Source of the DNA: Candidatus Latescibacterota bacterium
GTDB taxonomy: Bacteria; Latescibacterota; UBA2968; UBA8231
NCBI GenBank assembly: GCA_029941565.1
Contig: JAPYRN010000003.1
Coordinates: 107,358-171,357 of the forward strand
Length of the DNA: 64,000 bases
Reading direction: 5' to 3'
In this document: in pieces, positions 1 to 64,000 of the stretch
How positions within the stretch are numbered: the first letter of the stretch is position 1
Layout of the letters: each line of letters opens with the position of its first letter
Notes under the pieces: model-generated
What the model saw: only the letters and a program-made list of their open reading frames with translations
Databases searched by the model: none
What the model was told of the DNA's origin: nothing
Position numbers and translations under genes: made by a program

Positions 1-1299
1 CTCGTAGCGGATGACGACGACATCGCCGTCGACGATCGCCCCACTCTGAATCGCCGGCAGAACATCCTCCTCACGCTCGAAGACCTTTGCCGGACCGGTG
101 TGCTCTGTGCGCTCGTGGCCGGCGAGTTTCGCCACACATCCCTCCGGCGCCAGGTTGCCCCGCAGAACGACGAGGCCGCCACTCAGCTTGAGTGGCTTAT
201 CGACTGGGCGCACGACCTGCTGGTCCGGTGTCTCCACCGCCCCTTGTGCCTCCTGGCCGATCGTGTTTCCGGTGACGGTTACACAATCCGAATGCAGGCA
301 GTCCCGAGCCTGCAGTCGGTTGGCGACGAGCGCGATGCCGCCGGCGCGGTGCAGATCTGAGGCAACGTATAGGCCCCCCGGTTTCATACTCACCATCAGC
401 GGCGTTCGTTGCGAGATCTCATGGAAGTCTTCCAGGCTTAACTCGATATCATATTCGTGGGCGATGGCGAGAAAATGCAGAACGCCATTCGTCGATCCAC
501 CCGTCGTGGCGATCGACGCGATGGCATTTTCGATCGAGGCGCGGGTGACGATCTGCCGTGGACGCAGATCCCGCCGCACGATATCGACGGCAAGGCGGCC
601 GATGTCGACGGCCATTTCCAGCTTCTCCGGGTCCGTCGCCGGGATCGAACCAGAACCCATCTTTGCCAGACCGAGCAGTTCTACGGCGGTTGCCATCGTA
701 TTGGCGGTGAATTGACCACCGCAGGAGCCGGCTCCCGGGCAGGCAGTGTCTTCGATGGTTTTCAATTCGTCGGCGCTGATCTTGCCCTTCGAGTGGGCGC
801 CGATGGCCTCGAAAACATCCTGGATCGTCAGATCGCGGCCATCGAGGTTACCGGGCATGATGGAGCCGCCGTAGAACACGATGGAAGGCACATCGAGACG
901 GCCCAGGGCGAGGATGGCACCGGGCGTGGTCTTGTCGCAGCCCGTCATGGCGACGACTCCGTCGAGCATGTGTCCACGAGCGACGAGTTCGATCGAGTCA
1001 GCGATGACTTCGCGGCTGACGAGAGAGGCCTTCATGCCCTCTGAACCCATGGTGATGCCATCGGAGACGGTGATCGTATTGTATTCCAAGGGCGTACCAC
1101 CGGCGTCGCGTACGCCCTGTTTCACGTATTCGGCTAGATCCCGCAGGTGGTAGTTACAAGGGCCGATTTCCGTCCACGTGTTGGCGATGCCGATCATCGG
1201 CTTGCTGAGGTCGTCATCGGTGTAGCCGGCGGCCTTATACATCGCCCGGGCTGCAGCGCGACTGGTGCCATCGACAATTGCACGACTCGGTCGATTCAT
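1..1299 (-). CDS. ilvD: Dihydroxy-acid dehydratase, IlvD/EDD family; N-terminal ~433 aa, C-terminus lies beyond the window edge
   Basis: Reverse-strand translation from ATG at 1299-1297 reads MNRPSRAIVDGTSRAAARAMYKAAGYTDDDLSKPMIGIANTW...MTGCDKTTPG...CPGAGSCGGQFTANTM...GDVVVIRYE with no stop before position 1. It is absent from the ORF track because it is truncated by the edge. Its start overlaps the stop of the upstream gene (ATGA). Confidence 0.85.
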   Translation of the reverse strand, partial: MNRPSRAIVDGTSRAAARAMYKAAGYTDDDLSKPMIGIANTWTEIGPCNYHLRDLAEYVKQGVRDAGGTPLEYNTITVSDGITMGSEGMKASLVSREVIADSIELVARGHMLDGVVAMTGCDKTTPGAILALGRLDVPSIVFYGGSIMPGNLDGRDLTIQDVFEAIGAHSKGKISADELKTIEDTACPGAGSCGGQFTANTMATAVELLGLAKMGSGSIPATDPEKLEMAVDIGRLAVDIVRRDLRPRQIVTRASIENAIASIATTGGSTNGVLHFLAIAHEYDIELSLEDFHEISQRTPLMVSMKPGGLYVASDLHRAGGIALVANRLQARDCLHSDCVTVTGNTIGQEAQGAVETPDQQVVRPVDKPLKLSGGLVVLRGNLAPEGCVAKLAGHERTEHTGPAKVFEREEDVLPAIQSGAIVDGDVVVIRYE

Positions 1300-2580
1300 A
1301 GGGTGGCTGCCTTCTTCTCGTCGATACGGAAACAGGCATACTGATTGTCATACATCAGTCCCGTGGCGACACCGATCGCCTGGTTTTCCGTCAATAGGCC
1401 GTCGTCGACTTCAGCCTCCAGGGCACGGGTCAGCCAACGACGCGCCTGGATGGCGTAGGCGACGGCACTGGTGGGCCAGCTGGTGTCGCCGCCGAAAGCA
1501 AAGAGCTTGTTCGCTGGTGCCGCGTGCAGAAAGCGACGCACGAAATCCATGCCGGAGTACGGGTCGATGGACCAGGCCCAGCAGAGATCGGCGTAGACAT
1601 TGCGGTAGTGTTTCGTCAACGCCAGCAGTTCCTGTGAATAGGGGTAGGCGATATGCATCAGCACGAAGCGGCAGTCGAGATATTTGGCGAGCAGTGTGCA
1701 GAGATTTCCAGCCTTGATCCGGCTGACCGGCATGCGGTCGGTGCCGGCGTAATATCCCGTGTGCAGCTTGAAGGGCAAGTCGTGTTCGATCGCCAGTTCG
1801 ATCCCGCGTGCCCAGCACCAATCGCCGAGGGCGAGGCGGGTCGTCTCATCGACATCCCCCCCGCGCAGGGTCGTCTGCAGAGCGGCGGCTGCTTCGGCAT
1901 CGCTGCGCTCTTGCCAGTTCAGCGTGCGGCTGTATGCGTGTTGTGCTTTAACGGCGATAGCGCGGTCCGCGTACTTGGCGAACAGGCCAGCCATCGCCTG
2001 ACGCAAGGTCGCCAGATCCGACACGGTGACACCTGTCTCCTGGGCCAAATTTTCCACATCGAGCTGACCATTGCAGAAGCCTGCCCAGCTGATATCGTAA
2101 AAGAAGAAGCCTGGGCCCGAGGCGTCGCTGACGCACGGCCAGCAGAAATCGTCCGTCTGACAATGATCGATGCCGCCGACCTCCTGCAGCAGCTGTCGGC
2201 GACCCCCTGGCTGTCGCCATTCGGTCAACTTGGACTGCGCTCCTGCCAGATCGGCGCCGCCCCAGTCAGGGCCCAGATCGTATACCTCGTCTGCAAGGAT
2301 GCCAACGGCTTCGCCGTACCCGGTAAAACGAATGGCCTTCCACGCCGACTCGATGGCGGCAAAACGCGTGGCCATGTCGCCAGCGGACGGGTCTGTCAGG
2401 TTGCCGACGGCTGCAGACGTGGCACCGGCGCTGATGAGGTCGGCGGGCACGTAGTTGGAGAACAGGTCGCTGAGCACGTCGGCGGGCCCTTCGTCAACCC
2501 ATTGGTTCTCTTTGCGCAGGTGCTCATGGGTGTCGACGAGCGGCTGGGACTGGATGTGTTCGCTGAGGTCGGAAGGCATG
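1296..2580 (-). CDS. Amidohydrolase-superfamily (TIM-barrel metal-dependent hydrolase) protein, translationally coupled to ilvD-family gene
   Basis: Track ORF 1296..2735(-). An N-terminal H-x-H motif (VDTHEHL) sits just after Met at 2580 (MPSDLSEHIQSQPLVDTHEHL), and FGGDTSWP lies near the C-terminus. Proposed start is ATG at 2580-2578; the alternative start at 2735 adds 52 aa with no homology signal. Confidence 0.6.
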
Positions 2581-2713
2581 GCTGAGGGCCTCGGAGTATT
2601 GAAGGGGTGGGCGATGTCGCAGGCAGGCTCACAGTAGCAGAGCGCGATGACCCCGTCAACCAGCACCTGTGCTGGCTTGCCGCCGGTCGTCGTCGCCGCT
2701 ACTGTCACAGGTG

Positions 2714-3139
2714 ATGCCTTGGCACCCGATTGCAATTCATTTTCCCATCGCCCTGCTCACGGCGGCCGTCGTCGTCGATGTGATCGCCGTGTTACGTTGC
2801 CGTGACAATGCCCTGCACCGGATCGCCTATGCCCTGTTGGTTGCAGGCACAATCGGCGCCGGCGCGTCGGTGCTCAGTGGCAATGCTGATGCCGCCGACT
2901 ATCGACAAACGCCTGTGGCGGCCGCCATCCAGGACCACGAGGATCTGGGAACGGCGACATTTCTCCTGTTTCTGATGCTGGTGCTGGCCCGGTTGCCCCG
3001 GATCCTGCGGCCACCGCCGAAGGTGGGCAAGGCATGGGTCTGGCTGCTACCCGCCGTGGTCGGGCTGGTGTTGCTCTTGTTTACCAGCTACCATGGGGGT
3101 GAGTTGGTCTACGTCAAAGGTGTTGGTGTCAATCACTGA
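2714..3139 (+). CDS. DUF2231-type integral membrane protein
   Basis: Track ORF 2669..3139(+). The likely start is ATG 2714 (MPWHPIAIHFPIALLTAAVVVD), followed by four predicted TM helices. Its end overlaps rpiA convergently. Confidence 0.55.
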   Translation: MPWHPIAIHFPIALLTAAVVVDVIAVLRCRDNALHRIAYALLVAGTIGAGASVLSGNADAADYRQTPVAAAIQDHEDLGTATFLLFLMLVLARLPRILRPPPKVGKAWVWLLPAVVGLVLLLFTSYHGGELVYVKGVGVNH

Positions 3140-3828
3140 CTTCCAGAGCGGGCCATCACCCGGCACTGGCCATCGTCGAGACCGACGACGACGATGTCGG
3201 TGAGGCCGACGAAGAGGCCGTTTTCGACAACACCGGGGATCTCGTCGATCGTGCGATCCAGTGATCCGGCATCACCGATGCCATTGGGGAAGTGGCAATC
3301 GAGGATAAAGTTGCCATTGTCGGTGACAAATCGCTCACCGTCATCACCAAGGCGTAACTCGGCGCGCTGGCAGAGGTCCAGCAGGCGCAGTTTGGCCAGT
3401 CCCCAGGCGAAGGGTATTACCTCCACTGGAAGAGGGGCCCGAGTACCGAGGCGATCGACGAGTTTTCCTGGATCGACGATGATGATCTCGAGGCTACTCG
3501 CGGCGGCGACGATCTTCTCCCGCAGCAGTGCACCGCCGAGCCCTTTGATCAGTTCGAGATCGGGATCGACTTCGTCGGCGCCGTCAATCGTCAGATCGAT
3601 GGCGGGATTGTCCTCCAGAGTTTGGATGTCGAGGCCCAATTGTTCACCCAATGCGGCGGAGGACTCGGAGGTCGGCACGCAGCGAATCTCAAGACCTTCT
3701 TCCTGCACGCGGTCCCCAAGGGCACGAATAGCGAATTCTGCCGTGGAACCGGTACCCAGCCCCACCACCATGCCGTCCTGGATATATTCCACCGCCCTGC
3801 GGGCAGCCAATTCCTTGTGATCAGACAT
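3133..3828 (-). CDS. rpiA: Ribose-5-phosphate isomerase A
   Basis: 231 aa with MSDHKELAARRAVEYIQDGMVVGLGTGSTAEF and DGADEVD motifs. Confidence 0.9.
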   Translation of the reverse strand: MSDHKELAARRAVEYIQDGMVVGLGTGSTAEFAIRALGDRVQEEGLEIRCVPTSESSAALGEQLGLDIQTLEDNPAIDLTIDGADEVDPDLELIKGLGGALLREKIVAAASSLEIIIVDPGKLVDRLGTRAPLPVEVIPFAWGLAKLRLLDLCQRAELRLGDDGERFVTDNGNFILDCHFPNGIGDAGSLDRTIDEIPGVVENGLFVGLTDIVVVGLDDGQCRVMARSGSQ

Positions 3829-3843
3829 TTCCAGTTCTCTCCT

Positions 3844-4311
3844 CTACAGACGCATCAGGTAATGAATCTGGCGACCCACTTCTTCGAAACCGACATCAGG
3901 ATAGAATCGGGAGCCTACGCTATTCTGCTCGAGGGTTTCGATCTTGGCGGCTTCCATGCCCTCGATACGCATGAATTCGAGGGCATGCTCCATCAACAGT
4001 CGTCCCAGGCCGCGTCCCTGACAGTCGGGATCGACAGCCATGTTTGGGATCCAGCCTATGCGACTAGCGCCATCGAGTCGAGTCGTGATGTAGCCGAGAA
4101 CTTTCCCCCCCTCTTCGAAGACGAAGACCCCTCGAGCATTGTCGCCGGCGACATCGGAGTCGATGTGGCGCAATTTGCGAAAACGCCAGTCCTGGTCCCC
4201 GATGGGGCCGAATTTCTCTTCGATGTTGCGATCGACGGAGACGCCGTCGAAGCAGATCGCCGTGATCTCCTTCAAGCGCTCAAGGTCACTGCTCTGGTAT
4301 GGCCGGATCAT
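3844..4311 (-). CDS. GNAT family N-acetyltransferase
   Basis: Track ORF 3844..4443(-). Likely start Met at 4311-4309 (MIRPYQSSDLERLKEITA...), with AGGAAG about 12 nt upstream on the coding strand. Acetyl-CoA motif QGRGLGRLLMEHALE. Confidence 0.7.
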   Translation of the reverse strand: MIRPYQSSDLERLKEITAICFDGVSVDRNIEEKFGPIGDQDWRFRKLRHIDSDVAGDNARGVFVFEEGGKVLGYITTRLDGASRIGWIPNMAVDPDCQGRGLGRLLMEHALEFMRIEGMEAAKIETLEQNSVGSRFYPDVGFEEVGRQIHYLMRL

Positions 4312-4394
4312 GGGAGGATTTCTTCCTGGGCTTCGAGCAGAGGGCAGAATAAATTGGCCTACGATTCCTGTCAAAGCGCGCCAGGGGCACCCAG

Positions 4395-5543
4395 TTGACG
4401 GAAGTGGTCCCAAAGGGTCCCGTCGTCGCCCACTGCGCAACACCCTATCTGTGGGACGGTGGGGGGGCCTGGATCTACAATCAGATCGCCTGGCTGCAGC
4501 GTTGGCACCCGGTGGTCCTCACCCAGGAGGCACGCAATCTCGAGCAATATCCGGTGCCCGAGTTGCACTCAGCAGAGGATTTCAGCCCGCATCGGCGGCT
4601 GCTGAACCGCATCTGGCGACGATGCACGGGGGAATACGCATTCTATGACGACCTCCTGCGCGATATGGGGGCGCAGCTGGTCCATGCCCATTTCGGTTAC
4701 CAGGCCTGCCGCTGTCTGGGAGCGATCCGGTCCACGGGCCTGCCCCTGCTGACGACATTCTACGGTGCCGACGCGACCAGCTACGCGCGACAACCGGAGT
4801 GGCAGCGGCGGTATGTGGAGTTGTTTTACCGGGGACGGCTGTTTCTTGCCGAAGGTTCGACGATGGCGAAGCATGTCGCGGCCTCTGGTGCACCGGAAGA
4901 ACGGATCCGCATCCATCATCTCGGCGTCGATACGTCCCAGATTCCGTTCCGCGAACGCGAGCCAAAGGACACGGTACGGGTGTTGATGTGTGGTCACTTT
5001 CGCGAGAAGAAGGGTTTTCCCGATGGCCTCAGGGCGCTTGGACGGGCTGTGAAAGCGGCACCGGGAATCGATCTCCAGGTCGTCATGATCGGGGACGGAC
5101 CCGACCGCGGCAAGGTTCTCGAGGCGATCGGAGACTCGGGGCTTGGCGAGCGTGTTGAGTTAATGGGACTCAGGTCGTATAAGGAAGTCCTGCAAGAACT
5201 TGACTCCTGTGACCTTTTGCTTCAGCCAAGTCGAACCGCTACGGATGGAGATGCCGAAGGCGGAGCGCCCGTCATCCTGCTCGACGCCCAGGCAGCCGGC
5301 GTGCCGGTGGTGGCCACGACACATGCGGACATTCCAGAATATGTCATCGACGGCGAAAGCGGGCTGTTGGCTCCCGAGAAGGACCTCGAGGCGCTGACCG
5401 AGATCCTGCGAAAGCTGTTGACGACTCCGGAAAGCTGGGCACAGATGGGACGACGGGGGAGGCAACACGTGGAGCGCGAGTACGACGCTCGCCGTCAGGC
5501 ACAACGCCTGGAGGAGATCTACGACGAATTGGTCTCCGAGTGA
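4395..5543 (+). CDS. Glycosyltransferase family 4 (GT-B, group 1)
   Basis: 382 aa with a C-terminal GT4 signature (ESGLLAPEKDLEALTEILRKL, EGGAPVILLDAQAAGVPVVAT). Divergent from the GNAT gene. Confidence 0.75.
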   Translation: MTEVVPKGPVVAHCATPYLWDGGGAWIYNQIAWLQRWHPVVLTQEARNLEQYPVPELHSAEDFSPHRRLLNRIWRRCTGEYAFYDDLLRDMGAQLVHAHFGYQACRCLGAIRSTGLPLLTTFYGADATSYARQPEWQRRYVELFYRGRLFLAEGSTMAKHVAASGAPEERIRIHHLGVDTSQIPFREREPKDTVRVLMCGHFREKKGFPDGLRALGRAVKAAPGIDLQVVMIGDGPDRGKVLEAIGDSGLGERVELMGLRSYKEVLQELDSCDLLLQPSRTATDGDAEGGAPVILLDAQAAGVPVVATTHADIPEYVIDGESGLLAPEKDLEALTEILRKLLTTPESWAQMGRRGRQHVEREYDARRQAQRLEEIYDELVSE

Positions 5544-5809
5544 CAAACCAGACCCACAAGGCCCACCTCAGGCTGCCTTGCGCAGCCATCGGGCACGGTG
5601 GAGGAGTTGGCTCTGCAGATGTGGACGGCCTACAGGGCAATCGCGGCACGGGGCGGGTAGAATCGACCCGGTTGGGATCGATCTCAGACATGTCCAATCG
5701 CCTTAAATAGTCTTGAAAATAGATTGTGGTACAATGAGTTAAGGCTACTTATTGGAATGACTCCCTGCAGCGAGTCGTACCGTGGCCACAAAGACAGAAA
5801 ATCACGATC

Positions 5810-6442
5810 TTACTCCTGTGGCAGGGCGTCAGAGCGACAACAGCGAAAGCCGATGAGGTCGAGGCTGTACGTCGCTGTCAGATATCGACCGTAGCGGCCA
5901 TCAGAGCGAGCGAAATTCACGCTTTGAAACCACGACCCACCACGCACAACACGCCAACCTGCAGCCTCGTTATACCAGCCGTCAGTCCACTCCCATACAT
6001 TGCCGATCATGTCGTGTACACCGGCGGGTGTGTGGCAGTCTTCAAAGGTCCCACTGGGCACGGCGCCGCCATCGCGAACCCAATCCTGCCCATCTGACCA
6101 GGGTGTATTACAGCGGCGCGGTTCGAACTCCGAGCCATACCCATAGTCGAGGTTGTCCGGACCCCGCGACGCCTGTTCCCACTCGGCCTCTGTGCACAAT
6201 CGCTGCTCGCGGTCAGCACAAAGTTGCCGGGCCTCCTCCCAGGTGACGTCGGTCAGGGGTAGCTGGCCAGAGATGTTGGGATATTCGAATCGATCGATCC
6301 AGAACTCACCGATACGGATCTGATCGACATTTCCCGTGCCGGTCTCGGCCGATCTTCCCGGCACGGGTCCCAGCAGTGCGGTCAGGGCAAGCATCGGTAC
6401 CCAACCCGAGACTGTCCTGACGCCTGGTGAGGGTCCGATCAT
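5810..6442 (-). CDS. Secreted FGE-sulfatase (SUMF1/GldJ/PorK-type) domain protein
   Basis: 210 aa with a signal peptide and formylglycine-generating-enzyme fold motifs (RGGSWF, NVWEWT, YRCC-like). Its start overlaps the stop of the upstream CBM9-like gene (ATGA). Confidence 0.75.
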   Translation of the reverse strand: MIGPSPGVRTVSGWVPMLALTALLGPVPGRSAETGTGNVDQIRIGEFWIDRFEYPNISGQLPLTDVTWEEARQLCADREQRLCTEAEWEQASRGPDNLDYGYGSEFEPRRCNTPWSDGQDWVRDGGAVPSGTFEDCHTPAGVHDMIGNVWEWTDGWYNEAAGWRVVRGGSWFQSVNFARSDGRYGRYLTATYSLDLIGFRCCRSDALPQE

Positions 6443-7395
6443 GGGGCAAACTCGATGATGCCAAAGCGCTCTGGATGGTGGAAACCGCGTTGGAAGGTAG
6501 GACTCCAGGCAGTGTATTCGGTTGCCGCGCTGTTGTGCTCGAACAGAGGTTTCGCCTCCTCCTGTATCAACGCCAGCTCCGCCTCCAAACGGCGCCGATT
6601 CTCCGAGTCATCCTCGTCGAGGGCGGCAAGCTGCTCCCGCAGAGGGCGCACTCGCTCCATGAAAGCGCGCAACGATGCACCCACCCCGGCGCCAGCGCCG
6701 CGTTCGATTCGATAGAGATTGAGCCGCCAGCGATCGCCGACGGATGGACGCCCACCGCCGGTGATCGTCGGGGCAAAGGCGTTCCAGGGGATGGCCATCT
6801 CTACGGACCAGCCCGTGTCGACATCCGTGCTGTCGTTGACCGTGCCGTGGACGCCGACGGCGGTTTGCAGGCCGGCGATGTCCCAGTCTTTGTCAGAGAC
6901 CCACTCCGGACTCACGGAGCCGATATGCAGATCGACGATGGCATTCAGCGGATTCACCTCGACCTCGAGGTAGTCTCGGCCATCGCCATCGGGGTCGATG
7001 AAGGCCTCCACGACCTCCTCCGACCACATGGGGTCGTCCTCCTCTGTGTATAGGGCCCACATGTCCGTATCCCGGCAGGCGAAGGCGATGTAGAGCGCCT
7101 CTTCACCCCAAACGATCTTGGCGCGAGTCGCTTGCTGTACGTGTCCGTAGTCGTTGAGAATCCGTGTCAGGCCGTCGATCTGGGGCGCTGCCGCCCAGGC
7201 GAACTCGTCCAGTCGACCATCGATGGTGATCGGCGAGTCGGTCTGGCGGACCAGATAGTGGGGCAGGGTGCTCTCAGAAAATGGCTGGAGTGAGCTGACG
7301 GCGGACTCCGCCGCGTGCGTCGAGGTACTGAGTCCTGCCGCCAGAACACAACTGCAGCCCAACGTGATTAAAGCGTGACTCGCGATCCTTGACAT
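6439..7395 (-). CDS. Secreted CBM9-like (DOMON-type carbohydrate-binding family 9) domain protein
   Basis: Track ORF 6439..7551(-). Likely start ATG 7395-7393 (MSRIASHALITLGCSCVLAAGL signal peptide) with GGGAGA about 8 nt upstream. Motifs DGRLDEFAWAAAP...ALYIAFACRDTDMW...EAFIDPDGDGRDYLEVEVNPLN. Confidence 0.6.
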   Translation of the reverse strand: MSRIASHALITLGCSCVLAAGLSTSTHAAESAVSSLQPFSESTLPHYLVRQTDSPITIDGRLDEFAWAAAPQIDGLTRILNDYGHVQQATRAKIVWGEEALYIAFACRDTDMWALYTEEDDPMWSEEVVEAFIDPDGDGRDYLEVEVNPLNAIVDLHIGSVSPEWVSDKDWDIAGLQTAVGVHGTVNDSTDVDTGWSVEMAIPWNAFAPTITGGGRPSVGDRWRLNLYRIERGAGAGVGASLRAFMERVRPLREQLAALDEDDSENRRRLEAELALIQEEAKPLFEHNSAATEYTAWSPTFQRGFHHPERFGIIEFAP

Positions 7396-7807
7396 GGGCT
7401 GTCTCCCTTCGGGCGTACTCGCAGCACAGCGTGGGCGAGCACATTCATGAGCAGGTATCCCGGCGTGGGGACCGCCGAGAGGTGATGCCGCAAAAACTCG
7501 CCTCCCACTACGCCGGAGGCAACCACTTTCACATCGGTTTGCCGAATCCACTGATATCAGGCGGAAGGGGCGCCCACCACATTGGAAAGACTTTCCTCAG
7601 AATCCTCTGAACGCCGTTCTGTCGTACTTCATACAACTTACATATATACAATGATTTAAGATGTTTATTACGAGTGATGGGAGGGTGGCACACCCCTTGC
7701 TCAAAAGACCACATGGATCCGTATGCACACGCAGGCTTTTGCGTCGTCCTGGCAACGTCACAACGGGATCGACAATGATCGAAGGCATCTTCATTTCCGC
7801 TTGAGGC

Positions 7808-8259
7808 ATGTTACCAAAATCCACACGCCACGAAGCGATTGCCAACAACCTGGCCAACATCGAAGTGCCCGGTTTCAAGCGGGATGCCATGTTTCTGCGC
7901 GAAGTCCAGGAAGCGATTCCGGTGACTACCCGGACTGGCGGATCAACCGCTTCGATGGTATGTGGACGGACTTTGAGCAGGGCAAGCTCAGACGCACGGG
8001 GGGTATGTTCGGTGTAGCCATCTCCGGAAAAGGGTTCTTCGCCGTGCAGACACCGGACGGAGTCCAGTACACCCGCATTGGAACATTCGCCCGCAGCAAC
8101 CAGGGGGTCCTCGTCAATATGCTGGGCCAACCTGTGCTCGACGTGGGGCGAGCCTATCGATGTACCACCTTCTCGCAGCCTTTGATCGACGCCAATGGTA
8201 TCATCGAGGGTCGCGATGAACTGCTCGGTATCGATAAGGTTCTCGGCGTCGTCCGATGA
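7808..8259 (+). pseudogene. flgF: Flagellar rod protein remnant (FlgF/FlgB-like), frameshifted near 7920 and C-terminally truncated
   Basis: Frame 2 (7808-) reads MLPKSTRHEAIANNLANIEVPGFKRDAMFLREVQ, the rod-protein N-terminal motif. Frame 1 (to 8259) reads DFEQGKLRRTGGMFGVAISGKGFFAVQTPDGVQYTRIGTF, the FlgF/G core. The two frames do not join, and the total length is about 150 aa versus about 250 aa expected. Confidence 0.55.
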
Positions 8260-8299
8260 CGATGCCACACTTTGTGTCAGCATTGGAGAGGGAGTAATA

Positions 8300-9109
8300 G
8301 ATGAGCAGGGCCCTGTACACCGCTGCGACGGGCATGATCGCCCAACAGATGAACGTGGACAACATCGCCAACAACCTGGCGAATGTGACACGACAGGACA
8401 AAAAAAAGAAAGCTTGAGTTCCAGGATCTTCTTTATCAGCAACTGCGCCTCGCCGGGGCGACACAGAACGAGGGTGCGCAGGTGCCAGTAGAACTACAGA
8501 TAGGTTATGGCACACGCTCGGTGGCGACGCAGAGAATCTTTTCTCAAGGGACGGTGATCTCGACCCGGGCCTCGGTGCCGGTGCGCATTAAGGATATGGC
8601 TCGTCTGCAACTGGGTGAGGAGATACAGCTCACAGGCATGGGACTGATCATCGGCCAGGAGGGCACAGGGGACGGACGTCAGGCGAGTTTTACGCTGCGC
8701 ATGTTGGCCAACATGATGAAGCGCATGCAACTGGCGGTGGATCCAACCCAGATCCGGGTGCGCAATGTCGCCGCCGTGAGCACGACGGCGACGTTGTCTC
8801 CCTATCACCGTAAGGGGAGCCGCATAGATGTGCAGGTAGCCTCTCTCGGTGATGCCGAAACCCTCCAGAGGGCACGTTGTTGTGCACGCCACTTCTCGAC
8901 CAGATGGCCAGGTGTATGTGCAGGTGCAGGGCCCGGTGAGTGTTGGTGGCTTCAGCCTGGGTGGTGGTGATGCCGGTTCAGTGCTGAAGAACCACACCGT
9001 CGTAGGCAACATCCCGAATGGTGGTCTGGTAACGGCGGAAATAGAGCGTTTGCAGGACATGGACGGCCATATCGAACTCCTGCTCTTTGAGGGCAAGGGC
9101 ACAGTCTGA
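8300..9109 (+). pseudogene. flgG: Chimeric flgG 5' end fused by deletion to flgI internal region; multiple frameshifts
   Basis: [30 protein letters not shown] (FlgG N-terminus) then a frame break inside the A8 run at about 8395-8402. This is followed by FQDLLYQQLRLAGATQNEGAQVPVELQIGYGTRSVATQRIFSQG (FlgG), which runs directly into VRIKDMARLQLGEEIQLTGMGLIIGQEGTGDGRQASF...SRIDVQVASLGDAETL (FlgI). Two more frame changes at about 8865-8900 lead to RPDGQVYVQVQGPVSVGGF...GNIPNGGLV (FlgI). The flgG 3' part, flgH and the flgI 5' part are absent. Confidence 0.6.
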
Positions 9110-9393
9110 TCCGTGCCCAGGATATCATCCTCGAGTTGATGTATGCCCTGGATCAACAGTTGTTAGATGACGGCAATGAGTTGGCACTGAATCTGCAGCG
9201 ACTCTATCTGTACTGTTATCGCCGACTCGTACGCGCCAATACACGCCTTGATCGTGCAGCGATCGAAGAGGTGATCGAGTTGTTCAATAATCTCCTCGAG
9301 GCATGGGGAAAAGTGGCCGCCCAGAGCCCTGAAGGCCCACCTGTGCGAGATCGACCCTCGGTGGTCCTTCATCGATCTTCGGGACCAGAGTGA
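9106..9393 (+). pseudogene. fliS: fliS (flagellin-specific chaperone) 3' fragment, 5'-truncated at the junction with the flgI remnant
   Basis: LIRAQDIILELMYALDQQLLDDGNELALNLQRLYLYCYRRLVRANTRLDRAAIEEVIELFNNLLEAWGKV matches the C-terminal two-thirds of FliS. No N-terminal region or start codon is found. Confidence 0.5.
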
Positions 9394-9661
9394 ACGAGCT
9401 GCCCACCAGTTGCTCGACGACACCCGGCAGCAGTTACGTCAGGTCGGAAAAGGCCGCAGAGCATCCCGCGGCTATCACCGCCAGCCGTTCTCTCAAGAAG
9501 CCCGGTTCGTTGACAACGTGCGTTAAACGCTCAGCACCAGCTACCCTCTCCTCGTTCCACCCCGTGTGGCCCGCTCCGTACTCTGTCACAGGCGGATGTC
9601 ACCCCGATTGGGTGATTGTCCGATCCTGACGCCGGATCCTGACGCCGATGGTATATTGGGC

Positions 9662-9688
9662 TAAAGTTTCCAGGCGAAACGCCGATAT
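9662..9688 (+). promoter_or_regulatory. Sigma-28 (FliA) class promoter: TAAAGTTT-N11-GCCGATAT
   Basis: TAAAGTTT at 9662-9669 and GCCGATAT at 9681-9688, matching the FliA consensus TAAA-N15-GCCGATAA with exact spacing. It lies about 75 nt upstream of the flgM start. Confidence 0.6.
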
Positions 9689-9762
9689 ATACTGATAGAG
9701 CAGTAAAGCGATCGCGCCCGCAATCGCGGTTTGCGTCGCAACTCAGAGCGAAGGAACGCATC

Positions 9763-10335
9763 ATGCGCATCGACGGGGTACCTAACCTTCAGAAGGTTTC
9801 CCAGCCCAATCAGCGCACCGATTCCGCTTGTCCCCGCAACAAAGTGGGGCGAGGTGACGATTCCGTCGAAATCTCCAGTCCTTCAAAGGACGCGGCAGGG
9901 CTGACGGAAGCGCTGAAGGCGGCACCGGAGACAACGAACCCGCGGATTGGCGAAATTCGCGAGCGGGTCCAGTCCGGGTATTACAATTCCGAGGATATTC
10001 GTCGTGAGATTGCCGGCGCCATGCCCGATGCCGAAGGGATCAAGCCCGTCGTCAACGAAGTTGCCGAGGTCCGTGCCGCGCATCGTCAACTCGCCGAAGT
10101 GCCAGATGTGCGCCAGGACCGAGTAGCGGCATCACGGCAGCGCGCCGCGAAGGGTTCTATGATCAACCCGACGTACGCACGCAGACGGCGCAGTCCATCA
10201 TCGACGAGTCTGCGTAAGAAAGATTGTCAACGATCTGGTCAGCCGACCATTTTAGGGCGGCGGATGATAACTTTGAGGGATCGACCTTTTGGTCGGTCCC
10301 TTTTTTCTTTGAGACTCGTTTTCTCTGGGCGCTAA
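9763..10335 (+). CDS. flgM: Anti-sigma-28 factor FlgM homologue with an atypical ~90-aa C-terminal extension
   Basis: The first ~95 aa end in the FlgM C-terminal sigma-28-binding pattern (IGEIRERVQSGYYNSEDIRREIAGAM). The ORF continues to 10335 through a rho-independent terminator at 10277-10310. Confidence 0.6.
   Translation: MRIDGVPNLQKVSQPNQRTDSACPRNKVGRGDDSVEISSPSKDAAGLTEALKAAPETTNPRIGEIRERVQSGYYNSEDIRREIAGAMPDAEGIKPVVNEVAEVRAAHRQLAEVPDVRQDRVAASRQRAAKGSMINPTYARRRRSPSSTSLRKKDCQRSGQPTILGRRMITLRDRPFGRSLFSLRLVFSGR
10277..10310 (+). terminator. Rho-independent terminator: 10-bp stem, 4-nt loop, T-tract
   Basis: GGGATCGACC tttt GGTCGGTCCC forms a 10-bp stem with one G-U pair, followed by TTTTTTCTTT. 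Confidence 0.7.
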
Positions 10336-10336
10336 T

Positions 10337-11281
10337 GTGAGCGAGCAGTCGTTTGTCGGTGTCGATGCGGGGGGGACACGAACCCGGTTGGTCCTCGCTG
10401 ATCATCAGGGTGGTCTTCACGCTAGCGTGGAAGGTGGCCCGGGCGATTATCAGCGCCTCGGAGCGGCGGGAGTCGGTGCTCTTATCACAGAGTTGCTGCA
10501 GCGCCTGCAGCCGGAATTGGTTCCTACCGTGCTCTGCGCTGGGGTCGCCGGTGCGGGACGCGCTCCGGAGCAGCAGGCTTTGTGTGGGGAGCTGGAGAGC
10601 CGGCAGGTGGCTGCACAGATACTCGTGGTCAGCGATGCCCGAGCGGCACTCGAGGGAGCTCACGGTGGGATGGCGGGCCTCGTGTGCATAGCGGGAACGG
10701 GTTCTATGGTATTGGGCCGCAATGCGGCCGGCGAAGAGGCCCGCGCCGGTGGTTGGGGACCCGTATTGGGGGATCAGGGAAGCGCCTATGCGCTGGTCCT
10801 TGAGGGTGTGCGTCGGGCGTTACAGGCTGAGGACGGCAGCGGCGAGGCCACGAGCCTGCAGCGGGATTTGCTCGAGGCGCTGGAGCTTGCCAATTGGACC
10901 GATATCGTCGCCGCTGTCTACGGATCAGGACTCAGCCGTGCCCGTCTCGCCGAGGCCTGTCCCGCCATTTTCGCTGCCGCCCGTAGAGGCGACAGAGTTG
11001 CTGCTGATATCATCGACGCTGCCGCGTATGCTCTTGGAGCCCAGGTCGGCGCTGTCGCTCGCCGTCTGCGACTGACGGCGCCTGTGGCGGTCGCATGTAC
11101 CGGTGGTGTCTTCGCCGAAATCGAGATTCTGCGAGGACCGCTGACCAGGGGTGCCGGTGGCGTGGCTCTCGCACTCCGGCCACCAAGGCTCCCGGGGTGT
11201 CTGGGAGCACTCTTGCTCGCCATGGGCGAGGGCACCGTCAACGTGCCGGAATCCGTCATCTCCAACTGGATCATGCCTTGA
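10337..11281 (+). CDS. BadF/BadG/BcrA/BcrD-type ATPase (N-acetylglucosamine kinase-like)
   Basis: GTG start. The N-terminal FVGVDAGGTRTRLVL phosphate-1 motif and IAGTGS match the ASKHA sugar-kinase fold. Confidence 0.7.
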   Translation: MSEQSFVGVDAGGTRTRLVLADHQGGLHASVEGGPGDYQRLGAAGVGALITELLQRLQPELVPTVLCAGVAGAGRAPEQQALCGELESRQVAAQILVVSDARAALEGAHGGMAGLVCIAGTGSMVLGRNAAGEEARAGGWGPVLGDQGSAYALVLEGVRRALQAEDGSGEATSLQRDLLEALELANWTDIVAAVYGSGLSRARLAEACPAIFAAARRGDRVAADIIDAAAYALGAQVGAVARRLRLTAPVAVACTGGVFAEIEILRGPLTRGAGGVALALRPPRLPGCLGALLLAMGEGTVNVPESVISNWIMP

Positions 11282-11386
11282 CAGATCAGGCCACCTGGTT
11301 ACTTTCGGCTGTCTGTGTCGGAGGGCGCGAGCCGTCTGGCCAAACCCCCCGTATTTTAAACTGGTTAGGCACGATTTCCCTACAGG

Positions 11387-12424
11387 GTGCAGAGCGTGGT
11401 TCGTGAAGTCCTGAGCGATCGCGAAGAGCAGGTGCTGGCAGCGTTGGTGCGCGCCCATGTTGAACTCGGCGTAGCGATAGGTTCTGCGAGTCTGCTAAAG
11501 CGGGAACAACTCGACGTCAGTCCGGCGACGATCCGCAAGACGCTCGTGAGTCTTGAGGTGAAAGGGTTTGTCCGCCAGCTGCACACATCGGCGGGACGTA
11601 TACCCACCAACAAGGCGTACCGATTTTACACCACCTTCGCTCTCGGACGTGGGGCGGCTGCAGGGGGCACGGCCCTTGGCACGCTGGGTGATCAGATTGA
11701 GGCGAGACTGCAGCAGGCCTCCACCGACGAGATTCACGGGCAGCTCGCCGAGATTATCGGCGGTCTGTCGATGCAACTCGGCCTCGTGCTGGCGCCGAAC
11801 TTCGAGCAGGTCCGCGTCGCCCATCTGGAACTGGTGCGTCTCGCCGAGGCGCGAATGCTCCTGGTTGTGGCCCTGGAGACCGGGCCGGTTCGCAGTCTGG
11901 TCATCGAAGTGGGCACCACCGCCGATGCCCGTGAGATCGCTGGCATCTCGGTGCGTCTCAATGAACGGCTGGCGGGTCTGACCGTGTGGGAGGTGCGCGC
12001 TACAGTACGCGAACGCATTCGCGAACTGGGCGCAGGTTTCGAACCCGAATTGTTACGAGCCGTCGTCGATGAGATCGAGACGTTGACGGCCCCGCCAAAA
12101 GACTCCCTGCACGTTGCCGGCGCCCGTAATATCTGCGTGCAGCCCGAATTTCGCGATGCCACCGACGTCGCCGATCTATTCGATCTGGTCGAGCATCGCG
12201 AGATCCTTGCTGGGTTGTTGTCAGACCGTGAGGGTGTCGTCGTCACAATAGGGGATGAGAATGAGCGTCGCGAACTGCGCCTCTGCAGTCTCGTGACAGC
12301 CAGCTATCAGGTGCACGGCGCCATCGGCGTCGTCGGTGTCATGGGGCCCACCCGGATGCCATACGATCGCGTCGTGGCCCTGGTAAACTACGCCGCTGCC
12401 CGCGCGCCGGATCTGGTCAGCTAG
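11387..12424 (+). CDS. hrcA: Heat-inducible transcriptional repressor HrcA
   Basis: 345 aa with a winged-helix N-terminus (SDREEQVLAALVRAHVELGVAIGSASL). Gene order hrcA-grpE-dnaK-dnaJ. Confidence 0.9.
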   Translation: MQSVVREVLSDREEQVLAALVRAHVELGVAIGSASLLKREQLDVSPATIRKTLVSLEVKGFVRQLHTSAGRIPTNKAYRFYTTFALGRGAAAGGTALGTLGDQIEARLQQASTDEIHGQLAEIIGGLSMQLGLVLAPNFEQVRVAHLELVRLAEARMLLVVALETGPVRSLVIEVGTTADAREIAGISVRLNERLAGLTVWEVRATVRERIRELGAGFEPELLRAVVDEIETLTAPPKDSLHVAGARNICVQPEFRDATDVADLFDLVEHREILAGLLSDREGVVVTIGDENERRELRLCSLVTASYQVHGAIGVVGVMGPTRMPYDRVVALVNYAAARAPDLVS

Positions 12425-12473
12425 CACAGAACCCGATCGGTCCGCAGATCCAGTACATACACGACAATCAGTT

Positions 12474-13115
12474 GTGGCTAAAAGAGTGGAAAAGATGAGT
12501 ATCGAAGATGACGAGAAGGGGGTGGACGTCGAGGGTGAGATCGACGAGTCCGTAGCCGAATCGGCCGAGACAGAGTCGCCCGAGGCCGTAGAAATACCCG
12601 AGATCGACAAGGTCAGGGCGGAGGCCGTGGAGAATCGTGACCGATACCTCCGCGCGGTAGCTGAACTCGACAACTTCCGCAAACGAACCGTAAAGATGCG
12701 GGCCGAAACCCGGGATGACACACTGCGGGATGTGTTACTGCAGATCGGCCCCATGCTCGATAACTTCCGCAGAGCACTGGGTCAGGAGACCGAGGATGTC
12801 CCCTCCTTTCGGCAGGGCATCGAGATTATTTTCAAGCAATTCAACGACATCCTCTCAGGTTATGGTCTTATCGAGATTCAGGCCGATGGCCAGCCCTTTG
12901 ATCCGAATCTGCACGAGGCCCTGGCTCAGGTGCCAAGCGCCGAGCATCCACCGGGCACGGTGATGCAGGAGATGGAAAAAGGGTACATGCTCAACGATCG
13001 TGTCGTTCGTCCAGCACGTGTCGTTGTCAGTACGGCGATGGAGGACGAGGGCAACAACGATGGCGATCAGCAAGCCGATGATCAGCAAGCTGACATTAAT
13101 GATGGAAAGGCGTAG
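12474..13115 (+). CDS. grpE: Nucleotide exchange factor GrpE
   Basis: An acidic N-terminus then the GrpE core ([19 protein letters not shown]...[10 protein letters not shown]). An alternative start Met lies at 12495. Confidence 0.9.
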
Positions 13116-13126
13116 GTAGAAGGAAG

Positions 13127-15076
13127 ATGGGCAAGGTCATAGGAATCGATTTGGGCACGACGAATTCGTGCGTGGCGGTGATGGAGGGTGGCGAACCGGA
13201 GGTGATCTCCAACTCGGAGGGTGGTCGAACGACACCATCGATGGTCGGTTTCGCCAAGGATGGCGAACGACTGGTCGGTCAGACGGCGAAGCGCCAGGCC
13301 GTCACCAATCCGACGAACACGGTGTTCAGCATCAAGCGCTTTATGGGGCGCCGTTTCGACGAGGTGCCTCAGGAACTCAAGGAAGTCCCATACACCGTCC
13401 AGATAGGCGGACGGGATCTGGCGGTGGCCGAGATCGATGGCAAGGAGTACTCGCCACCTGAGATTTCGGCGATGGTGTTGCAGAAGATGAAAGCCACGGC
13501 GGAGGACTATCTGGGCGAAGAGGTGACCCAGGCGGTGATCACCGTGCCGGCCTATTTCAATGACTCCCAGCGTCAGGCAACAAAAGATGCGGGCCAGATC
13601 GCCGGTCTTGAGGTTTTACGCATCGTCAACGAACCGACGGCGGCGGCGCTGGCCTACGGCTTGGACAAGAAGGACACAACGGAAAAAATCGCGGTTTACG
13701 ATCTGGGTGGTGGCACATTCGATATCAGCATACTTGAGTTGGGCGACGGCGTCTTCGAGGTGAAATCAACCAATGGGGACACACACCTAGGCGGAGATGA
13801 TTTCGATCAGCGGGTGATCGACTGGATTGCAGCTGAGTTTCAGACTGCGGAAGGCATCGATCTGCGGCAGGATGCCATGGCTCTGCAGCGCCTGAAAGAA
13901 GCGGCTGAAAAGGCCAAGTGTGAGCTATCAGGCTCCGGCACCACAGAGATCAACCTGCCATTCATCACCGCAGATCAGACCGGCCCCAAGCACGTGCAGA
14001 TGAGTCTGAGTCGGTCAAAGTTCGAGCAATTGGTCGAGGACCTGGTGGAACGCACCAAAGGGCCGTGTCAGCAAGCGCTGAAGGATGCGGGTCTGCCGGC
14101 ATCCGAGATCAACGAGGTCATTCTCGTGGGTGGGTCGACCCGCATGCCAAAGGTCCAGGAGGCGGTGCAGACTGTGTTTGGTCGCGAACCGCACCGTGGC
14201 GTCAACCCTGATGAAGTCGTTGCCCTGGGGGCGGCGATCCAGGCGGGGGTGTTGGCCGGCGATGTCGATGATGTGCTGCTGCTCGATGTGACACCCTTGT
14301 CTTTCGGCATCGAGACGATGGGGGGTGTGATGACGAAGCTCATCGAACGCAACACGACAATCCCAACGAAGAAGAGCCAGATCTTTTCCACCGCCGCCGA
14401 CAACCAGCCGAGTGTTGAAGTACACGTGTTGCAGGGGGATCGCGAATTTGCCAACGACAACCGCACCCTCGGCCGATTTCATTTGGACGGGATTCCGTCG
14501 GCACCCCGTGGCATGCCGCAGATCGAAGTTTCCTTCGACATCGACGCCAACGGCATTCTGAATGTGTCGGCAAAGGACAAGGGCACAAACAAAGAGCAGT
14601 CGATCCGCATCGAGGCTTCCAGCGGACTGTCGTCGGAAGAGATTGAACAGATGCAGAAGGATGCCGAGGCCAACGCCGAAGCGGATAAAACGCGTCGACA
14701 AGCAGTGGACAAGCGGAACGAGGCCGATCAATTGGTTTACGCCACAGAAAAGTCCCTGGCCGAACATGGGGACAAGCTGTCAGAGGAGGATCGTAAGCCG
14801 GTGGAGGCCGCCCTCGAAGAGACGAAGAAAGCTTTGGAGGGAGAGGATGTCGATGCCATCGCCGCAGCGGTGACGCAACTGCATGAGTCCTCCCACAAAC
14901 TCGCTGAAGCAGTCTATGCCGATGTCGAGCAACAAGCGGCCGAGCAAGGTGCCCCGGAGGCAGGTGGACAACCGGATTCGGCGGCCGATGACGACGGTGT
15001 CGTAGATGCCGACTTCGAGGTCGTTGAGGACACCGGTGAGAACGCCAATGGCGACTCGAAGGACGAGAAGAAGTAG
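13127..15076 (+). CDS. dnaK: Molecular chaperone DnaK (Hsp70)
   Basis: 649 aa with [21 protein letters not shown] and other canonical Hsp70 motifs. Confidence 0.97.
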
Positions 15077-15094
15077 AAGATACGGATCGACAGA

Positions 15095-16240
15095 ATGGAA
15101 AAACGTGACTATTACGAGGTGCTCGGTCTACAGCAAGGGGCGGACTCGGCAGCGATCAAAAGCTCCTACCGCAAGCTGGCGCTAAAATATCACCCTGACC
15201 GAAATCCGGACGACGCGGCGGCGGAAGCAAAGTTCAAAGAGGCTTCCGAGGCGTACGAGGTCCTCAGCGACGACGACAAGCGTGCCAAGTATGACCGATT
15301 CGGTCATGCTGGGGTGGAGAACAACTTCGGTCAGGGGGGCTTCCAGTGGTCGGATTTCTCTCATGCAACCGATTTCGAGGATATTTTCGGTGACGTCTTT
15401 GGCAATCTCTTCAGTGGTGGTGGCCGTGGTCGGTCACGCGGTCCCTCTGGGCCACCGAAAGGACGGGACCTTCGCATCACTCTTGAGTTGAGTCTTGAGG
15501 AGGTCGCACAGGGCGTCGAAAAGAAGATCAATCTGAACAGGCAGCAGCGCTGCAAGGTCTGCGATGGCGCCGGTGCCGCCCCCGGTGCGCAGACCGAGCC
15601 CTGTGGTACCTGCAATGGCATCGGTCAGGTGCAACAGGTATCGAGATCATTCTTTGGTCAGTCCGTCACCGTCACCGCCTGTCCGACTTGTTCTGGAGAA
15701 GGCAAGATCATCTCCGATCCATGTCGGGAATGTTCCGGCGAGGGGCGGGTTCGCGAGACGGCGTCGATCACGGTGCGTATCCCGGCAGGCGTCAGTACGG
15801 GGAACTATATCCCCCTGCGTGGCCAGGGGGACGTGGGGTCACGAGGCGGTCTCGCCGGTGATTGTCTGGTCTTTATCGAGGAACTGGAGCACGACCAATT
15901 CACCCGTGAAGGCAACGACATCCTGCTGCGACTGCCCGTAACGATCAGCCAGGCGGCTCTGGGAGACGACGTGGAGGTACAGACCCTGCACGGAGTGGTC
16001 AAGATGAAGATCCCCGAGGGTACCCAGGCTGGTCGCGTCTTTCGCCTGCGTGGCAAGGGGGTGCCAGACGTCGATGGTCGCGGTCATGGTGATGAACTCG
16101 TAGAGGTGATCATCTGGACGCCGACCGACCTCAACTCTGAGGAGCGACAGTTGCTTGAACGGCTCGACGAAATCCAGCAACAGCGGGCAGCAAATGAAGG
16201 CAAGGGCTTTCTCGATCGAATGCTGGAAGCGCTGAGCTGA
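15095..16240 (+). CDS. dnaJ: Molecular chaperone DnaJ
   Basis: J-domain (KYHPDRN), G/F region and four CxxCxGxG zinc-finger repeats. Confidence 0.95.
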
Positions 16241-16253
16241 GCAGCGACAGAGG

Positions 16254-17051
16254 ATGTCATTCCCGCGCACACTCCCGGAGGGATCTACGACGCTACCCGG
16301 TGTGGCCAACGTTGTCGCCGTCTCTGCCGCCAAGGGAGGCGTCGGCAAGTCGACGGTAGCAGTCAACCTGGCTCTTTCCATGGTGCAGGAGGGCGCGCGG
16401 GTGGGACTGCTTGACGCCGACATCTACGGCCCCAGCCTGCCCGTGCTGACGGGCGTCCGCGACGAACCAGAAGTCAGAGACGGCGACCGCATACAGCCGC
16501 TTTACGTCCATGACATGGCACTGATGTCGATGGGATTTCTCGCCGGGCAGGATGCCCCCGTTATCTGGCGCGGGCCGTTGTTGGCGCAGGCGGTGCAGCA
16601 GTTCCTGCAACAGGTCGATTGGGGTGAACTCGACATCCTTATTCTCGATATGCCACCGGGAACCGGCGACATCCCACTGACTCTGAGTCAGGCCGTTGCC
16701 ATGAGCGGAGCTGTCGTCGTCACGACCCCACAGAGTGTCGCGTTGCAGGACGTGGAACGCGGCATGGCGATGTTTGACAAGGTCGATGTCGATATTCTGG
16801 GCCTCGTCGAGAATATGAGCTACTACCTCTGTCCCACCTGCGACAAGCGCCATGAGATCTTTGGTCACGGTGGAGGTCGACAGACGGCTGAGCGCCTCGA
16901 TATCGATTTCCTCGGTGAGATTCCACTCGACGCGGCGATCCGCGAGGGTGGTGATCGTGGCGAACCGACGGTGCTCGCTGAACCGGAATCCCCGCGAGGC
17001 CAAGCCTTTGCCAGCATCGCGCGCGGAGTTGTAGCCGCGTTATCGGGCTGA
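16254..17051 (+). CDS. apbC: Fe-S cluster carrier ATPase Mrp/ApbC (NBP35 family)
   Basis: P-loop SAAKGGVGKST and a CPTC motif (YYLCPTCDKRHEIFG). Confidence 0.9.
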   Translation: MSFPRTLPEGSTTLPGVANVVAVSAAKGGVGKSTVAVNLALSMVQEGARVGLLDADIYGPSLPVLTGVRDEPEVRDGDRIQPLYVHDMALMSMGFLAGQDAPVIWRGPLLAQAVQQFLQQVDWGELDILILDMPPGTGDIPLTLSQAVAMSGAVVVTTPQSVALQDVERGMAMFDKVDVDILGLVENMSYYLCPTCDKRHEIFGHGGGRQTAERLDIDFLGEIPLDAAIREGGDRGEPTVLAEPESPRGQAFASIARGVVAALSG

Positions 17052-17070
17052 TTGGGGAGGGACCTGGGCC

Positions 17071-17469
17071 ATGCGCAGTTGGGCCCGACATCGATCACTC
17101 TGGATCCTACCCTTCGGCACGACCTGCTGCGCCGCTGATCTGGCGGCCGTTTTTGGCCCGGACCATGATCTGGGTCGCCTCGGGGCGCGCCTCGTCTACG
17201 AACCCGCTCAGGCGGACGTGCTCGTCGTCGCGGGACGGGTGACTCGGGCGCTGGCGCCCGAGTTGCGCCGGCTCTACGACGGCATGTATGAGCCCCGAGG
17301 AGTCATTGCATTTGGTGCCTGTGCGTGTACTGGGGGGGCCTGGGTGGGTAAAGAGGTCCCAGGGGGTGCTGATACCGTAATCCCCGTAAACACCTATGTC
17401 CCGGGCTGTCCGCCGCCCCCTGATGCTCTTGTACAGGCGCTCACCCAGGTCGTGGAGAGCTTTGCCTGA
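17071..17469 (+). CDS. Standalone NuoB-like [4Fe-4S] protein (NADH:quinone oxidoreductase 20-kDa subunit fold / [NiFe]-hydrogenase small-subunit-like)
   Basis: 132 aa. LWILPFGTTCCAAD...VVAGRVT...GACAC...YVPGCPP retains all four NuoB N2-cluster cysteine positions. No other nuo or hydrogenase genes are adjacent. Confidence 0.65.
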   Translation: MRSWARHRSLWILPFGTTCCAADLAAVFGPDHDLGRLGARLVYEPAQADVLVVAGRVTRALAPELRRLYDGMYEPRGVIAFGACACTGGAWVGKEVPGGADTVIPVNTYVPGCPPPPDALVQALTQVVESFA

Positions 17470-17542
17470 GCTTGCCGGTTTTGGCGAGGTCTGGCTATCT
17501 TGCAAAAAGTCTCCTGATTCCCCAACGGAAGACGAACCAATA

Positions 17543-18445
17543 GTGGTTTCCGAACAACATCCGACCACCTGTCGAAGTTGGCCTTTTGCGGTGCTCGTCG
17601 TGCCTCGTGGACCGGCGGATGAGATTGCCTCCGAGTGCTTCGAGTTGGGCAGTTGCGGTGTACATCTCGAGGAGGCCGGCGAGCGCACTCGTCTCAACGT
17701 CTACTTCGAAGCCCCGGCGAGCGATCTCGAGATCATAGGTGATCGACTCGTACAGGGTTTACAGCAAGCCGGACGGTGGCCTGCTGGTTCACAGCGACTG
17801 ATTGGGGACGTCGAACTCGAGCAGAATTGGAACGAGGCGTGGAAGCAGTTCTACCACCCAGTCTGGGCGACCGAACAAATCGTCGTGCACCCGCCGTGGC
17901 TTCCCGTAGAGATTGGTCCCGAGCAGATGGCGATCGCCATCGAGCCAGCCATGGCTTTCGGCACCGGCGGGCATGAGTCTACACAACTTGCATTACAGGC
18001 TGTCGAACATTCCGAGTGTGGTGGTCGTCGCTGTCTGGATATCGGCACCGGGACCGGAATATTGAGTATCGCTCTGGTGAAACTTGGCGCCAGCAATGTC
18101 ATCGCCATCGACAACGACCCAGTCGTCATCGACAACGCGAACACGAATCTGCGCGACAACCTGGGACCTGAAGTCGCGCGCGTACAGCTGCTGTCGGGAA
18201 GCATCGATACCATCGAAGGGGTGACATTCGACTTGATTGTCGCCAATCTCGAGAGCCATCTCGTCATGCCGTTGCTGCCAGCCATCGTCATAGCTCTGAG
18301 AGAGGGGGGCACCGCCCTGTTCTCAGGCCTCGTCGAGACCGAGCGAGATCGCTTCCTTGCCTGGCTGCAGCAGGCGGGTCTGAGGGTTGATGGTACATGG
18401 TCCAAGAACAACTGGTTCAGTTGCCGATCGCGTCGGAACCCCTAG
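17543..18445 (+). CDS. prmA: Ribosomal protein L11 methyltransferase PrmA
   Basis: Track ORF 17396..18445. The proposed GTG start at 17543 avoids a 74-nt overlap with the upstream gene. Motifs AFGTGGHESTQL and DIGTGTGILSIALVKLGA (SAM binding). Confidence 0.8.
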   Translation: MVSEQHPTTCRSWPFAVLVVPRGPADEIASECFELGSCGVHLEEAGERTRLNVYFEAPASDLEIIGDRLVQGLQQAGRWPAGSQRLIGDVELEQNWNEAWKQFYHPVWATEQIVVHPPWLPVEIGPEQMAIAIEPAMAFGTGGHESTQLALQAVEHSECGGRRCLDIGTGTGILSIALVKLGASNVIAIDNDPVVIDNANTNLRDNLGPEVARVQLLSGSIDTIEGVTFDLIVANLESHLVMPLLPAIVIALREGGTALFSGLVETERDRFLAWLQQAGLRVDGTWSKNNWFSCRSRRNP

Positions 18446-19194
18446 TGGCGGGAGCCTTTTTTGTCGAGACCGACGCCGTCGATGGTGATCGCCTCCTGCT
18501 GGTTGAAGAGGAGGCCCACCATGTCCGGGTCCGTCGGTACCGAGAGGGGGACATGATCGATGTGATCGATGGTGAAGGTTGTGCATATCGCGTTCGAATC
18601 GATGGGATGACAGGCAAACGGGTAGAGGCGCAGATCGTGGAGCGGCACCTGGAGTGGGGGGAGAGTCCCGTCTGTTTGCACCTGGCCGCCGCCGTACCAA
18701 AGGGCTCGCGTTTCGATCTGGTGATCGAAAAAGGAACGGAGGTCGGTGTTGCGTCCATCTTTCCCGTATTGACGGAGCGTGGCGTAGCGCGCCCAGCTGG
18801 CGACAGTCGTCGCGTCGATCGCTGGCACCGTCTTGCACGGGAGGCAGCAAAGCAGTGTGGCCGCAGTCGCGTGCCCAGACTCTCTGAGCCTATGGCGCTG
18901 CCAATCGTCGCCGATGCATTGGCAAGGCAATGTCGCCGCCTGCTTGTGGCCAGCGCCGCGGGGGCTATGCCGTTGGCGGAGGCGTTGTCGGGAGAGAACG
19001 GGCCGATTGGCCTGTTCATCGGCCCGGAAGGTGGCTTCGAATCAGCCGAATACGCTGCGCTCGAGGAACGGGGTGCCCGCGCCTTTACCTGGGGTGAGCG
19101 AGTACTGCGGGCAGAGACGGCGGCGATCGTACTGTCAACTCTCGTACTCGACACCGTGGCGAGACGAATTGTTCGTATCCCGAAGGAGGCATGA
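18397..19194 (+). CDS. rsmE: 16S rRNA (uracil1498-N3)-methyltransferase RsmE
   Basis: PUA-like N-terminus ([21 protein letters not shown]) and SPOUT C-terminus ([23 protein letters not shown]). Confidence 0.8.
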
Positions 19195-19198
19195 ATCA

Positions 19199-19651
19199 GT
19201 GTCAGATACCATTCTCGTCCTCAATGGTCCCAATCTGAACCGGCTTGGAACACGCGAGCCCGAGGTCTATGGCATGCTGACCCTGAAGCAGATCGAGACG
19301 GAGGTACAGGCAGAGGCCACAGCGCTCGGTGTTGCGATCCGTTGGCTACAGTCAAACCACGAAGGCATTCTCATCGATGCCATCCACGAAGCAGCGGATC
19401 TCGCCTCGGGTATCCTTTTCAACCCAGGCGCTTTCACTCACTACAGTATCGCCCTGCGGGACGCCGTCGCCGCCGTGGGCCTGCCGACAGTCGAAGTGCA
19501 TCTGTCGAATGTGCACGCCCGTGAAAGCTTCCGTCACACCTCCGTTATTGCGCCTGTCTGCATTGGCCAGATCGCCGGCTTTGGCGTGCAGAGCTATCTG
19601 CTGGGGTTACGCGCCCTGGTCCGCCACCTCGACCAAGGGCGTGAATCATGA
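19199..19651 (+). CDS. aroQ: 3-dehydroquinate dehydratase, type II
   Basis: GTG start with GAAGGAGG 10 nt upstream. [21 protein letters not shown]...[13 protein letters not shown]. Confidence 0.85.
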
Positions 19652-21090
19652 AAGCCTGTCGCGCTCTGCTGCTCCTTTTGGCGTTGCTGATCTGTGCCAC
19701 TGACGTCGACGCACAGTCGGTATATGCAGTCGATCGCCAGCAGGTCAATGTTCGTGAGGATGCGACGACACAGAGTGCCCGCATCAGTGTCTTGCGCCAA
19801 GATGAAGAGGTGATGGAACTGCGGCGAGTGGGGCAGTGGATGGAGGTGCGCATGGCGGACGGTTCGCGCGGTTGGATTCACGCTCAGCTGCTGGTCCCAC
19901 GGCTACTCGTTGACGGAGAGGGTGTAAGACTCCGGGCCCGACCCTCGGCTACGGGAGCATCGGTGACGATGCTGTTTCGTGGGCAGGAGGTGACGCGGTT
20001 ATCGCAGAGTGGCAATTGGACGCAGGTTGAAATTCTGGATGGGCGAACGGGGTGGTTGTCGAGCCAGTACGTGCGCGACAAAGTGGAACAGGATTTGCGC
20101 ACCGAGCGACCTCAGGTGGCCCAATCGACGACCGCCGTTGAAGTCGAGACGCCACCAGTCGCCGCGCAGCAGCGTCAACAAGAGAGCACAGGCCAGGCGG
20201 CTGCCGCCGCCCTGCAACGCGACCCGTACGCTCAAGGACTGCAACACGAAGCCGCCGGTGATCACGCGCTGGCGTTGGACAGCTTCCTGGAGGTCTTGGT
20301 CGCCGATGGGGATCAGATCAATGCCCTCGTCCATGCAGCGCAAGCGCACCGTAAGTTGGGCGAATACGACGATGCCCTTGAAAAGCTCTATCGAGCTCTG
20401 CGACTAACTGGTGGGCGCAAGGATGTCTATCTGATCCTCGGGGAGATCCACCGCCAGCAGGGCGCAACAGACAGTGCCGCCAAGTATCAGTCGCTGTTCC
20501 GTGGCGAGGGACCTGTAGAAATTCCGCCCGATTCTGCCAGCATTGCACAGACGGCTGTGGTCACTGACGAGGTCGTGCCATCGCCATTGCCAGAGGGCAC
20601 GGTGCTCGATGATCTACCCAAATCAAAAGTCACTGCAGATGAAGGGCTGATGTTCGACACCCCCTGGTTGCCAGTCGGTCTGGCTGGGATCGGTCTGCTG
20701 GCGCTGGCCGCCGTCGGCTGGTGGGTGCTTGGTACATCGACACATCGGACAAAGAAGGGGGCTGCTGTCGTTGCTGATCCTCGTTTTGAAAAGGTGTGGG
20801 ACGAGGAGTCGCAGCAGGCGCGACAGGGTAAGGCGACGACGGAAGAAGAGGCCGAACTAGACCTCCAGATAGACACCCGCTGGCGTGAGTTGAAAGAGAG
20901 TACGGGGACCTTCGCCACTTCCCAGTCCACCGGCGAGGGTGTTGATGGAATCCTCGATCAGGTCGAGGGTTTGCGGCGCACATTGGAGGGACAGGACGAA
21001 CGCTCGCGTATCTATGCGGACGTCCTGCGTCTGCAGAATATGAAGATCGACGCGATGACGGAGGAAATCGCCCGGTTGCGCAAAGGTTGA
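19648..21090 (+). CDS. Hypothetical envelope protein: signal peptide, two SH3b-like domains, TPR-like region, TM helix, C-terminal coiled coil
   Basis: Two repeats of the Q/R-V-NVRE...G-W-EV...GW pattern (SH3b-like), a TM segment [23 protein letters not shown], and a heptad-rich C-terminus. Confidence 0.5.
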
Positions 21091-21114
21091 GCCCTCGGGC
21101 AAAACCCTTATGGC

Positions 21115-21813
21115 CTAGAAGCTGTGGCGGTAGACGAGTTGCAGTCGGGCATCTCCGGAAGCGTCGAGGGAGAGTTTGGGGAAAATTTTCTTCGTTCGCG
21201 TCTTCGGGATGAGCGCCACACCGAGACTGCCAGCGGCGAGGATCCCTGAACTCCAGCCCCACAGCCCCGCACGGTCCGCTCTGTCCTCAAGCTCCCTTGC
21301 TCGGGACTCGAGCCCATTTTCTCGGTTGATTTTTGCCTCGGTGTTGCGGTCGGATTTCGTGTCGAACTGCAACCAGGAGATCAGCGTGAGAGCGACGGTG
21401 CCTCCAAGGAAGCTGATATAAGGGAACTCTCGAATGGTCACCTCTCGGGCATTGCTGCCCAGCGATTCGAGGGTGACGAGTTTGTTGATCTGATCAGGCT
21501 GGAATGTGAAGACTTCGCCATCCCTGCCGCGCACGATGACGAGGTCGGAACTGCGCTCCAACAATTGACCCATGACGACGGTACCGTCTGTAAGGTAAAC
21601 ACGCGTATCTGGACCTCGCGACTGCTGTGCACTGAGCAGGGCGGGCTGACTGATGATGGACAGGGCGATGAGAAGGATGATCGCGTGATGCACGGAAAAT
21701 GCCTCTTTCAGAATGAAGACGACGATGACTCTTCGCACCGCCGACTGGGCACCGGCGAGTACTGTAAGTACCTGTATCTGCTGGCAATATACGAGGCCCC
21801 CCAACTCTGTCAA
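21115..21813 (-). CDS. Hypothetical secreted/outer-membrane protein (C-terminal ...LQLVYRHSF)
   Basis: Hydrophobic signal-like N-terminus and a terminal aromatic Phe after an alternating hydrophobic strand. Start codon uncertain. Confidence 0.35.
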   Translation of the reverse strand: MTELGGLVYCQQIQVLTVLAGAQSAVRRVIVVFILKEAFSVHHAIILLIALSIISQPALLSAQQSRGPDTRVYLTDGTVVMGQLLERSSDLVIVRGRDGEVFTFQPDQINKLVTLESLGSNAREVTIREFPYISFLGGTVALTLISWLQFDTKSDRNTEAKINRENGLESRARELEDRADRAGLWGWSSGILAAGSLGVALIPKTRTKKIFPKLSLDASGDARLQLVYRHSF

Positions 21814-21821
21814 TACGACTG

Positions 21822-22997
21822 GTGAGACTGGACAAAGAAGGTATTCGGACAGCTACGGTTGCCGAAATCGAGGCGGCTCTGGGGCGTCGTGGTGCCATCG
21901 GACGACGCCTCCTGGCACTGCTCGAACAGGATGCTCGACCCGGTGTTCGCCGGCTGGCGGTGCGCGAACGAGGGCGTTGGCGAGGCCGTCAGGCAGAGCG
22001 TCGCCGAGCCCGGAAGATGCGAGATCTGGAGGACCGATTCCGTGCTGAGGGCGCGTTGCGACTGGCCGGTGTGGACGAGGTCGGTCGTGGTTGTCTGGCA
22101 GGACCGGTGGTGGCTGCTGCCGTCATTCTGCCGCACGAATTGGAGGGCCTGGACGAACTCGATGATTCGAAGGTTCTCGATAGGGACACCCGTATCCGCC
22201 TGCGAGAGCGCATCGTCGATGTTGCCCTCGACTGGTCCGTTGCCGCCGTCGGGGCGGCTGAGATCGACCGAATCAATATTCTGGAGGCCTCCATGCAGGC
22301 CATGCGCGAGGCGCTGAAAGCACTGCAGCCTGCACCCGACCGAGTCCTGGTCGATGGCAATCGGGCGCCGCAGAGTGGTCTACCGGAAACGACATTGATC
22401 CACGGCGACGCGAGGTCGGTGTCGATTGCGGCGGCATCTGTGCTTGCCAAGCAGCACCGAGACGCCATGATGATCGATTTCGACGCCCGATTCCCCGGGT
22501 ACGGCTTCGCTAGCCATAAGGGATATGCCAGCGCCGAACATCGACAAGGTCTGATGCGTTTGGGCCCCTGCATCTTGCACCGGCGCTCTTTTCGGCCACT
22601 GGCTCAGCGTGACCAGATGCAACTGGACTTTGAAACAGCGCCACCCACCACCGGGGTTCTGGGAGAACGGGCAGCTGCAGATTATCTACAGGAAAAGGGC
22701 TACGGGATTCTGGCCCGTCGATACCGTGCAGTCGGCGGCGAGATCGATCTTGTGGTCAGCCGTGGTGACTGTCTCGTCTTCGTCGAGGTAAAGTCCTCTG
22801 ACCGTCGACATGGACGACCAGAAGAGCGGGTAGACGTCGCCAAGCAACGGCGAATAGGACGGGCGGCGGCTCAATATATCGAGCGCGGCGTTGCCGGCAC
22901 GACGGAGTTTCGTTTCGATGTTGTCGCTGTCGATCTGTCGCCGGGGGTGCCCCGGATCAATCACATCGAGGATGCCTTCGACGTCCCCACCCGATAG
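21822..22997 (+). CDS. rnhB: Ribonuclease HII fused in-frame to a YraN/UPF0102-family endonuclease domain
   Basis: RNase HII core (AGVDEVGRGCLAGPVV...DDSKVL...HGDARSVSIAAASVLAK...HRRSF) continues without a stop into the YraN motif (GERAAADYLQEKGYGILARRYRAVGGEIDLVV...VFVEVK). The start could be GTG 21822 or ATG 22017. Confidence 0.75.
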   Translation: MRLDKEGIRTATVAEIEAALGRRGAIGRRLLALLEQDARPGVRRLAVRERGRWRGRQAERRRARKMRDLEDRFRAEGALRLAGVDEVGRGCLAGPVVAAAVILPHELEGLDELDDSKVLDRDTRIRLRERIVDVALDWSVAAVGAAEIDRINILEASMQAMREALKALQPAPDRVLVDGNRAPQSGLPETTLIHGDARSVSIAAASVLAKQHRDAMMIDFDARFPGYGFASHKGYASAEHRQGLMRLGPCILHRRSFRPLAQRDQMQLDFETAPPTTGVLGERAAADYLQEKGYGILARRYRAVGGEIDLVVSRGDCLVFVEVKSSDRRHGRPEERVDVAKQRRIGRAAAQYIERGVAGTTEFRFDVVAVDLSPGVPRINHIEDAFDVPTR

Positions 22998-23001
22998 TTA
23001 G

Positions 23002-24309
23002 TCAGCTGCATAAACCATCCTGATAAACGATCTGACCGGCGACGATGGTCGCTACGGCGCGACCCACCAGATCCATGCCAACGAAGGGTGTATTCGTTGA
23101 CTTGGAGCAGAAGGCGGCGGGGTCGACGGTCCAGCGGCATTCTGGATCCAGGATGGTGACGTCACCCACCGCCCCAGGCGTCAGCCGACCACCCGGCAGT
23201 CCCAGGATGCTGGCCGGGGCCCATGTCCACTTTTCCACCAACGTCGGCAGATCGAGTCGGCCCCCCTCCACCAGGATGGTCATCGACAATCCTATGGCGG
23301 TTTCCAGTCCGACGATGCCGAAGGGAGCTTGCTCCAGTGGCAAAGCTTTTTCCTGCGCGGTGTGCGGGGCATGGTCGGTGGCGATCGTATCGATCGTGCC
23401 ATCGGCGAGACCGGCCTTCATCGCTTCCACATCACCGTCACTGCGCAGTGGCGGGGCCATTTTCGCCATGGCTCCCTGGCGCTCGACCTCTTCATCAGTG
23501 AGGTAGAAATGGTGGGGAAGTACCTCGCAGGTGACGGGCAGCCCGTCGGCCTTGGCGGCGCGGACCAGGTCAACGGTGCCCGCCGTGCTGATATGAGCGA
23601 TGTGCAGTGCGCCCCCCGTTTGTCGCACGAGTTCGATGTCGCGGGCAATCATGTCGTCTTCCGCCGCCGGTGGCATGCCTTTCACGCCGAGTCGTTGGGC
23701 GATGTCACCGGCATGCATACAGCCGCCATCGGAGATGGCGCGAAACTCCTCGTGTGGAAATATGGGTCGGCCGATTTGTTGGGAGATCTGCAAGGCCTGA
23801 CGCATCAGCCTCTCGTCTTCCACAGGATCACCGTCGTCGGAGAAGGCGACGGCACCCGCCGTGGCCAGTTCCTGTAGTGGTGCCAGCTGCTGGCCCCGTC
23901 GTCCACGGGTGATGCAGCCGATGACGTAGACCCGAACCTTGCCGTCCCTTTTCCCACGGCGAATCACGTCCTCCAGGTGGGGGACTTCATCCGGCGGTGG
24001 GTCGGTATTCGGCATGGCGGCGATGGCGGTAAACCCGCCGGCGGCAGCAGCAGAGGTGCCGCTGGCGATCGTCTCCTTGTGCTCGAATCCGGGGTCTCGC
24101 AGGTGTACGTGAGAATCGATGAAACCGGGTGTGACGACGAACCCAGTCGCATCGAGGTCTGTTACTCCCTCTGGCGCCGGCAGCGCGGTGCCGACGGCTT
24201 CGACGCAGCCATCGACGAGTAGAACGTCCGCCACCTGGTCCATGCCATTGGCAGGGTCGATGACTCGCCCTCCGGACAGCAGCAGACTACTCCCGGTCCG
24301 TCCGTGCAT
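23002..24309 (-). CDS. pyrC: Dihydroorotase (multidomain-type)
   Basis: GFIDSHVHLRDPG, AIAAMPNT and DHAPH motifs; 435 aa. Confidence 0.85.
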   Translation of the reverse strand: MHGRTGSSLLLSGGRVIDPANGMDQVADVLLVDGCVEAVGTALPAPEGVTDLDATGFVVTPGFIDSHVHLRDPGFEHKETIASGTSAAAAGGFTAIAAMPNTDPPPDEVPHLEDVIRRGKRDGKVRVYVIGCITRGRRGQQLAPLQELATAGAVAFSDDGDPVEDERLMRQALQISQQIGRPIFPHEEFRAISDGGCMHAGDIAQRLGVKGMPPAAEDDMIARDIELVRQTGGALHIAHISTAGTVDLVRAAKADGLPVTCEVLPHHFYLTDEEVERQGAMAKMAPPLRSDGDVEAMKAGLADGTIDTIATDHAPHTAQEKALPLEQAPFGIVGLETAIGLSMTILVEGGRLDLPTLVEKWTWAPASILGLPGGRLTPGAVGDVTILDPECRWTVDPAAFCSKSTNTPFVGMDLVGRAVATIVAGQIVYQDGLCS

Positions 24310-26053
24310 CTGCTGATTGCTCCTTCTTTATTGGTTGTGATGCCGGCACTCGCCGCCGCCGGAGCGCGCCCACGAAGCGGCACGCCTCGGCTCGCGTCAA
24401 CAGCGAGGGTGCCTGCCATCCACGTAGGCGCAGGTCGAAGCTGAGGCGCAATGGCGCCGGTGGTTCGATGGTGGGTTGTTCATCCTCCCGTTGCCGCGAG
24501 GCTGACTCCAGGATCTGGCGGGTCGCCCCCTGCCAGCGTACCCGACCCTGGTCCATGACGCAGACCTGCGAGGCGAGTTCGGCGACGCGGTCCATATCGT
24601 GGCTCACGAGCACAACGCTGACGCCATCCGCTGCCAGCCGGGAGAGCAGGTCGGCAACGACGGCTTCATTTGCAGGATCGAGTCCGGCTGTCGGTTCGTC
24701 GAGTACGATCACCGTCGGCGCGATGGCGAGTACCCCGGCGATGGCCGCCCGGCGGCGCTCACCACCGCTGAGGGCCAGTGGCGGGCGAGTGCCAAAAGCG
24801 GTGATGGGTAAATCCACCTTGCTCAGGGCGTCGGTGGTACGGTGTTCTATCTCTTCTGCTGAGCAGCCGTGGTTTCGTGGGCCGAAGGCGACGTCGGCGG
24901 CGACGGTCTCCTCGAAGAGCTGGTCTTCCGGGAACTGGAATACGAGCCCCACCTCACGCCTGGCACCGCGCCCATCACCATCATTCCAGATGTCCTCGCC
25001 ATCGAGACAGACGCGTCCGGATGTGGGGCGCAGCAGGCCGTTGAGGTGCTGCACGAGAGTTGTCTTGCCGGAGCCACTGGGTCCCACAAGGGCGGTGATT
25101 GATCCGGGGGGAATGGCGAGTTCTACATCCTGAAGGGCCATGATGGGATCCGGTACGCTGACACGATAGATATGGGTCAACCCCTCCACCGTCATTCGCG
25201 CAGCTCCCGAAGCAGGTTGGGAGGCGACCTCGCAGGACGCCTCCAGTGGGGCCTCGAAGTCACGCACAAGCCAATCGCTCAGCTCTACCGGGTCAATGGC
25301 TTGTGCAGCACCTCCTCCGGCGGCGACGGCAACCTCGACGGCAAAGGGGGCGGCGAGACCTATCCGCCTAAGACTTGCGGGTTGGCGGTAGATGTGGCGG
25401 GGTGTGCCATCGTCGACGAGCAGGCCCTCATGGAGTACGAGAATGCGCTCTGCCCGTGCCGCCTCCTCTGGCGATTGCGTGATGTGCAGCACGCCCAGGC
25501 CCTGCTGACACAGCTGCCCGACAAGGTCCATGAGTTCGGCCCGCGCCGTCGGGTCCAGCAGGGCTGTGGGCTCATCAAGGATCAGGAAATCAGGTTGCAC
25601 GGCGACGGCGGCGGCCACGGCAAGACGCTGCCGCTCACCGCCGGACAGCAGATGGGGTGGATGGCTGCGGTAGTGGTCGAGATGAAAACGTCGGAGTATT
25701 TCCTCCACTCGGCTTCGCATCTGTGTCGGTTCGACGCCGTGATTTTCAAGTCCAAATGCGATATCCGTTTCCACAGTGGGTGCGACGAGCTGATCATCTG
25801 GATTCTGGAAGACCATGGCGACGCGCTGGCGGATTTCTGCCACTGAGTCCCGAGCCACTGTCACGCCGTCAACGCGCACGGCCCCGGAGGTAGGCGTCAA
25901 CAGGCCGTTGAGGCACCGTGCCAGCGTGGTTTTGCCGGAACCATTGGCACCGATAAGCGCTGTCCACCGACCTGACTCGAGAGTGGCTTTAACGCCACGG
26001 AGGGCCGGGATGCCATTGGCGTGCACATACTCTAGCTGATCGATTTCGATCAT
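24287..26053 (-). CDS. Fused tandem ABC ATPase of ECF/CbiO type (EcfA-EcfA' duplication)
   Basis: Track ORF 24287..26353. Likely start ATG 26053 (MIEIDQLEYVH). Two complete NBDs with Walker A (GANGSGKTT, GPSGSGKTT), the signature LSGGERQR, and the ECF-type VFQNPDDQ motif. No adjacent T or S component. Confidence 0.75.
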   Translation of the reverse strand: MIEIDQLEYVHANGIPALRGVKATLESGRWTALIGANGSGKTTLARCLNGLLTPTSGAVRVDGVTVARDSVAEIRQRVAMVFQNPDDQLVAPTVETDIAFGLENHGVEPTQMRSRVEEILRRFHLDHYRSHPPHLLSGGERQRLAVAAAVAVQPDFLILDEPTALLDPTARAELMDLVGQLCQQGLGVLHITQSPEEAARAERILVLHEGLLVDDGTPRHIYRQPASLRRIGLAAPFAVEVAVAAGGGAAQAIDPVELSDWLVRDFEAPLEASCEVASQPASGAARMTVEGLTHIYRVSVPDPIMALQDVELAIPPGSITALVGPSGSGKTTLVQHLNGLLRPTSGRVCLDGEDIWNDGDGRGARREVGLVFQFPEDQLFEETVAADVAFGPRNHGCSAEEIEHRTTDALSKVDLPITAFGTRPPLALSGGERRRAAIAGVLAIAPTVIVLDEPTAGLDPANEAVVADLLSRLAADGVSVVLVSHDMDRVAELASQVCVMDQGRVRWQGATRQILESASRQREDEQPTIEPPAPLRLSFDLRLRGWQAPSLLTRAEACRFVGALRRRRVPASQPIKKEQSADARTDRE

Positions 26054-26243
26054 TTTTTCTGGCTTGCGTAGATGACTGGCTCCGCCGTCGGGGACAGTCC
26101 ATGGGAGAGTTCTCGTTGACACTCCGAAATCCCTCGGGTACCTTGGAATGGCCACCCATCTAAGGGCGCAAGATTCGACGCGCCCGTCAAGGGACCGACG
26201 TCGGTGCGTCGCCCGGATCCACACAACCGGAGTAGCCCCACAG

Positions 26244-27083
26244 ATGCTCAACGCCCTGTCGCGTCCTCTGCGCTTGCTGATTTGGCTCGTGGTTGTCGCT
26301 GGTTGCAGCGAAGATGACGACAATGTCACGCTGGCGGGCCCCGACTTTCCCACGGGGCCGGGCCGTTTCTACAATGTCGAGACGGTTTCCTTCGCTACCG
26401 TCGACGCCGTTTCCGTGTCGGCATCCTATGGCAGGTTGCCGGGAGCTGCCGCTCATCCAGTTGTCATCCTTGTACACGAAGTCGGTAGTATCGCAGCGGC
26501 GCAGGAGTGGTTGTACTCTGGTGTATTCGAAGAGTTGCTCGAAGGCGGGTACAACGTACTCGCTCTCGACTTGCGCGGTCACGGAAGCTCGACATTGCCC
26601 GATGATGGCCGGGATCAGGCTGTACTTCTTGTCACCGACCTGGAGGACATGCATCTCGAGGTCCGCGCCGCCGTCACCTGGTTGCGCACGCAACCCTCGG
26701 CCGACAACGCCCGGATCGCTGTGATTGGCAATGGGATTGGTGGGAACATCGCCTATGTCAGCATGGGTGCTTTTCCCGAGGATCTGCAAGCGGGCGTCGC
26801 CTTGTCCCCCGGATTCTGGGATCAGGAACTGCTGCCACTCGTCATCGGCGGTGGCATCACGCCATTTGCCCCGCATAGCATGCTGTATGTCGTAGGTGAG
26901 AGCGATCTGGTCGCTCTCAGCGATACGAGCCTGAGTTACGCGGGATTTGCGAGCCTGTTGGCATCGTCTACGGTGGACCCGAGCCTACAGGTGTTTCCCG
27001 GTGACTCCAATCATGGCCTCGCCCTGCTGCAATCGCCGACGACCTTACAGCTCATCCTCGAATGGTTGCAGACCCACCTCTGA
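26244..27083 (+). CDS. Alpha/beta-hydrolase fold lipoprotein (dienelactone-hydrolase-like)
   Basis: Track ORF 26148..27083. Start ATG 26244 gives a lipobox (LVVVAGC). HGSS/GNGIGG nucleophile-elbow-like segment. Confidence 0.6.
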   Translation: MLNALSRPLRLLIWLVVVAGCSEDDDNVTLAGPDFPTGPGRFYNVETVSFATVDAVSVSASYGRLPGAAAHPVVILVHEVGSIAAAQEWLYSGVFEELLEGGYNVLALDLRGHGSSTLPDDGRDQAVLLVTDLEDMHLEVRAAVTWLRTQPSADNARIAVIGNGIGGNIAYVSMGAFPEDLQAGVALSPGFWDQELLPLVIGGGITPFAPHSMLYVVGESDLVALSDTSLSYAGFASLLASSTVDPSLQVFPGDSNHGLALLQSPTTLQLILEWLQTHL

Positions 27084-27793
27084 GCACTTCCCGGAGATCA
27101 ACCACAACCGGGGCGGGCAAGATCGTCGTCGTCATTCCGGCGCTCAACGAGCAGGTCGCCATCCGTCTCGTGATCGCCGATATCCCCGACGTCGTTCACG
27201 AAGTCATCGTCGTTGACAACGGATCCGTCGATGACACCGCGGCTCATGCCGCCGCCGCCGGGGCGCGCGTCGTACATGAGCCCCAGCGCGGTTATGGGCG
27301 AGCCTGTCTGACCGGGATCGCCGCTCTCCCCGATGACACGGATATCGTGGTCTTTCTCGATGGTGACTATAGCGACCGCCCGGAAGAGATGGAGCGGCTC
27401 ATAGAACCCTTGAGGGACGGCGCGGCAGACCTCGTTATTGGCTCCCGCGTTCTCGGTGACCGGGAACCGGGTGCGCTGCTGCCGCAGGCACGGTTCGGCA
27501 ATGCCCTGGCGACCTTCCTCATTCGACTTTTCTACGGCGTTTCATACACCGACCTGGGTCCCTTCCGTGCCATCCGACGCGAAGCCCTGGAAAGGATTGG
27601 CATGGTCGATCAGGATTTCGGTTGGACGGTGGAGATGCAAGTCAAGGTGGCTCGTCATGGCCTGCGGGGTGTCGAGGTCCCCGTCAGCTATCGGCGACGT
27701 CACACCGGCGCCTCAAAGGTCACGGGGACGCTTGCCGGGACATTCCGGGCGGGCTGGAAGATCCTGTATACGATCTTCCTGCACGCTCGTTGA
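27062..27793 (+). CDS. Glycosyltransferase family 2, polyprenyl-phosphate sugar transferase type (ArnC/DPM1-like)
   Basis: VVIPALNE...VVDNGSVDDT...DGDYSD motifs. Confidence 0.75.
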   Translation: MVADPPLSTSRRSTTTGAGKIVVVIPALNEQVAIRLVIADIPDVVHEVIVVDNGSVDDTAAHAAAAGARVVHEPQRGYGRACLTGIAALPDDTDIVVFLDGDYSDRPEEMERLIEPLRDGAADLVIGSRVLGDREPGALLPQARFGNALATFLIRLFYGVSYTDLGPFRAIRREALERIGMVDQDFGWTVEMQVKVARHGLRGVEVPVSYRRRHTGASKVTGTLAGTFRAGWKILYTIFLHAR

Positions 27794-28090
27794 GAGGGTA
27801 GGTGGCTGTTCCTTGCCGTCCTCTGCGTAGTCCTGCTGCTGCGGCTGTGGGGGCTTGGTCAGGGTTATCCGGAATTCTACGGCCACGTAGACGAGATCGG
27901 CGTCGCCGCCAGTATCTGGAACTTCTTTCGGGAAGGGACCTTCGAGCCCACTGAATTCACCTATCCCGCCCTGTATCCGTATCTCGTCGCCGCGGGCATC
28001 TGGTGTTCGGCCGTTCTCGGCTTTGTCGACCTGCCCACCTGTGGCGACCTGCTCGAACGTATCGCTTTCACCTCCTACATCAATCCTGGA
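27794..28090 (+). pseudogene. 5' fragment of an ArnT/GT-C family membrane glycosyltransferase gene (no start codon, truncated after ~95 codons)
   Basis: The frame immediately after the GT2 stop reads WLFLAVLCVVLLLRLWGLGQGYPEFYGHVDEIGVAASIWNFFREGTFEPTEFTYPALYPYLVAAGIW..., an ArnT/PMT_2-like N-terminus. Homology ends where the inverted flagellin fragment begins. Confidence 0.45.
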
Positions 28091-28109
28091 TGGTCGGCCC
28101 TTTATAGGC

Positions 28110-28480
28110 CGCGTGCTCAGCATTGCCTCCACTGCTGCGTCCCGAATCGTCGATTCCCATGCTGTAACTCCCTCGATCGCGCGTTCCGTGAAGTCTAGAG
28201 TGTACTCCAGTCGGTTCATTGTGGCGCCGACGGTGCCGCGTTCACCAGCGACCCGGTTGATGGCCTCGTCGATCTTGGCCAGCGCTTGTCGCGAGCCGTC
28301 CCGCGTATTGACGGAGATGGTACTGAGATTGAGATGGTCATGTCCTCGAGGTCGTACTCCAGGCGATCGGCGGCGATGGCGTCACTGCCAAGCTGGAAGC
28401 TGCCTCCGATACCTTCATTGATGATCAGGGTGGTCCCATTCAGATCCCCGATCGTCCCATCACCAGAGATCTTCAGTTTT
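28110..28480 (-). pseudogene. Flagellin 3' fragment (variable region plus conserved C-terminal helix), 5'-truncated and frameshifted
   Basis: Reverse strand reads ...RQALAKIDEAINRVAGERGTVGATMNRLEYTLDFTERAIEGVTAWESTIRDAAVEAML, the flagellin C-terminal D1/D0 signature. A separate upstream frame carries variable-domain-like sequence. Confidence 0.5.
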
Positions 28481-28524
28481 TTTCACAAATCGGCCAATAT
28501 CTAAAAAAAAGTGCGACAAACTGC

Positions 28525-28551
28525 TAAAGTTGCGGTCAGATGGTTCCGATA
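28525..28551 (+). promoter_or_regulatory. Sigma-28-like promoter: TAAAGTTG-N-CCGATAG (spacing +1 relative to consensus)
   Basis: TAAAGTT at 28525-28531 and CCGATAG at 28546-28552, about 140 nt upstream of the flagellin start. Preceded by an unusual AT-rich T7/A8 segment at 28472-28510. Confidence 0.45.
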
Positions 28552-28690
28552 GACGGAACAGGAGGCGAGGGCTCGAGTCGCTTCACCTGGTTCTGGAGGG
28601 GATCGGGAGGGGTGAATAGGCGGGTTCCCGGCGGTCGGCGGGAGGGTTCTCTGGAGGGGGACCCTATCTGAGGAGCAAGGAGGCAATAAC

Positions 28691-29339
28691 GTGCCAATCA
28701 GAGTGAACCGCAGCATTTAGGCGATCAACGCGCAGCGCTCGATCTCGTGCAACGTAACGAGAGCCAATCGTCAGTTGGAGCGTCTGTCATCCGGTCTACG
28801 GGTGAATCGCGCCATGGACGATGCCTCTGGTCTCGTCGTCTCCGAAGGATTGCGGAGTGAGGCGGCGAAACTCAACCAGAACGTGCGCAATGCGCAACAG
28901 GGCTCGGTCCTGCTGCAGGTGGCCGGGTCATTGCAGGTGGTTAACAACATGTTCGTGCGCATGCGCTGAACTGGCGCTCCAGGCTACCGGGGTGGGCATC
29001 CCGGATCTTCGAGCCAGCGGAGCCGCCCTCAATCTGGGCCAGTTGTCGGTTTCAAGTATCGATGACGCGCGCTCCGCCATCGCTGGTATCGACCAGGCAA
29101 TCATCACTGTTTCGGCGGCGCGCGGTGATCTTGGCGCGGTGCAGAACCGGTTGGGTTTCTCCATTGGCTTTACCGAGGTGGAAATCGAGAATACCACCGC
29201 TTCCGACGCGACGATCCGCGATGCGGATATGGTTCTAGAAGTTACCGAGTTTACCCGTGCACAGCTGCTCCTGCAGACGAGTAACGCCATGCTGGTGCAG
29301 GCAAATGTGACATCCATCGGGGCGTTGTCCCTGCTCTAA
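28691..29339 (+). pseudogene. fliC: Flagellin (short FliC type, D0/D1 only) inactivated by TAG at codon 10 and a +1 frameshift
   Basis: AAGGAGG RBS 8 nt before GTG 28691. It reads VPIRVNRSI then TAG (28718-28720), then AINAQRSISCNVTRANRQLERLSSGLRVNRAMDDASG...VVNNMFVRMR, then a stop caused by an extra T at about 28957. Frame 0 then continues ELALQATG...GDLGAVQNRLGFSIGFTEVEIENTTASDATIRDADMVLEVTEFTRAQLLLQTSNAMLVQANVTSIGALSLL (flagellin C-terminus). Confidence 0.7.
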
Positions 29340-29385
29340 GGAATCCGGCCGATTTTCTTTCACACACGGCCAACCCTCCGGCGGG

Positions 29386-29429
29386 GAAGGGGCTGCCTCA
29401 TGGATGAGGCGGCCCCTTCTCATTTCTTG
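29386..29429 (+). terminator. Strong hairpin terminator downstream of the flagellin pseudogene
   Basis: GAAGGGGCTGCCTCAT gg ATGAGGCGGCCCCTTC forms a 16-bp stem with one G-U, followed by the T-rich TCATTTCTT. Confidence 0.6.
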
Positions 29430-29469
29430 ACCATCCTGTAGGTCGCCTGTAGCTTCGGCTGCCTGCCAG

Positions 29470-30543
29470 ATGCATATCGAAGAGTTCAACTTCGATCTTC
29501 CCGACGACCTTGTCGCCCAGTATCCTGCCGAACGCCGTGACGCGTCCCGGTTGATGGCACTCGATCGTCAGAATGGCGGTGTTGAGCATCTGCTCTTTGC
29601 CGATATCGTCGAGCGCTTGCGTCCGGAGGACGTCCTCGTCCTCAACGAGACACGTGTCGTGCCCGCCCGCCTTCGCGGGCACAAGGAGCGCACCGGTGGT
29701 CGGGTTGAATTGCTGCTGTTGCGGCGTGATCCAAAGGATGGCACCTGGCTCGCCCTGGCTCGCCCGTTACGCGGCCTGCAGTCGGGGGATTGGATCCAAT
29801 TAGATCGCGGATCCTGGAGACTGAAAGTGGTAGGCCGGGTTGGTGACCGAATTCGCCTGCGGATGCCTGCTGACGCCCACGGCGGCGCTGTCACTGACTG
29901 CGCAGATCCCACCGGACACGCGTCGGTGCTGTCCATGGAGCAGGAGGCAGGGGATATCCCCCTGCCGCCGTACATCCGGCGCGCCCCCGAATCGATAGAT
30001 TCTGACCGGTATCAGACTGTATTCGCCACCACTGATGGCTCAATCGCGGCGCCGACGGCGGGTCTACACTTCACCGAGCAATTGCTGACGGCCGTGCGGG
30101 ATCGGGGGGTTGGCGTGGAACGGCTGCTGTTGCATGTTGGCCCTGGGACCTTCGAGCCCGTGCGGACCGAGGATCCGCGTCAACATCAACTGGAAGCAGA
30201 ATTCTATCGGGTCAGTGCCACAACAGCGAACTGTATCGCTGAGCGTCGGCGGGCAGGTGGACGCTGTATCGCCGTCGGCACGACGACGGTGCGAACGCTT
30301 GAGACCTGCGCCATGGAGGGAGAGGTTCGCGCCGGGGAAGGCTGGACGGATCTGCTGATCTGCCCACCTCACGAATTCAACGTCGTCGATGCCATGGTGA
30401 CGAACTTCCATCTGCCGCGTTCGAGTCTGTTGTTGCTCGTCAGTGCACTCGCCGGGCAGCAACCGCTGCTGGCGGCTTACCAACTTGCCGTCGCCGAGAG
30501 ATACCGCTTTTACAGCTATGGTGACGCCATGTTTATCCACTAA
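29470..30543 (+). CDS. queA: S-adenosylmethionine:tRNA ribosyltransferase-isomerase
   Basis: MHIEEFNFDLPDDLVAQYPAERRDASRLM...LPPYI...HVGPGTF...; 357 aa. Confidence 0.9.
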   Translation: MHIEEFNFDLPDDLVAQYPAERRDASRLMALDRQNGGVEHLLFADIVERLRPEDVLVLNETRVVPARLRGHKERTGGRVELLLLRRDPKDGTWLALARPLRGLQSGDWIQLDRGSWRLKVVGRVGDRIRLRMPADAHGGAVTDCADPTGHASVLSMEQEAGDIPLPPYIRRAPESIDSDRYQTVFATTDGSIAAPTAGLHFTEQLLTAVRDRGVGVERLLLHVGPGTFEPVRTEDPRQHQLEAEFYRVSATTANCIAERRRAGGRCIAVGTTTVRTLETCAMEGEVRAGEGWTDLLICPPHEFNVVDAMVTNFHLPRSSLLLLVSALAGQQPLLAAYQLAVAERYRFYSYGDAMFIH

Positions 30544-30550
30544 AGCCCAA

Positions 30551-31711
30551 ATGCCGAAAACCACCGTTATTATTCCCGCCGCCGGCCGCGGCCATCGCTT
30601 TGGCGACAATACAACCCCTAAACAGTATCAGCTGTGGCAGGGGCGTCCCGTACTGTGGCATACGCTTCGTCGCTTCGATGACAGCCCTGAGGTGCAGTCC
30701 GTCGTGGTCGCCATACACCCCGAGGACAGGGAGATTTTTGCCACCCTCGCCGCCGGATTCCGCAAGCTTCAGCCCCCGGTTATGGGTGGTGCAGAGCGGT
30801 CCGATTCTGTGCGCGCCGCCCTCGCCAGCCTGCCGCCGGCGACAGCAGACGAACTCGTCCTCGTGCACGATGCCGTGCGTCCCTGGGTCTCGTTGGAACT
30901 GGTGCATGAAGTCATTGCCGCTGCGGTACTCCATAGGGCGGTGATCCCGGCACTACCGGTGACGGAAACGGTGAAGGTCGTGGCGCACGGCGTCGTGGTG
31001 GACTCACCAACGCGCAGTCGCCTATTTAACGCGCAGACACCACAGGGCTTTCATCGCGACATCATCGAACAGGCGGTTGCCGCCGCGTCGTCCGGGGCGC
31101 CGGCGACGGATGAAGCATCCCTCGTTGAGCGGATCGGTATCGACGTCCATATCATCCCGGGGGAGATTGACAACGTGAAAATTACTACCGCCAGCGATCT
31201 GCAGTCACAGAACATGAGCGACCTACGCGTCGGCATGGGGTATGATGTCCACGCATTTGCCGCGGGTCGTCCACTGATTCTTGGAGGGGTCCCAATCGCC
31301 CACGATCGCGGACTGGCGGGACACTCGGATGCTGACGTACTCGTCCATGCCGTGATCGACGCCCTGCTGGGAGCTGCCCGGCTCGGGGATATCGGTCGAC
31401 TCTTTCCCGACGACGATCCCGCATATGAAGGCATCGACAGTCTACTCCTTCTTGAGCGAGTCGGTCACCGATTACGGGATGGCAATATGGGGGTGGTCAA
31501 CGTCGATGCCGTCATCATGGCACAAGTGCCGAAGCTGGCGCCTCACGTTGACGCAATGTGTGCCGCCATGGCGGCGGCGCTGAGTGTGCCGGCCGAAAGG
31601 GTTTCGGTAAAGGCGACGACGACCGAACGACTGGGCTTCGTGGGACGCGAGGAGGGTATGGCGGCACAGGCGACGGCACTGTTGAGGATCCCTGTGGCGA
31701 CCCTGACGTGA
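30551..31711 (+). CDS. ispDF: Bifunctional MEP cytidylyltransferase / MEcPP synthase IspDF
   Basis: Track ORF 30443..31711. Start ATG 30551 (MPKTTVIIPAAGRGHRFG). IspD N-half; IspF C-half (GYDVHAF...HSDADVLVHAVIDALLGA). Confidence 0.9.
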   Translation: MPKTTVIIPAAGRGHRFGDNTTPKQYQLWQGRPVLWHTLRRFDDSPEVQSVVVAIHPEDREIFATLAAGFRKLQPPVMGGAERSDSVRAALASLPPATADELVLVHDAVRPWVSLELVHEVIAAAVLHRAVIPALPVTETVKVVAHGVVVDSPTRSRLFNAQTPQGFHRDIIEQAVAAASSGAPATDEASLVERIGIDVHIIPGEIDNVKITTASDLQSQNMSDLRVGMGYDVHAFAAGRPLILGGVPIAHDRGLAGHSDADVLVHAVIDALLGAARLGDIGRLFPDDDPAYEGIDSLLLLERVGHRLRDGNMGVVNVDAVIMAQVPKLAPHVDAMCAAMAAALSVPAERVSVKATTTERLGFVGREEGMAAQATALLRIPVATLT

Positions 31712-32361
31712 GCACCTGGATCGAACAGGCTGTTGCTCACATCGGCGATTGGCCGCCACTTCTGGCGTATGGGGCTCTCGTGCTGAGCGCTTTTCTGGAG
31801 AATGTCCTGCCGCCGGTTCCCGGTGACCTCGTCGTGGTCTTGTCTGCCTATCTGGCGGGACGGGGTGTGCTCGACTGGTTGCTGGTCTATCTGTGCACCT
31901 GTCTGGGAGGCACGGGGGGATTCCTCCTCATGTACTATCTTGGCCGCACACGGGGTCGCTCTTTTCTGCGGGGTCGCGCCGGTGGGATGATCATGTCCTC
32001 CTCCGCAAGCCTCGAACGGGTGGAGAGTTGGTTGTCGCGATACGGCGTGTGGCTGGTGCTCGGCAACCGCTTTCTTAGCGGAATTCGCTCCGTTATCGCC
32101 CTGGCTGCGGGTATGGGGGGGATGAACTGGCGCCCGGTGGCCATTTTGGGTGGGGTCAGCATGCTGCTGTGGAACGGGGTATTGCTCTGCGCCGGATGGA
32201 AGGTGGGGCAGAACTGGGAAGATGTTACCTACTGGCTGAGTAGATACAATCGAGTCATCGGCGGCCTGCTCGCAGTTTTGGCCCTGTCCGTCGCCTGTCG
32301 CTGGTGGCGTCGACGTTCCACGGAGGGGTCTTCTGTTGACAGTCCCTCTGAGGGCACGTAG
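31708..32361 (+). CDS. DedA/SNARE-associated family membrane protein
   Basis: GTG 31708 overlaps the ispDF stop (GTGA). DedA motifs FLENVLPPVPGD...GYLGRTRGRSFL. Confidence 0.75.
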   Translation: MSTWIEQAVAHIGDWPPLLAYGALVLSAFLENVLPPVPGDLVVVLSAYLAGRGVLDWLLVYLCTCLGGTGGFLLMYYLGRTRGRSFLRGRAGGMIMSSSASLERVESWLSRYGVWLVLGNRFLSGIRSVIALAAGMGGMNWRPVAILGGVSMLLWNGVLLCAGWKVGQNWEDVTYWLSRYNRVIGGLLAVLALSVACRWWRRRSTEGSSVDSPSEGT

Positions 32362-32436
32362 CTTTGGTGTTTCGTACCGCCATGTGCGGTGAATCATATT
32401 TTTGGTCCTAAAGTTCAGCACAGGTAGAGACTTACG

Positions 32437-32871
32437 GTGACGACCAAGAGCTACACGCCGCGAGCCGGCGAGATCGAGCGGCGCTGGTACGTCGTGGATG
32501 CAGATGGCAAAACCCTCGGCCGCCTCGCATCGCAGATCGCCCACGTCTTGCGGGGCAAGCACAAGCCGACCTACTCGCCACATATGGATCTCGGCGATCA
32601 CATCGTCGTGATCAATGCCGAAAAGATCCGGGTGACAGGACGTAAGGCCGAGCAGAAGGTCTACTATCGGCACACCGGTTATCCTGGTGGGCTGCGTACG
32701 ACGACCTATGAAGATATGCTCAACAAGCACCCCGAGCGTATCCTCCGTACTGCGATCAAAGGCATGATGCCAAACAATATCCTCGGTCGCCAAATGTTCA
32801 AGAAGCTGCGCGTCTACGCTGGCCCCGATCATGGTCATGCCGCCCAGCAGCCCGAGGCGCTGAGCCTGTAG
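32437..32871 (+). CDS. rplM: 50S ribosomal protein L13
   Basis: [35 protein letters not shown]... Confidence 0.95.
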
Positions 32872-32907
32872 GTTCAGTTTTTTAAGCACCTTTAACAATG
32901 AGAGATC

Positions 32908-33303
32908 ATGGCTGAAGAGCAGCGATTCGAGGCCACCGGCCGCCGCAAGACTTCCGTCGCACGCGTGCGCATCCGCCCGGGTTCCGGGCAGATCATCATC
33001 AATGGGCGCTCAGTCGAGGAATATCTCCGCCGCGACGCCCTCGAAATGATCATGGTACAGCCCCTGCAGCTGACGGAAACACGGGACAAGTTCGACATTC
33101 ATATCAGCAGCAGTGGTGGTGGTTTGCGTGGGCAAGCAGGCGCCATGTCGCTGGGCATCGCCCGCGCCCTGCTCTCCTCCGACCCGACATTGCGCGCCAC
33201 GCTCAAGCGCGCTGGATTCCTCACCCGCGACTCACGGGAGAAGGAACGCAAGAAGTACGGACTCGCTGGCGCGCGCAAGCGTTTCCAGTTTTCGAAACGA
33301 TAG
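32908..33303 (+). CDS. rpsI: 30S ribosomal protein S9
   Basis: C-terminal ...GLAGARKRFQFSKR. Confidence 0.95.
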   Translation: MAEEQRFEATGRRKTSVARVRIRPGSGQIIINGRSVEEYLRRDALEMIMVQPLQLTETRDKFDIHISSSGGGLRGQAGAMSLGIARALLSSDPTLRATLKRAGFLTRDSREKERKKYGLAGARKRFQFSKR

Positions 33304-33324
33304 CAAATTGCGCTACCTCTTTTT

Positions 33325-33353
33325 CGAGAATGGCTAGACTGCGACCATTCTCG
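33325..33353 (+). terminator. Perfect 9-bp hairpin directly after rpsI (candidate rplM-rpsI terminator / rpsB leader element)
   Basis: CGAGAATGG-11 nt loop-CCATTCTCG, preceded by a T5 run. Flanked by direct repeats AATTGCGCTA at 33306 and 33366. Confidence 0.4.
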
Positions 33354-33409
33354 ATGGCAACAAGAATTGCGCTATCGTTTCGCTATCGTCCCGACAGTAT
33401 TACCGGTTT

Positions 33410-33437
33410 GAGTTCGGCCCCAGAAGGGGCCGAACTC
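33410..33437 (+). promoter_or_regulatory. Perfect 12-bp GC-rich hairpin in the rpsB 5' leader (candidate S2 autoregulatory / attenuator structure)
   Basis: GAGTTCGGCCCC agaa GGGGCCGAACTC, located 135 nt upstream of the rpsB start. Confidence 0.35.
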
Positions 33438-33572
33438 GTAAATGGGCCGCTGTTTGGCGGTTCATAACGCACGCCTTCCTGATGCCCGCGGGGGTGCTGA
33501 CCGTCAAGCTGGTCATAGCTTCGGTTGGTTCCGTGTCGCACGTGACGGGGGCGGAGGCAATAACCCCATTTT

Positions 33573-34355
33573 ATGGAGTCGCATCGTATGACCGTACCAA
33601 TACAGGATCTGCTCGAAGCCGGCACACACTTCGGCCATCAGACGCGCCGTTGGAATCCGAAGATGAAGCCATTCATCTTCACGGAGCGCAATGGAATTCA
33701 TCTCATCGACCTCAATAAATCGGTGCGCCGCATCGAAGCAGCCTCCGAGATCGTGCGCAAGACGGCACAGTCGGGCAAGGCAGTGCTTTTCGTCGGGACG
33801 AAGCCGCAGGCAAGGGACGTGATCCGCGAGGAAGCGGAGCGCTGCAACATGTTCTTTGTCACCGAGCGTTGGCTGGGCGGTATGCTGACAAATTGGCAGA
33901 CAATCAAGCAGAACATCCGCCACCTCGATCATCTTGACCGCATCTCCCAGGACGGCACGTACGAAAAACTGAAGAAGAAGGAAGTCCTGCTGTTGGAGAA
34001 GGAGCGGAAGCGTATGGTGAAGACCTTGGAAGGCATTCGCAAAATGAATGGCCTGCCAGGTTTGATCTACATCGTCGATATCATCAGGGAGCACGGCGCC
34101 ATCTCCGAAGCGCAGAAGCTCGGTATTCCCTCGGTGGCCATCGTCGACACCAATTGTGATCCCGATCAGGTCGAGTTCCCGATCCCAGGCAATGATGATG
34201 CCATTCGCTCTATTCAGGTGATCACCCATGAAATGGCGGACGCAGTGATCGAAGGTCGCGCCGCCAATGAGAAGGGCAAGGGGGCGCGCACAGAAGAGGA
34301 CGAAGAGACCACGGACGTTACGTCGTCAGGCACCGAGGCTAAAGCGACGGCCTGA
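33573..34355 (+). CDS. rpsB: 30S ribosomal protein S2
   Basis: LLEAGTHFGHQTRRWNPKM...; an alternative start Met lies at 33588. Confidence 0.95.
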   Translation: MESHRMTVPIQDLLEAGTHFGHQTRRWNPKMKPFIFTERNGIHLIDLNKSVRRIEAASEIVRKTAQSGKAVLFVGTKPQARDVIREEAERCNMFFVTERWLGGMLTNWQTIKQNIRHLDHLDRISQDGTYEKLKKKEVLLLEKERKRMVKTLEGIRKMNGLPGLIYIVDIIREHGAISEAQKLGIPSVAIVDTNCDPDQVEFPIPGNDDAIRSIQVITHEMADAVIEGRAANEKGKGARTEEDEETTDVTSSGTEAKATA

Positions 34356-34416
34356 GGGGACACGCCAGGGGCGAGTCTAAAGGGTCCAGAACGAAGAACC
34401 AAGAGAAAGACTAGGA

Positions 34417-35016
34417 ATGGCAGATATTACCGCCGTTGCTGTGCGCGAGTTGCGCGAGCGTACCGGCATCGGCATGATGCAATGTAAGAAGGCTCTCGTC
34501 GAAACCGACGGGGATATGGAGAAGGCGGTTGAGCACCTGAGGAAAAAGGGCATGGCCGCCGTCGAGAAACGAGCCGGGCGTGATGCCAACGAAGGTGTTG
34601 TCATGTCGTACATCCACCCTGGTAGCCGTCTGGGTGTTCTTGTCGAGGTCAACTGTGAGACCGATTTTGTAGCCCGGACAGAGGATTTCCAGGCATTCGC
34701 ACGCGGTGTCGCCATGCATATTGCTGCGGAGGGCCCGGTTGCGGTGAGTCGTGAGGAGATCGATCCGGCGACGATCGACAAAGAAAAAGAGATCTACCTC
34801 GAACAGGCCAAAAACGAGGGCAAGCCGGAGCACATCGCCGAGAAGATTGTCAGTGGCCGCCTGGACAAATATTACCAGGAGGTCTGCCTGCTGGAGCAGG
34901 CATTCGTCAAGGATCCGGACAAGACGATTCAGGATCTCGTCACGGAATTGACGGCCAAGATCGGTGAGAAGATCACGGTGCGGCGCTTTTCCTGTTTCCG
35001 CCTCGGTGAATCCTGA
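34417..35016 (+). CDS. tsf: Elongation factor Ts (short form)
   Basis: [45 protein letters not shown]... Confidence 0.9.
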
Positions 35017-35054
35017 TTGGACCAGGTCTCCGGGCAGGGATTGGTAATTGACAC

Positions 35055-35615
35055 ATGATCGACGAGATTCTCAGCGAGACCGAGCAGCACATGACGGCGG
35101 CCCTGGCGTCGATGCAGCGCGCCTTGGGTGGGATTCGTACAGGGCGTGCGACTACGTCGATGCTCGACGGTATCCGCGTCAGCTATTATGGCACGCCAAC
35201 GCCACTCAACCAGTTGTCGACGGTGAGTGTGCCGGAGGCACGGCTTGTGGTCATCAAACCGTATGAGGCCAATCTCATCGGTGATATCGAGAAGGCCATC
35301 CGTGCCGACCCCACTCTCGGACTCAATCCGAGCAACGACGGTGAAATCATCCGACTACCGATTCCGGAATTGACAGAAGAGCGTCGTATTGAGCTGACCA
35401 AAGTCGCTCGCAGTCGTGCCGAAGATGGACGCGTTGCTGTGCGTCACGGTAGGCGTGAGGGTCTTGACCTGATCGACGAGGCACAAAAAGAGGGTGAGGT
35501 CTCAGAGGATGACTCACGCACTGGGCATGACCGCATTCAGGCCTTGACCGACGATTTTGTCAAACGGATCGATGAGATGATCATAAGCAAAGAAGCGGAG
35601 ATCATGGAGGTTTAG
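35055..35615 (+). CDS. frr: Ribosome recycling factor
   Basis: 186 aa with RTGRATTSMLDGIRVSYYGTPTPLNQL. Follows tsf directly with no pyrH between them. Confidence 0.93.
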   Translation: MIDEILSETEQHMTAALASMQRALGGIRTGRATTSMLDGIRVSYYGTPTPLNQLSTVSVPEARLVVIKPYEANLIGDIEKAIRADPTLGLNPSNDGEIIRLPIPELTEERRIELTKVARSRAEDGRVAVRHGRREGLDLIDEAQKEGEVSEDDSRTGHDRIQALTDDFVKRIDEMIISKEAEIMEV

Positions 35616-35820
35616 TGGTAAATCGAGCCATGCTGCGCTGGTACGTATGGTAGGCGACTTGGGTTGTCCCAGGTCGCCTAACTGCGTTCTGGAAGGAGTA
35701 TGAGGCAAGGATCAACGGCGGCGACGGCGGTTGCGGGGCTTCGGCCCGTCCTCACGTTGCTGAATGCTGTCGAGAAACCGATCTTCGAGATTTTCGCGCC
35801 GCTCGATGAGACCGCCCTCA

Positions 35821-36435
35821 TTACCTGCTCGACTGTTGTGATTCGGGCTGGGGGGTGAGTTGTCCAGTGGTAGCACTGTCAGCCGGGATCAGTTCTTCCC
35901 GGCGGCGTTGCAGCACTGCGAGTTTGTGCTGCTGCAGATGCGCCAACTCCTGTAGATTCTGTAGTTGTGCCTCGCGCTTGAGCAGATCCATGTGCAGGCC
36001 GTCGAGAGCGACATCAGCAACGTTCTGCTGCGCCGCCAACTCCTCGGGGTCCAGTTCGTCGAGTCGACGGCTGCGAGTGTCGATTTCCTCGCCGAGGAGG
36101 CGTCGTCGGCCAGCAAGCAACCGCAACTGCAGACGGTTGTTGCGGCGGTGCCGGATGCGAAGTGCGGCCAAGATCGCAACGACGCCGGCCAAAGCGAAGG
36201 CGGCAGGCAGAATCCAGAGTATCAGAGGCTGTCCTTCTTGCAGGATCGTGTTGTGCGAGTGTAATTTAGGGTTTCTACCGCTGAACCTGCAAACGTGCAG
36301 AGATAGATGACAGAAACTACCGACAAGAATCTTGTGCCCAAGTTGCAGGTAGAAATCACACGCCTGACGGAAGAGAATAACAAGCTGCGCGCCAGCAATC
36401 GCCGTTGGATGCGAATCGCTGGTACAGATTCCCAC
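35821..36435 (-). CDS. Hypothetical membrane-anchored coiled-coil protein (start uncertain; functional part probably about 35821-36225)
   Basis: A TM helix (LILWILPAAFALAGVVAILAAL) is followed by an R/L/Q-rich coiled coil. No canonical start near the TM segment. The 5' part of the ORF overlaps the GGDEF pseudogene antisense. Confidence 0.3.
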   Translation of the reverse strand: MGICTSDSHPTAIAGAQLVILFRQACDFYLQLGHKILVGSFCHLSLHVCRFSGRNPKLHSHNTILQEGQPLILWILPAAFALAGVVAILAALRIRHRRNNRLQLRLLAGRRRLLGEEIDTRSRRLDELDPEELAAQQNVADVALDGLHMDLLKREAQLQNLQELAHLQQHKLAVLQRRREELIPADSATTGQLTPQPESQQSSR

Positions 36436-36891
36436 TCAGGCTTGCCAAACAAGGTGTTTTTCACCACTGCCATGTTACCCCAGGTCATCAGCAGCTCCAA
36501 TGCAGAGGGTCAGCCCATAGCATGTGTGATGATTGCCCCCGATCGGTTGGGCGAACACAATGCGAAGTACGGGCGCAAAGGAGGGGACGAGATGATGGCG
36601 CCAATTTCATCCTCGGCATGCCCAATGGGGATACTTCTCGTGGCAAGCGGCGCAGTCTAAATCTTCGGGCCCGCGCCATGAACCGTCAGTTCGAATGTCT
36701 TGGTGATCAGATCTCTCTGGCGATGAGTTTCGGTCTCGTCTCCCGCAAGCCGACGTCGGAGGACAAGAAGGTTGAGGTCAAAGATCGTCGAGGAGTTACT
36801 ATCCCGTCTGGAGGCTGCGCTCGACAAGGCGAAGGAGATGGGCGACGACCGTACTTTCGAGGATCCGGAGACGGAATTCTAAGTCCAGTGT
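36307..36891 (+). pseudogene. GGDEF diguanylate cyclase with N-terminal coiled coil, disrupted by at least two frameshifts
   Basis: Frame A reads LTEENNKLRA...DSHSGLPNKVFFTTAM...GQPIACVMIAPDRLGEHNAKYGRKGGDEMM. The frame then shifts to ANFILGMPNGDTSRG...ISLAMSFGLV, then shifts again to LLSRLEAALDKAKEMGDDRTF at the C-terminus. Confidence 0.6.
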
Positions 36892-36973
36892 CGCGCGAAC
36901 CGGCTGCCCTGGCCCAGCGCGCCCATAAGCCCGAATTTCACAGGTTATCTCACCGACAGGATATTGGAGCTAC

Positions 36974-37846
36974 ATGATCCTGTCGTTCTTTCGCTCCATC
37001 CGTCCGCAGCAGTGGGTGAAGAATGCGGTCGTGCTTGCGGCGGTCATGTTCTCCGAACATCTGCTGGACTCCAGCTATGTGCTCACCGCCCTGGCTGCCG
37101 CTGGTGCCTTTGTCCTGCTGAGCTCGGCGATCTATCTCGTCAACGATCTGGCTGATGCCGAAGCCGACCGGCGTCACCCGGACAAGGCGAGTCGGCCCAT
37201 TGCCAGTGGCGATCTGTCAGCACCTGTGGCCTGGGTCGCAGCCGTCGCTCTGTTGGGGGGAGGGCTCGGGGCGGCTGCCCTCCTGCATCGCAACTTTCTT
37301 TTCGTTGGTTTGACCTACACGGCGTTGAATCTGGCCTACTCCTTTGGTCTGAAACGAACTGTACTGGTCGATATTCTGATCGTCGCCGCCGGATTCCTGT
37401 TGCGTGCCGTGGGCGGAGCGGTCGTCATAGACGTGGCAATTTCGACCTGGTTCATCCTCTGCACCTTTACGCTGACCTTGTTTCTTGCTGCAGCCAAGCG
37501 GCGAGGGGAGTTGGTGCGCTTCGAGGGTGACGCGGCACTGCATCGTACCTCCCTCGGCTCTTACGACGTGGCCTATCTCGATCAGGTTATGTCGATTCTG
37601 GCATCGGCGACCGTCGTCTGTTATGCGCTCTATGCGATGGGAGTCGGGGAGGGGGGCGTTACCGCCAGCCACCAGATGCAATGGACGATACCTTTCGTCC
37701 TGTATGGCGTACTTCGCTATCTATTCCTGGTACATCGAGGAGAAGGGGACGATCCCACAGCGCTGCTTTGGCGCGATCGGCCACTGCAGGTGAATCTGCT
37801 GCTCTGGGGAGGGCTTAGCCTGGGGTTGGTCTACGGATCGAACTGA
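36974..37846 (+). CDS. UbiA-family prenyltransferase, decaprenyl-phosphate phosphoribosyltransferase (DPPR synthase)-like
   Basis: SIRPQQWVKNAVVLAA...YLVNDLADAEADRRHPDKASRPIASG closely follows the DPPR-synthase signature. Eight to nine predicted TM helices. Confidence 0.75.
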   Translation: MILSFFRSIRPQQWVKNAVVLAAVMFSEHLLDSSYVLTALAAAGAFVLLSSAIYLVNDLADAEADRRHPDKASRPIASGDLSAPVAWVAAVALLGGGLGAAALLHRNFLFVGLTYTALNLAYSFGLKRTVLVDILIVAAGFLLRAVGGAVVIDVAISTWFILCTFTLTLFLAAAKRRGELVRFEGDAALHRTSLGSYDVAYLDQVMSILASATVVCYALYAMGVGEGGVTASHQMQWTIPFVLYGVLRYLFLVHRGEGDDPTALLWRDRPLQVNLLLWGGLSLGLVYGSN

Positions 37847-37899
37847 CGGCGTAGACGAAACAGAAACGGCGCCCCCATCGTCCGGTGGCGCCGCTGTAC

Positions 37900-37975
37900 T
37901 GGTGGAGCAGATCGGGATCGAACCGACGACCTCAGCGTTGCAAACGCCGCGCTCTCCCAACTGAGCTACTGCCCC
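37900..37975 (-). tRNA. tRNA-Ala (anticodon UGC), CCA-encoded
   Basis: Reverse complement GGGGCAGTAGCTCAGTTGGGAGAGCGCGGCGTTTGCAACGCTGAGGTCGTCGGTTCGATCCCGATCTGCTCCACCA. G3:U70 alanine identity pair and TGC anticodon in a 7-nt loop. The downstream hairpin CGGCGCC-13-GGCGCCG (37871-37897) followed by a T-rich run on the minus strand looks like its terminator. Confidence 0.92.
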
Positions 37976-38321
37976 AACAACCGTGCCGCGCTCAGCCTGC
38001 CGCCGTCTCGTCCTCGTCGTCGGCGCCACCTTCTTCGAAGCGCAGAAGGATCGTGGATGCGATAAACAGCGAGAAGAACGTGAAGCCGAAAAGGTCAGCG
38101 CGCACGTGATCCCATGCTTGTCCGACTCGGTCGATCGTATAACCGCCCAAGCAGATCAGATACAGCACGATGCTACCGAGCTGAAGTCGTTCGAGAAAGT
38201 CCTTGCTCTTGGCCCACGCCATGCTGCTGGCACTCTCCTGACGCGACAGTCATAACTACCTTTAATCTTTGCAAGATAGAGATGGCCGTACAGAAGGTCA
38301 ATCACGCTACAGGAGAGTGCC

Positions 38322-39497
38322 ATGCCCGACGCCGTTATTATCAGCGCCGTACGAACCGCCATCGGCACCTACGGCGGCGCACTGCGGGATATCAGTCCGA
38401 TCACCCTCGGTCGAGAGGCCGTTTCCGCAGCCATGGCACAGGCCAAAATCGCGCCAGAGGCCGTGGACGAGGTTATCCTCGGCATGATCTACCAGGGGGG
38501 CCAGGGGCCGAATCCGGCGCGTCAGGCAGCAGTCCATGCCGGCATCCCGCACGCGGTGCCGGCGATGACGGTGAACAAGCTCTGTGGTTCCGGTCTCAAG
38601 GCGGTGGCTCTGGCTGCCTCCGCCGTGCGATCGGGTGAAGCCATCGCCATCGTTGCGGGCGGTATGGAGAGCATGAGTGGGGCCCTTTACGGTCTGGCTG
38701 GATCGCGTTGGGGAGAACGAATGGGTCACGGGCAGGTGACGGATCTGATGATCATGGATGGTCTGTGGGACTGCTTTTACGACTGCCATATGGGGATCAC
38801 GGCGGAGAATCTTGCCGATGAATATGGGGTGACTCGCCAGGCGCAGGACGAGTACGCTTTGCAGAGTCAGCAGCGATATGCTGAAGCCCAAGCGCAGGGG
38901 CATTTCGTCGACGAGATCATTCCCATCGAGATCCCGCGCAAGACGGACCCCCTCCTGTTTGATATCGACGAGCATCCGCGCCCGGATGCTGCTCTGGAGA
39001 GCCTGGCAAAACTGCGCCCGGCATTCGACGAGGAGGGGACCGTAACTGCAGGCAACACCTCGGGGCTGAATGATGGTGCCGCGGCGGTGACCGTCGTAGC
39101 AGAGTCGGAGGCGGAAGCGCTCGGCATCGAACCGTTGGCGCGCGTCGTCGACGCCGTGTCGGTAGGCGTAGATCCGAGGGTGATGGGCATCGGCCCGGCG
39201 CCGGCGATCGAGAAGCTGCTCAACCGCAACGGGCTGACGCTGGCCGACATCGACCTGTTGGAGGTCAACGAAGCCTTTGCCGCACAGGTATTGGCCGTTG
39301 GTCAACGACTCGACTGGGACGGGGAGCGGGTCAACGTACATGGCGGGGCCATTGCCCTCGGGCATCCTGTCGGCGCCAGTGGCGCACGGATCCTCGTCAC
39401 GCTGCTGCATGAGATGCGGCGTCGAGATGCCCGACGGGGCATTGCCGCATTGTGCATCGGTGGCGGTATGGGCATCGCTGCCCTGTTCGAGCGCTGA
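38322..39497 (+). CDS. Acetyl-CoA C-acetyltransferase (thiolase II)
   Basis: AVIISAVRTAIGTYGG...NKLCGSGLKAV...GNTSGLNDGAA...CIGGGMGIA; 391 aa. Confidence 0.92.
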   Translation: MPDAVIISAVRTAIGTYGGALRDISPITLGREAVSAAMAQAKIAPEAVDEVILGMIYQGGQGPNPARQAAVHAGIPHAVPAMTVNKLCGSGLKAVALAASAVRSGEAIAIVAGGMESMSGALYGLAGSRWGERMGHGQVTDLMIMDGLWDCFYDCHMGITAENLADEYGVTRQAQDEYALQSQQRYAEAQAQGHFVDEIIPIEIPRKTDPLLFDIDEHPRPDAALESLAKLRPAFDEEGTVTAGNTSGLNDGAAAVTVVAESEAEALGIEPLARVVDAVSVGVDPRVMGIGPAPAIEKLLNRNGLTLADIDLLEVNEAFAAQVLAVGQRLDWDGERVNVHGGAIALGHPVGASGARILVTLLHEMRRRDARRGIAALCIGGGMGIAALFER

Positions 39498-39533
39498 CGG
39501 AGACGGCATGGACACCGTCTCCGTCGGTCAGCC

Positions 39534-39971
39534 TCAGGCGGCCAATTCCAGCTCTTCGCCTTCCTCGAGTTCGGCTTCGGCATCGATATCAGCGTCAGCG
39601 ACGCCCTCGCCATTAACCACGTCCGAGAGGCGCTCCAGTACTTGCAGGTTGCGCGCTTGGACCTCGACGAGATAATGCGGGTTTTCGTCGTCGTCACGCC
39701 AACTTGCCGAGCGCAGACGGCCACTCAGAAATACCGGCGTGCCTTTCTTCAGCCGATCAGCAAGCCGCTCTGCGAGCTGGTTCCAGATGACGATGTTGAA
39801 GAACGAGGTTTCCTCCTGCCAGTCGTCATTGCGGTCTCGAAACGAACGATTCACGGCAATACGGCTCGTCAGGCGGGCGGTGCCGTGGTCGGTGATACGA
39901 AACTCGGGGTCCTGCACGAGCCGCCCAGCAAGGGCGACCTGGTTGATCGCCGGCATCCTGAGTTCAGACAT
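39534..39971 (-). CDS. ssb: Single-stranded DNA-binding protein (short form, acidic tail without DIPF)
   Basis: Track ORF 39534..40253. Start ATG 39971-39969 (MSELRMPAINQVALAGRLVQDPEF...) with GGAGGG about 8 nt upstream. OB-fold core; C-terminal tail ...DAEAELEEGEELELAA. Confidence 0.8.
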   Translation of the reverse strand: MSELRMPAINQVALAGRLVQDPEFRITDHGTARLTSRIAVNRSFRDRNDDWQEETSFFNIVIWNQLAERLADRLKKGTPVFLSGRLRSASWRDDDENPHYLVEVQARNLQVLERLSDVVNGEGVADADIDAEAELEEGEELELAA

Positions 39972-40183
39972 GTAGCCCTCCAATCGATTGGTGGATGGTG
40001 GAATGGATTCAGACGCCCGGAGAAGGCTCTGCCCCCGGGTCGTCGACATACTGCACCGCAGCACTCGTGCCAGACGACCATGGAAAGTAGGCAAAGCGTT
40101 TTTACACAACGGGTTAGGAATCATTTTGAAACCTTGTCCACAGTCGGGGATCCCCCGAATTGTGGGAGGCATAGGTAACGCCT

Positions 40184-41788
40184 GTGGGAGCGATCGCACA
40201 CAGCGGGCAGGTGATACCCGCCAAGCGCCCTCGTCGGCGTGGACACAGCGCACCCCATGGGCAGTTTTTCACCCTGTCCACCGTCGCCCGTTTTCTCTGG
40301 CAGGTCGTCGATCTGTTGGCGCCGTCAACACGCCGTCGAGTCATCGATCTGGCCGCAGGGGACGGTGTTTTGCTCGACGAGGGGTGTCGGGGAGGTTGGA
40401 CAACCCCCACCGATGCCTTCGGCCTGGAGATCGACCCTGAGGTGGTACGGGCCCGATCCGGGGGCGGTGGGGGACACATCGAGGCCGGGGATGGTCTGCT
40501 GGACTCCGGCGCACAGTTGCTGGACTGGCGCGCCGACGTCGTAGTCGGCAATCCACCCTTTGGACGTAGTCGAGATCTGCTCTCTGACGAACAGCGGCGA
40601 CGCCTGGAGACCGAAACGGGGGCGCCTGGCCTGATCTGGGGGCCGAAGGCTCGTGGCGATGACGGCACTTTCACCGCGCCGGCAGGCAGTTGTCGCGTGG
40701 AGGCGCTGTTTCTGGAGCGTGCCCTGGGGTTGCTCCGCGACGGGGGGCTCATCGCCTACATCCTGTCCGACGGTGTGCTCAGCAACCGGCGCGAGCAAGT
40801 CGCTCGTGACTGGTTGCAGCGACGGGGGCAGCTACTGGCGGCGATCGCCTTGCCCGCCAGTGCGTTCCGCCGTCCCGGCCTCAACGCGGTAGCCCATCTC
40901 GTCATTCTACGGCGCACATCAGCAATCGCCACCAGTGGCGGATCGCCTGCGGCTCTGCTGATGGAGCGACGGCACGCTGGTCGGGGCAAGCTGGCGCAGG
41001 TGCTGGATGACATGCTGTACGACTTGCGGAGAGCCCGTAGCGGGGCAGAGGTCGATGGTGCCGTCCAAGTTCCAGTCGGCGCGATGGCATCCTGCCGCTG
41101 GGATCCGGGGTACTGGGTCGGCCAACAGGCTCTCACCAGGATCTGGGGCGACAGGAGGGAGACGTGGGTCGAGCTTGGCGAATTCATCGAACTTCTCACC
41201 TACGGTCCAATCGTCACGGGCGGGCAACCGGTGAAGGCGGTGGACGGCATCCCGTCGATTCGACAGGGAGACTTCACCGAAACCGGCTTGCAGGCCTCCC
41301 GGTTCCTGCGAGTACCCGCAGGCTCTGCACATGATCCGCCCCGGAGTCGGGTCCGTGCTGGAGACCTGCTCTTGCCCCGTTCGGGGGGTGGCGCTCTGGG
41401 ACGCAATCGTATCGCCGTCTACGAAGAGGACGAGCCAGCGAACATCGGCTGCTTCGTCGATCTCATCCGTCTCCGCCCACGCCTCAATCCTTACTACGTC
41501 TGGGTCTTTCTCCGTTCTCGCCTGGGTTGGGGACAGATACGAAGCCTCATCAACGGTGTAGGTACACCCAACATCAGCTTCGTCGAGATCCGCTCACTCC
41601 GCGTGCCCCTGCTCGACTTGAAAGAACAGGCGACCTACGAGCATGAATATGTGGCGTGTGTGCGCCCATTTCACAGACGGTCCGATGAGGACTCAGATGC
41701 CTCGTCCACAGCACATGATCGCTTCCAGAAGATCGTGGGCAGACTCGATGAGCGTCTCATCGGGACGACGTCGCCGCCGCATGATTGA
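40184..41788 (+). CDS. Gamma-class N6-adenine DNA methyltransferase with C-terminal HsdS-like target-recognition domain (M.TaqI-like, no adjacent restriction gene)
   Basis: Motif X (HGQFFT), motif I (VIDLAAGDGVLL), motif IV (NPPFG), then a TRD-like C-terminal half of about 230 aa. Confidence 0.75.
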   Translation: MGAIAHSGQVIPAKRPRRRGHSAPHGQFFTLSTVARFLWQVVDLLAPSTRRRVIDLAAGDGVLLDEGCRGGWTTPTDAFGLEIDPEVVRARSGGGGGHIEAGDGLLDSGAQLLDWRADVVVGNPPFGRSRDLLSDEQRRRLETETGAPGLIWGPKARGDDGTFTAPAGSCRVEALFLERALGLLRDGGLIAYILSDGVLSNRREQVARDWLQRRGQLLAAIALPASAFRRPGLNAVAHLVILRRTSAIATSGGSPAALLMERRHAGRGKLAQVLDDMLYDLRRARSGAEVDGAVQVPVGAMASCRWDPGYWVGQQALTRIWGDRRETWVELGEFIELLTYGPIVTGGQPVKAVDGIPSIRQGDFTETGLQASRFLRVPAGSAHDPPRSRVRAGDLLLPRSGGGALGRNRIAVYEEDEPANIGCFVDLIRLRPRLNPYYVWVFLRSRLGWGQIRSLINGVGTPNISFVEIRSLRVPLLDLKEQATYEHEYVACVRPFHRRSDEDSDASSTAHDRFQKIVGRLDERLIGTTSPPHD

Positions 41789-43966
41789 TTGTCCAGCTAC
41801 GGGCGCATCGTTAGATTCAATCAGCAACCCGGCACCACCTCCTACACCTTCAAGCCATCTGGTCTGATGGGCGAATCCGTGTCGACTGCCTCTTTCACCA
41901 ACCGCCTCGCGCAGGAGACGAGTCCGTATCTGCAGCAGCATGCGCACAACCCGGTGGACTGGTATCCTTGGGGAGAGGAAGCGCTGGGGCGGGCGCGCCA
42001 GGAGGATCGCCCGATTCTGCTCTCCGTCGGGTACTCGGCGTGCCACTGGTGTCACGTAATGGAACGCGAGTCCTTCGAGAATCCACAGATCGCCGCCTCG
42101 ATGAATGAGCGCTTCGTCAATATCAAGGTGGACCGCGAGGAGCGACCGGATATCGACGAGATCTATATGACCGCTGTGCAGGCCATGACGGGACAGGGCG
42201 GTTGGCCGATGACGGTGTTTCTCACTCCCGATCTGCGGCCGTACTACGGTGGCACATACTACCCACCCGACGATCGGCATGGCCGCCCCGGATTCCCACG
42301 GGTCCTGCAGGCCGTCAGCGATCATTACACAGGGCAGCGGGATCGAGTCGAAGAGCAGGCGGAGAAGCTTCGCTCCTTTATCGAACGGAGTGCGGACCCC
42401 CTCGAAGGAGGCGACGGCCTTGACGGGGGTCGTGGGCACGACATTCTGCAAGCCGCCGCGCAGGCTCTGACGAGTCAGCACGATGAGCACAACGGCGGCT
42501 TTGGTCTCGAGGGGCCGAAATTCCCCAATAGTGCCGGTCTGTCCTTGCTGCTCAGACATTGCCACACGACGGGTGACGAGGCGGCGCTGCAGGTTGCACT
42601 ACACACCCTCACGCGCATGGCGGAAGGGGGGATCTACGATCAACTTGGGGGTGGCTTCCATCGCTACTCGGTAGACGAGCGTTGGTTGGTGCCGCATTTC
42701 GAGAAAATGCTATATGACAACGCCTTGCTCGTTCCCGTCTATGTCGATGCCTGGCAAGCGACGGATTCGCCGCTGTTTGCCCGTGTCGTGCGCGAAACCC
42801 TCGACTACGTCGTCCGTGAGATGACCCATCCGCAGGATGGTTACTGCGCCACGCAGGATGCTGATACCGAGGGAGAAGAGGGTAAGTTTTTCGTTTGGAC
42901 GCCTGAACAGGTCGAGGATGTTGTCGATGACGAGAAGACGGCCCGCATGTTCTGTGCGTACTACGATATCACGCCCCAAGGCAATTTTGAGGGCAATTCG
43001 ATCCTGCATATCGAAGCCGATGTTGATGAGCAGGCGCGGCTTCTCGGCGTCAGCGTCGAGAGTCTGGAGGCAGCGTTGGCCGATTGCAGGCGTCGCCTCT
43101 TTGAAGCGCGCGCCTGGCGGGTTGCCCCCGGTCGCGATGACAAGGTCGTGGTCGCATGGAATGGGTTGATGATCAGCGCCATGGCACGCGGCTACGAGGC
43201 CTTCGGAGAACAGGCCTGGCTCACTTCGGCGCGCAAGGCGGCACAATTTCTCCTCGACGAGGTGATCGTTACTAGAGAACTGCGCCACAGTTGGAAGGAT
43301 GGCAAGGCGCCGATCTACGCCTTCCAGGACGACTATGCCGCCTTGATCGGGGGCCTTGTCGATCTTTATGAGGCCTCTCTCGAGCCGTGCTGGTTGAGGG
43401 CAGCCGTGGAACTGGCGGACCAAATGATCGAGCGTTTTTGGGACGACACCGGGGAAGGGGGATTCTTCTACGCCGATGCTGGTCGGACCGACCTGCTGGT
43501 GCGGACCAAAAACCCCTTTGATGGCGCCACGCCTGCGGGCAACTCGATGGCGGCCCTCGCACTGTTGCGGTTGGCCGCTCTCACCGACGAAGTCCGTTTC
43601 AGCGACCACGCCGAAGCCACACTGCGGGCCTACACAAATTTGCTGGAGCGCGCGCCTACCGCCTGTTGTCTGATGATCTGTGCCCTGTCGCAGTCTCGCG
43701 CCGGTGCCCTCGAAGTTTCGATCATGGGTAGTGAGGACGGTCGACGACCATTTCTGCGCGCGGTACACGACAGCTACTTGCCGAATCGAGTGATTTCAGG
43801 AGGGGCTGGGGACGGCGAGGCAACCGACCTGTTGCCTTTGTTGCGCGAACGGCGTGCAGCCGGCGATGGTGGGGCACGTGCCTACGTCTGCCGTGATTCC
43901 ACGTGTTCGGCTCCTGTGGCCCAGGTATCGGAATTTGCGCAATTGCTGGTGCAGCATGGACCGTAA
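41789..43966 (+). CDS. yyaL: Thioredoxin-domain protein YyaL/DUF255 (thioredoxin fold plus six-hairpin alpha/alpha toroid)
   Basis: [22 protein letters not shown]...[10 protein letters not shown]... signature. An alternative start Met lies at 41867. Confidence 0.85.
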
Positions 43967-44141
43967 AGCAACGGATACATCCCAACAGATCGATCCGGTA
44001 TTTCGCCGGCTCGTAGATGGTGGACTGCTGTACGATGCCGACCAGGCGTGCAGCCACCATCTCAATGAAACCGCTGCCGTCATCTGCGAGAGTTGGCGAA
44101 ACGGAATAGACGAACGCGTCCGTGGGGCGGAATCGAGATGA
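43956..44141 (+). CDS. PqqD-family small protein (RiPP recognition element-like), 61 aa
   Basis: [53 protein letters not shown] matches the PqqD/RRE pattern (aromatic-x-LNETAA-x-IWE). Its start overlaps the yyaL 3' end and its stop overlaps the next gene's start (ATGA). Confidence 0.5.
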
Positions 44142-45025
44142 TGACGACGGCAATTCAACAGGCTTTTGGTCTGCTTCGTCTCGGTACAGCAGATCCAGGT
44201 CCGAGGGTGGATATCACCGCCGCCGTACCCTCGGAAGGGTTGGAAGGGGTAGGTGTCGCCAATGCCCAACCCGGCGGCTCCGTGCCGGCGGCCTGGAAGC
44301 AGATGCACGCAGCGACGGCGGCGACGACGACGATTGCGCTGCAGGAACTGGCGGCGGCGTTGCGTGAACTTCACTCGCAGGGACTCGAAGTCCTGATGTT
44401 GCCGGGTGCGGCGTTGTTGCGGTTGTATCCGGATGGTGGCTGCCGTCCCATGGACGATGTCGATCTGTTATGCCCGCCGGATCATCTCGATGCGATAGCT
44501 CAGGCGCTTGTGGACTTTGGTTGGACGACGGTGCCCAGATATCCCGACCTGCTCAGTGGCCGGCACGTACACGTCGATCTACATGATGACCTGTTTCACT
44601 GTGGGCGCATCGAGGCGCGTCGCCAGGCGGGTTGGCTTGATCCGACCCAGGTGTGGTCGCGACGACGACGTATCGTGGTGGAGGGTATCGAGGTGTGGGG
44701 TCTGTGTGCGGCGGATGAGGTACTCTATACCGCCGCCCATGCTCTACGGCACAGTTATCGGCGTATCACCTGGCTGATCGATCTGGCGCTGCAACTGCGC
44801 GTTGAGGAATTGGACATACGCAGCCTGCGGTCTCGGGCCGAAGCCAGTGGCCTGGCTCGGTCCGTGCTCTTCGGGGTGAGTCTGTTGCATGCCGCCGGCG
44901 TGGATTTACCGGAGAGTGTCAGCGCGTGGTATCGCGAGTGTGCTCCGGGAAGGATGTCGGCGCGCCTTCTCCACTGGATTCTCGCGGCACGGCAGTCGAC
45001 CTCTGCCGGTGAAGTTCTCTGGTAA
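44138..45025 (+). CDS. Uncharacterised nucleotidyltransferase family protein (NTP_transf_5-like)
   Basis: Track ORF 44093..45025. Start ATG 44138 (MMTTAIQQ). The LEVLMLPGAALLRLYPDGGCRPMDDVDLL segment matches this family's conserved hG[GS]...DxDLL-type catalytic region. Confidence 0.6.
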   Translation: MMTTAIQQAFGLLRLGTADPGPRVDITAAVPSEGLEGVGVANAQPGGSVPAAWKQMHAATAATTTIALQELAAALRELHSQGLEVLMLPGAALLRLYPDGGCRPMDDVDLLCPPDHLDAIAQALVDFGWTTVPRYPDLLSGRHVHVDLHDDLFHCGRIEARRQAGWLDPTQVWSRRRRIVVEGIEVWGLCAADEVLYTAAHALRHSYRRITWLIDLALQLRVEELDIRSLRSRAEASGLARSVLFGVSLLHAAGVDLPESVSAWYRECAPGRMSARLLHWILAARQSTSAGEVLW

Positions 45026-45241
45026 TGGACCTGCCCATCACGGCGGGATCGCCTGCGGTTGATGACGGTTTTCGTCTTTCCTCGGCCCGATGTCTTGTTG
45101 CAGGTGTTTCCCAGGTGCCACGTCGCCTGGCACCCATCGCCTACGCACTGCGCTACGTCAACTCGTGATGTGCCTTGTTCGGGAGCTGGTGACGATGACG
45201 TTGATCCCGCTGACTCGAAAAGCGAGACGAGGATAAAGTCG

Positions 45242-46429
45242 ATGAGGAGCAACATCACATTCCGTCAGTCCCTCATGCTGGCGCTGTTATGTATTTCGAT
45301 CGCTGGCTGTGGATCGACGATGCCCGCCGTCACCGATCTCTCCGAGATCCAGGAGGCACCCACACGTGGACCCATTCCGATGGATCCGCTGCGTCAGGCG
45401 TACACCGAGCGGGGTGGGTTCCCTGAATACATCATCGGTGCCGGCGACAAGCTCAAGTTGACGATGCGAGAGATACAGCTCACCAGCGAGATTGTCGTCG
45501 TCCGCCCGGATGGCAATATCTCCTTCGCCATGCTGGAGGATGTTCAGGCTGCGGGGCGCACGCCGACCGAACTTGACGATGATGTGACCAATCGCCTCGC
45601 CCAGTTCCTGCGATTCCCAAAGGTGGATGTTGAGGTGGAGGCCTACCAGAGCAAGAAGGTCTCCCTCCTCGGTGCCATCAAGACGTTGACGCGTGGTTCT
45701 GGTTCTCGTTCGGAGCAGTCGGGGCAGTCGGGGCAGGGGCGGTACTCGTTGAGGGGCAAGACCACGCTTCTCGATCTGATCCTCGAAGCGGGCGGCACGA
45801 CGCCAGATGGACAACTGGAGAATGTTCAGTTGATCCGCGCAGACAAGTCGTTTCGACTCGATCTGCGCAAGGTTCTGACTTCCGGCGTGCAATCGGACAA
45901 TGCCATCCTGCAGGGCGAAGATATCATCATCGTTCCCGGCACGAGTCTGCGCTCCAAGAAGGTCATCATTCTGGGCGAGGTGTTTCAGCCGAATGTCTAC
46001 ATGTTCGCCGACGATGCGCGCTTGATGGAAGCACTGTCACAGGCGGGTGGTTTCAATGCAGAGGCGTTGCGTGATGACGTTCGTCTGATCCGTGTTGTCG
46101 AGGGTAGTGGTCAGATGTACTCCATCAATTTCGAGCGTCTTGCCAATCATGGTGACTTGCGGCAGAACGTGGCTTTGAAGAATGACGACATCATCTATGT
46201 CCCGAGGAGTTTCATCGGCGATGTCAACGATGTCATCAAGAAGATCCAACCGTTGCTCAACATTCTGCTGCTGCCGGCGACGTATCGCGATCTCTATTCG
46301 ACCGGAGGCGGCCTGCGAATCGACACCGGGGATCCGGCCAGTTCGTCAGCGAGTTTCACGCGGACTTTGCCAGGGACGGCGAAACCAGCCGGTGATGGCC
46401 GTGATGATGAGGATGCAAGTGATGAGTGA
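45242..46429 (+). CDS. Polysaccharide export lipoprotein (Wza/Poly_export plus SLBB domains)
   Basis: Track ORF 45059..46429. Start ATG 45242 gives a lipobox (LLCISIAGCGS). PES motif region (GAGDKLKLTMREIQLTSEIVVVRPDGNISF) and soluble-ligand-binding beta-grasp repeats. Confidence 0.75.
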   Translation: MRSNITFRQSLMLALLCISIAGCGSTMPAVTDLSEIQEAPTRGPIPMDPLRQAYTERGGFPEYIIGAGDKLKLTMREIQLTSEIVVVRPDGNISFAMLEDVQAAGRTPTELDDDVTNRLAQFLRFPKVDVEVEAYQSKKVSLLGAIKTLTRGSGSRSEQSGQSGQGRYSLRGKTTLLDLILEAGGTTPDGQLENVQLIRADKSFRLDLRKVLTSGVQSDNAILQGEDIIIVPGTSLRSKKVIILGEVFQPNVYMFADDARLMEALSQAGGFNAEALRDDVRLIRVVEGSGQMYSINFERLANHGDLRQNVALKNDDIIYVPRSFIGDVNDVIKKIQPLLNILLLPATYRDLYSTGGGLRIDTGDPASSSASFTRTLPGTAKPAGDGRDDEDASDE

Positions 46430-47394
46430 TGGCTGAGCGCCGGCCGCCCGCCGCTGTGGACTCCATTCTGGATACGGTGGGCGCCACGCCGCTGATCGAG
46501 ATCCGCCGGATGCCAGCGAAGGGCTCGGCACGAATCCTCGGCAAACTGGAAGCCCTCAACCCAGCAGGCAGCGTCAAGGATCGGATCGGCCTCAGTATGA
46601 TCCGCGCTGCCGAGGCTGATGGCCAGTTGTGCTCGGGCATGACGATCGTCGAACCCACCTCGGGGAACACGGGGATCGCGCTGGCCATGGTCGCCGCGGC
46701 GTTGGGATATGATCTGGTGTTGACGATGCCCGATCACATGAGCAGCGAGCGGATTGCCGTGATGGCCGCCTATGGTGCGCACATCGAGTTGACTCCTTCC
46801 ACCCAGGACATGCCGGGGGCCATCCGTCGTGCTGAGCAGATCGTTGCACAGGATCCTGATCAGTACTTCATGCCACAGCAGTTTCGCAATGCTGCCAATC
46901 CACAGATTCACCGGCAGAAAACGGCGCGTGAAATCGTCGCTGCCACGGCGGGCCGGATCGACGCCTTTGTTGCCGGTGTCGGGACGGGGGGCACGATTAC
47001 CGGTGTCGGCTCGGTGTTGAAGCAGGAACTGGCCAATGTCCGCATCGTCGCCGTGGAACCCTCGCGCTCTGCCGTACTCACAGGTGGGGTGGCCGCCGTG
47101 CACGGCATCCAGGGAATAGGCGCGGGTTTCGTACCTCAGGTCCTGGATCGCGACGTGATCGATGAGGTCATCACCATCGACGATGAGGACGCCTTCTGCT
47201 GCACGCGGGCGCTCGCACGTGAGGAGGGACTGCTGCTGGGTCCTTCCTCAGGCGCGAATGTGGCGGTGTCGATGCGCGTCGCTCAGGCTCTCGGCCCGGC
47301 AGCGACTGTGGTCACCATCCTCAGCGATACGGGCTTTCGTTATTTCAGCGTCGATGGTTTTATCGACGACGCACCCACGGGCACAGCTACCTGA
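46426..47394 (+). CDS. cysK: Cysteine synthase (O-acetylserine sulfhydrylase)
   Basis: PLIEIRRM...LEALNPAGSVKDRIG...TSGNTGIALA...GVGTGGTITG. Confidence 0.88.
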   Translation: MMAERRPPAAVDSILDTVGATPLIEIRRMPAKGSARILGKLEALNPAGSVKDRIGLSMIRAAEADGQLCSGMTIVEPTSGNTGIALAMVAAALGYDLVLTMPDHMSSERIAVMAAYGAHIELTPSTQDMPGAIRRAEQIVAQDPDQYFMPQQFRNAANPQIHRQKTAREIVAATAGRIDAFVAGVGTGGTITGVGSVLKQELANVRIVAVEPSRSAVLTGGVAAVHGIQGIGAGFVPQVLDRDVIDEVITIDDEDAFCCTRALAREEGLLLGPSSGANVAVSMRVAQALGPAATVVTILSDTGFRYFSVDGFIDDAPTGTAT

Positions 47395-49957
47395 GCAACA
47401 CGCCTTTGCGAATTTTGAGCACCGGCGACGTCGGTGAATCCCAGCGAACAACGAACAGATAGACACCACTGGCCACATCCAACGCGTCGTCGTCTCGTCC
47501 ATCCCAGGATAGTACATGATGACCTGCGGACCTGGCTGGCAGTTCGATTCGGCGCAGGCGCTGACCGAGGGCATCGTAGACCTCGAATGTCACCTCTCCA
47601 GCCGCAGGCAGATCAAGTGACAGATTTGTCTCTGGGTTGAATGGATTGGGGTAGAGCTCTGAAAGGGCATATGCCATGGGGGTCGCATCGGCGTTATCGA
47701 CGGCGGTGACCTGGGCGGCTGGTGCCTCGACAACGGAGATCCCACGTGGTCCCCCGGCGGCGGCAAAGGTTCCGAGACTCTGGCGTGTGACGGAATCGAA
47801 GATATAGATCTCATCCGATTCGGCGGTGGTAACAAAGAGTCGGTCACCGGTGGGTGAGAATGTCAGCCCTCGCGGGTTGGCGCCCACCTGGATGGTGTCG
47901 ATGACCTGTCGCGAATCCAGATCGATGACGACGACGACACCTTCGGTGTGAGCGGTGACATACGCGAACTCGTCCTGCGGGCCGATGGCGACGGCAAATG
48001 CACCGGACACAGGCAGGGGGATGGCGGCTTCGATCGAATTACGCTCTGTGTCGATGATCGTCAGATCACGGCCGTTGATGCTGGTAACATATAGGTGCGA
48101 ACCATCTGCGTTGGTCGCCAGAGATCGTGGACCACCACCGACGGGAATGCGGGCAACGACTTGTCCATCTTCAACGGCGACTACGGCGTTGGATCGCAGA
48201 TCGGTGACGTAGACCCGCCTGCCACTGGTGGCGATGCCATACGGTCCCTCCACGAGGGCACCGACGGAGACAGAACTCAGAACCCGCCGTGATTCCAGGT
48301 TGATGGCGGTCAACAGCGACGCGCCCGAATTCGTCACATATAGCGTGCCACCGTCGGGGGACAGGGCCATGTCGAGAGGCTGTGCGGCGACGGAGATGCG
48401 ATCGGCAATGCGGAATGTCGCCGTTTCGATGACGGTAATTTCACTGGACTCGAGATTGGAGACGTATAGGAACTGGCCGTCGGGGGAGTGGAGGATCTGA
48501 ATGGGATCGTCGCCGAGGTCGACACGAGCCACTTCAACATCGGCCCCCGTATCGAATACACCGAGCACGCCGGCGTCACGCAAGACGGTGAAAGCCAGAG
48601 GTGCGCCGGAAAGACCGATCACGTCAAACTCGAGCCACCGACCGCCGGCTGGAAAATCCACAGAGATGCCCGTGGCAGACGACGCCGTCAATCGATACCG
48701 CACATGGGTACCCACGTGCTGCCCTGGAATCTGAGATCGAAACATGCCACCTCCAAGGGCCTCTGCCGTGATAGCGGAGACCTGCCCATCGATCTCGATG
48801 ATGACCTCGACGCGGACCGCATTGACGACATCGAAGAAGGTTGTATACGGGCCGATGGCGTCAGGGGTATTCCCCGGGCCGTCTACGGAGCGTACGAATG
48901 GCACACCTGGGGTGATGAAACCTGTCGTGAAGTCGATGTTGGACGAACCGATACCGCTCGTGACCAAGACGGGTAGGGCCGTCGAAGCGATATCGGTATT
49001 GCCGAAATACTCCAACGGAAAGTCAACATCCAGGGTGGCGAAGAGGCTGGAGAAATTGCTCGCGTCGAGACCGCCACTCACCGGTTCGATGGCGACCCGA
49101 TAGAGGCCCGTCGGCAACCCGCGAAGTGCATACGCACCACGATCACGAACTCCCGTTTCGGCGCCACTCAGGGTGCTGTAGAGTTCACCGGAATCGAGAT
49201 CGAGGGCCGTCACGTGAGCGCCGAAGACCCCCCGGCCTCCCGGTTCTTCGATACGTCCCGTTATGGCACCCGACATGGAGGAGAAGGCGAATGTGGGATA
49301 GAGGACGCGAAGCCCTGTAATGTCATCGGCGGCTAGCGATGATGCCTCGCCGGGACCGTCACCGAAATAGAAGGGGTTCATCGTCGGTCGCTGTACCGGG
49401 TCACCGGCCAACGGTGTGTGATCGAGTCCGACGAAATGGCCGATCTCGTGTACGGCGACGTCCCGTAGCAGGATTCGCCCAGGCGTCGGTTCGGCGGCAA
49501 AGCGGAAATCGCGGCCATTGAAGATGATGTCCGCATCGAAGATCTGGCCTGTCTGCGCATCGGAGTTGATACGCGTCACGGCGATGATGCCGCTACCATC
49601 AGGGGCGCCGAGAGTCGCACCGGTCTCATCGAAGATCAGCAGGTTGCGTCGATCTCGGCGCGAGGCGTCGCGCCCCGATGACAGGCCCTCATCAATGAAG
49701 CGCAGACGCGACCCTTCCACGTTCTCCCACACGGTAAAACTCTGCCGAAGGATGGCTGCCGTCTGCGCCGCGCCAAGGTCCGCAGAGCCGGCGGCGTCGA
49801 TGCGGAAAGGAACGTCATCCTCACCCCAGGAGGCCATAACGATGGGGCCGTTGCCGGACTGCGTACTCTGCACGAGGAAAGCGCTGGCAGGTGTCGCGGC
49901 GCCGAGTGAGGCTGCCACAGGCAGCCACAGCAGCAAGCAACGAATGGCGCCGATCAT
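47387..49957 (-). CDS. Secreted metzincin-type zinc metalloprotease with YVTN beta-propeller repeats and a T9SS-type C-terminal sorting domain
   Basis: Signal peptide; HEIGHFVGLDH (HExxHxxGxxH); repeated ...LYVTN.../...VYVTD... units; C-terminal ~80 aa NPFNPETNLSLDLPAAGEVTFEVYDALGQRLRRIEL...VYLFVVRWDS...LKIRKGVLLR typical of Por/T9SS sorting tails. Confidence 0.75.
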   Translation of the reverse strand: MIGAIRCLLLWLPVAASLGAATPASAFLVQSTQSGNGPIVMASWGEDDVPFRIDAAGSADLGAAQTAAILRQSFTVWENVEGSRLRFIDEGLSSGRDASRRDRRNLLIFDETGATLGAPDGSGIIAVTRINSDAQTGQIFDADIIFNGRDFRFAAEPTPGRILLRDVAVHEIGHFVGLDHTPLAGDPVQRPTMNPFYFGDGPGEASSLAADDITGLRVLYPTFAFSSMSGAITGRIEEPGGRGVFGAHVTALDLDSGELYSTLSGAETGVRDRGAYALRGLPTGLYRVAIEPVSGGLDASNFSSLFATLDVDFPLEYFGNTDIASTALPVLVTSGIGSSNIDFTTGFITPGVPFVRSVDGPGNTPDAIGPYTTFFDVVNAVRVEVIIEIDGQVSAITAEALGGGMFRSQIPGQHVGTHVRYRLTASSATGISVDFPAGGRWLEFDVIGLSGAPLAFTVLRDAGVLGVFDTGADVEVARVDLGDDPIQILHSPDGQFLYVSNLESSEITVIETATFRIADRISVAAQPLDMALSPDGGTLYVTNSGASLLTAINLESRRVLSSVSVGALVEGPYGIATSGRRVYVTDLRSNAVVAVEDGQVVARIPVGGGPRSLATNADGSHLYVTSINGRDLTIIDTERNSIEAAIPLPVSGAFAVAIGPQDEFAYVTAHTEGVVVVIDLDSRQVIDTIQVGANPRGLTFSPTGDRLFVTTAESDEIYIFDSVTRQSLGTFAAAGGPRGISVVEAPAAQVTAVDNADATPMAYALSELYPNPFNPETNLSLDLPAAGEVTFEVYDALGQRLRRIELPARSAGHHVLSWDGRDDDALDVASGVYLFVVRWDSPTSPVLKIRKGVLLR

Positions 49958-50505
49958 CAGCGACTATCTCCCGGCGCGCCCGTAAGCGAACGGATCTCGT
50001 CCAGCAACTCGTCGAGTGCTAGGTCATGGACTGGTAATGCAGCGGCGCGAGCCGAGCCCTGGAAGCGCAGACCGTCAAAGTCGCGACGCACCCGTGGGGC
50101 GGTCTGCGGCTGCCGGCGAACACGAAAGTCCCCTTGCGCAAGGCCGACAGGCCAGACCCGTCCGGCGCCGTCCAGACCCGAGAGGAAGAGGACGACTTCT
50201 TCGTCGGGCATGAAGGCAGGCATGCCGGAGATGTGATAGCGGATGCCGTCGATTTCGCCACCCGGTAAGAGCACACTCAAGGTATCGATCGTCGTCATCC
50301 CTTTGAGCGGTTCCACGACAACGAAGCGCACGTGGGTGACGGGATCCCCATCGATCAGATCGGCTTGAGTATCGATACAGACGCCGTGAAAGATCTGCCG
50401 AGAACGCCCGGTCAAGTCGCTGATACTCAAGGGGAGAACGGTGGAGGCTGCGGCCCTTTCGCAAGCGCACAGCAGCAACAGCGCCAGCAGCGCCATGACT
50501 GGCAT
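49957..50505 (-). CDS. Hypothetical secreted protein upstream of, and overlapping, the metalloprotease gene
   Basis: Track ORF 49957..50535. Met at 50505 gives a signal-peptide or lipoprotein-like N-terminus (MPVMALLALLLLCACE). No recognisable domain. Confidence 0.4.
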   Translation of the reverse strand: MPVMALLALLLLCACERAAASTVLPLSISDLTGRSRQIFHGVCIDTQADLIDGDPVTHVRFVVVEPLKGMTTIDTLSVLLPGGEIDGIRYHISGMPAFMPDEEVVLFLSGLDGAGRVWPVGLAQGDFRVRRQPQTAPRVRRDFDGLRFQGSARAAALPVHDLALDELLDEIRSLTGAPGDSR

Positions 50506-50589
50506 TTTTTTGGCTTTTCGTTCTCGACTGAGCAAGGCAATGCACTCCGCTATGGGGAGAGTGTGGCTGTTAGACGCATCAACCGAGCT

Positions 50590-51428
50590 TTCGTTGCACG
50601 TCTCAGGTCAACAAAGCTTCGATGACAATGTCGTGCAGTTTGGGTCGCAGCTGCTGAAAGCCTCGGTCCCCTCTGTCCGGGTGCACACGATTGGTGAGCA
50701 GGATCACGTAAAGATCCAGCTTCGGGTCGATCCATAGTGACGTGCCAGTAAACCCGGTGTGGCCATACGCTGCGATGGAGAAACGACTGCCGGAGGGTCC
50801 GTCCGCGCCGGGTTTCTCCCAACCAAAAGCACGATTTGAGTCTGCAGGGGATCGTCGATAGGAGCGTACAACTCACCGGCACGGATCCCATCGAGGCGAT
50901 CACCTCCCAGATGCTCTAGCAGATCGCCGATGAGGATAGGGCTGATGTCGCTATACACCGTCTGTTGACCCGACGCACCTGACAATGGCGCTTGCAGGAA
51001 TCGCTGCATGGCGGCGCGCCGCCATGCGTTGCTCCACTCGAGTCCGGTGCCGTATCCCGTCGCAGGCGAAGCCCGGATGTCAGTCCTGCGGCGCGGCACA
51101 TGAGCAGCCGCACGGTGAGGGCCCGCTTGTTTTCAGGGTAGTAGTCCGGCAACAGGTCGCCGATGGGGGCATCGACATCGAGCTGACCTGACGTCGCCCA
51201 TTTCATGGCCAACCAGGTTGTGGCCAGGACCTTGGTAAGTGACGCCAGGTCATACAGCGTCGTCGACGTCAGGGGCCGTACCGTCGGTGTGATCTGCGCT
51301 TGACCGATCGGAATTTCGTGTCGCCCGCCAGCGCTACGAGCAGCGATCAGCGTGGCACCTGCCAAAATGCCATCGTCAACGGCATTGCGCAGCGCCGCAT
51401 CGACGTGTAAGAAAGGGTAGGAATTCAC
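50590..51428 (-). pseudogene. Beta-lactamase-family serine hydrolase (class C/esterase-like) split across three frames
   Basis: Frame 1 reads TLYDLASLTKVLATT (S-x-x-K) ...LTVRLLMCRAAGLTSG. Frame 2 reads YGTGLEWSN...YSDISPILIGDLLEHLGGDRL. Frame 3 reads GSRFSIAAYGHTGFTGTSLWIDPKLDLYVILLTNRVHPDRGD...KLHDIVIEALL. Confidence 0.55.
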
Positions 51429-51441
51429 GGTAATGCTTTCG

Positions 51442-51470
51442 TTGACACTCCTATGGGGGCTGGTTACATT
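51442..51470 (+). promoter_or_regulatory. Sigma-70-type promoter TTGACA-N17-TACATT upstream of the merR-like gene
   Basis: TTGACA at 51442-51447 and TACATT at 51465-51470. A palindrome ACGTCAcTTGACGT (51490-51503) lies in the 5' UTR. Confidence 0.4.
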
Positions 51471-51517
51471 CGCCTAAATACGGGAAGATACGTCACTTGA
51501 CGTCCCCCGCCTCAACA

Positions 51518-51979
51518 ATGCAGATCGGTGACCTGGCAGAACGCGCCGGTGTCTCGACGCGCACCATCCGTTACTATGAAGAGCTCGGTCTCGTCGAGCC
51601 CATGGAACGGACCAATGGCGGTTTTAGACGCTATTGCGAAGATCAGTTGCGGCGACTGCAGATCATCCAGGGCCTCAAATGTCTGGGCTTCGATCTGGAA
51701 CAGGTCAGGCATCTGTTCGCCTTGCGCGACAAAGCTGAGACCGGTGGTGATCTGGCACGGCAAATGATCGATATCCTGCAGACGCAGCAGCAGGAGATTG
51801 ACGCCAAGATCGCCCAGTATAAAGAACTGCGCGAGCGCAATCGTAGTGGTATCGATGTCTTGCGGGGCTGTCTATGCTGTCGCATTAAGGTTTTTGAGCG
51901 TGACTGCCACAACTGCGAATCGTATCAGTGTCATGACGAGGTCCCCGATCTCGTCGAGTGTGCCATTTTTGGCGGCTAG
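51518..51979 (+). CDS. MerR-family transcriptional regulator with Cys-rich C-terminal tail
   Basis: Track ORF 51497..51979. Start ATG 51518 (MQIGDLAERAGVSTRTIRYYEELGLV). Coiled-coil dimerisation region, then GCLCCRIKVFERDCHNCESYQCHDE (6 Cys plus 2 His). Confidence 0.8.
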   Translation: MQIGDLAERAGVSTRTIRYYEELGLVEPMERTNGGFRRYCEDQLRRLQIIQGLKCLGFDLEQVRHLFALRDKAETGGDLARQMIDILQTQQQEIDAKIAQYKELRERNRSGIDVLRGCLCCRIKVFERDCHNCESYQCHDEVPDLVECAIFGG

Positions 51980-51990
51980 GGGATTAGACC

Positions 51991-52323
51991 ATGCTGACCG
52001 TTTCTGAAGAGGCCTGCACCAAGATCCTCAGCCTTCTCGAACAGGAGAAGCCACAAGGTGGTGCGCAGCGGGGCCTGCGTGTCGCCGTCAAGGGCGGTGG
52101 CTGCTCCGGCTTTCAATACAAACTTGATTTCGAGGACGAACCGGGGGATATGGACCAGGTCATCGAGTCCAATGGTGTGCGCATATTCGTCGATCCCAAG
52201 AGCAGTCTTTATCTCAATGGCGTCATTCTGCGATATGATGACGGCTTGATGGGAGCCGGTTTCCAGGTCGAAAATCCCAATGCGCGCACAACCTGTGGCT
52301 GCGGCGAGTCCTTCAGCATCTGA
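51991..52323 (+). CDS. A-type Fe-S cluster carrier (HesB/IscA/ErpA/SufA family)
   Basis: GGGCSGFQY...TCGCGESF; 110 aa. Confidence 0.85.
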   Translation: MLTVSEEACTKILSLLEQEKPQGGAQRGLRVAVKGGGCSGFQYKLDFEDEPGDMDQVIESNGVRIFVDPKSSLYLNGVILRYDDGLMGAGFQVENPNARTTCGCGESFSI

Positions 52324-53554
52324 GCCGCCCGATCTCGATCCTTCGGGTGGCGGTCCCGCGACCCCGATCTATCTAGACCATCTTGCAACGACACCCCTGG
52401 ACCCACGGGTCCTGGAGGTGATGTTGCCGTATCTCCGTGAGAATTTTGGCAATCCTTCCAGCCGCACCCACGATTTCGGTCTGCATGCCGCCGCCGCTGT
52501 CGAGGCCGCGCGCGGCCATGTGGCAGCACTTGTTGGGGCGACGGCGAGAGAGGTCGTCTTTACCAGCGGCGCAACGGAAGCGAACAACCTGGCGATCAAA
52601 GGGACCTGTGCCGCCTGGGCCGGCCAGGGCGCTCACCTGGTAACCTGCGCGACCGAGCATCATGCCGTGCTCGACGTCTTCGACAGTCTGGAGCGTTCCG
52701 GACAAGGGTTCCGGGTTACCCGCGTCGCTGTGGATCACCAAGGGATCATCGACCTACCCGCCTTGGCGGCAGCCCTCGACGACGAGGCGCGCCTGCTGTC
52801 GGTGATGGCGGCGAACAACGAAACAGGCGTGCTACAACCCCTGGAGCAGATCGCCCGTTGTCTGCAAGGCAGGAACGTGATCTGGCACTGTGATGCAGCG
52901 CAGGGGGTGGGCAAGATTCCGCTCGACTTGCGGCGAATTCCTATCGATTTGCTGTCCCTGTCGGCACATAAGATGTATGGCCCTAAAGGGCAGGGCGCGT
53001 TGTTCGTGCGCCGCCGCCGCCCACCACTGCGACTGGCCGCCCAAATCGAGGGTGGCGGCCAGGAACGGGGGCTGCGATCGGGGACGCTCAACGTCGCTGG
53101 CATCGTCGGTCTGGGTGAAGCTTGCCGTCTCTGCCAACAGGAGAGAGCACCTGAGGCTGAGCGGCTCACGCAACTGCGCGACAGCCTGCAGCAGTGCCTG
53201 GTCCACGCCTTCGGCGCCGCTGTGGTCGTCAACGGCGGGGCAGCGGTACGATTGCCAAATGCGCTCAATGTCTCCTTCCCCGACAGCCACGTTGCCGAAC
53301 TGCTGCCCCGTCTTCGTGACGTCGCGCTGTCGTCAGGATCTGCCTGTTCATCCGGCGCCGATACGCCTTCCCATGTGCTGGCTGCCATGGGTCTGGATGT
53401 GGCGACGGCAGCGGCATCACTGCGTTTCGGTCTGGGTCGAACGACCACTTTGGAGGAAGTGGAATGGGCAGCTAGACGAGTAATTACCGAAGTACGCTCT
53501 TGCGGTAAGCGACAGCGTCCCTACGTTTTTAGTCTCAAACCAAATCAACCCTGA
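52280..53554 (+). CDS. Cysteine desulfurase (NifS/IscS class I aminotransferase-V fold)
   Basis: IYLDHLATTPLDPRV...SGATEANNLAIKG...LSAHKMYGPKG...SSGSACSS. The start overlaps the iscA-like gene; GTG 52295 is also possible. Confidence 0.88.
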   Translation: MRAQPVAAASPSASEPPDLDPSGGGPATPIYLDHLATTPLDPRVLEVMLPYLRENFGNPSSRTHDFGLHAAAAVEAARGHVAALVGATAREVVFTSGATEANNLAIKGTCAAWAGQGAHLVTCATEHHAVLDVFDSLERSGQGFRVTRVAVDHQGIIDLPALAAALDDEARLLSVMAANNETGVLQPLEQIARCLQGRNVIWHCDAAQGVGKIPLDLRRIPIDLLSLSAHKMYGPKGQGALFVRRRRPPLRLAAQIEGGGQERGLRSGTLNVAGIVGLGEACRLCQQERAPEAERLTQLRDSLQQCLVHAFGAAVVVNGGAAVRLPNALNVSFPDSHVAELLPRLRDVALSSGSACSSGADTPSHVLAAMGLDVATAAASLRFGLGRTTTLEEVEWAARRVITEVRSCGKRQRPYVFSLKPNQP

Positions 53555-53569
53555 GCGGGAGAAGGCATC

Positions 53570-54760
53570 ATGGCTCTGACATCGAGCCAGCTTCTCGAAG
53601 AAGTCAAGAAGTCAATCAAAGAGGTTACTCCTGACGACGTCAGGCGCGGGCTGCAGTCCGGTGATATCCAGCACGTGATCGACGTGCGCGAGCGCGACGA
53701 AGTGATGGACGGATATATCCCCGAAGCGCATCTGATTCCGCGCGGCTTTCTCGAACTGAATGTCGAAGAGGATGTGTCGATGGATCGCAGTGAGTCCATC
53801 GCCCTCTACTGTGCCGGCGGCAATCGTTCTGCCTTGGCGGCGCGTGATCTGATCGCCATGGGTTACTCGAACGTGAGTTCCATGATCGGCGGCATCAAAG
53901 GCTGGAAGGACGCGGGTCTGAAGATCCAGACCGGCGGGTTGCTGACAGAAGAGGACATGCAGCGCTACTCACGGCATCTCATCCTGCCGGAGGTCGGCGA
54001 ACAAGGCCAGCAGAAGCTGTTGCAGGGCAAAGTGCTCCTCATCGGCGCCGGTGGTCTCGGATGCCCGACGGCCCTCTACCTGGCTGCGGCGGGCATCGGC
54101 AAGATCGGTCTCGTCGATGCGGATGTCGTCGACAAGAGCAACCTGCAGCGCCAGGTGCTGTTCGGTGAGAGTGATGTGGGCCGGCCCAAGGTCGAAGTCG
54201 CACGCGAACGTCTCCTGGACCTGAATCCGGGAATCGAGATCGTCGCGCACCACGATCTGATGACATCGCACAATGCCTTCGACATCATGGCAGACTACGA
54301 TATCATCGTCAACGGCTGCGACAATTTTCCGACGCGGTATCTGGTCAATGATGCGGCGGTACTGACTGGCAAGCCAGTCGTCGATGGCAGCATCTTCCGC
54401 TTCGAGGGTCAGGCGACGGTGTATGACTCCGCCGCCGGCGGCCCATGCTACCGCTGCCTGTATCCGGAGCCGCCGCCCCCCGGTGAGGTCCCCAGCTGCT
54501 CAGAAGGTGGTGTTCTGGGCGTATTGCCGGGTACCATCGGGTTGGTGCAAGCCACAGAGGTGGTCAAGCTCGTACTGGGCAAAGGGGAGCCGCTCGTAGG
54601 TCGCATGCTTCTCTACGATGCGCTGGATATGAAATTTCGCGAGCTCAAACTACGACGCAACGCCGAGTGCCCCGTATGTGGTGATGCACCCACGGTGAAG
54701 GAGTTGATCGACTACGACATTTTCTGCGGCTTGCCGGGACATTCTGAGGCTGCAGGCTGA
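53570..54760 (+). CDS. Rhodanese (N-terminal) fused to MoeB/ThiF-type E1-like adenylyltransferase
   Basis: Rhodanese with active-site YCAGGNRS; ThiF domain with GAGGLGCP nucleotide motif, catalytic Cys (SCSEGGVLG) and CxxC...CxxC zinc site. Confidence 0.8.
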   Translation: MALTSSQLLEEVKKSIKEVTPDDVRRGLQSGDIQHVIDVRERDEVMDGYIPEAHLIPRGFLELNVEEDVSMDRSESIALYCAGGNRSALAARDLIAMGYSNVSSMIGGIKGWKDAGLKIQTGGLLTEEDMQRYSRHLILPEVGEQGQQKLLQGKVLLIGAGGLGCPTALYLAAAGIGKIGLVDADVVDKSNLQRQVLFGESDVGRPKVEVARERLLDLNPGIEIVAHHDLMTSHNAFDIMADYDIIVNGCDNFPTRYLVNDAAVLTGKPVVDGSIFRFEGQATVYDSAAGGPCYRCLYPEPPPPGEVPSCSEGGVLGVLPGTIGLVQATEVVKLVLGKGEPLVGRMLLYDALDMKFRELKLRRNAECPVCGDAPTVKELIDYDIFCGLPGHSEAAG

Positions 54761-54818
54761 GAAGACCAACCTCCGTCAATCCAACCGACGCCACACGACG
54801 TGACTGGGGCGACCATCT

Positions 54819-55460
54819 GTGGGTGGTCGCCCCTTGTTCGTTGACCTCCAGACAACGGGAACCGCAGTGAGTTCATCCTTGCTGATACAGCTCGACGAAG
54901 AATCGGACGACGATCCGATCCTGAATCTGGCGACCTTTTTTGCCAATGATCACCCTATTGAGGTCGAACTCGGCTTCGGCAAGGGCAGATTCCTGCTCGA
55001 TGCCGCCCAGCGTCGACCGGCGCACAACTTTATCGGTGTCGAAGTCGCCAGCAAATACCTTCGCCTTGCCCACGGCCGGGCCCGTAGGCGGGAGCTGCAA
55101 AATTTGCGGTTCATTCATGGGGACGCTCGTGAATTCGTCGAATTTTTCGTCCCCGCCGAGTCGGTGCACGCCGTGCACGTGTACTTTCCTGATCCCTGGC
55201 CCAAGAAGAAGCATCACAAGCGTCGCCTCATCGACGCGGGCTTTCTCTCCGAGGCGTGGCGCATTCTCCAGCCAGAAGGGCGGCTGTGGATCGCCACCGA
55301 CCATGACGAGTATTACGAGGTGATCCTGGAGGCATTTGAATCTTTCGACCAGCACTTCGACCTGATCGAGGCGCCATGGAATGGGGTGACGACGAACTAT
55401 GAGGACAAGTTCGTCAGTCTGGGGAGCACCATTCACAGGCGTATTGTGGCAAAAATCTGA
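54819..55460 (+). CDS. trmB: tRNA (guanine46-N7)-methyltransferase
   Basis: IEVELGFGKGRFLLDAA...FIGVEV...VYFPDPWPKKKHHKRR. Confidence 0.88.
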   Translation: MGGRPLFVDLQTTGTAVSSSLLIQLDEESDDDPILNLATFFANDHPIEVELGFGKGRFLLDAAQRRPAHNFIGVEVASKYLRLAHGRARRRELQNLRFIHGDAREFVEFFVPAESVHAVHVYFPDPWPKKKHHKRRLIDAGFLSEAWRILQPEGRLWIATDHDEYYEVILEAFESFDQHFDLIEAPWNGVTTNYEDKFVSLGSTIHRRIVAKI

Positions 55461-55692
55461 AGCACATATCCCTGGTACTCCCCCATACACCACCCTGCGC
55501 CGCCCGCCGCTGATTCTCTCTGTATTCTGATCCATCCACGCTGTTGATTTGAAGAAATTTGCGTATGCTTGTGCCGTTGCATGATTGGCCTTGAATAGAC
55601 CGGTATGTGGTCTGGTAGAGCAATGTAAATAAATTATTTACAACATCTTACATAATCACCTCAGAAAACATTAAGAGCAGAGGCGTTTTCCC

Positions 55693-55763
55693 TTGACATG
55701 TCTGATCTGGAGAGGTTATCATATGGTGTGGTGGAAAATGGTGTATAAGGGTGTCTATTGGAG
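55693..55763 (+). promoter_or_regulatory. Pmra-type promoter (TTGACA-N18-TATCAT) followed by MraZ-box direct repeats with 10-bp phasing
   Basis: TTGACA at 55693-55698 and TATCAT at 55717-55722. Pentamers TGGTG/TGGTG/TGGTG/GGGTG/TGGAG sit at 55724, 55729, 55739, 55749 and 55759, about 60-95 nt upstream of mraZ. Confidence 0.5.
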
Positions 55764-55820
55764 GAGTTTCCTTCCTGACACCTGTGAGGTGAACTTTCCT
55801 CCTCGACTGGATGCAGGCCC

Positions 55821-56267
55821 GTGGCGACGCAGTTTCTCGGTGAGTATGAAGTCCCCGTGGACGACAAAGGCAGGATCTTTCTGCCTGCCGAGTTGCGTCG
55901 CAATCTCGAACCGGAGGAGGATGACACGCTGATCGTCGTCCGTGGGCTGGATGGCTGTCTGACCGCCCACCCCCGAAATTCCTGGGCGCAGATTGCCGAG
56001 CGAATGCAGCAACTTCCACAGACTGAACAGAAGGTGCGACTGTACTACCGAGGGACGCTGTCCCAGGCGGCAGAGCTCAAGTTGGACCGTCAGGGGCGTG
56101 TTTCGGTACCGCGCAAGTTATTGGCCAGGGCAGGGATCACGGATCGCATGGTGGTGATCGGTGGTCTCGACCATCTGGAATTCTGGAATCCTGAAGCCTG
56201 GCAGGTATGTCTGGATCAGGCAGAAAGTTCATTGGAAGAGGTGGCGGAAACTCTCGATCTGTCGTGA
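55821..56267 (+). CDS. mraZ: Division/cell-wall cluster transcriptional regulator MraZ
   Basis: Two SpoVT/AbrB-like repeats (DDKGRIFLPAELR ... DRQGRVSVPRKLL). Confidence 0.85.
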   Translation: MATQFLGEYEVPVDDKGRIFLPAELRRNLEPEEDDTLIVVRGLDGCLTAHPRNSWAQIAERMQQLPQTEQKVRLYYRGTLSQAAELKLDRQGRVSVPRKLLARAGITDRMVVIGGLDHLEFWNPEAWQVCLDQAESSLEEVAETLDLS

Positions 56268-56310
56268 CGGGGGGACTGTCACCAACGCCTGGGAAGGTCG
56301 GTGCAGAGGA

Positions 56311-57291
56311 GTGGATCTTCCGTATCACGTTCCCGTTATGGCGCAGGAAGTTGTCGCCGGACTGATCGTCGACGATGACGGCGTGTATATCGATGTAACG
56401 ACCGGAGGCGGGGGGCACAGCGAGGCCATCTTGCTGGCACTAGGATCGTCAGGGCATCTGCTGGCATGTGATCGAGATTCGGCGGCTATGAACGAGGCGG
56501 GCCGCCGACTCGCCCCGCACAGCGGGCGGGTGATCTTTCTCCAGTGCGCGTTTTCCTCCCTCACCCGGTCGGCGGCCCCACACTTGCGGCGGCTCTTGCA
56601 GGCTCCTGATGTGAGAGTGGCCGCAGGGGGGGCGAAGGTAAGCGGGATGCTCTTCGATCTGGGCGTCAGTTCGCACCAGATCGACGCATCAGAGCGGGGT
56701 TTCAGCTATCACCGAGACGGACCGCTGGACATGCGCATGGACCGCAATGCTGGAGTGCCTGCGGGACAGTTGCTGGCGCAGATCAAGGAGAGCGATCTGG
56801 TGGGGTTGATTTTTCGCTATGGCGAGGAACGGAATGCGCGCCGCATCGCTCGCAGCATTTGCAGAGCTCGAGACGAAGTCGCTCTGAACTCTACGGCGGA
56901 TCTTACCCGTGCCATCGAGATGACAAATCCGCAGATGCCGAACAAGACTCTTGCCCGCGTATTTCAGGCCTTGCGCATCGCCGTGAACGATGAGTTAGGT
57001 GAACTGGAGCGTGGTCTCGATGCGGCAATCGAACTGTTGCGACCCGGTGGGCGACTGGCCGTTATCGCCTACCACTCCCTCGAAGATCGCATCGTCAAAC
57101 AGAAATTCGTGCGGCTCGAAAAGGGCTGTATCTGCCCACCAGCGTTGCCCGCCTGTGCCTGTGGTCTTGTGCCCACATTCCGCTCTGCGGGCAAAAGAAG
57201 GCGAGCCACCGAGGCTGAGATCGAGGCCAACCCACGGGCTCGAAGTGCTGTGTTGCGTGTGTACGAAAAACTCGGAGAGGTATCGGTGTGA
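56311..57291 (+). CDS. rsmH: 16S rRNA (cytosine1402-N4)-methyltransferase RsmH
   Basis: Track ORF 56161..57291. The start is probably GTG 56311 or ATG 56338. YIDVTTGGGGHSEAIL...LFDLGVSSHQID.... Confidence 0.88.
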   Translation: MDLPYHVPVMAQEVVAGLIVDDDGVYIDVTTGGGGHSEAILLALGSSGHLLACDRDSAAMNEAGRRLAPHSGRVIFLQCAFSSLTRSAAPHLRRLLQAPDVRVAAGGAKVSGMLFDLGVSSHQIDASERGFSYHRDGPLDMRMDRNAGVPAGQLLAQIKESDLVGLIFRYGEERNARRIARSICRARDEVALNSTADLTRAIEMTNPQMPNKTLARVFQALRIAVNDELGELERGLDAAIELLRPGGRLAVIAYHSLEDRIVKQKFVRLEKGCICPPALPACACGLVPTFRSAGKRRRATEAEIEANPRARSAVLRVYEKLGEVSV

Positions 57292-57581
57292 ATAGGATCT
57301 TCGGAGACTGGCTGCGACTGCTCATCGTCGTCGGGCTCGTCAGCGCAACGACTGGATACGTGTGGGTGAAGGTCCAGATCACGGAGACCGCAATGGGCAT
57401 CGCTCAGGCGCAGAAGAGTTCTGAGGCTCTGCGCCAGACACGCTCGAAGCTTCAAGCTGCCGTCGATCTGGCACAGCGTCCAGGTGTGTTACGTGTCCGG
57501 GCGACACGCGAGTTACAGATGGTTGATGCCACTGTGTTGACCACGTCCGAGTTGATCGTCGGAGCGAATCTCGGTGGCTGA
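57288..57581 (+). CDS. ftsL: Cell division protein FtsL-like (single TM plus coiled coil)
   Basis: 97 aa. GTG start overlaps the rsmH stop. TM WLRLLIVVGLVSATTGYVWV then a coiled coil. Position between rsmH and ftsI. Confidence 0.6.
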   Translation: MNRIFGDWLRLLIVVGLVSATTGYVWVKVQITETAMGIAQAQKSSEALRQTRSKLQAAVDLAQRPGVLRVRATRELQMVDATVLTTSELIVGANLGG

Positions 57582-59604
57582 ATCAAGCAACAGCGCCTTG
57601 CGATCTGTTGCTGCATGCCGGCTGCGTTGGGTGCTGCTGGGTGGTGTCTGCTTGTGGATGGCGGTATCAGCCCGTCTCGTCCAAGTGCAGGGCGTGGATC
57701 ATCTCCGCTATGTGGAACGAGCCAAGGCACAACACCAACGTCAGAGAGTTCTCAGCGCTCGACGGGGGAAAATTCTCGATCGGGAGGGCAGGGAGTTGGC
57801 CCTCGATGTGGCTTCAGTCTCGTTCTACAGTCATCCCGCCGACGTGCGTGATCGCGACGGCGCGGCGCGGCACTTCGCCCGTCTCAGCGGACGCTCCGTA
57901 GAAGATGTGCACAAACTGTTGACGCCGGATCGATCCTTCGTCTACCTGCTGCGCCAGACTCGCGAGGAAGATCTCGAGAGTATCCGTGCGCAGCGTTTCC
58001 AGGGAATCTTCGAGCAGCCGACTGTACGGCGCTTCTATCCGTATGGCAGTCTTGCTGGCCAGCTTCTTGGATTTACCAATGTCGATAACGAGGGGCGTGA
58101 AGGGGTCGAATTGGCTCTCGACGAGCTGCTTTCCGAACGCCCGGGAGTAGCACGCTCCTTCATCGACAATCGCGGTCGCACTCTGCATGATCGCTCCCAG
58201 GCCACCGAGCCGGCGCAACACGGTGCGAGTGTGCATCTCACCATCGATGCCGTCATTCAAGGCATTCTGGAAGAGGAACTCGTCCGCGCGGTGACGGTAT
58301 CAGAAGCCGAGAGTGCTCTTGGGATCATTACCGATCCGCGCACGGGAGACATCCTGGCACTGGGCAGTGTGCCCGTCTTCGACCCGAACAACCCGGGTGC
58401 GTCGCCAGCAGGTCATCGTCGGAATCGATTGGTCACCGACCCCTTCGAGCCTGGCTCGACGCTGAAGACTATCACGATGGCCGCAGTTCTCGACCGACGT
58501 CCTACTGTGGCCGATACGTCCGTGTTCTGTGAGCAGGGCCTGATGGAGCTGGCCACGGGGGATACGTTGCGCGATACCAAGGCGCATGGTTGGTTGACGG
58601 CCGCCGAAGTCATGTCGAATTCAAGCAATATCGGCATGGTGAAAATAGCTCGAACCCTGAATCGCGGTGAGTTCTACGAGTCCCTGCGTGCCTTCGGTTT
58701 TGGCACTCGTACCGGCACCGGATTGCCGGCGGAAAGTTCCGGCTTGCTACACCAGGCCCGTGATTGGTCGGAGCGTTCTCTGGCAACTATCGCTATCGGT
58801 CAGGAAATCAGCGTTACCGCGGTTCAGTTGGTGCAGGCCTTCGGTGCCATCGCCAATGGTGGCGTACTGATGGCACCAAGGCTGCTTGCCGAGGTGCGCG
58901 ACACCGAAGGACGACGACTGCGTGAGACCAAACCGCAGCGGGTGCGTCGTGTTGTCTCAGAGCGCACGGCGACTCGACTGCAGCAGATGTTGCGTGGCGT
59001 CGTAGAGGATGGCACTGGGCGCAGGGCAGCGATTGGCGGCATCGATGTCGCTGGCAAGACAGGGACGGCCCAGCGGGCTCTTCCTGGTGGCGGTGGTTAT
59101 GCCAAAGACGAATACGTCTCCTCCTTTGTCGGCTTCCTGCCCGCCACTGGTGAGGCGCGCTATCTCTGTCTCATCGTTGTAGAGAATCCACGTGTCGGCA
59201 AGTATGGCGGCACCGTGGCAGCCCCTGCCTTTCGCCAGGTGATGGAGCGGGTACTCTCTCTTGAGGGTTCACCAAAATCCCCCTCGGCGGAGAGTGCGTT
59301 GGCATCTGCCCCGTCAATGGCTGAACAGATTCCGGACCTGCGCGGCTTGTCGCCGCGTGGAGCCAAGACACAGGCGTCGCGCCGTGGACTGATGCTACGA
59401 CTGGAAGGAGAAGGGGAACTCATCATCGCACAGTCTCACACCCCTTCACACCTGGCGGGTGGCTTGGCGGGTGTGATCGTTTGCCGACTTGGAAAGGCTG
59501 AGGATGTTTTGCCCCTCGTATCTTTGCGCGACGTGCCACTGAGACAGGCCGTGTTGATGCGTAAACTGGGCGCTCGCCGGCAGCTTGTGGCACTGGCTCC
59601 TTGA
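57574..59604 (+). CDS. ftsI: Peptidoglycan D,D-transpeptidase FtsI/PBP with C-terminal PASTA domain
   Basis: TM anchor, dimerisation domain, transpeptidase motifs (STLKT, SSN, KTGT) and a C-terminal PASTA-like segment. Confidence 0.9.
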   Translation: MAESSNSALRSVAACRLRWVLLGGVCLWMAVSARLVQVQGVDHLRYVERAKAQHQRQRVLSARRGKILDREGRELALDVASVSFYSHPADVRDRDGAARHFARLSGRSVEDVHKLLTPDRSFVYLLRQTREEDLESIRAQRFQGIFEQPTVRRFYPYGSLAGQLLGFTNVDNEGREGVELALDELLSERPGVARSFIDNRGRTLHDRSQATEPAQHGASVHLTIDAVIQGILEEELVRAVTVSEAESALGIITDPRTGDILALGSVPVFDPNNPGASPAGHRRNRLVTDPFEPGSTLKTITMAAVLDRRPTVADTSVFCEQGLMELATGDTLRDTKAHGWLTAAEVMSNSSNIGMVKIARTLNRGEFYESLRAFGFGTRTGTGLPAESSGLLHQARDWSERSLATIAIGQEISVTAVQLVQAFGAIANGGVLMAPRLLAEVRDTEGRRLRETKPQRVRRVVSERTATRLQQMLRGVVEDGTGRRAAIGGIDVAGKTGTAQRALPGGGGYAKDEYVSSFVGFLPATGEARYLCLIVVENPRVGKYGGTVAAPAFRQVMERVLSLEGSPKSPSAESALASAPSMAEQIPDLRGLSPRGAKTQASRRGLMLRLEGEGELIIAQSHTPSHLAGGLAGVIVCRLGKAEDVLPLVSLRDVPLRQAVLMRKLGARRQLVALAP

Positions 59605-61088
59605 CCTTGACCCGTGCTCTTGGAGCTCCCGTCGAAATGAACCTGCGAACACTTCTCGCCGCGTACCAACCCTTGTCGGTGTCCGGTCCCCTGGACCGAC
59701 GCATCGACGGCATCGTAACCGACTCACGGCAGGTGCAGTGCCGGTCCTTGTTCGTCGCGATCCGTGGGGGCCAGGAACAGGATCGTCACGCTTTTATCGG
59801 TGACGCTGTTGCACGGGGTGCGGAGGCGGTGATCGTCGAAGATGACGGCATCGATACCGGCGCGGCGACACGAATCGTTGTCGGCGACAGCCGTCATGCT
59901 CTGGCTGCTCTGGCGGCACGACTGCATGGTGATCCATCGGCGAAGATGATGTGTGTCGGTGTTACCGGCACCAATGGGAAGTCGACAACGGCGAGCATTC
60001 TGCACCGGATTCTCACCGCGGATGGGTCAGCCGGCGCCTATCTGGGCACTCTGGGGTTCCAATTCTGCGAGCATAAAGAGCCAGTGGCGAACACGACGCC
60101 CGAAGCCGGTCAACTGCAGGCCCTTCTCGCCAGAGCTCGTGATGCTGGTTGTCGATCGTTGGCGATGGAGGTGTCCTCTCATGGTCTGGCTCTTGGTCGT
60201 GTTCTGGGTATCGATTTTGCGGCGGCTGTGTATACCAATCTGACGCGGGACCACCTCGACTTTCACGGATCTGAAGAGCAGTACTTTGCCGCTAAGAGTC
60301 TGTTGTTCACGCAACTATCGGACGCCGCTGTGGCCGTGTTGAACGCTGACGATTCAAGGTCACCCGCCCTTGCTCGCCTGACACCGGCGCGGGTATGGTA
60401 CTATGGTGAGAAGGGTGCGCACGTGCGCTTGCTGGGGGCTCGATTCGAGTCCGATTTTACCTGCGTGGAGATGGACACGCCAGAGGGCAAATTCGAGGTC
60501 GAAATGGCATTGACGGGGCGTTTTAATTGCTCTAATGTAGTGGCCGCCGTAACGACAGGTTTCGCATTGGGAATCGAGGCAGATGTGATTCGTCGTGGTG
60601 TGGCGGCGGTGACGCAGGTGCCTGGACGTTTCGAGCGTATCGATGAGGGTCAGTCGTTTCAGGTCATCGTCGACTATGCTCACACACCAGCCGGTCTCGA
60701 GACCGTATTGTGTGCCGCGCGGGAGTTGACGTCACGACGACTTGTCTGCGTTTTTGGCTGTGGTGGTGATCGGGATACGGGCAAGCGCCCCATGATGGGG
60801 CGTGTCGCCGAGACGCTGGCGGATCGGATCTACCTCACTTCGGATAATCCGAGGAGTGAGTCTCCCCGACAGATCATCGACCAGATCTCCGCCGGGATGC
60901 TGGGGGCAGAGGAGGTCATCGTCGAACCGGATCGGAGTGTGGCGATCCATGCCGCCCTCGAAGCGGCCGAAGCGGGTGATGTCGTCGTGCTTGCCGGCAA
61001 GGGGGATGAGCCGTATCAGATCCTTGATGCTGGGCAAGTGGTGCCTTTCGACGATCGTGACGTAGCAAGACAGGCTTTGCGTCACTAG
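59601..61088 (+). CDS. murE: UDP-MurNAc-L-Ala-D-Glu:meso-diaminopimelate ligase
   Basis: GVTGTNGKSTT...DNPR motif (meso-DAP type). Confidence 0.92.
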   Translation: MTLTRALGAPVEMNLRTLLAAYQPLSVSGPLDRRIDGIVTDSRQVQCRSLFVAIRGGQEQDRHAFIGDAVARGAEAVIVEDDGIDTGAATRIVVGDSRHALAALAARLHGDPSAKMMCVGVTGTNGKSTTASILHRILTADGSAGAYLGTLGFQFCEHKEPVANTTPEAGQLQALLARARDAGCRSLAMEVSSHGLALGRVLGIDFAAAVYTNLTRDHLDFHGSEEQYFAAKSLLFTQLSDAAVAVLNADDSRSPALARLTPARVWYYGEKGAHVRLLGARFESDFTCVEMDTPEGKFEVEMALTGRFNCSNVVAAVTTGFALGIEADVIRRGVAAVTQVPGRFERIDEGQSFQVIVDYAHTPAGLETVLCAARELTSRRLVCVFGCGGDRDTGKRPMMGRVAETLADRIYLTSDNPRSESPRQIIDQISAGMLGAEEVIVEPDRSVAIHAALEAAEAGDVVVLAGKGDEPYQILDAGQVVPFDDRDVARQALRH

Positions 61089-62482
61089 TGTCTGAGCTGG
61101 GCGGTTCAGGGTGGCGGGACATTCGCCTCGAGGACGTGAGAAGTTGGGCTCGTGCCGACTGGATCGGCTCGAATGCAACGCGAATGGAGCCGGCTAGCGG
61201 GGTTTCGACCGACACACGATCCCTGGAGCCGGGGCAGATATTCGTTGCCCTGCGGGGCGACAGATTTGACGGGCACGCACATCTGGCCGCAGCATTTGAG
61301 ACGGGTGCCAGCGCCGCAGTCGTGGAGCGCACAGGTGAAGTGACCCAGCGCACATACAGCGGTCCGTTGCTGGCAGTAGATTCGCCGCTGGCTGCGTTGG
61401 GCCGGCTGGCGCGACAGTATCGCAGGCGCTACGACATACCCGTCGTAGCTGTGGCGGGCTCGGCAGGAAAGACGACGGCGAAAGAGATGATCGCCGCCGT
61501 GCTCGGTCGCAGATACCAGGTTCTGGCGACACCGAGCAACGAAAACAATGAGATTGGCGTACCCCGGGCGATCCTGGGGCTGACGCCCGAACATGGGGCA
61601 GCCGTCATCGAGATGGGGGCCCGGCGGGTAGGTGATATCGCCTACCTCTGCAGCATCGCACAACCAACGATTGGTGTGCTGCTCAACATCGGCGTCGCAC
61701 ATCTGGAGGTATTTGAATCTGTAGAGAGAGTGGCCAAGGCCAAAGGGGAGCTCCTGGACTTTATCGTAGATGAGTCTTACGTGGCTCTCGTCAACGCGGA
61801 CGACTGTGTCATTGCCGGGGAGGCTATGAGGACAAAGGGGAGACTCCTCGGCTTCGGTTGGACGCGTGAGGGCCATTTCAGTGGGGAGGGACTCATCCTC
61901 GACCAGGAGGGCTGCGGCCACTTCTCTCTACAGAATACCTCCTTCCATCTCCGGGTTCCCGGGCGACACAACGCCCACAGCGCTCTGGCGGCGATTGCGG
62001 TTGCTGATCAGTGTGGTGTCAGCTCCGCAGACGCATCGGCGGCGCTGGCCGATTTCGAGCCTGTCTGCATGCGCTCTGAAATCTTGCGCAAAGCGGGAAT
62101 CCGTGTTATCAATGATTGCTACAATGCCAACCCCGATTCTGTTCGTGCTGCCCTCGACCTGATGGCTGAAATGTCGGTGGATGGTCGGCGCATCGCCGTG
62201 CTCGGCGATATGCTCGAATTGGGGGCACAGGAAGGTGCGCTGCACCAGGATGTAGGACGATATGCAGCGGACCGTATCGATCTGTTGATGGGCACCGGAC
62301 CCCTGAGTGCTCAGATCGTCGGCGGTGCCCGCGAGGCTGGCATGAAAGCTGGACTGGCCAAGCACTTCGAAGACCGCGACTCCCTGACGCGGCAGTTGAA
62401 GTCCACGGTCCGGCCTGGTGATTTGGTACTGGTTAAGGCATCTCGCGCCATGGCGTTGGAGCACGTGGTCGAGGCGTTATAG
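61088..62482 (+). CDS. murF: UDP-MurNAc-tripeptide:D-Ala-D-Ala ligase
   Basis: VAGSAGKTTAKEM... Mur-ligase three-domain layout. The start overlaps the murE stop. Confidence 0.9.
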   Translation: MSELGGSGWRDIRLEDVRSWARADWIGSNATRMEPASGVSTDTRSLEPGQIFVALRGDRFDGHAHLAAAFETGASAAVVERTGEVTQRTYSGPLLAVDSPLAALGRLARQYRRRYDIPVVAVAGSAGKTTAKEMIAAVLGRRYQVLATPSNENNEIGVPRAILGLTPEHGAAVIEMGARRVGDIAYLCSIAQPTIGVLLNIGVAHLEVFESVERVAKAKGELLDFIVDESYVALVNADDCVIAGEAMRTKGRLLGFGWTREGHFSGEGLILDQEGCGHFSLQNTSFHLRVPGRHNAHSALAAIAVADQCGVSSADASAALADFEPVCMRSEILRKAGIRVINDCYNANPDSVRAALDLMAEMSVDGRRIAVLGDMLELGAQEGALHQDVGRYAADRIDLLMGTGPLSAQIVGGAREAGMKAGLAKHFEDRDSLTRQLKSTVRPGDLVLVKASRAMALEHVVEAL

Positions 62483-62647
62483 CGCAGTTCGAAAAAGTAC
62501 CGCCTCCCCGGGCGGTTGCAGCAACGTCCCGCCCCCCCCGGCGAGACGAGAAACCCCTCGTTCGACCTCCTCCTACGGGTTGCTGGCGCCGCGTTTTTTT
62601 ATGGTTTGCCGCGATCACCCCTTTGCGTACCCGCCGGAAAATCAGGC

Positions 62648-63853
62648 ATGTCCAGCGTCGCGGACCGGGCTGCACGTCAGGTTCTGTTCATAACCGCCAT
62701 CCTCGTGGGGATCGGCGTCGTCATGGTATACAGCTCGAGTTCCGCCCTGGCGGGGACGCGCTTTGAGGATTCAGGCTTTTTCCTCCAGCGACAGATACTA
62801 CGGGCCGGCTTCGGATTGATGATCATGTTCGCACTCTCGCGAGTGCCACTGCGATTCTGGCGTTCGCTGGCACGACCGCTGCTATTGTGCGGCGTCGCCC
62901 TGCTCGTGCTCGTGCTCATTTTCGGTGAAGGGCGCAGCGCCCAACGGTGGCTGCCTTTTCACCTGCCGGCAATGACGACGCTCACATTTCAACCTTCCGA
63001 ATTCGTCAAGTTGGTCCTCGTGTTGTATCTGGCCGATGTATTGTCGCGCAAGGAAGGGGAGATGGCAGACTGGAAGAGTGGTCTGGTGCCGCGCCTCGTC
63101 ATCGTCGGTTTGGTTCTCGTCCTCATCGTCATGCAGCCCGATTTGGGCACCTCCCTGGCGATCGGCTCGGTGTCGCTCGTGATGCTCTGGCTCGGCGGCG
63201 CCGGGACCGTACACCTGGCCGGAGCTTGCGGCTTCGGTGCAGTCGTGGCGCTGCTCTCGGTGCTGTGTTCACCGTACCAGATGCTGCGTCTACTCACCTT
63301 TATGGGCGAACCGGATCCCCAGGGGGCCGGATTTCAGGTGTCACAGGCGCTCATCGCTCTCGGCAGTGGCGGACTCTTCGGTGTCGGCCTCGGCAACAGC
63401 ATGCAGAAGCACTTCCTGCCCGAACCGCACACCGATTTTGTCTTCGCCTTCGCAGGGGAGGAACTGGGCTTGTTCGGCACACTCAGTGTCATCGCTCTGT
63501 TCATCGCCCTCGGTGTGCACGGGTATCGCATCGCCACGCAAGCGGCGACGTATCACGGATTTCTGCTGGCCTCTGGGATTACGGTCATGGTTGGCACATA
63601 CGCCTTGCTGAATGTCGGTGTCGCCACAGGGCTGATGCCGACGACGGGGTTGCCTTTGCCATTCATCAGCTATGGAGGGTCCTCCCTTCTTTGGAATCTG
63701 AGTGGCATCGGTATTCTGGCGGCCGTTGCCCGCGACAACGGTGCCGAACCTGCACGTGCTTCGGCGCTGGCCTCGGGTCAGCGGCATGCCAGTGGTTCCC
63801 ACGGTGGCACCAGCGGCTGGATGCCGCCCAGCGCCCCGACGGCGAATCGATGA
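62648..63853 (+). CDS. ftsW: SEDS-family peptidoglycan glycosyltransferase FtsW
   Basis: Track ORF 62516..63853. Start ATG 62648 (MSSVADRAARQVLFITAILVG). QPSEFVK, PDLGT, HTDFVFA, PFISYGGSS. Confidence 0.88.
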   Translation: MSSVADRAARQVLFITAILVGIGVVMVYSSSSALAGTRFEDSGFFLQRQILRAGFGLMIMFALSRVPLRFWRSLARPLLLCGVALLVLVLIFGEGRSAQRWLPFHLPAMTTLTFQPSEFVKLVLVLYLADVLSRKEGEMADWKSGLVPRLVIVGLVLVLIVMQPDLGTSLAIGSVSLVMLWLGGAGTVHLAGACGFGAVVALLSVLCSPYQMLRLLTFMGEPDPQGAGFQVSQALIALGSGGLFGVGLGNSMQKHFLPEPHTDFVFAFAGEELGLFGTLSVIALFIALGVHGYRIATQAATYHGFLLASGITVMVGTYALLNVGVATGLMPTTGLPLPFISYGGSSLLWNLSGIGILAAVARDNGAEPARASALASGQRHASGSHGGTSGWMPPSAPTANR

Positions 63854-64000
63854 CGATGGTCGCCGCTGCTGTCGATGGGCTTGCCCCGGGAATGGATGGA
63901 CCGCTGGGACCAGAGGTGGATCATGTCCATATGGTCGGCGTCGGTGGCGCTGGCATGGAGGGGCTGGCAAGACTGCTGCACGAGATGGGATATCGCGTCA
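63850..64000 (+). CDS. murC: UDP-N-acetylmuramate:L-alanine ligase, N-terminal 50 aa (truncated by window end)
   Basis: MTMVAAAVDGLAPGMDGPLGPEVDHVHMVGVGGAGMEGLARLLHEMGYRV matches the MurC N-terminal Rossmann motif. ATGA overlap with the ftsW stop. Confidence 0.8.
   Translation, partial: MTMVAAAVDGLAPGMDGPLGPEVDHVHMVGVGGAGMEGLARLLHEMGYRV

Follow-up and report, generated by a model that had tools for sequence, protein, structure and literature searches.

The 64-kb stretch of DNA that we analysed (hereafter, the window) carries on its plus strand, at positions 7775–10217, remnants of flgF, flgG, flgI, fliS, a flgN-like gene and flgM, not one of which is intact, leaving about 2.4 kb of flagellar fragments at the locus. 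We identified the fragments by three-frame translation and Pfam searches, followed by tblastn with intact orthologues from relatives. Pfam E-values over the six remnants ranged from 8e-6 to 1e-30, and the main matched segments share ~53–92% amino-acid identity with the intact orthologues (70–92% for flgG and flgI). Base-level mapping against those orthologues revealed a nonsense codon, frameshifts and four deletion junctions. A prior sequence-only reading had proposed flagellar fragments without a complete gene, and these searches confirmed it; its caveat, that the frames might lack significant similarity to flagellar proteins, is contradicted by the Pfam scores and by the identity of the flgG and flgI remnants to intact genes. 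Two minus-strand open reading frames (ORFs) at 7597–8442 (281 aa) and 8494–9156 (220 aa) have no Pfam match and were set aside as antisense chance ORFs in this 60% G+C DNA.

Anatomy of the flagellar remnants

The flgF pseudogene (proximal rod protein; 7775–8259, plus strand) was delineated by Pfam, tblastn and base-level alignment to the flgF of a related contig, L086. It begins with an ATG at 7775, is interrupted by an in-frame TGA at 7802–7804 where sister strains carry TCA (Ser), and is shifted in frame by a 10-nt deletion at 7917/7918, with two more small gaps near 8152 and 8167. Its N-terminus matches Flg_bb_rod (E = 8e-6) and its middle matches LlgE_F_G_D1 in a second frame (E = 1e-11), together corresponding by tblastn to residues 1–163 of the 263 in L086 FlgF. 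The 3′ end is gone over about 300 nt, and with it the Flg_bbr_C domain; the two frames described previously stand, but the loss amounts to ~38% of the gene rather than its C-terminal half.

The flgG pseudogene (distal rod; 8301–8565, plus strand; codons 1 to ~89 of 262) was recognized by Pfam (Flg_bb_rod, E = 8e-6), tblastn and blastn, with 80.5% identity to nucleotides 1–267 of L087 flgG, and is preceded by the ribosome-binding site GGAGAGGGAG. A 1-nt deletion at 8387, a 2-nt deletion at 8399 and an A8 run at 8400–8407, where intact genes predict A7, shift the frame and destroy the invariant NTTG(Y/F)K motif, as seen by comparing the region across the window, L001, L084, L093 and five intact relatives. 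These lesions locate the frame break beyond which the flgG 5′ end had been said to run into flgI. A functional FlgF or FlgG would combine Flg_bb_rod, D1 and Flg_bbr_C in one frame, an arrangement found in neither remnant; Flg_bbr_C is present in intact relatives and absent from both.

The flgG and flgI remnants meet at a deletion junction (8565–8569, plus strand) joining flgG codon ~89 to flgI codon ~22. In blastn alignments, window positions 8301–8565 correspond to L087 positions 974–1240 and window positions 8569–9024 to L087 positions 3242–3699, and L094 gives the same picture. The ~2.0 kb lost between them comprises the 3′ two-thirds of flgG, flgA, flgH and the flgI signal peptide, and tblastn with the relatives' orthologues found no trace of flgA or flgH at the locus. 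The deletion of flgG 3′, flgH and flgI 5′ that had been suspected is thus borne out against both relatives, with flgA gone too.

The flgI pseudogene (P-ring; 8566–9088, plus strand) retains codons ~22–197 of ~365, without the signal peptide (intact L094 FlgI starts with MFRICIIAFLTCCTVAEA). Pfam PF02119 matches it at positions 1–96 (E = 1e-30) and 100–169 (E = 3e-10) of 343 in three frames, and tblastn with L087 and L086 FlgI recovers residues ~23–201. As previously noted, the frame changes twice: near 8867, at a G5 run that is G6 and retains the frame in L093 and in the contig encoding protein P0007, and at ~8897, through an extra 1-nt deletion (at 8896) present in the window and L001. A functional FlgI would need a signal peptide and the full PF02119 domain, of which only positions 1–169 of 343 remain.

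Joined directly to flgI is the fliS pseudogene (flagellin chaperone; 9089–9360, plus strand), with the junction reading ...HIELLL/(F)EGKGN... by reference to protein P0022, L094 FlgI and L007 FliS. Codons 51 to ~140 of 149 remain, in keeping with the missing 5′ third reported earlier, and match PF02561 positions 45–114 of 115 (E = 1e-17) and L007 FliS residues 52–140 of 149 (tblastn); the complete four-helix domain with a start codon that a functional FliS would have is lacking. A 1-nt deletion at 9100 occurs in the window and L001, and in L083 a single 202-aa chimeric ORF (P0022) runs through both the flgI and the fliS remnant. Next comes a flgN-like remnant (~9362–9526, plus strand), holding roughly the last 50–55 of 138 codons and its own TAA, in the same order after fliS as in relatives. 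It was detected by tblastn with the L007 FlgN-like protein (residues 90–138, E = 1e-6), itself a weak match to Pfam FlgN; the homologous frame in L005 is much closer.

Further downstream lies a sigma-28 (FliA) type promoter pattern, TAAAGTTT-N11-GCCGATA(T) (9662–9687, plus strand), which has one exact match in the window against 0 expected from shuffles. It sits ~75 nt upstream of flgM, a position it shares with the intact flgM genes of L005–L008, and the same element precedes fliC in L007 and L008. Among same-species contigs the pattern is matched exactly in L001, L084 and L093, is changed to GCCGTTAT in L083 and has no match in L098. The flgM gene itself (anti-sigma-28 factor; 9763–10217, plus strand) is full length but frameshifted, as judged by Pfam (FlgM, E = 7e-13), alignment and tblastn, where the match to L007 FlgM is split over two frames. 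A 1-nt deletion at ~10149, near codon 130, leaves 130 of 151 codons in frame relative to the intact 151-aa flgM of L005 and lets the ORF continue to 10335. The last 21 residues, conserved in L005–L008, are out of frame, so that the domain and C-terminal segment expected together in a functional FlgM are separated. A terminator scan placed a rho-independent terminator at 10275–10310, found in most strains; L098 has lost a further 327 bp within flgM, between 10-nt repeats. The sequence-only reading named neither the flgN-like remnant nor flgM nor the promoter, although all three fall within its coordinates.

Elsewhere in the window, two divergent flagellin pseudogenes were found. The first (fliC; 28691–29339, plus strand), assigned from tblastn with L007 FliC, its reading frames and Pfam, is interrupted by an in-frame stop near codon 10; a stop follows Flagellin_N positions 1–84, nothing of the central part remains, and Flagellin_C is read in a different frame at 28992–29336. 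A degenerate sigma-28-like element is visible by eye upstream, at ~28526–28553. Three of five other contigs likewise have split Flagellin_N and Flagellin_C gene calls, a fourth has Flagellin_C only, and the fifth has an upstream 76-aa gene at the contig end. The second pseudogene (28100–28479, minus strand) retains only a C-terminal part in two frames, matching L007 FliC residues 220–364 (tblastn) and Flagellin_C positions 1–49 of 86 (Pfam). Apart from these and one beta-lactamase-like pseudogene, the rest of the window reads as intact genes; no further flagellar or chemotaxis genes were found among its remaining large ORFs. A "FlgD_ig" match was discounted as the C-terminal Ig-like domain of a secreted metalloprotease/beta-propeller protein, and Rfam detected no structured RNA in the window besides one tRNA (37903–37975). 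The genes flanking the locus (rpiA, GT4, the FGE-sulfatase gene, the CBM9 gene, badF-like, hrcA, grpE, dnaK and dnaJ) are intact, as the sequence-only reading had stated for dnaK and rpiA, and the locus shows no insertion-sequence element.

Intact and excised counterparts in relatives

We compared the locus with its counterparts in relatives. In L086, an intact FGE-CBM9-flgF-flgG-flgA-flgH-flgI array has the same left flank as the window; the flgF–flgL genes are likewise intact in L087, L094, L095, L096 and L097. In L007 and L008, fliC-fliC-flaG-fliD-fliS-flgN-like-flgM-badF-hrcA ends in the same right flank. Gene order is the same as in the window, with FGE-CBM9 on the left and badF-hrcA on the right, and because both flanks are syntenic with intact relatives, the locus occupies the ancestral position. 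Where these relatives carry full-length flgF, flgG, flgA, flgH, flgI, flgJ, flgN, flgK, flgL, fliC, flaG, fliD, fliS and flgM, the window has only fragments, with ~80% nucleotide identity to L087 and L094 in the flgG and flgI remnants.

At the opposite extreme, rpiA-GNAT-FGE-CBM9 directly adjoins hrcA-grpE in L004, a more distant relative (68% HrcA identity), with no remnant in between; judged from gene order, this is the apparent cleanly excised end state of the locus. We also considered L085 as a second decaying lineage and rejected it: its flanking FGE and CBM9 genes are fragmented too, and in a polished long-read contig of this kind such breaks more likely stem from sequencing indels.

Lesions and constraint across strains

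At least seven other same-species assemblies (98–99.97% nucleotide identity), whose records bear ENA, JGI and NCBI/Logan names, were available: L001, L083, L084, L093, L098, L107 and the P0007-encoding contig. All data are metagenome assemblies, and each contig therefore represents a population consensus. Every same-species contig reaching across the large deletion junctions has them in identical form; several frameshifts are shared too, with strain-specific extras nested within this pattern. One such extra, a 217-bp deletion in L083, L098 and L107, ends within 3 nt of the older flgG/flgI junction. L001 (99.96–99.97% identical) carries all the lesions of the window and differs solely in having A7 rather than A8. 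L083, L084, L093, L098 and L107 differ by one nonsense codon and ~15 indel events, of which ~13 fall within the remnants; strain-private lesions include nonsense, homopolymer and microhomology types. Indels of 1, 2, 24, 217 and 327 nt occur within the remnants and of 8 and 23 nt in non-coding spacers, whereas those in intact flanking genes are of 3 and 15 nt only, and no frameshifting indel was found in ~8.4 kb of flanking coding sequence from the same contigs.

Selective constraint on the remnants is relaxed. Nonsynonymous and synonymous substitutions stand at 15:7 in the remnants versus 16:30 in nine flanking genes (Fisher p = 0.018, with only 22 remnant substitutions), and all three inter-strain substitutions in flgM are nonsynonymous. 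The short, truncated FlgI proteins encoded on tiny contigs (P0001, P0006 and P0010–P0013) were excluded as evidence, since contig ends probably cut most of them short; the end of P0001 is FlgI-like.

Discussion

Homology to flagellar genes, disruption of their frames, orthologous position, recurrence of lesions across separate assemblies and relaxed constraint are each shown by the data. We conclude with high confidence that what lies between the CBM9 gene and badF-hrcA is left over from a flagellar locus and no longer functional, and the picture of a motility locus in reductive decay is supported by Pfam, by intact orthologous loci and by multiple assemblies. From the window we infer that the remnants are not expressed and that the cell has probably lost motility. 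Since the two flagellin genes further along the window are broken as well, the organism most likely has no flagella.

Breaks of this kind in a metagenome-assembled genome could also arise from homopolymer miscalls or chimeric joins, with the real genes intact. Some lesions do lie in homopolymers (the A8 at 8400, A7 in L001, and the G5 run at 8867), a scaffold gap of 100 N, with a duplicated overlap of 55 bp, interrupts flgM in L001, and the related long-read contig L085 looks full of indels, flanking genes included. However, the large junctions recur without change across assemblies with ENA, JGI and NCBI names, frameshifting indels are confined to sequence outside the flanking genes, flgA and flgH are wholly absent and uninterrupted genes make up the remainder of the window. 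Sequencing or assembly error, which the sequence-only reading had named as what could overturn it, is thus exceedingly improbable as the source of the breaks, at least seven other same-species assemblies sharing the large deletions.

It is also highly unlikely that the relic is partly functional, with flgM still serving as the anti-sigma factor of a FliA regulon that has been kept, or with a FlgG-FlgI or FlgI-FliS chimeric ORF co-opted. The exact sigma-28 pattern in four contigs (window included), the 130 in-frame flgM codons followed by a terminator, and in-frame chimeric ORFs in some strains (222 aa in L001, P0007, and the 202-aa P0022) speak for such a role. Against it, no strain covering the site keeps the C-terminal 21 residues of FlgM in frame, flgM substitutions are nonsynonymous throughout, L098 lacks both 327 bp of flgM and a promoter match, and the −10 element is mutated in L083; the chimeric ORFs are broken differently between strains and lack a signal peptide and the C-terminal domains of their families. 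Strain differences in the A-run (A7/A8) and G-run (G5/G6) could instead suggest phase-variation or programmed-frameshift switches for flagellar genes, but frame repair yields only deletion-fused chimeras without flgA, flgH, two-thirds of flgG and half of flgI, and therefore nothing functional to switch on; the fixed deletions of 2 kb and more effectively refute this idea, whose probability we regard as negligible.

Under decay, selection for motility would have been lost in the species, after which at least four deletions were probably fixed, in an order that we can only infer: one removing the flgF 3′ end; one of ~2 kb from flgG codon ~89 to flgI codon ~22; one, probably of >8 kb, from flgI codon ~197 to fliS codon 51, which would span flgJ, flgN, flgK, flgL, flaG, fliD and perhaps more; and one from the end of fliS to flgN-like codon ~80. 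The 10-nt deletion in flgF and the 1-nt deletion in flgM would also have been fixed. The 2.4 kb that remain, now apparently unconstrained, are still gaining lesions that differ from strain to strain, through common kinds of mutation: slippage in homopolymers (A7/A8, G5/G6), small indels, a nonsense substitution and loss of sequence between short direct repeats (the 10-nt repeats in L098). The sequence pattern indicates that motility loss is recent in the lineage and still in progress. The retained flgM codons, promoter match and terminator could mean that flgM was inactivated last or that some activity is left; that the remnant is still transcribed and modulates a FliA kept for non-flagellar genes is very unlikely, and if true, a regulatory module (flgM/FliA) would have outlived the organelle it once served.

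Together with its relatives, the window's species forms a series of three stages at a single orthologous locus — intact (L086, L094–L097, L007 and L008), eroded and polymorphic (the window's species) and excised (L004) — from which the spectrum of indels and the bias towards deletion could be measured for neutral DNA in an environmental population. Fragments of the relic have been called as genes and deposited as proteins, among them "FlgI" fragments, the FlgG-FlgI chimera P0007 ("hypothetical protein") and the FlgI-FliS chimera P0022, and can mislead automated motility inference in metagenome-assembled genomes. A sponge-symbiont origin, suspected in view of the Latescibacterota of sponges, was dropped as no result supported it: sponge papers in our literature search contain nothing on flagella in Latescibacterota, and literature searches by accession gave no match. 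Records of close relatives carry the label Latescibacteria or Gemmatimonadota.

Motility loss is a well-known kind of event, and this locus is a new instance of an ordinary case that leaves existing knowledge of flagella and genome decay unchanged. Partial flagellar systems of the Buchnera type retain intact, expressed basal-body genes without a filament. The window resembles them in that its genes for the filament (fliC) are missing or disrupted and only part of the flagellar set is left; unlike in Buchnera, however, its rod and P-ring genes are truncated, frameshifted and fused, and therefore no partial apparatus could be built from the locus.

Further parallels lie in recently non-motile or host-restricted bacteria such as Shigella, Yersinia pestis, Burkholderia mallei and Sodalis, in which flagellar genes decay; papers reportedly describing similar decay concern anglerfish luminous symbionts (PMC6020299), Wigglesworthia (PMC3280448) and Serratia symbiotica (PMC8275996). 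The window differs from these cases in that its organism is uncultured and known only from metagenomes, so that decay is seen across metagenome assemblies rather than isolates, and in having neither a visible insertion-sequence element at the locus nor an established host association. It shares with them frameshifts, nonsense codons and deletions in flagellar operons beside intact housekeeping genes, lesions that differ by strain, and a deletion bias that gradually removes the locus.

A relic flagellar locus in an otherwise ordinary gene neighborhood

An ORF scan of the window found no long credible ORF in the interval of the relic, which is bordered on the left by the CBM9-domain gene (6439-7395, minus strand) and on the right by the badF-like ATPase gene (10337-11281, plus strand). 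Three-frame translation of the plus strand recovered six flagellar genes as pieces, in the order flgF, flgG, flgI, fliS, flgN-like and flgM. Pfam matched the N-terminus (Flg_bb_rod, E 8e-6) and middle (LlgE_F_G_D1, E 1e-11) of flgF, the N-terminus of flgG (Flg_bb_rod, E 8e-6), flgI (FlgI PF02119 positions 1-96 and 100-169 of 343, E 1e-30 and 3e-10), fliS (FliS PF02561 positions 45-114 of 115, E 1e-17) and flgM (FlgM family, E 7e-13). Two long minus-strand ORFs overlapping the relic had no match in Pfam, and Rfam returned no match within the relic region. Translation, Pfam and alignment to intact genes thus confirmed the observation, made from sequence alone, of flagellar remnants none of which is complete.

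The window's DnaK is also encoded on NCBI contigs of GCA_029935935.1 (L001; 99.96-99.97% identical to the window, in a distinct assembly) and GCA_029936015.1 (L002). In an HrcA scan with one genome per species, relatives were all metagenome-assembled, under the labels Gemmatimonadota or Latescibacterota, and the label 'Candidatus Latescibacteria bacterium' is attached to a protein sharing 99% identity with the remnant ORF.

Intact relatives reveal the ancestral gene order

Intact counterparts occur in relatives sharing one flank or the other. Contig L086 shares the left flank and reads FGE-sulfatase, CBM9, flgF (263 aa), flgG, flgA, flgH, flgI, and the genes from flgF to flgL are intact in L087 and L094-L097. 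Contigs L007 and L008 share the right flank and read fliC, fliC, flaG, fliD, fliS (149 aa), flgN-like (138 aa), flgM (151 aa), badF, hrcA. On the complete chromosome L004 (OZ252098.1, 8045-11014; HrcA 68% identity), rpiA-GNAT-FGE-CBM9 adjoins hrcA-grpE; the flagellar locus and badF are gone, with no detectable remnant in the unrelated spacer of ~400 bp, and this arrangement is an end state of the same locus loss. The window carries hrcA-grpE-dnaK-dnaJ (12495-16240), and L004 and L008 carry grpE then dnaJ with no dnaK between.

Large deletions and frameshifts dismantled every gene

Lesions were mapped by aligning the remnants to the intact genes of relatives. By this alignment flgF starts at 7775 (plus strand), carries an in-frame TGA at 7802-7804, is frameshifted by a 10-nt deletion at 7918 and has two small gaps further 3', near 8152 and 8167. 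The sequence-only reading had placed flgF in two frames with its C-terminal half missing; the two frames and the absent C-terminal rod domain hold, but the match extends to ~codon 163 of 263, beyond the midpoint. A good ribosome-binding site precedes flgG (start 8301, plus strand), whose invariant NVNTTG(Y/F)KK motif is destroyed by 1-nt and 2-nt deletions and an A8 run, at a site where intact genes read AAGAAGAGC.

Similarity to flgG ends at 8565 (~codon 89) and flgI begins at ~codon 22 at 8566-8569. The stretch missing here spans 2.0 kb in L087 and L094 and comprises the remainder of flgG, flgA, flgH and the flgI signal peptide, bearing out the proposed flgG-flgI deletion. The flgI remnant extends to ~codon 197 and, as had been noted, changes frame twice, first within a run of five Gs (G5, 8867) and then, in the window strain, at 8896.

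At ~9085-9089, flgI is joined to codon 51 of the 149-codon fliS, which accordingly lacks its 5' third, as first read. A sister-strain ORF spanning this junction (P0022, 202 aa) reads ...HIELLLFEGKGNSLIRAQDII..., where intact FlgI has ...HIELLLHQADW... and intact FliS ...DMEGKGNALIRAQDII.... We infer that this deletion took at least the 3' half of flgI, flgJ, flgN, flgK, flgL, flaG, fliD and the fliS 5' third (>8 kb), a content read from how the genes are ordered in L096 and L007 because the two halves never lie on one intact contig. A fourth deletion, near 9345-9362, fused the end of fliS with the flgN-like gene, which remains from ~codon 80 on.

Finally, flgM (9763-10217) is complete but for a 1-nt deletion at ~10149, which takes the final 21 conserved residues out of its reading frame. 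Its promoter (TAAAGTTT-N11-GCCGATAT, 9662-9688) and terminator (10275-10310, terminator scan) are retained; the sigma-28 search pattern has one match in the window, ending at 9687, with 0 expected. A promoter of this type (TAAAG...N...GCCGATA) also lies 5' of intact flgM in L005-L008 and of fliC in L007/L008, and this conservation suggests that flagellate relatives use the standard FliA-dependent late-gene hierarchy. In L001 (JAPOGP010000272.1), a 100-N gap inside flgM (6546-6645; window ~9772-9826), flanked by a duplicated 55-bp overlap, is a scaffolding artefact absent from the window's assembly.

Nested lesions among strains mark a real pseudogene locus

Further same-species contigs (flanking proteins 98-99.7% identical; 98-99% nucleotide identity) were L083 (ENA ERZ27286455), L084 (ENA ERZ838136), L093 (CEWR01137714), L098 and L107 (JGI Ga0310124 and Ga0310125) and the contig encoding the FlgG-FlgI chimera P0007. 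All of them have the full set of large junctions, the flgM frameshift and the 10-nt deletion in flgF. Other lesions are confined to subsets: the window and L001 share TGA at 7802 (TCA in the other contigs), -1 and -2 at 8387 and 8399, and -1 at each of 8896, 9100 and 9699, and L001 has A7 instead of A8 at 8400. Elsewhere we found -1 at 7934 (L107), a 24-bp deletion at 8303 (L084), a 217-bp deletion at 8349-8565 (L083, L098, L107), G6 instead of G5 with the frame kept at 8867 (L093, P0007), a 12-bp deletion at 8904 (L093), -1 at 9286 (L093, L083, L098) and, at 9818, a 327-bp flgM deletion between two 10-nt repeats, CAGCGC(A/G)CCG (L098).

In the same contigs, nine flanking genes contain indels of 3 nt and 15 nt only. 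Nonsynonymous to synonymous substitutions between strains number 15:7 for the remnant frames and 16:30 for the flanking genes (p = 0.018, Fisher). Lesions that nest as shared and private sets, frameshifts limited to the relic and non-coding spacers, and relaxed constraint form the pattern of real pseudogenes; assembly errors would not produce it.

The 217-bp deletion, seen in three contigs assembled separately, ends ≤3 nt from the older flgG/flgI junction (8565/8566, ...CGACC|CGGGCC...). No clear microhomology accounts for this position; the GC-rich CCCGGG palindrome may be a deletion hot spot.

Filament genes are also broken, and fragments populate databases

Flanked by a GT2 glycosyltransferase gene and queA, two divergent flagellin (fliC) pseudogenes remain: a C-terminal fragment (28100-28479, minus strand) and a copy (28691-29339, plus strand) that has an in-frame stop at ~codon 10, lacks its center and has its N-terminal domain in one frame and its C-terminal domain in another. 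Flagellin fragments occupy the same position in five other contigs. Because the filament genes are broken too, the organism has most likely lost flagellar motility. The original interpretation as a decaying motility locus is supported, and the flgN-like gene, flgM, the fliC remnants and the sigma-28 promoter extend it.

Other large ORFs of the window are ordinary intact genes (hrcA-grpE-dnaK-dnaJ, ribosomal proteins, queA, ispDF, thiolase, cell-wall synthesis), in agreement with the claim of intact housekeeping flanks. The exception is a beta-lactamase-family serine hydrolase gene (50610-51428, minus strand) split across three frames, with an N-terminal 170-aa ORF matching PF00144 positions 2-110 of 329 and a YGHTGFTG... 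C-terminus in another frame. Other assemblies break this gene in other ways, with called genes of 170, 240 or 101 aa. It seems to be a polymorphic non-flagellar pseudogene, so decay is strongest in motility genes yet not exclusive to them. In the cell-wall cluster (61088-63853) the gene order is unusual: an FtsW-family gene (62516-63853) comes immediately after the second Mur ligase gene (probably murF, 61088-62482), with neither mraY nor murD in between.

Public protein collections hold pseudogene fragments and deletion chimeras of this locus (P0007, P0022, P0008, P0009), including the FlgG(1-89)-FlgI and FlgI-FliS fusions, some under FlgI Pfam labels; such entries could mislead automated motility calls. 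Two further proteins from a related lineage, P0002 and P0011 (contigs <1 kb; ~85-87% identity with the flgI remnant), have a FlgI N-terminal half with intact signal peptide running into a short-chain dehydrogenase C-terminus and unrelated sequence, respectively, and could stem either from separate decay in that lineage or from chimerism of the short contigs.

Probable neutral decay once selection was lost

To judge from these sequences, nothing in the relic would function as a system. Loss of selection would have led to neutral decay with the usual bacterial deletion bias, by routes visible in the sequences: homopolymer slippage, short-direct-repeat deletion, small indels and point nonsense mutation. 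The preserved promoter could point to residual function of flgM, but the evidence argues against it, as the frameshift is common to the strains, flgM substitutions between strains are all nonsynonymous and L098 has lost 327 bp of the gene. Flagellar operon decay is classic in lineages that no longer need motility, such as Shigella, Yersinia pestis, Burkholderia mallei and Sodalis. Papers listed by a literature search include PMC6020299 (luminous symbionts of anglerfish) and PMC3280448 (Wigglesworthia). The relic adds a further case, from an uncultured lineage, of a kind of event already known.

Follow-up and report, generated by a model that had tools for sequence, protein, structure and literature searches.

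Why would the promoter and the gene of an anti-sigma factor stay in place when the flagellar genes beside them are dead? The question is raised by a 64-kb stretch of DNA (hereafter the window) from a marine member of the Latescibacterota, in which a sigma-28 promoter and an open reading frame (ORF) for a FlgM homologue adjoin the remains of flagellar genes. In the circuit of Salmonella and Bacillus, sigma-28 transcribes flgM, FlgM keeps sigma-28 inactive, and FlgM is exported via the finished hook-basal body. A sequence-only reading of the window had offered two answers, namely very recent gene loss or the retention of a sigma-28/FlgM module for non-flagellar targets. The evidence points to the first, and it is probable that the flagellar genes decayed recently and that the promoters persist by inertia.

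The promoter and transcript of flgM

The elements around flgM, all on the + strand, are the following:

9649..9657, +: conserved TGGTATATT, which resembles an extended -10 element and lies 4 nt 5' of the sigma-28 -35 box
9662..9688, +: sigma-28 (FliA)-type flgM promoter, with the -35 box TAAAGTTT at 9662-9669 and the -10 box GCCGATAT at 9681-9688
9696..9762, +: flgM 5' untranslated region (UTR), from the alignment of relatives' upstream DNA
9763-10335, +: ORF of 190 aa, FlgM homologue (Pfam PF04316)
10275..10310, +: flgM intrinsic terminator, a 12-bp stem (10275-10302) that has 7 G-C pairs and leads into a T-run (terminator scan)

The consensus for sigma-28 (FliA) is TAAA-N15-GCCGATAA in E. 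coli and Salmonella, and that for SigD of Bacillus subtilis is TAAA-N15-GCCGATAT. With a layout of TAAAGTTT-N11-GCCGATAT, the motif in the window satisfies the spacing TAAA-N15-GCCGATA exactly. Its boxes and its 15-nt spacing are those of sigma-28 class-3 promoters, and the gene that it precedes, flgM, is a classical class-3 gene. The difference from those promoters lies in the setting, in that the host is an uncultivated member of the Latescibacterota, the downstream gene is frameshifted, and the promoter is known from sequence alone. The sequence-only reading had called the motif an essentially perfect FliA promoter about 75 nt upstream of a FlgM-like ORF, and this description holds. The match is exact, single in the window and conserved across nine lineages, and 75 nt separate the end of the motif from the ATG of an ORF whose match to PF04316 (6.8e-13, 49.1 bits) is well above the cut-off of 25.

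Of course, the motif is short, and one could consider the match a product of chance that was never functional. Nothing else speaks for this idea, which is extremely unlikely. The pattern TAAAGTTTCCAGGCGAAACGCCGATAT is found once per 64 kb, at 9662-9688 (+), compared to 0.00 expected from 100 dinucleotide-preserving shuffles, in which there were 0 matches; the relaxed pattern TAAA-N14-17-GCCGATA also gives one match in the window, with 0.02 expected. Chance is contradicted by the conservation data as well. In an alignment of the 200 nt 5' of flgM, covering nine lineages with FlgM proteins 38-83% identical to that of the window, TAAAG...GCCGATA(A/T) is present in 9/9 at an equal distance to the start codon, while the letters of the spacer are free to differ. 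Both boxes are invariant 5' of flgM in L001 and L012-L018, and the same motif, with one more base in the spacer, stands in front of flagellin genes of relatives (L014 3032-3058; L018 3371-3397). Because the spacer varies while both boxes keep to the orthologous position, 9662-9688 is, judging from the alignment, a genuine, inherited sigma-28 promoter. A FliA-dependent start is expected some 7-8 nt past the -10 box, and transcription is predicted to begin near 9695-9697. Among five strains there are 0 promoter substitutions over 47 nt, a count that is uninformative since only about 1 would be expected.

The block just upstream of the promoter is conserved too. The counterpart of TGGTATATT is (T/G)GGTATATT in L001, L012, L013, L014, and L015 and TGATATATT in L018, with the offset unchanged in all of them. 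It may represent a second flgM promoter, read by a housekeeping sigma factor; a scan of 7400-10500 found no full sigma-70 consensus promoter. Downstream, two stretches of the 5' UTR are conserved, one where the transcript is predicted to begin (GATAGAGGCGG in relatives) and the other, TCGCAACTCAGAGCGAAGGAAC, in the ribosome-binding region, with GAAGGA at 9750-9755. At 9699, the UTR of the window has a 1-nt deletion compared to strains L032, L038, and L040. It was also considered whether the flgM 5' UTR holds a regulatory RNA, structured or known; this was rejected, as the stability of its fold shows no excess over shuffled sequence (z=0.26) and Rfam, run on the window, returns a single tRNA only and no known regulatory RNA in the UTR.

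A single-base deletion in flgM

Automated gene calling reports a 190-aa FlgM-domain protein at this locus, and the NCBI label for one variant from the population is hypothetical protein. The gene had been described as apparently intact, and that description does not survive comparison with the orthologues, which are 151 aa long. Judged against them, the flgM of the window is frameshifted by a 1-nt deletion and does not encode a full-length, uninterrupted FlgM. The gene can be divided into the following parts:

9763..10154, +: flgM codons 1-131 in the ancestral frame, coding for the canonical domain of FlgM (aa 33-87) and for the first half of a second, family-specific FlgM-like module
10150..10157, +: frameshift site, a 1-nt deletion between K130/G131 and F132
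10155..10217, +: ancestral 3' end of flgM, out of frame, encoding FYDQPDVRTQTAQSIIDESA and closed by the ancestral stop TAA (10215-10217)
10156..10335, +: 59-aa nonsense tail that arose with the frameshift, not ancestral coding sequence

Up to codon 131, the window's protein is 83% identical to P0002, a FlgM of 151 aa. The DNA then reads AAGGGTTC at 10150-10157, compared to AA(C/G)GG(N)TTC in relatives, and the DNA alignment places a 1-nt gap, AA-GGGTTC, in the window and in L032, with none of the relatives (5/5) gapped. In the -1 frame the lost FYDQPDVRTQTAQSIIDESA is still legible up to the TAA at 10215-10217, and this out-of-frame tail is 95% identical to the FlgM tail of L001. A homology search with FlgM gave 49 clusters, of which 48 have 151 aa (or differ solely by the called start) and end in GFYDQxxVRxxTAxxIIDE; the sole exception is the cluster of the window, with 190 aa. 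The frameshift swaps the last 20 of the 151 residues, which are conserved, for 59 unrelated ones that have a counterpart in 0/48 of the other family clusters. The new tail runs through the gene's own terminator, which begins 58 nt past the ancestral stop and is enclosed by the frameshifted ORF, and it ends 1 nt before the next gene.

What does the protein lose? FlgM of the family PF04316 has been solved together with sigma-28 from Aquifex aeolicus (PDB 1RP3, 1SC5). The domain in the window resembles it in scoring above the cut-off, in the alignment of the family profile with the solved chains 1rp3_B (A. aeolicus) and 9wsf_B, which extends over positions 15-92 only, and in its position after fliS and flgN, which is typical. 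The proteins of this clade differ from a typical FlgM of about 88-111 aa in having 151 aa with a second, partial FlgM-like module at residues 88-151, whose likeness to the first gives a BLASTP value of 2e-7; the window's copy differs further in that the frameshift has taken the last helix from that module. Against PF04316, the second module alone reaches 25.2 bits and its frameshifted version 20.1 bits, under the cut-off of 25. In the AlphaFold2 model of P0002, the helices run over residues 39-52, 60-70, 77-89, 94-111, 118-129, and 136-150. Confidence is highest at 110-150 (block means of pLDDT 83-92), and the 10-residue blocks of the helix 136-150 have a mean pLDDT of 89-92. Both the F-Y-D turn and this helix, the final one of the module, are lost to the frameshift, and the invariant family residues Y133, D134, T142, and D148 are all within the lost region. 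By these comparisons, no part of the family's C-terminal module is better conserved than the lost tail. A FlgM of two modules, as in this clade, is a minor variation worth recording.

The canonical FlgM core (aa 1-92) is complete in the window, including the G-Y-Y helix noticed in the sequence-only reading, and it is the 20-residue C-terminal end of the family that has been replaced. Since the canonical core is untouched, the truncated FlgM may keep some residual function, and it could still bind sigma-28.

A single-base indel beside a short G run (GGG) is the kind of lesion that raises the suspicion of a sequencing or assembly error, which would mean that flgM is really intact. This is very unlikely, and it was rejected on the recurrence of the allele. 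The identical or nearly identical 190-aa ORF is present in at least 10 independent assemblies (NCBI, ENA, JGI, and Logan) from different runs, several projects, and different assemblers. The allele is found in runs SRR21607480, SRR21607485, SRR21607486, ERR14025307, DRR683872, DRR683873, and ERR599008; in TARA_SAMEA2621551 (Tara Oceans) and ERZ838136; and in GCA_029935895.1, GCA_029935935.1, GCA_029936015.1, and GCA_029936055.1. The strains that carry it are about 1% different from the window, and all have the same arrangement of relics (L007, L031-L034, and L038-L040). Indels between these strains fall in the relic zone, with one exception in the flgM 5' UTR, and the housekeeping genes on the same contigs have 0 indels. 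Since the allele recurs across independent assemblies, the frameshift is not a sequencing error and is, as far as these genomes can tell, real and fixed in the population.

Could the cell repair the frame instead? Programmed -1 ribosomal frameshifting or transcriptional slippage would restore the 151-aa FlgM, and in support of it one could cite the ancestral tail and stop, which are perfectly legible in the -1 frame, and a hairpin downstream. However, the site, GCG-AAG-GGT-TCT, contains no X-XXY-YYZ slippery heptamer, and the idea was dismissed on that account. Other details also make it highly improbable. The GGG is too short for slippage of the polymerase, the hairpin is about 120 nt off and is the terminator, a recent lesion would leave a clean tail anyway, and the neighboring genes are all dead.

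Flagellar relics in the window

Between the gene for a CBM9 protein and flgM there is a stretch of flagellar fragments at 7775-9526:

7775..8250, +: remains of a rod gene of the flgF/flgG type, interrupted by TGA at codon 10 (7802-7804) and by one or more frameshifts near 7915-7930 (Pfam Flg_bb_rod, LlgE_F_G_D1)
8301..8417, +: N-terminal relic of flgG with 38 codons, truncated after them (Pfam Flg_bb_rod 8.1e-06)
8584..9106, +: what is left of flgI (P-ring protein), covering profile positions 1-169 of 343 and split by a frameshift near 8868-8876 (Pfam FlgI 8e-31, 2.9e-10)
9091..9393, +: 3' two-thirds of fliS (orthologue aa 48 onward), with the 5' part deleted (Pfam FliS 1.7e-12, profile 59-114 of 115)
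9365..9526, +: 3' third of flgN (orthologue aa 93-145), with the 5' two-thirds deleted (tblastn with L001 FlgN, 72%, 3e-19)

That the flagellar genes adjacent to flgM are dead had been stated from the sequence, and these rod, flgG, flgI, fliS, and flgN fragments confirm it. The Pfam scan of all 56 window ORFs gives the best 25 families. The rod gene relic is 78% identical in nucleotides to the 5' part of a 721-aa ORF in L001, and the fliS relic is 85% identical to residues 48-140 of L001 FliS. Strain L039 has the relics of flgI and fliS fused in frame into an ORF of 300 aa, which marks the deletion junction. The age of the damage can be judged from the fragments themselves. They are 80-85% (fliS) and 72-77% (flgN) identical to their intact orthologues, and the intact orthologues are 82-84% (fliS) and 71% (flgN) identical among themselves. 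As the relics are no more diverged than intact orthologues are from each other, inactivation is likely to have been recent.

A second relic locus lies at 28124-29339:

28124..28449, -: C-terminal fragment of a second flagellin gene (tblastn with L014 flagellins, aa 240-361, two frames)
28525..28551, +: second sigma-28-type promoter, TAAAGTTG-N12-TCCGATA, with N16 spacing after TAAA, 5' of a dead flagellin gene
28691..29339, +: flagellin pseudogene with TAG at codon 10, its N-part (28691-28966) and C-part (28992-29336) in different frames and its central domain absent

The pseudogene begins about 140 nt 3' of the second promoter and was recognized by tblastn with L014 flagellins, by three-frame translation, and by Pfam Flagellin_C (3.3e-18). 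The layout of the boxes at 28525-28551 is that of the flagellin promoters in L013, L014, and L018, and the pattern TAAAG-N13-16-CCGATA has 2 matches in the window compared to 0.05 expected. The 64 kb thus contain two sigma-28-type promoters, both 5' of dead flagellar genes and neither (0/2) with an intact gene downstream. Because the second of them precedes a dead flagellin gene, the survival of a promoter is no evidence of its function, and the locus gives direct evidence that such promoters outlive their genes in this genome.

The ancestral state can be seen in motile relatives, in which the locus reads fliC x3, flaG, fliD, fliS, flgN, flgM, then (badF), hrcA, grpE, and dnaK. The full cluster, with a fliD of about 1220 aa, is kept by the P0003 and P0005 lineages (81% FlgM identity) and also by L013, L014, and L018. 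In the sister lineage L001, the structural genes have been lost at the locus, and the 721-aa ORF is an in-frame chimera (FlgF::FliD) of the first approximately 163 residues of the rod protein and the C-terminal half of FliD; fliS, flgN, and flgM are intact. By this comparison, the lineage of the window and its sister L001 are decaying independently. In the window, lesions are present in flgF, flgG, flgI, fliS, flgN, flgM, and two flagellin genes and are reproducible across assemblies, as in unitary pseudogenes.

Recent decay or a retained regulatory module

The history of selection on flgM differs before and after the frameshift. When the frame is repaired, the dN/dS of the window flgM compared to L001, L036, L012, and L013 is 0.07-0.13 (Nei-Gojobori), with a value of about 0.08 between lineages, which means that the gene is, by its substitution pattern, one that was historically under strong constraint between lineages, and the low values indicate that this constraint was lost recently. 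Within the population that carries the frameshift, five strains were compared. The polymorphic codons of the flgM core are 4 nonsynonymous (C23R, G46E, I79V, and P88L) and 0 synonymous, compared to 9 nonsynonymous and 21 synonymous in hrcA, grpE, dnaK, and dnaJ together (Fisher's exact p=0.015, with only 4 codons on the flgM side). Purifying selection on flgM was not detected within this population, the sample being small at those 4 codons. Some carriers of the frameshift retain the ancestral R23, V79, and L88, so the substitutions at positions 23, 79, and 88 postdate the frameshift. One variant in the population has also lost 13 codons (13 aa) of flgM in frame. Several results, then, point to a relaxation of constraint on flgM after the frameshift.

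The course of events would be as follows. In relatives, by analogy with Salmonella and Bacillus, flgM would form an autoregulatory class-3 unit made up of the sigma-28 promoter, the 5' UTR, flgM, and the terminator. The window would represent the 3' end of a late-flagellar cluster that is decaying in a marine member of the Latescibacterota. Deletions would have fused and truncated flgF, flgG, flgI, fliS, and flgN and removed the region from flgK to fliD, and the 1-nt deletion in flgM would have come afterwards, turning its last 20 residues into junk. The promoter, the 5' UTR, the start codon, and the canonical core would be intact solely because the loss is recent, and the promoter would be a relic and no evidence of a retained regulon. 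This account can draw on the observed lesions, their reproducibility, the conservation of the promoter, and the relaxed constraint. Motility and the function of FlgM have presumably been lost along with the genes; as far as this window can indicate, the flagellum and sigma-28 would be gone completely. Of the two answers offered at the outset, very recent gene loss is the one that gains from these data, given the low dN/dS of 0.07-0.13 and relics that are as close to their orthologues as these are mutually.

The other answer was that the module is retained, with the frameshifted FlgM working as an anti-sigma factor and sigma-28 and FlgM being kept for non-flagellar genes. There is a precedent in Chlamydia, in which a sigma-28-type factor is kept without flagella and controls non-flagellar genes. 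Several features of the locus would fit. Nothing is missing from the canonical region (positions 15-92), which matches the solved chains; the promoter, the 5' UTR, the ribosome-binding site, and the ATG are intact; the allele is fixed and geographically widespread; and the sister L001, without structural genes at the locus, has nevertheless kept fliS, flgN, and flgM intact. However, the tail that was lost is the best-conserved and best-predicted part of the family protein, and the core polymorphism that followed the frameshift is all nonsynonymous, with the 13-aa deletion variant besides. Both sigma-28-type promoters in the 64 kb front dead flagellar genes. The gene for the sigma factor was not found within the 64-kb window, and a phmmer search with an approximate E. 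coli FliA sequence, covering the six-frame translation of the window and L001-L030, gave nothing of the fliA/sigma-70 family below E=2. It is also established that FlgM cannot be secreted in the usual way without the flagellar export apparatus, and with dead rod and P-ring genes its export would be implausible. Unlike in Chlamydia, neither fliA nor non-flagellar sigma-28 targets were found in the material searched here, and the constraint on flgM is relaxed. With flgM frameshifted, its constraint relaxed, and the second promoter in front of a dead flagellin gene, retention for non-flagellar targets is left without support and is, in our estimation, unlikely. The fuller form of the idea, in which a FlgM reduced to its canonical domain and made from the sigma-28 promoter would restrain a surviving sigma-28 that controls non-flagellar genes, is a shade less likely again. 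If it were true, the flagellum-less marine Latescibacterota would have a free-living counterpart of the Chlamydia system, and L001 would represent a stage in which intact flgM, flgN, and fliS stand beside the chimeric FlgF::FliD ORF.

On the reading of recent decay, the locus joins a series of known cases. Flagellar cluster degeneration is known in Shigella and Yersinia pestis. The degenerative evolution of flagellar gene clusters has an example in Actinobacteria as well (PMC10746217). The window resembles these degenerating clusters in its piecemeal loss by deletion, frameshift, and nonsense mutation, in the lingering of some regulators or promoters, and in the independent decay of close lineages (here the window and L001). 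It differs from them in coming from marine Latescibacterota seen in metagenomes only and in that the anti-sigma gene has been caught with exactly one lesion. The type of promoter, FlgM, and flagellar decay are already well known, and what is new is an example in an uncultivated marine phylum.

The main value of the analysis is one of correction, as the "intact" 190-aa FlgM of the gene callers is frameshifted and reads through its own terminator. A perfect promoter consensus beside dead genes does not count as evidence that regulation has been retained. The locus would also capture, cleanly and at a datable point, how the flagellum is lost in an uncultivated marine phylum, with the promoters and the gene of the anti-sigma factor as the last to go. 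An origin as a sponge symbiont, suspected from neighboring genes for a sulfatase and CBM9, was considered as a reason for the loss of motility and rejected; the sources of the cluster members are Tara Oceans and metagenomes of the marine water column.

An intact regulator in the sister lineage

The sequence-only reading pictured flgM as an intact regulator left beside lost flagellar structural genes, and this description actually applies to the sister lineage (locus L001). There, a 721-aa in-frame chimera (L001:6729-8894) has the N-terminus of a rod protein at aa 1 to about 163, with the Flg_bb_rod and LlgE_F_G_D1 domains, and continues as the FliD C-terminal half; fliS, flgN, and flgM follow downstream, all intact. 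The rod-FliD chimera is also present in loci L002-L004 (syntenic L011 was left out of the comparison), and the deletion behind it is independent of those in the window.

The two-module FlgM family and its variants

FlgM of the Latescibacterota-like clade (family clusters P0002-P0049) is 151 aa long and carries a second, partial FlgM-like module that is conserved at aa 88-151. This module alone attains the PF04316 cut-off, and an AlphaFold2 model predicts it better than any other part of FlgM; the alignment of solved FlgM chains is limited to family positions 15-92. Its counterpart in the window is as follows:

10024-10217: second FlgM-like module, matching family aa 88-151

One population variant of the frameshifted gene, P0054, from the cluster of the window ORF, has a further in-frame deletion of 13 codons (aa 20-32). 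Another NCBI scaffold from this organism, L031 (83.7 kb), has a 100-N gap within flgM (L031:9151-9250), with 55 nt duplicated on either side. The gap is a scaffolding artefact, and flgM is uncalled in L031 because the artefact interrupts the gene.

Upstream and untranslated regions

The sequence TGGTATATT (9649-9657), 4 nt 5' of the -35 box of the flgM sigma-28 promoter, resembles an extended -10 element, and an element of this type is conserved at the identical offset in L001, L012-L015, and L018. It may be a second flgM promoter for a housekeeping sigma factor; a scan of 7400-10500 with the sigma-70 consensus found no full promoter. In enterics, flgM is transcribed dually, from class-2 and class-3 promoters, an arrangement that the putative second promoter echoes. 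Further downstream, at 9699, one G is absent from the conserved start-of-transcript block of flgM, so that the window reads GATAGA-GCAG, the block being GATAGAGGCAG in strains L032, L038, and L040; other lineages have GATAGAGGCGG.

In three motile relatives, the 5' UTRs of the flagellin genes are long and share a conserved hairpin-like motif, GGCAAGGATGCC:

L013: ~3200-3290
L014: ~3230-3310
L018: ~3500-3560

The same 5' UTRs have AAGGAGG at the ribosome-binding site, a combination that may resemble the sites at which CsrA binds flagellin mRNAs.

Other features of the window

A second flagellar relic locus lies at 28124-29339, and Rfam matches only a single tRNA gene in the 64 kb:

28124-28449, minus strand: flagellin C-terminal fragment
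28525-28551: sigma-28-like promoter, upstream of the flagellin pseudogene
28691-29339: flagellin pseudogene (TAG at codon 10, central domain missing, frame change)
37903-37975 (-): tRNA gene

Located 3' of flgM is a 314-aa ORF (10337-11281) for a BadF/BadG-type ATPase (N-acetylglucosamine-kinase-like). The sole ORF called at L001:10457-11520 has 88 aa and matches the C-terminus of this ATPase. In the Tara strains (L038-L040) it is called at 191 aa, which is probably a start-calling difference, since these strains have no indels relative to the window.

Follow-up and report, generated by a model that had tools for sequence, protein, structure and literature searches.

Remnants of a back-to-back flagellin gene pair and of a neighbouring PMT_2 glycosyltransferase gene in an uncultured Latescibacterota bacterium

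We analysed a 64,000-nucleotide stretch of a Candidatus Latescibacterota contig, called the window hereafter, which carries a broken flagellin locus. Judged from sequence comparison, the segment 27802-29339 holds what is left of two divergently oriented flagellin genes, named Fla(+) and Fla(-), and of the neighbouring gene for a PMT_2 glycosyltransferase. It is an ordinary pseudogene locus, though an exceptionally well documented one, as a sister population has other deletions in Fla(+). Relative to the intact orthologues, it shows a nonsense codon, frameshifts and three deletions. Very probably, the PMT_2/Fla(-)/Fla(+) locus is a non-functional remnant whose decay would have followed the loss of flagellar motility, and no filament protein would be expected from it. 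The interval between GT2 and queA should be annotated as free of protein-coding genes and as containing the remnants of PMT_2 and of both flagellins.

We compared the window with syntenic loci of relatives to define the arrangement from which this locus derives. The intact order, hydrolase, GT2, PMT_2 glycosyltransferase, flagellin(-), flagellin(+) and queA, is present in more than 20 related genomes, namely in three loci (L011-L013) and in some 20 GTDB species representatives, among them the closest, L021; the representatives found all belong to species other than the window's own. Thirty-seven related loci were retrieved, and in about 20 of them the flagellins have the position between GT2/PMT_2 and queA-ispDF; the window flagellins occupy the same orthologous position as those of L011-L013 and L021. 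A reading made earlier from the window alone (hereafter the sequence-only reading) had proposed a former tandem or inverted pair, partly deleted. The relatives do have an intact divergent pair at this exact site, head-to-head between PMT_2 and queA, and this excludes the tandem. The intact flagellin orthologues are 373-388 aa long. Another relative, L014, has an N-terminal Fla(-) fragment that is separated from Fla(+) by an IS transposase gene. In the following, retained residues are mapped on the intact L021 genes and DNA breakpoints against L016 and L021. The ancestral locus would have consisted of PMT_2 (+), Fla(-) and Fla(+), the two flagellins sharing an intergenic region with one sigma-28-type promoter each, and three deletions would have shrunk it from about 3.9 kb to about 1.5 kb in the window lineage. 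The first (about 1.5 kb) would have removed the greater part of PMT_2 together with the 3' end of Fla(-), the second (about 0.9 kb) the 5'UTR and codons 1-241 of Fla(-), and the third (513 bp) codons ~102-271 of Fla(+), which encode the variable domain in full and the last part of the N-terminal D1 helix region. Smaller lesions may have been added afterwards: the change of codon 10 from TCG to TAG, the loss of a GAG codon, the inserted T's at 28967 and 27809, and the Fla(-) frameshift. The promoters, the RBS and the terminator would be relics that have had too little time to decay. The coordinates are collected in the table.

Table. Features of the decayed flagellin locus, in window positions
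Feature	Position	Strand	Details and evidence
PMT_2 (ArnT/GT39-like) membrane glycosyltransferase, 5' remnant	27802-28121	+	~codons 1-105 of 564; tblastn
Deletion junction 1	28122-28138		~1.5 kb missing vs L016
Internal Fla(-) remnant	28139-28449	-	codons 242-349 of 388; tblastn with L021 Fla(-), Pfam
Relic sigma-28-like promoter of Fla(-), putative	28449-28475	-	TGAAGATC, 11 nt, GACGATCG; assigned from the consensus only
AT-rich spacer between the back-to-back promoters	28477-28510		T7 28477-28483, A8 28503-28510
Sigma-28-like promoter of Fla(+), predicted	28525-28552	+	TAAAGTTG 28525-28532, 12 nt, TCCGATAG 28545-28552
Shine-Dalgarno AAGGAGG	28677-28683	+	7 nt upstream of GTG 28691; kept in L016, L021
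Dead flagellin Fla(+)	28691-29339	+	215 of ~386 codons left
Fla(+) N-terminal segment, codons 1-93	28691-28966	+	84% identical to L021 Fla(+) residues 1-93
Inserted T (CGC-T-GAA), frame-shifting	28967	+	L016 orthologue without it: CGCATGCGC-GAACTGG
Rest of Fla(+), shifted frame	28968-29339	+	translation
Terminator-like GC-rich hairpin after Fla(+)	29384-29421	+	15-17 bp stem; RNA fold

Fla(+) starts with a GTG, and its codon 10 is a TAG (28718-28720, reading VPIRVNRSI-stop-AINAQ), exactly as the sequence-only reading had it. The same reading had placed an extra T, splitting the two halves into different frames, near 28957; the T is there but lies 10 bp further on, at 28967. The N-terminal frame consequently ends at TGA 28967-28969, and the C-terminal part continues in the next frame to TAA 29337-29339. 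In addition, alignment to L016 revealed that one GAG codon is missing between 28924 and 28925. The largest lesion is an in-frame loss of 513 bp (171 codons) at deletion junction 3, at about 28990, where ELALQATG (28968-28991, ~codons 94-101) is fused to codons 272-386 (from VGIPDLRASG to SLL and the stop codon). The window has nothing that corresponds to L016 positions 4089-4601, and the gap is also visible in the protein alignment. The C-terminal segment is 79% identical to residues 272-386 of L021 Fla(+). After repair of the frame, Pfam finds Flagellin_N (E = 1.9e-17) at profile positions 1-104 of 139 only and Flagellin_C (E = 8.3e-18) at positions 2-86 of 86. With the TAG, the extra T and 171 missing codons, Fla(+) has no uninterrupted full-length frame comparable to that of its 386-aa L021 orthologue and, as its sequence reads, is what remains of a gene rather than a working member of the family. 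An exact look-up of the 172-aa ORF at 28821-29339 found it not to be on record. The 513-bp deletion alone, without the TAG and the extra T, would leave an in-frame protein of 215 aa.

We ran tblastn across the region with the L021 flagellins and PMT_2, and matches were obtained in both flagellin pieces and in the PMT_2 remnant. With L021 Fla(-), residues 285-349 match 28333-28139 (82% identity) and residues 242-284 match 28449-28321 (67%) in a different frame, which places a frameshift inside the fragment at about 28321-28333. The piece is indeed 5'-truncated and on the opposite strand, as first described, but it is not a 3' fragment: it keeps 108 of 388 codons and is truncated on either side, with the final 39 codons gone. 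It is the orthologue of Fla(-), since its identity to Fla(+) is only about 43%. Pfam finds Flagellin_C in it (E = 3.4e-07, profile positions 1-49 of 86), and the flagellin matches in both window pieces exclude a chance resemblance. Next to it, residues 3-101 of the intact L021 PMT_2 match 27806-28102 with 76% identity; this remnant has no PMT_2 match in Pfam and was identified only by tblastn with intact orthologues. An extra T at 27809 shifts its frame after the GTG at 27802. At junction 1, homology to L016 runs to 28121 (L016 1645) and resumes at 28137 (L016 3160), so that PMT_2 codons ~102 to 564 are missing together with the end of Fla(-). The destruction of PMT_2, the Fla(-) frameshift, the lost GAG codon and the 171-codon deletion had all been overlooked by the sequence-only reading.

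The predicted promoter of Fla(+) lies exactly where it had first been located; by sequence, it matches the sigma-28 (FliA) class III consensus TAAAGTTT, ~11 nt, GCCGATAA, and its boxes and spacing are kept in L001, L016, L011 and L021. A near-consensus sigma-28 site is also present at 9662-9687, before flgM, with 0 expected by chance. No fliA gene was found within the 64-kb window. A scan of the region for sigma-70 promoters found none. The strong AAGGAGG RBS was found as announced. The terminator, first described with a 16-bp stem, is a hairpin with a 17-pair stem in the scan, and its RNA fold has an energy of -46.3 kcal/mol (z = -4.1; 0 of 200 shuffles fold as well). A sigma-28-type promoter together with a terminator is typical of class III flagellar genes. 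On the minus strand, the intact L021 has a putative Fla(-) promoter, TGAAGTTT, 11 nt, GACGATAA, and homology of the window to the L021 intergenic region begins at CGATCGTCCC. Deletion junction 2 is therefore at about 28448, right at the -10 box of the relic Fla(-) promoter, and about 0.9 kb is lost there, comprising the 5'UTR, the RBS and Fla(-) codons 1-241. The AT-rich T7...A8 tract had been taken for the junction. It exists, but runs of T and of A occupy this position in L021 and L011, both intact, and also in L016, so the spacer is native DNA.

Other assemblies with the window allele were found through the queA protein. In L017 (GCA_029935935.1) and L018 (SRR21607485), the sequence spanning the TAG and T28967 matches the window allele at 100% identity; L020 (GCA_029936015.1) starts at 28737, covers only T28967 and carries it. 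This recurrence excludes a random sequencing error, although these assemblies may stem from one project or sampling site and could share a systematic artefact. A second, sister allele was found in ten contigs (L001-L010) from different samples, 98.5% identical to the window (range 97-99%), all with TCG at codon 10. It lacks 28848-28990 but has 236 bp of the variable region that is missing from the window. Since the sister allele deletes another, overlapping segment, the two Fla(+) deletions are independent; with the sense codon, this indicates that the common ancestor still had every Fla(+) segment. The claim that the gene was recently functional is thus plausible. Junction 1 is common to both alleles, with an unbroken alignment from 26000 to 28334, while T27809 is found in the window allele only. 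Substitutions between the alleles amount to 2.5% in the remnants and intergenic DNA, 0.85% in the neighbouring genes and 2.1% at the third codon positions of these neighbours. By codon position, the remnants differ at 3/6/4 sites, a small sample of 13 coding differences on which the test rests; in queA, GT2, ispDF and VTT, positions 1 and 2 together account for 8 differences and position 3 for 28 (Fisher p = 0.005). The substitution pattern of the remnants is neutral, with no codon-position bias.

A second scar, at 7.7-10.3 kb of the window, contains fragments of FlgF/G and FlgI as well as FlgM, and its main deletions are common to the sister population. Basal-body genes were thus lost before the populations split, and as far as these sequences tell, this points to a loss of motility that preceded the split. 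Divergence of the remnants at about the neighbours' third-codon-position rate since then indicates relaxed selection over the whole period. The likely cause would be loss of flagellar motility in the species: without it, selection would no longer have maintained the flagellin genes, and the deletion bias common in bacteria may now be erasing them, with different pieces going in the two sister populations. The species is probably non-motile, although flagella-encoding members of the phylum have been reported (PMC4454575). This comes with the reservation that 64 kb of the genome were seen and that an intact flagellin or a complete flagellar set may exist elsewhere. The order of events can be outlined from these comparisons: the basal-body genes and Fla(-) would have gone first and Fla(+) later.

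We weighed other explanations against decay. The lesions could be sequencing or assembly artefacts, the gene being intact in the organism: the window resembles a metagenome-assembled genome, T28967 and T27809 are single-base indels beside short homopolymers, a typical error type, and flagellins are split in some related MAGs (L016, L053), possibly by error. Against this, the junctions, like the TAG and T28967, are identical in L017 and L018, the sister allele recurs in ten contigs with junctions of its own, and substitutions in the remnants look neutral, so that an artefact is extremely unlikely. Moreover, there are no repeats at the deletion junctions and homology is clean on either side, which means that the three large deletions are no assembly collapse. 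Programmed recoding, in which the TAG would be read through or reassigned and CGC-UGA-A would act as a prfB-type +1 site to give a 215-aa mini-flagellin, would suit a frameshift located, as in prfB, right at an in-frame UGA, halves that are in frame once repaired, and an intact promoter, RBS and terminator. Yet TAG ends 19 of the 59 ORFs, including rplM, rpsI and frr, and is an ordinary stop here; together with the TCG of the sister allele, this rules out reassignment or read-through. The programmed frameshift is ruled out likewise because the T is not conserved, being absent in L016, while the intact L021 gene reads straight through (VRMRELSIQ) in one frame. Furthermore, from the sequence, CGC would be unable to re-pair on GCU, and the product would miss Flagellin_N profile positions 105-139 and the conserved Glu of the AEG motif. 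We consider that a recoded flagellin is scarcely credible.

The inverted fragment might also belong to a flagellin variation system, as a silent cassette or as part of an invertible phase-variation switch, given that this partial copy and the start of a flagellin gene are about 240 bp apart and that it is precisely the variable region in which the two alleles of the species differ. However, no inverted repeats were found in 27500-29600 and no recombinase among the neighbours (hydrolase, GT2, queA, ispDF). The fragment, itself frameshifted, is the orthologue of a full-length Fla(-) that has its own promoter in the relatives (82% vs 43% identity), and the allele differences are deletions and not exchanges. 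An invertible element or silent cassette is therefore ruled out, and the chance left to a variation system in any form is minute. Finally, the Fla(+) lesions could have been the primary cause of the loss of motility, arising in each population independently, for example under phage or grazer pressure, with the other machinery intact. In the parts that both Fla(+) alleles retain, they have no disabling lesion in common, which fits independent and possibly selected knock-outs. This is contradicted by the divergence of the remnants at the near-neutral rate of the neighbours' third codon positions since the split, and by the flgF/G-flgI-flgM scar that both populations share; we regard it as very unlikely, if a little less so than the explanations above.

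Altogether, the locus is of modest value: it shows, at the population level, gene loss under way in an uncultured, probably marine lineage, in which two alleles about 1.5% apart co-exist with independent, overlapping deletions of one dead gene. Having two such alleles makes it possible to reconstruct the ancestral gene, to outline the order of events and to see the deletion bias directly. GT2 and the lipid-carrier-dependent, ArnT/GT39-like PMT_2 form a pair that faces Fla(-) tail-to-tail in about 20 species representatives, and in L011, the stops of PMT_2 and Fla(-) overlap by 4 bp. That the pair would be a dedicated glycosylation system for the flagellin or filament in this clade is an unlikely, speculative reading. 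If it were true, the 1.5-kb co-deletion of PMT_2 and Fla(-) would be the loss of a functional module and not collateral damage. PMT_2-type glycosyltransferases act on the outer face of the membrane, and for such an enzyme to serve the filament of the flagellum would be mechanistically unusual.

Both window pieces match the family profiles of bacterial flagellin (FliC/FlaA; PF00669 Flagellin_N, PF00700 Flagellin_C). The closest flagellins are those of 373-388 aa of Latescibacterota and allied MAGs, and the pieces are 79-84% identical to the syntenic intact L021 genes. Compared with an intact flagellin, neither piece has an unbroken reading frame, 171 codons are missing from Fla(+), the last part of the N-terminal D1 region among them, and Fla(-) is reduced to 108 of 388 codons. 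The likeness to the +1 frameshift of prfB, where the frame also changes at a UGA and the downstream frame is +1, is superficial: unlike in prfB, there is no conservation in relatives and no P-site tRNA re-pairing, and the inserted T is a derived mutation. A literature search on flagellin pseudogenes returned only papers on Campylobacter and other pathogens. Decay of flagellar genes is known from non-motile lineages such as Shigella, Yersinia pestis, Burkholderia mallei and insect endosymbionts. Unlike these lineages, the window organism is uncultured, seen in metagenome assemblies only and not known as a host-restricted pathogen; there is no IS in the window locus, and decay is mainly deletional. 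As in these lineages, nonsense mutations, frameshifts and deletions are mixed in flagellin and basal-body genes, relic promoters stay in place, a relative (L014) has an IS transposase gene at the locus, and related strains differ in their lesions.

The flagellin locus was compared with its counterparts in relatives. A protein search with the repaired flagellin returned full-length relatives of 345-375 aa, those named being labelled Candidatus Latescibacterota, Handelsmanbacteria or KSB1. In the contigs encoding P0006 (L011-L013), the order is alpha/beta hydrolase (+), the glycosyltransferase gene GT2 (+), PMT_2 (an ArnT/GT39-like membrane glycosyltransferase of 562 aa, +), a 388-aa flagellin (-), a 373-aa flagellin (+) and queA, with ispDF, a VTT-domain protein, rplM, rpsI, rpsB, tsf and frr downstream, and the window has the same flanking genes on both sides. 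When GTDB species representatives were scanned, the block from hydrolase to queA held both flagellins at full length in about 20 of 37 related loci, including that of the closest representative, L021 (Candidatus Latescibacterota Fu_MAG_110). Therefore, the ancestral state was a flagellin pair arranged head-to-head, with PMT_2 meeting the minus-strand gene, Fla(-), tail-to-tail. The sequence-only reading, which had proposed a comparison of syntenic loci, had supposed a former pair partly deleted, and an intact pair indeed lies between PMT_2 and queA in relatives. What that reading saw is borne out and the core of what it concluded is supported, with the corrections given below.

Damage was also seen elsewhere. 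In L014 (7588-9821), an IS (DDE) transposase gene separates the plus-strand flagellin, Fla(+), from a 156-aa N-terminal piece of Fla(-). In L016 (3039-4953), Fla(-) is reduced to its start-codon region and a C-terminal remnant by a deletion that differs from the window's, Fla(+) is split into ORFs of 216 and 165 aa, and PMT_2 is intact. Some of these lesions could be MAG errors. For three GTDB representatives (L026, L042, L053), tblastn suggested that one member of the flagellin pair is internally deleted or frameshifted, which could be recurrent decay or, again, MAG errors.

In the window, the Fla(+) frame starts at GTG 28691 and translates as VPIRVNRSI*AINAQRS...VRMR*. Codon 10 is TAG (28718-28720), as previously read. 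This frame stops at TGA 28967-28969, and the next one, from 28968, continues as ELALQATGVGIPDLRASG...SLL to a stop at 29337-29339. DNA alignment against L016, the breakpoint reference at about 75% DNA identity to the window, placed a single extra T at 28967 (CGCATGCGC-T-GAACTGG); the split of the frames is thus real, but the base had been assigned to about 28957. In the same alignment, a GAG codon is gone between 28924 and 28925, changing the conserved VAEGS to VAGS, and window positions 28982 and 28988 correspond to L016 4088 and 4602, so that 513 bp, or 171 codons in frame, are missing. This deletion is the main Fla(+) lesion; it had been overlooked, as had the destruction of PMT_2. Masking the TAG and joining both frames gave a 215-aa product that matched Flagellin_C at full length (8.3e-18) and Flagellin_N at profile positions 1-104 of 139 only (1.9e-17) in Pfam.

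Features of the two flagellar scars; residues kept were mapped against the intact L021 proteins
Feature	Detail	Coordinates	Strand	Remark
Fla(+), L021 orthologue 386 aa	residues 1-93 kept	28691-28966	+	84% identity
Fla(+), L021 orthologue 386 aa	residues 272-386 kept	28992-29336	+	79% identity
Fla(-), L021 orthologue 388 aa	residues 242-284 kept	28449-28321	-	67% identity, own frame
Fla(-), L021 orthologue 388 aa	residues 285-349 kept	28333-28139	-	82% identity, different frame from 242-284
PMT_2, L021 orthologue 564 aa	residues 3-101 kept	27806-28102	+	76% identity
Fla(+) sigma-28-like promoter	TAAAGTTG, 12-nt spacer, TCCGATAG	28525-28532, 28545-28552
Fla(+) ribosome-binding site	AAGGAGG	28677-28683	+
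Terminator hairpin	stem 15-17 bp	29384-29421		z = -4.1
Degenerate Fla(-) sigma-28-like promoter	TGAAGATC, 11 nt, GACGATCG	28475-28449	-
T7 run		28477-28483
A8 run		28503-28510
FlgE/F/G	D1-domain fragment	ORF 7723-8259
FlgI	N-terminal 96/343 profile positions	ORF 8482-8970
FlgM-domain ORF		9763-10335		long abnormal tail, ~100 aa, looks like read-through
Near-consensus sigma-28 site	TAAAGTTT, 11 nt, GCCGATA	9662-9687	+	whole site TAAAGTTTCCAGGCGAAACGCCGATA

Two minus-strand frames within 28139-28449 (GDLNGTTLIINEGIGGSFQLGSDAIAADRLEYDLEDMT and LNLSTISVNTRDGSRQALAKIDEAINRVAGERGTVGATMNRLEYTLDFTERAIEGVTAWESTIRD) matched Flagellin_C when joined (3.4e-07, profile positions 1-49 of 86). At only about 43% identity to Fla(+), this fragment is therefore the orthologue of Fla(-) rather than a copy of the plus-strand gene. 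It had been described as an opposite-strand, 5'-truncated flagellin, which holds, but it is an internal piece cut at both ends (residues 242-349 of 388 in L021). At the PMT_2/Fla(-) junction, window 28121 and 28137 correspond to L016 1645 and 3160, with about 1.5 kb gone, and PMT_2 is destroyed as well. GT2 (27062-27793), upstream of the destroyed PMT_2 (27802-28121), remains intact, and purifying selection still acts on it (9 of 11 differences at third codon positions); left without its usual partner, it either has another acceptor enzyme or is next to decay.

The sigma-28-like promoter, ribosome-binding site and terminator ascribed to Fla(+) are all present. On the L021 minus strand, TGAAGTTT, 11 nt and GACGATAA form a sigma-28-like promoter for Fla(-), of which the window keeps a degenerate version. 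The Fla(-) deletion starts directly at its -10 box, and homology to the intact L021 intergenic region resumes at CGATCGTCCC (28449). The T7 and A8 runs, earlier taken to mark a junction, occupy the equivalent place in L021, L011 and L016, and the tract is the native spacer between two divergent promoters, not a junction.

An exact look-up of the window QueA protein found four more contigs. Two of them, L017 (GCA_029935935.1, 99.99% identical to the window) and L018 (Logan SRR21607485, 100%), have the TAG, T28967 and all junctions; L020 (GCA_029936015.1), which begins at 28737 and covers T28967 only, has that base. A different structure was found with P0005, a gene call of 203 aa annotated as 'flagellin' that shares 96% identity with the C-terminal half. 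Through it, ten contigs (L001-L010) were reached in several metagenomes, syntenic with the window and 97-99% identical to it. In this sister allele, codon 10 is TCG (Ser), window 28848-28990 is missing with an out-of-frame junction, and 236 bp of variable region gone from the window are kept (...ALDGAVVASG...FQVGPTDSFFNRLE). Also missing are 28335-28445 of the Fla(-) remnant and T27809, the base that throws the window's PMT_2 remnant out of frame past the GTG start codon (27802). Since each allele retains Fla(+) sequence missing from the other, their common ancestor still possessed every one of these segments, and the Fla(+) deletion arose separately in each allele. Both alleles share the PMT_2/Fla(-) 3' junction and, on its right-hand side, the boundary of the Fla(-) 5' deletion (CCCCGATCGTCCC), and these are therefore older.

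Comparison of the alleles gave 19 differences over 750 positions (2.5%) in the Fla(+) remnants and intergenic region, against 0.85% overall and 2.1% at third codon positions in the neighbouring genes. The 13 substitutions in the coding remnants fall 3/6/4 over codon positions 1, 2 and 3, against 8 at positions 1 and 2 together and 28 at position 3 in queA, GT2, ispDF and the VTT gene (Fisher p = 0.005, or 0.02 with the hydrolase gene added; small numbers). This pattern is as expected, on these small numbers, if Fla(+) had been neutral ever since the populations split. Between the alleles, the alpha/beta hydrolase (DLH) gene (26241-27083) itself shows a 3-bp indel at 26501 and substitutions distributed 1/5/3 over codon positions, unusually non-synonymous for a neighbour gene, which may indicate relaxed or diversifying selection.

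At the first flagellar scar, about 2.6 kb are left (7723-10335), far less than an undamaged flg cluster would require. The sigma-28 site there, 76 bp upstream of the flgM ORF, is the sole match in 64 kb (0 expected by chance) and could be either a relic or a still-active class III promoter. A sister-population contig (L058) is collinear with the window through this scar, minus 8349-8565 (217 bp) and 9821-10137 (317 bp), the latter loss destroying flgM. The main collapse of the flg cluster therefore predates the population split, and deletional decay is continuing here too. Elsewhere in the window, a 170-aa ORF (50916-51428, -) matching Beta-lactamase profile positions 2-110 of 329 only may be another truncated gene, and an 856-aa protein (47387-49957, -) joins a Peptidase_M10 domain and beta-propeller repeats to a FlgD_ig domain at its C-terminus. 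In spite of that domain's name the gene is not flagellar; its product resembles a secreted protease ending in an Ig-like domain.

From the shared flg scar and the neutral divergence, we infer that the common ancestor of both populations had already lost flagellar motility; the remaining flagellar genes, Fla(+) included, would then have decayed independently in each. Less likely is the reading in which non-motility arose primarily from the flagellin lesions, since both populations have the basal-body scar and the remnants diverge neutrally. A sequencing or assembly artefact is excluded for practical purposes by the recurrence of the window allele in other assemblies, by a sister allele with its own deletions and by the neutral substitution pattern. 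Programmed recoding, with read-through of the TAG and a +1 frameshift, is excluded: TAG is an ordinary stop here, terminating 19 of 59 candidate ORFs (rplM, rpsI and frr among them), neither site is conserved, re-pairing of CGC in the +1 frame is impossible, and a portion of domain D1 would be absent from the product. Also excluded is a variation cassette or invertible switch, since no inverted repeats were found in 27500-29600, no recombinase is among the neighbours and the minus-strand fragment is orthologous to a full gene.

Published Latescibacteria single-cell genomes encode flagella (PMC4454575), consistent with a flagellated ancestry. The locus adds a case to a familiar process, the decay of flagellar genes after motility has been lost, and is of local interest in that its two alleles document independent deletions.

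Follow-up and report, generated by a model that had tools for sequence, protein, structure and literature searches.

A MerR-family regulator with a conserved four-cysteine loop heads a predicted Fe-S assembly operon in Latescibacterota

Most of what is known about the regulation of Fe-S cluster assembly comes from IscR (Rrf2 family) and SufR and from a small number of model phyla. The 64-kb stretch of Latescibacterota DNA analyzed here (the window) raises the question of whether a protein of a different family, a MerR-type regulator with a Cys-rich tail, might control the Fe-S genes that follow it. Four genes are found on the + strand in the order merR-iscA-nifS-rhd/moeB, encoding the regulator, an A-type carrier, a cysteine desulfurase, and a rhodanese+MoeB/ThiF fusion protein. 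The features of this locus are the following:

51442..51470, + strand: predicted sigma-70-type promoter (-35 TTGACA, 51442-51447; 17-bp G/C-rich spacer; -10 TACATT, 51465-51470)
51490..51503, no strand: perfect palindrome ACGTCA-ct-TGACGT, a candidate operator in the 5' leader, spanning roughly +14 to +27 relative to the predicted transcription start
51518..51979, + strand: MerR-family regulator, 153 aa (winged HTH, dimerization helix at aa 76-118, Cys4 loop, C-terminal helix)
51869..51916, + strand: codons of the CxxC-x8-CxxC loop (C118, C121, C130, C133; alignments A1, A2, and A4), right behind the dimerization helix
51991..52323, + strand: A-type Fe-S carrier (IscA/ErpA-like), 110 aa (PF01521; Cys ligands in GGGCSG ... 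CGCG)
52280 or 52295..53554, + strand: class I (IscS/NifS-type) cysteine desulfurase (PF00266, Aminotran_5, E = 2.7e-72)
53570..54760, + strand: rhodanese+MoeB/ThiF fusion (PF00581, aa 20-114; PF00899, aa 133-369)
54806..54843, + strand: intrinsic-terminator-like hairpin with a T-rich tail (12-bp stem, 9 G-C pairs)

The regulator and carrier genes are separated by 11 nt, the desulfurase gene overlaps the iscA stop from either of its candidate starts (ATG 52280 or GTG 52295), and the fusion gene follows after 15 nt. The hexamers of the near-consensus, sigma-70-like promoter match the consensus at 10 of 12 positions, and neither varies within the clade when its promoters are aligned (A5); all promoter and spacer calls in this work are purely consensus matches. 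At the 3' end of the four-gene unit lies a strong hairpin (54806-54833 proper). One predicted promoter and one predicted terminator thus flank four tightly packed or overlapping genes, which supports their transcription as a single unit, as the initial annotation had proposed.

Pfam searches show that the first gene encodes a MerR-family protein, with matches to PF13411 and PF00376 in the N-terminal winged HTH (E = 4e-18 and 2.6e-15, respectively) and to PF09278 in the dimerization region (E = 6.9e-09). Homologue alignment places its start at ATG 51518, and the N termini of homologues rule out a TTG start at 51497. The AF2 model (mean pLDDT, 90.8) contains the long helix 76-118. The top Foldseek matches are CadR, PbrR, and CueR (E = 4e-07); SoxR (2zhg) is also matched. 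The winged HTH followed by a long antiparallel coiled-coil dimerization helix, typical of the MerR family, is seen by Pfam, AF2, and Foldseek alike, and a putative effector or metal loop is found at the C-terminal end of that helix. Pfam and NCBIfam return MerR-type models only, with no Rrf2- or SufR-type wHTH domain in this protein, and its scores lie under every NCBIfam equivalog cutoff. Pfam matches and homologue alignments agree with the initial annotation in making the first gene product a MerR-type regulator with a Cys-rich tail.

The tail quoted in that annotation, GCLCCRIKVFERDCHNCESYQCHDE, matches the window protein exactly, but the Cys6His2 ligand set assigned to it has to be rejected. 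In homologue alignments, only C118, C121, C130, and C133 are invariant, giving a Cys4 set arranged as CxxC-x8-CxxC; H131 and H139 are conserved within the Latescibacterota clade only, and C120, C138, and C148 are variable. In the AF2 model, C118 is the final residue of the dimerization helix and the other three cysteines lie in the next loop (pLDDT, 84 to 89), so that the modeled Cys4 loop occupies the position of the cofactor loop of SoxR, CueR, and ZntR. The four cysteines and their spacing do not vary in at least 8 clades, which belong to several phyla, and the strict motif is present in at least 109 of the best 149 representatives at 50% identity (counts range from 109 to 122). Loss of the tail from orthologues, which had been named beforehand as a ground for abandoning the original proposal, is not what the alignments show: the tail is conserved. 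Judged by these alignments, it defines a large, unnamed MerR subfamily. A profile of the tail alone gives no significant match in the PDB or Pfam, with weak matches to the zinc ribbons of L32 and Nop10 (E = 0.2 to 1), and the PDB profile search finds no counterpart of the tail in any solved structure.

The A-type carrier displays three conserved Cys residues and scores above the cutoff of TIGR00049 (118.8 bits versus 58.8) and below those of the ErpA (114 bits; cutoff, 117), IscA, and SufA equivalogs. The desulfurase belongs to class I by its Pfam match and its motifs, with the PLP lysine in SAHK and the catalytic Cys in SSGSACSS; it too falls under the equivalog cutoffs (IscS, 451 bits versus 548; NifS, 399.5 versus 530.75). 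The fusion protein combines the rhodanese active-site loop CAGGNRS with a MoeB/ThiF adenylyltransferase carrying two CxxC motifs. Its domain order, with rhodanese at the N terminus and MoeB at the C terminus, is indeed reversed relative to the MoeZ/MOCS3/Uba4 proteins, as initially noted for MoeZ and MOCS3, but it is neither unusual nor a novel architecture. Over its full length, the protein belongs to the known NCBIfam family NF006444/PRK08762 "MoeB" (535.4 bits versus a cutoff of 449; residues 6-387 aligned to positions 4-384 of the 387-position profile), whereas it stays below the MoeZ cutoff (NF005902; 413 bits versus 647). The likeness to MoeZ and MOCS3 would lie in the expected chemistry, adenylation plus persulfide transfer.

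In Latescibacterota-type loci, the arrangement MerR-IscA-NifS(-Rhd/MoeB)-TrmB-MraZ is found wherever enough sequence is available. IscA-NifS follows the regulator in every case, for the most part together with Rhd/MoeB, and the synteny persists from 99% to about 58% protein identity; orthologous operons that have shed the regulator, which the initial annotation would have taken as a refutation, do not appear. In a Bdellovibrio-like clade, the order is MerR-NifU-NifS, down to 53% identity, and other clades have MerR-SufB-SufC-SufD or MerR-IscA-NuoB. An Fe-S assembly gene thus lies immediately downstream in 4 of about 10 clades; such genes make up well under 1% of a genome. Several clades lack an adjacent Fe-S gene, with HEAT+HD, MoxR, or a 258-aa ORF of no known identity in its place. 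The common theme of these neighborhoods, as read from gene content, is Fe-S assembly, and the window protein and its relatives probably represent an undescribed class of Fe-S assembly regulator.

Classical MerR activators act at target promoters with an over-long spacer of 19 to 20 bp that holds a dyad operator. The predicted spacer in the window is 17 bp long and, by inspection, holds no dyad; in the subfamily, consensus predictions give 17 bp in 22 of 36 promoters and 16 to 18 bp in 30 of 36. In nine loci of relatives, ACGT-N2-ACGT occurs exactly once per 7- to 16-kb locus and always in the middle of the spacer of the MerR promoter, an operator-like placement. The clade of the window lacks this mid-spacer dyad. 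Its leader palindrome, reported initially and indeed present in the 5' leader as the sole exact match in the window, differs in geometry and lies downstream of the -10. By a rough estimate, a perfect 6+6 palindrome has a chance of about 9% of occurring in a leader of about 76 nt, so the palindrome alone is not significant. It is intact in one related locus (L087) and has one change in three others (L007, L008, and L088), being kept only in relatives with 88 to 99% identical proteins, where the entire leader is conserved; it is absent in relatives at 62 to 67% protein identity. It is a plausible candidate operator. A regulon-wide motif is rejected, as the window holds no further good matches and those with mismatches are at chance level. 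An RNA element in the leader is likewise rejected (no Rfam match; fold no better than shuffles, z = -0.09). The wing and recognition-helix residues (R38 or L38; S13 or T13) show no clean correlation with operator type.

The reading that we favor, with a probability of roughly 0.55, is that the regulator is autoregulated and senses Fe-S or metal occupancy, which would make it a MerR-scaffold analogue of IscR and SufR. The Cys4 loop would, we infer, hold an Fe-S cluster or iron supplied by the Fe-S assembly machinery of the cell. The regulator would be the first gene of an operon under its own control, and occupancy of the loop would alter DNA binding at its own promoter. Expression of the carrier, the desulfurase, and the sulfur-activating MoeB would then track Fe-S or sulfur demand, with the same feedback logic as in IscR and SufR. 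We also infer that the loaded form most likely represses and that cofactor loss de-represses, because the predicted spacers mostly have the near-optimal length of 17 bp and the dyads lie over the core promoter, with the window palindrome immediately downstream. The clades without a neighboring Fe-S gene, the missing mid-spacer dyad in the window clade, and a leader palindrome that is kept only along with the entire leader argue against Fe-S sensing. A wider proposal is offered tentatively and with more doubt than confidence: CxxC-x8-CxxC MerR proteins might be widespread master regulators of Fe-S biogenesis beside IscR and SufR, carrying [2Fe-2S] or [4Fe-4S] in the effector loop, acting as cluster-loaded repressors at promoters with 17-bp spacers, and recruited independently by different phyla to NIF-, A-type-carrier/ISC-, and SUF-type operons.

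The CxxC-x8-CxxC motif could just as well bind zinc, in a structural or a sensory role, which counts against the Fe-S reading. In its specific form, which we consider rather unlikely, this explanation makes Cys4 a zinc or zinc-thiolate redox-switch site that senses Zn or thiol oxidation and induces Fe-S repair or sulfur-mobilization genes in oxidative or disulfide stress. The two CxxC knuckles do look like zinc ribbons, as the weak L32 and Nop10 matches suggest, the N-terminal 110 aa are closest to the divalent-metal sensors ZntR, CadR, and PbrR, and JGI pipelines give some members the name "Zn(II)-responsive regulator of zntA." However, metal-sensor cutoffs are missed widely (ZntR, 70 to 75 bits versus 143 to 168), and no efflux pump or heavy-metal gene adjoins the window operon. 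The dimerization helix has no Cys at its N-terminal end, and the metal-sensor loop motif CCx3Hx4C (PMC11672702) is missing. The linkage to three non-homologous Fe-S systems better fits an Fe-S-related signal, although it is compatible with a redox switch controlling Fe-S repair.

It is improbable that the unit serves mainly as a sulfur relay for thio-cofactors, using thiocarboxylates of the MoaD/ThiS/TtuB type for molybdopterin, thiamine, or tRNA thiolation, with the regulator tuning sulfur flux and not Fe-S assembly. The closeness of rhodanese+MoeB to the desulfurase gene, its complete catalytic motifs and full-length PRK08762 match, its retention in most Latescibacterota loci, and the tRNA methyltransferase gene trmB that comes next are all in line with such a role. 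However, a terminator is predicted between moeB and trmB, and the A-type Fe-S carrier is constantly present. The initial annotation rightly reported no sulfur-carrier gene adjacent to the operon: no ThiS/MoaD-like ORF is found across the 64-kb window, nor is NifU or SufB/D. Its persulfide-to-thiocarboxylate relay does not hold as the conserved core, given that a sister lineage (L004-L006) has MerR-IscA-NifS-TrmB, with Rhd/MoeB missing, and that distant relatives of the regulator in other phyla head NifU-NifS or SufBCD without MoeB. That an ordinary MerR regulator sits upstream by chance, controlling unrelated genes with no functional Fe-S tie, is very hard to credit, since the unrelated neighbors in some clades and the statistically unremarkable palindrome are outweighed by the 11-nt gap to iscA, the single predicted promoter and terminator, the long-range synteny, and the independent joining to NifU-NifS, SufBCD, and IscA-NuoB in other clades.

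If the favored reading of an Fe-S- or metal-sensing MerR autoregulator is true, this subfamily would be an independent evolutionary answer to the Fe-S feedback problem, heading NIF-, SUF-, and A-type-carrier operons, and Fe-S sensing in the MerR family would reach beyond SoxR. More than 100 sequence clusters that are now labeled generically or, as with the zntA name, wrongly would receive a specific one. The question concerns candidate phyla such as Latescibacterota and predatory Bdellovibrio-like bacteria. A literature search, in which subscription journals were thinly covered, found no description of any MerR protein with a Cys tail that controls assembly genes of the nif, isc, or suf type.

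Among known systems, ZntR, CadR, PbrR, and CueR are nearest in sequence and structure for residues 1-112 (NCBIfam, 64 to 75 bits; PDB profile, E = 1e-17 to 1e-21). The window protein is not a member of the ZntR, CueR, CadR, or MerR equivalogs (49 to 75 bits versus cutoffs of 143 to 244). The metal-binding loops of these sensors differ from the Cys4 loop, and they have Cys or Ser at the N-terminal end of the dimerization helix, whereas the window helix starts with A-E-T-G-G. The FCB group has a MerR-superfamily regulator with a link to iron homeostasis, MliR, but it has no effector domain and no cysteines and is therefore a distinct protein, not an earlier description of this Cys4-defined family.

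SoxR, a MerR-family [2Fe-2S] redox sensor, is a precedent for an Fe-S cluster sensor on this scaffold, sharing the fold and the position of the Cys4 loop directly after the dimerization helix. Its cluster motif is CX2CXCX5C, whereas the window protein has CX2CX8CX2C and an additional C-terminal helix and scores below the SoxR cutoff (TIGR01950; 54.5 bits versus 116.9). The genes that SoxR activates, soxS or efflux genes, have promoters with a 19-bp spacer; the window subfamily has mostly 17-bp predicted spacers and Fe-S assembly genes as its likely targets. The likeness to IscR and SufR would be one of logic only: a gene for a Cys-ligated sensor, first in or beside an Fe-S operon, exerting feedback on Fe-S status. 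IscR is an Rrf2-type wHTH protein with three Cys and a His as ligands, and SufR is a DeoR/ArsR-type regulator of cyanobacteria and actinobacteria. Their folds are unrelated to that of the window MerR protein and their ligand sets differ, which makes the relationship an analogy of function, not membership.

The first gene of the operon encodes a 153-aa protein whose residues 1 to 112 form a typical metal-sensor-type MerR module, matching the Pfam families MerR_1, MerR, and MerR-DNA-bind. Its top NCBIfam matches are ZntR, CueR, MerR, CadR, and SoxR, every one of them far under the cutoff, and no NCBIfam model claims this protein. PDB profile and Foldseek searches identify MerR, CadR, PbrR, and CueR as its closest solved relatives. 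In a confident AlphaFold2 model, built from 29 homologues (mean pLDDT of 90.8; 84 to 89 in the tail), Cys118 terminates the long dimerisation helix (residues 76 to 118), and beyond it come a loop and then two short helices. CueR, ZntR, and SoxR carry their effector loop at this same point. The tail itself has no match among solved structures or Pfam families; the sole similarities, to CxxC...CxxC zinc ribbons, fall short of significance.

The first search retrieved 396 homologues, of which the best 120, from Latescibacterota-type metagenome-assembled genomes (some labelled Gemmatimonadetes), are 56 to 94% identical to the window protein over the full length. The initial annotation described a Cys6His2 tail; the tail is indeed conserved, but only Cys118, Cys121, Cys130, and Cys133 are invariant in the alignment, giving a CxxC-x8-CHxC motif. 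His131 and His139 are nearly invariant inside the Latescibacterota-type clade; Cys120, Cys138, and Cys148 are variable. Scans of genome and metagenome contigs reveal remoter proteins (31 to 42% identity) in which the four cysteines, their exact spacing, and the hydrophobic C-terminal helix are all preserved; they belong to Syntrophobacterales, Thermodesulfobacteriota, Sericytochromatia, a Bdellovibrio sp., and unassigned contigs. When 1.84 billion 50%-identity representatives were searched with a profile, 153 matched at E<=1e-30; the strict motif C..C-x8-C..[C/H] is present in 109 of the 149 best representatives and a looser version in 122. Judged by sequence, these tailed MerR proteins constitute a large, diverse, unnamed MerR subfamily. 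Three members (P0121, P0137, and P0139; L171:2155-2940, L172:1182-1967), each encoded next to an OmpW-like gene, have 261 to 263 residues, with two tandem MerR HTH units and a single CxxC-x8-CxxC tail, and are possibly single-chain pseudo-dimers.

The operon forms one compact transcription unit on the + strand (51442-54843), with the following features:

51442-51447 and 51465-51470, +, predicted near-consensus sigma-70-type promoter, by consensus match (TTGACA, 17-bp spacer, TACATT)
51518-51979, +, ORF, MerR-family protein
51991-52323, +, ORF, A-type Fe-S carrier (iscA)
52280 or 52295 to 53554, +, ORF, class I cysteine desulfurase, overlapping the iscA stop
53570-54760, +, ORF, rhodanese and ThiF/MoeB fusion (Rhd/MoeB)
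54806-54833, +, hairpin with a 12-bp stem and T-rich tail, just 3' of the moeB stop

Gaps of 11 nt and 15 nt follow the first and third ORFs, respectively, and the second and third ORFs overlap. All four genes had been described correctly, and the claim that they form an operon holds, with one promoter, tight or overlapping genes, and a closing hairpin. The longest trmB ORF (GTG 54819) begins within the terminator hairpin (54806-54879 region, +); the start is probably GTG 54867 or TTG 54879, downstream of the hairpin, as alignments with homologues do not begin until residue 18-21 of that ORF. The mraZ-rsmH-ftsL-ftsI cell-division cluster comes next, under its own promoter. Divergent from the MerR promoter (50550-51428, -), a beta-lactamase-family gene is split into several overlapping ORFs (170, 131, and 117 aa), whereas its syntenic counterpart in L004, a related locus, is a single 368-aa ORF; the gene here could be a pseudogene, or frameshifts or assembly errors could have broken it. 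A PALP-family (cysteine-synthase-like) gene (46426-47394, +) precedes the operon by about 4 kb and is also found near the operon in L001 (5542-6492). It could supply cysteine to the desulfurase or represent mere synteny.

IscA scores above the TIGR00049 cutoff, and its Cys ligands are the canonical ones. In the desulfurase, both the PLP-lysine motif (SAHK) and the catalytic loop (SSGSACSS) are present, but the protein scores under the IscS and NifS equivalog cutoffs. The fusion protein retains the rhodanese active-site loop CAGGNRS and both CxxC pairs of the MoeB domain. Its domain order, initially noted as the reverse of that in MoeZ/MOCS3, is not unusual but an already catalogued architecture: the protein is a full-length match to NCBIfam NF006444/PRK08762 "MoeB" (535 bits versus a cutoff of 449). 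The 64-kb window encodes no MoaD/ThiS-like ORF, in line with the initial annotation that none is adjacent to the operon, and no NifU/IscU or SufB/D.

The MerR-IscA-NifS gene order is found in all Latescibacterota-type loci with enough sequence, usually followed by Rhd/MoeB, then TrmB and MraZ. One lineage (L004-L006) has MerR-IscA-NifS-TrmB without Rhd/MoeB; the thiocarboxylate-forming enzyme is therefore accessory. In a Bdellovibrio-like clade, MerR is followed by a three-domain NifU and then NifS, an arrangement kept to 53% regulator identity (L034, L125, L173, L174). Another clade shows MerR-SufB-SufC-SufD in L103, with L167 and L168 beginning alike, and yet another (L096, L100) has MerR-IscA. 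The remaining clades have unrelated neighbours: HEAT-repeat and HD-domain genes, a MoxR ATPase, a 258-aa ORF without assignment, or nothing obvious. That ORF, conserved at 258 to 260 aa and located 19 to 26 nt after the tailed MerR gene (L146:562-1338, L154:4142-4924), has no Pfam match and may be a partner of this family. Fe-S assembly genes, which account for far less than 1% of a genome, lie directly downstream in about 4 of 10 tailed-MerR clades and represent three non-homologous machineries, so chance is not a reasonable account; as the downstream partners differ, neither is simple inheritance of one ancestral arrangement. Such recurring neighbours are the strongest evidence, drawn from gene order, for a functional tie of the regulator to Fe-S assembly.

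Two further loci deserve mention. Downstream of hrcA-grpE-dnaK-dnaJ, the window encodes an Mrp/ApbC/NUBPL-type Fe-S carrier ATPase (16254-17051, +), and immediately after it comes a NuoB-like ORF (17071-17469; PF01058) that is short and stands alone. This ORF is 45% identical to the NuoB-like gene that follows the tailed MerR and IscA genes in L096 (region L096:859-1762); an Fe-S carrier adjoins a NuoB-like gene in both. In the Syntrophobacterales locus, a 276-aa ORF (L017:2223-3053) precedes the tailed MerR gene by about 3 kb and matches, in part (2535-2786), the ThiF/MoeB portion of the window fusion (38%); by eye, its N terminus looks ThiS-like.

Classical MerR-activated promoters are defined by a 19- to 20-bp spacer (PMC11672702, section 3.2.3). 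In contrast, the best sigma-70-like promoters predicted by consensus upstream of 36 tailed-MerR genes have mostly 17-bp spacers (22 cases, compared with 5 at 18 bp and 3 at 16 bp). In many clades, an ACGT-based dyad is centred mid-spacer:

L096, TTGACGT-ac-ACGTCAA, perfect 7-2-7 (promoter TTGACGTacACGTCAA)
L004, TTAACGT-tt-ACGTTAA (promoter TTAACGTttACGTTAA)
L011-L015, CTTACGT-tc-ACGTCAAG
L146, ATCTTACGTTAACGTGAGAT
Bdellovibrio-like clade, ACATTAACGTTAATGT

In nine loci, ACGT-N2-ACGT occurs in a single copy per whole 7- to 16-kb locus, always mid-spacer. The spacer in the window clade is G/C-rich, with no dyad. The sole dyad in the window promoter and leader is the palindrome ACGTCA-ct-TGACGT (51490-51503), at approximately +14 to +27 relative to the inferred start of transcription; it shares the TGACGT/ACGTCA half-sites of L096 but has them everted (ACGT-N6-ACGT). 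The palindrome reported earlier is real. It is kept where regulators are 88 to 99% identical, as is the whole leader, but it is absent from relatives at 62 to 67% identity (L009, L089, L093), and the chance expectation of a perfect 6+6 palindrome is roughly 9% for a leader of such length. The leader shows no RNA-structure signal and no Rfam match. This palindrome is a plausible candidate operator, with the odds somewhat against it. L090, which has neither the ACGT dyad nor the window palindrome, has another perfect palindrome, 12 bp long (CACGGCGCCGTG), some 40 nt before the -35 element of its MerR promoter. Operators seem to differ between subclades.

In the best-supported reading, the tailed MerR would be autoregulated, with the Cys4 loop reporting Fe-S or iron status and the regulator setting how far the genes for the carrier, desulfurase, and MoeB are transcribed. 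The loop may hold an Fe-S or iron cofactor: a CxxC...CxxC set, Cx2Cx11Cx2C, reportedly binds a [4Fe-4S] cluster in NreB. Such sets are also capable of rubredoxin-like Fe binding or of Zn binding, and the main alternative, that the loop is a Zn or thiol-redox switch, is unlikely. A sulfur relay as the main role, emphasised initially, is quite improbable, as Rhd/MoeB is dispensable in the sister lineage and missing from distant tailed-MerR operons; overall, the initial interpretation is partly supported. For the Fe-S or iron sensor, repression by the DNA-bound form is favoured over classical DNA-untwisting activation, because the spacers are optimal and the dyads lie over the core promoter or after it; on the model of IscR and SufR, the holo form would be the repressor.

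No Cys-tailed MerR regulator of this sort was found in the full-text literature, a search outside which most subscription journals fall, so that an earlier description elsewhere is possible; the protein is classed within the MerR family, its sensor loop and its type of regulon being new. Among unconventional metal-sensing MerR proteins, a 2024 review of bacterial metal sensors includes no Fe-S assembly regulator. MliR, the sole MerR-like iron regulator cited there, has no cysteines and no effector domain, whereas the tailed MerR has a Cys4 loop. The proposed regulatory logic would be the same as that of IscR and SufR, but on a different scaffold.
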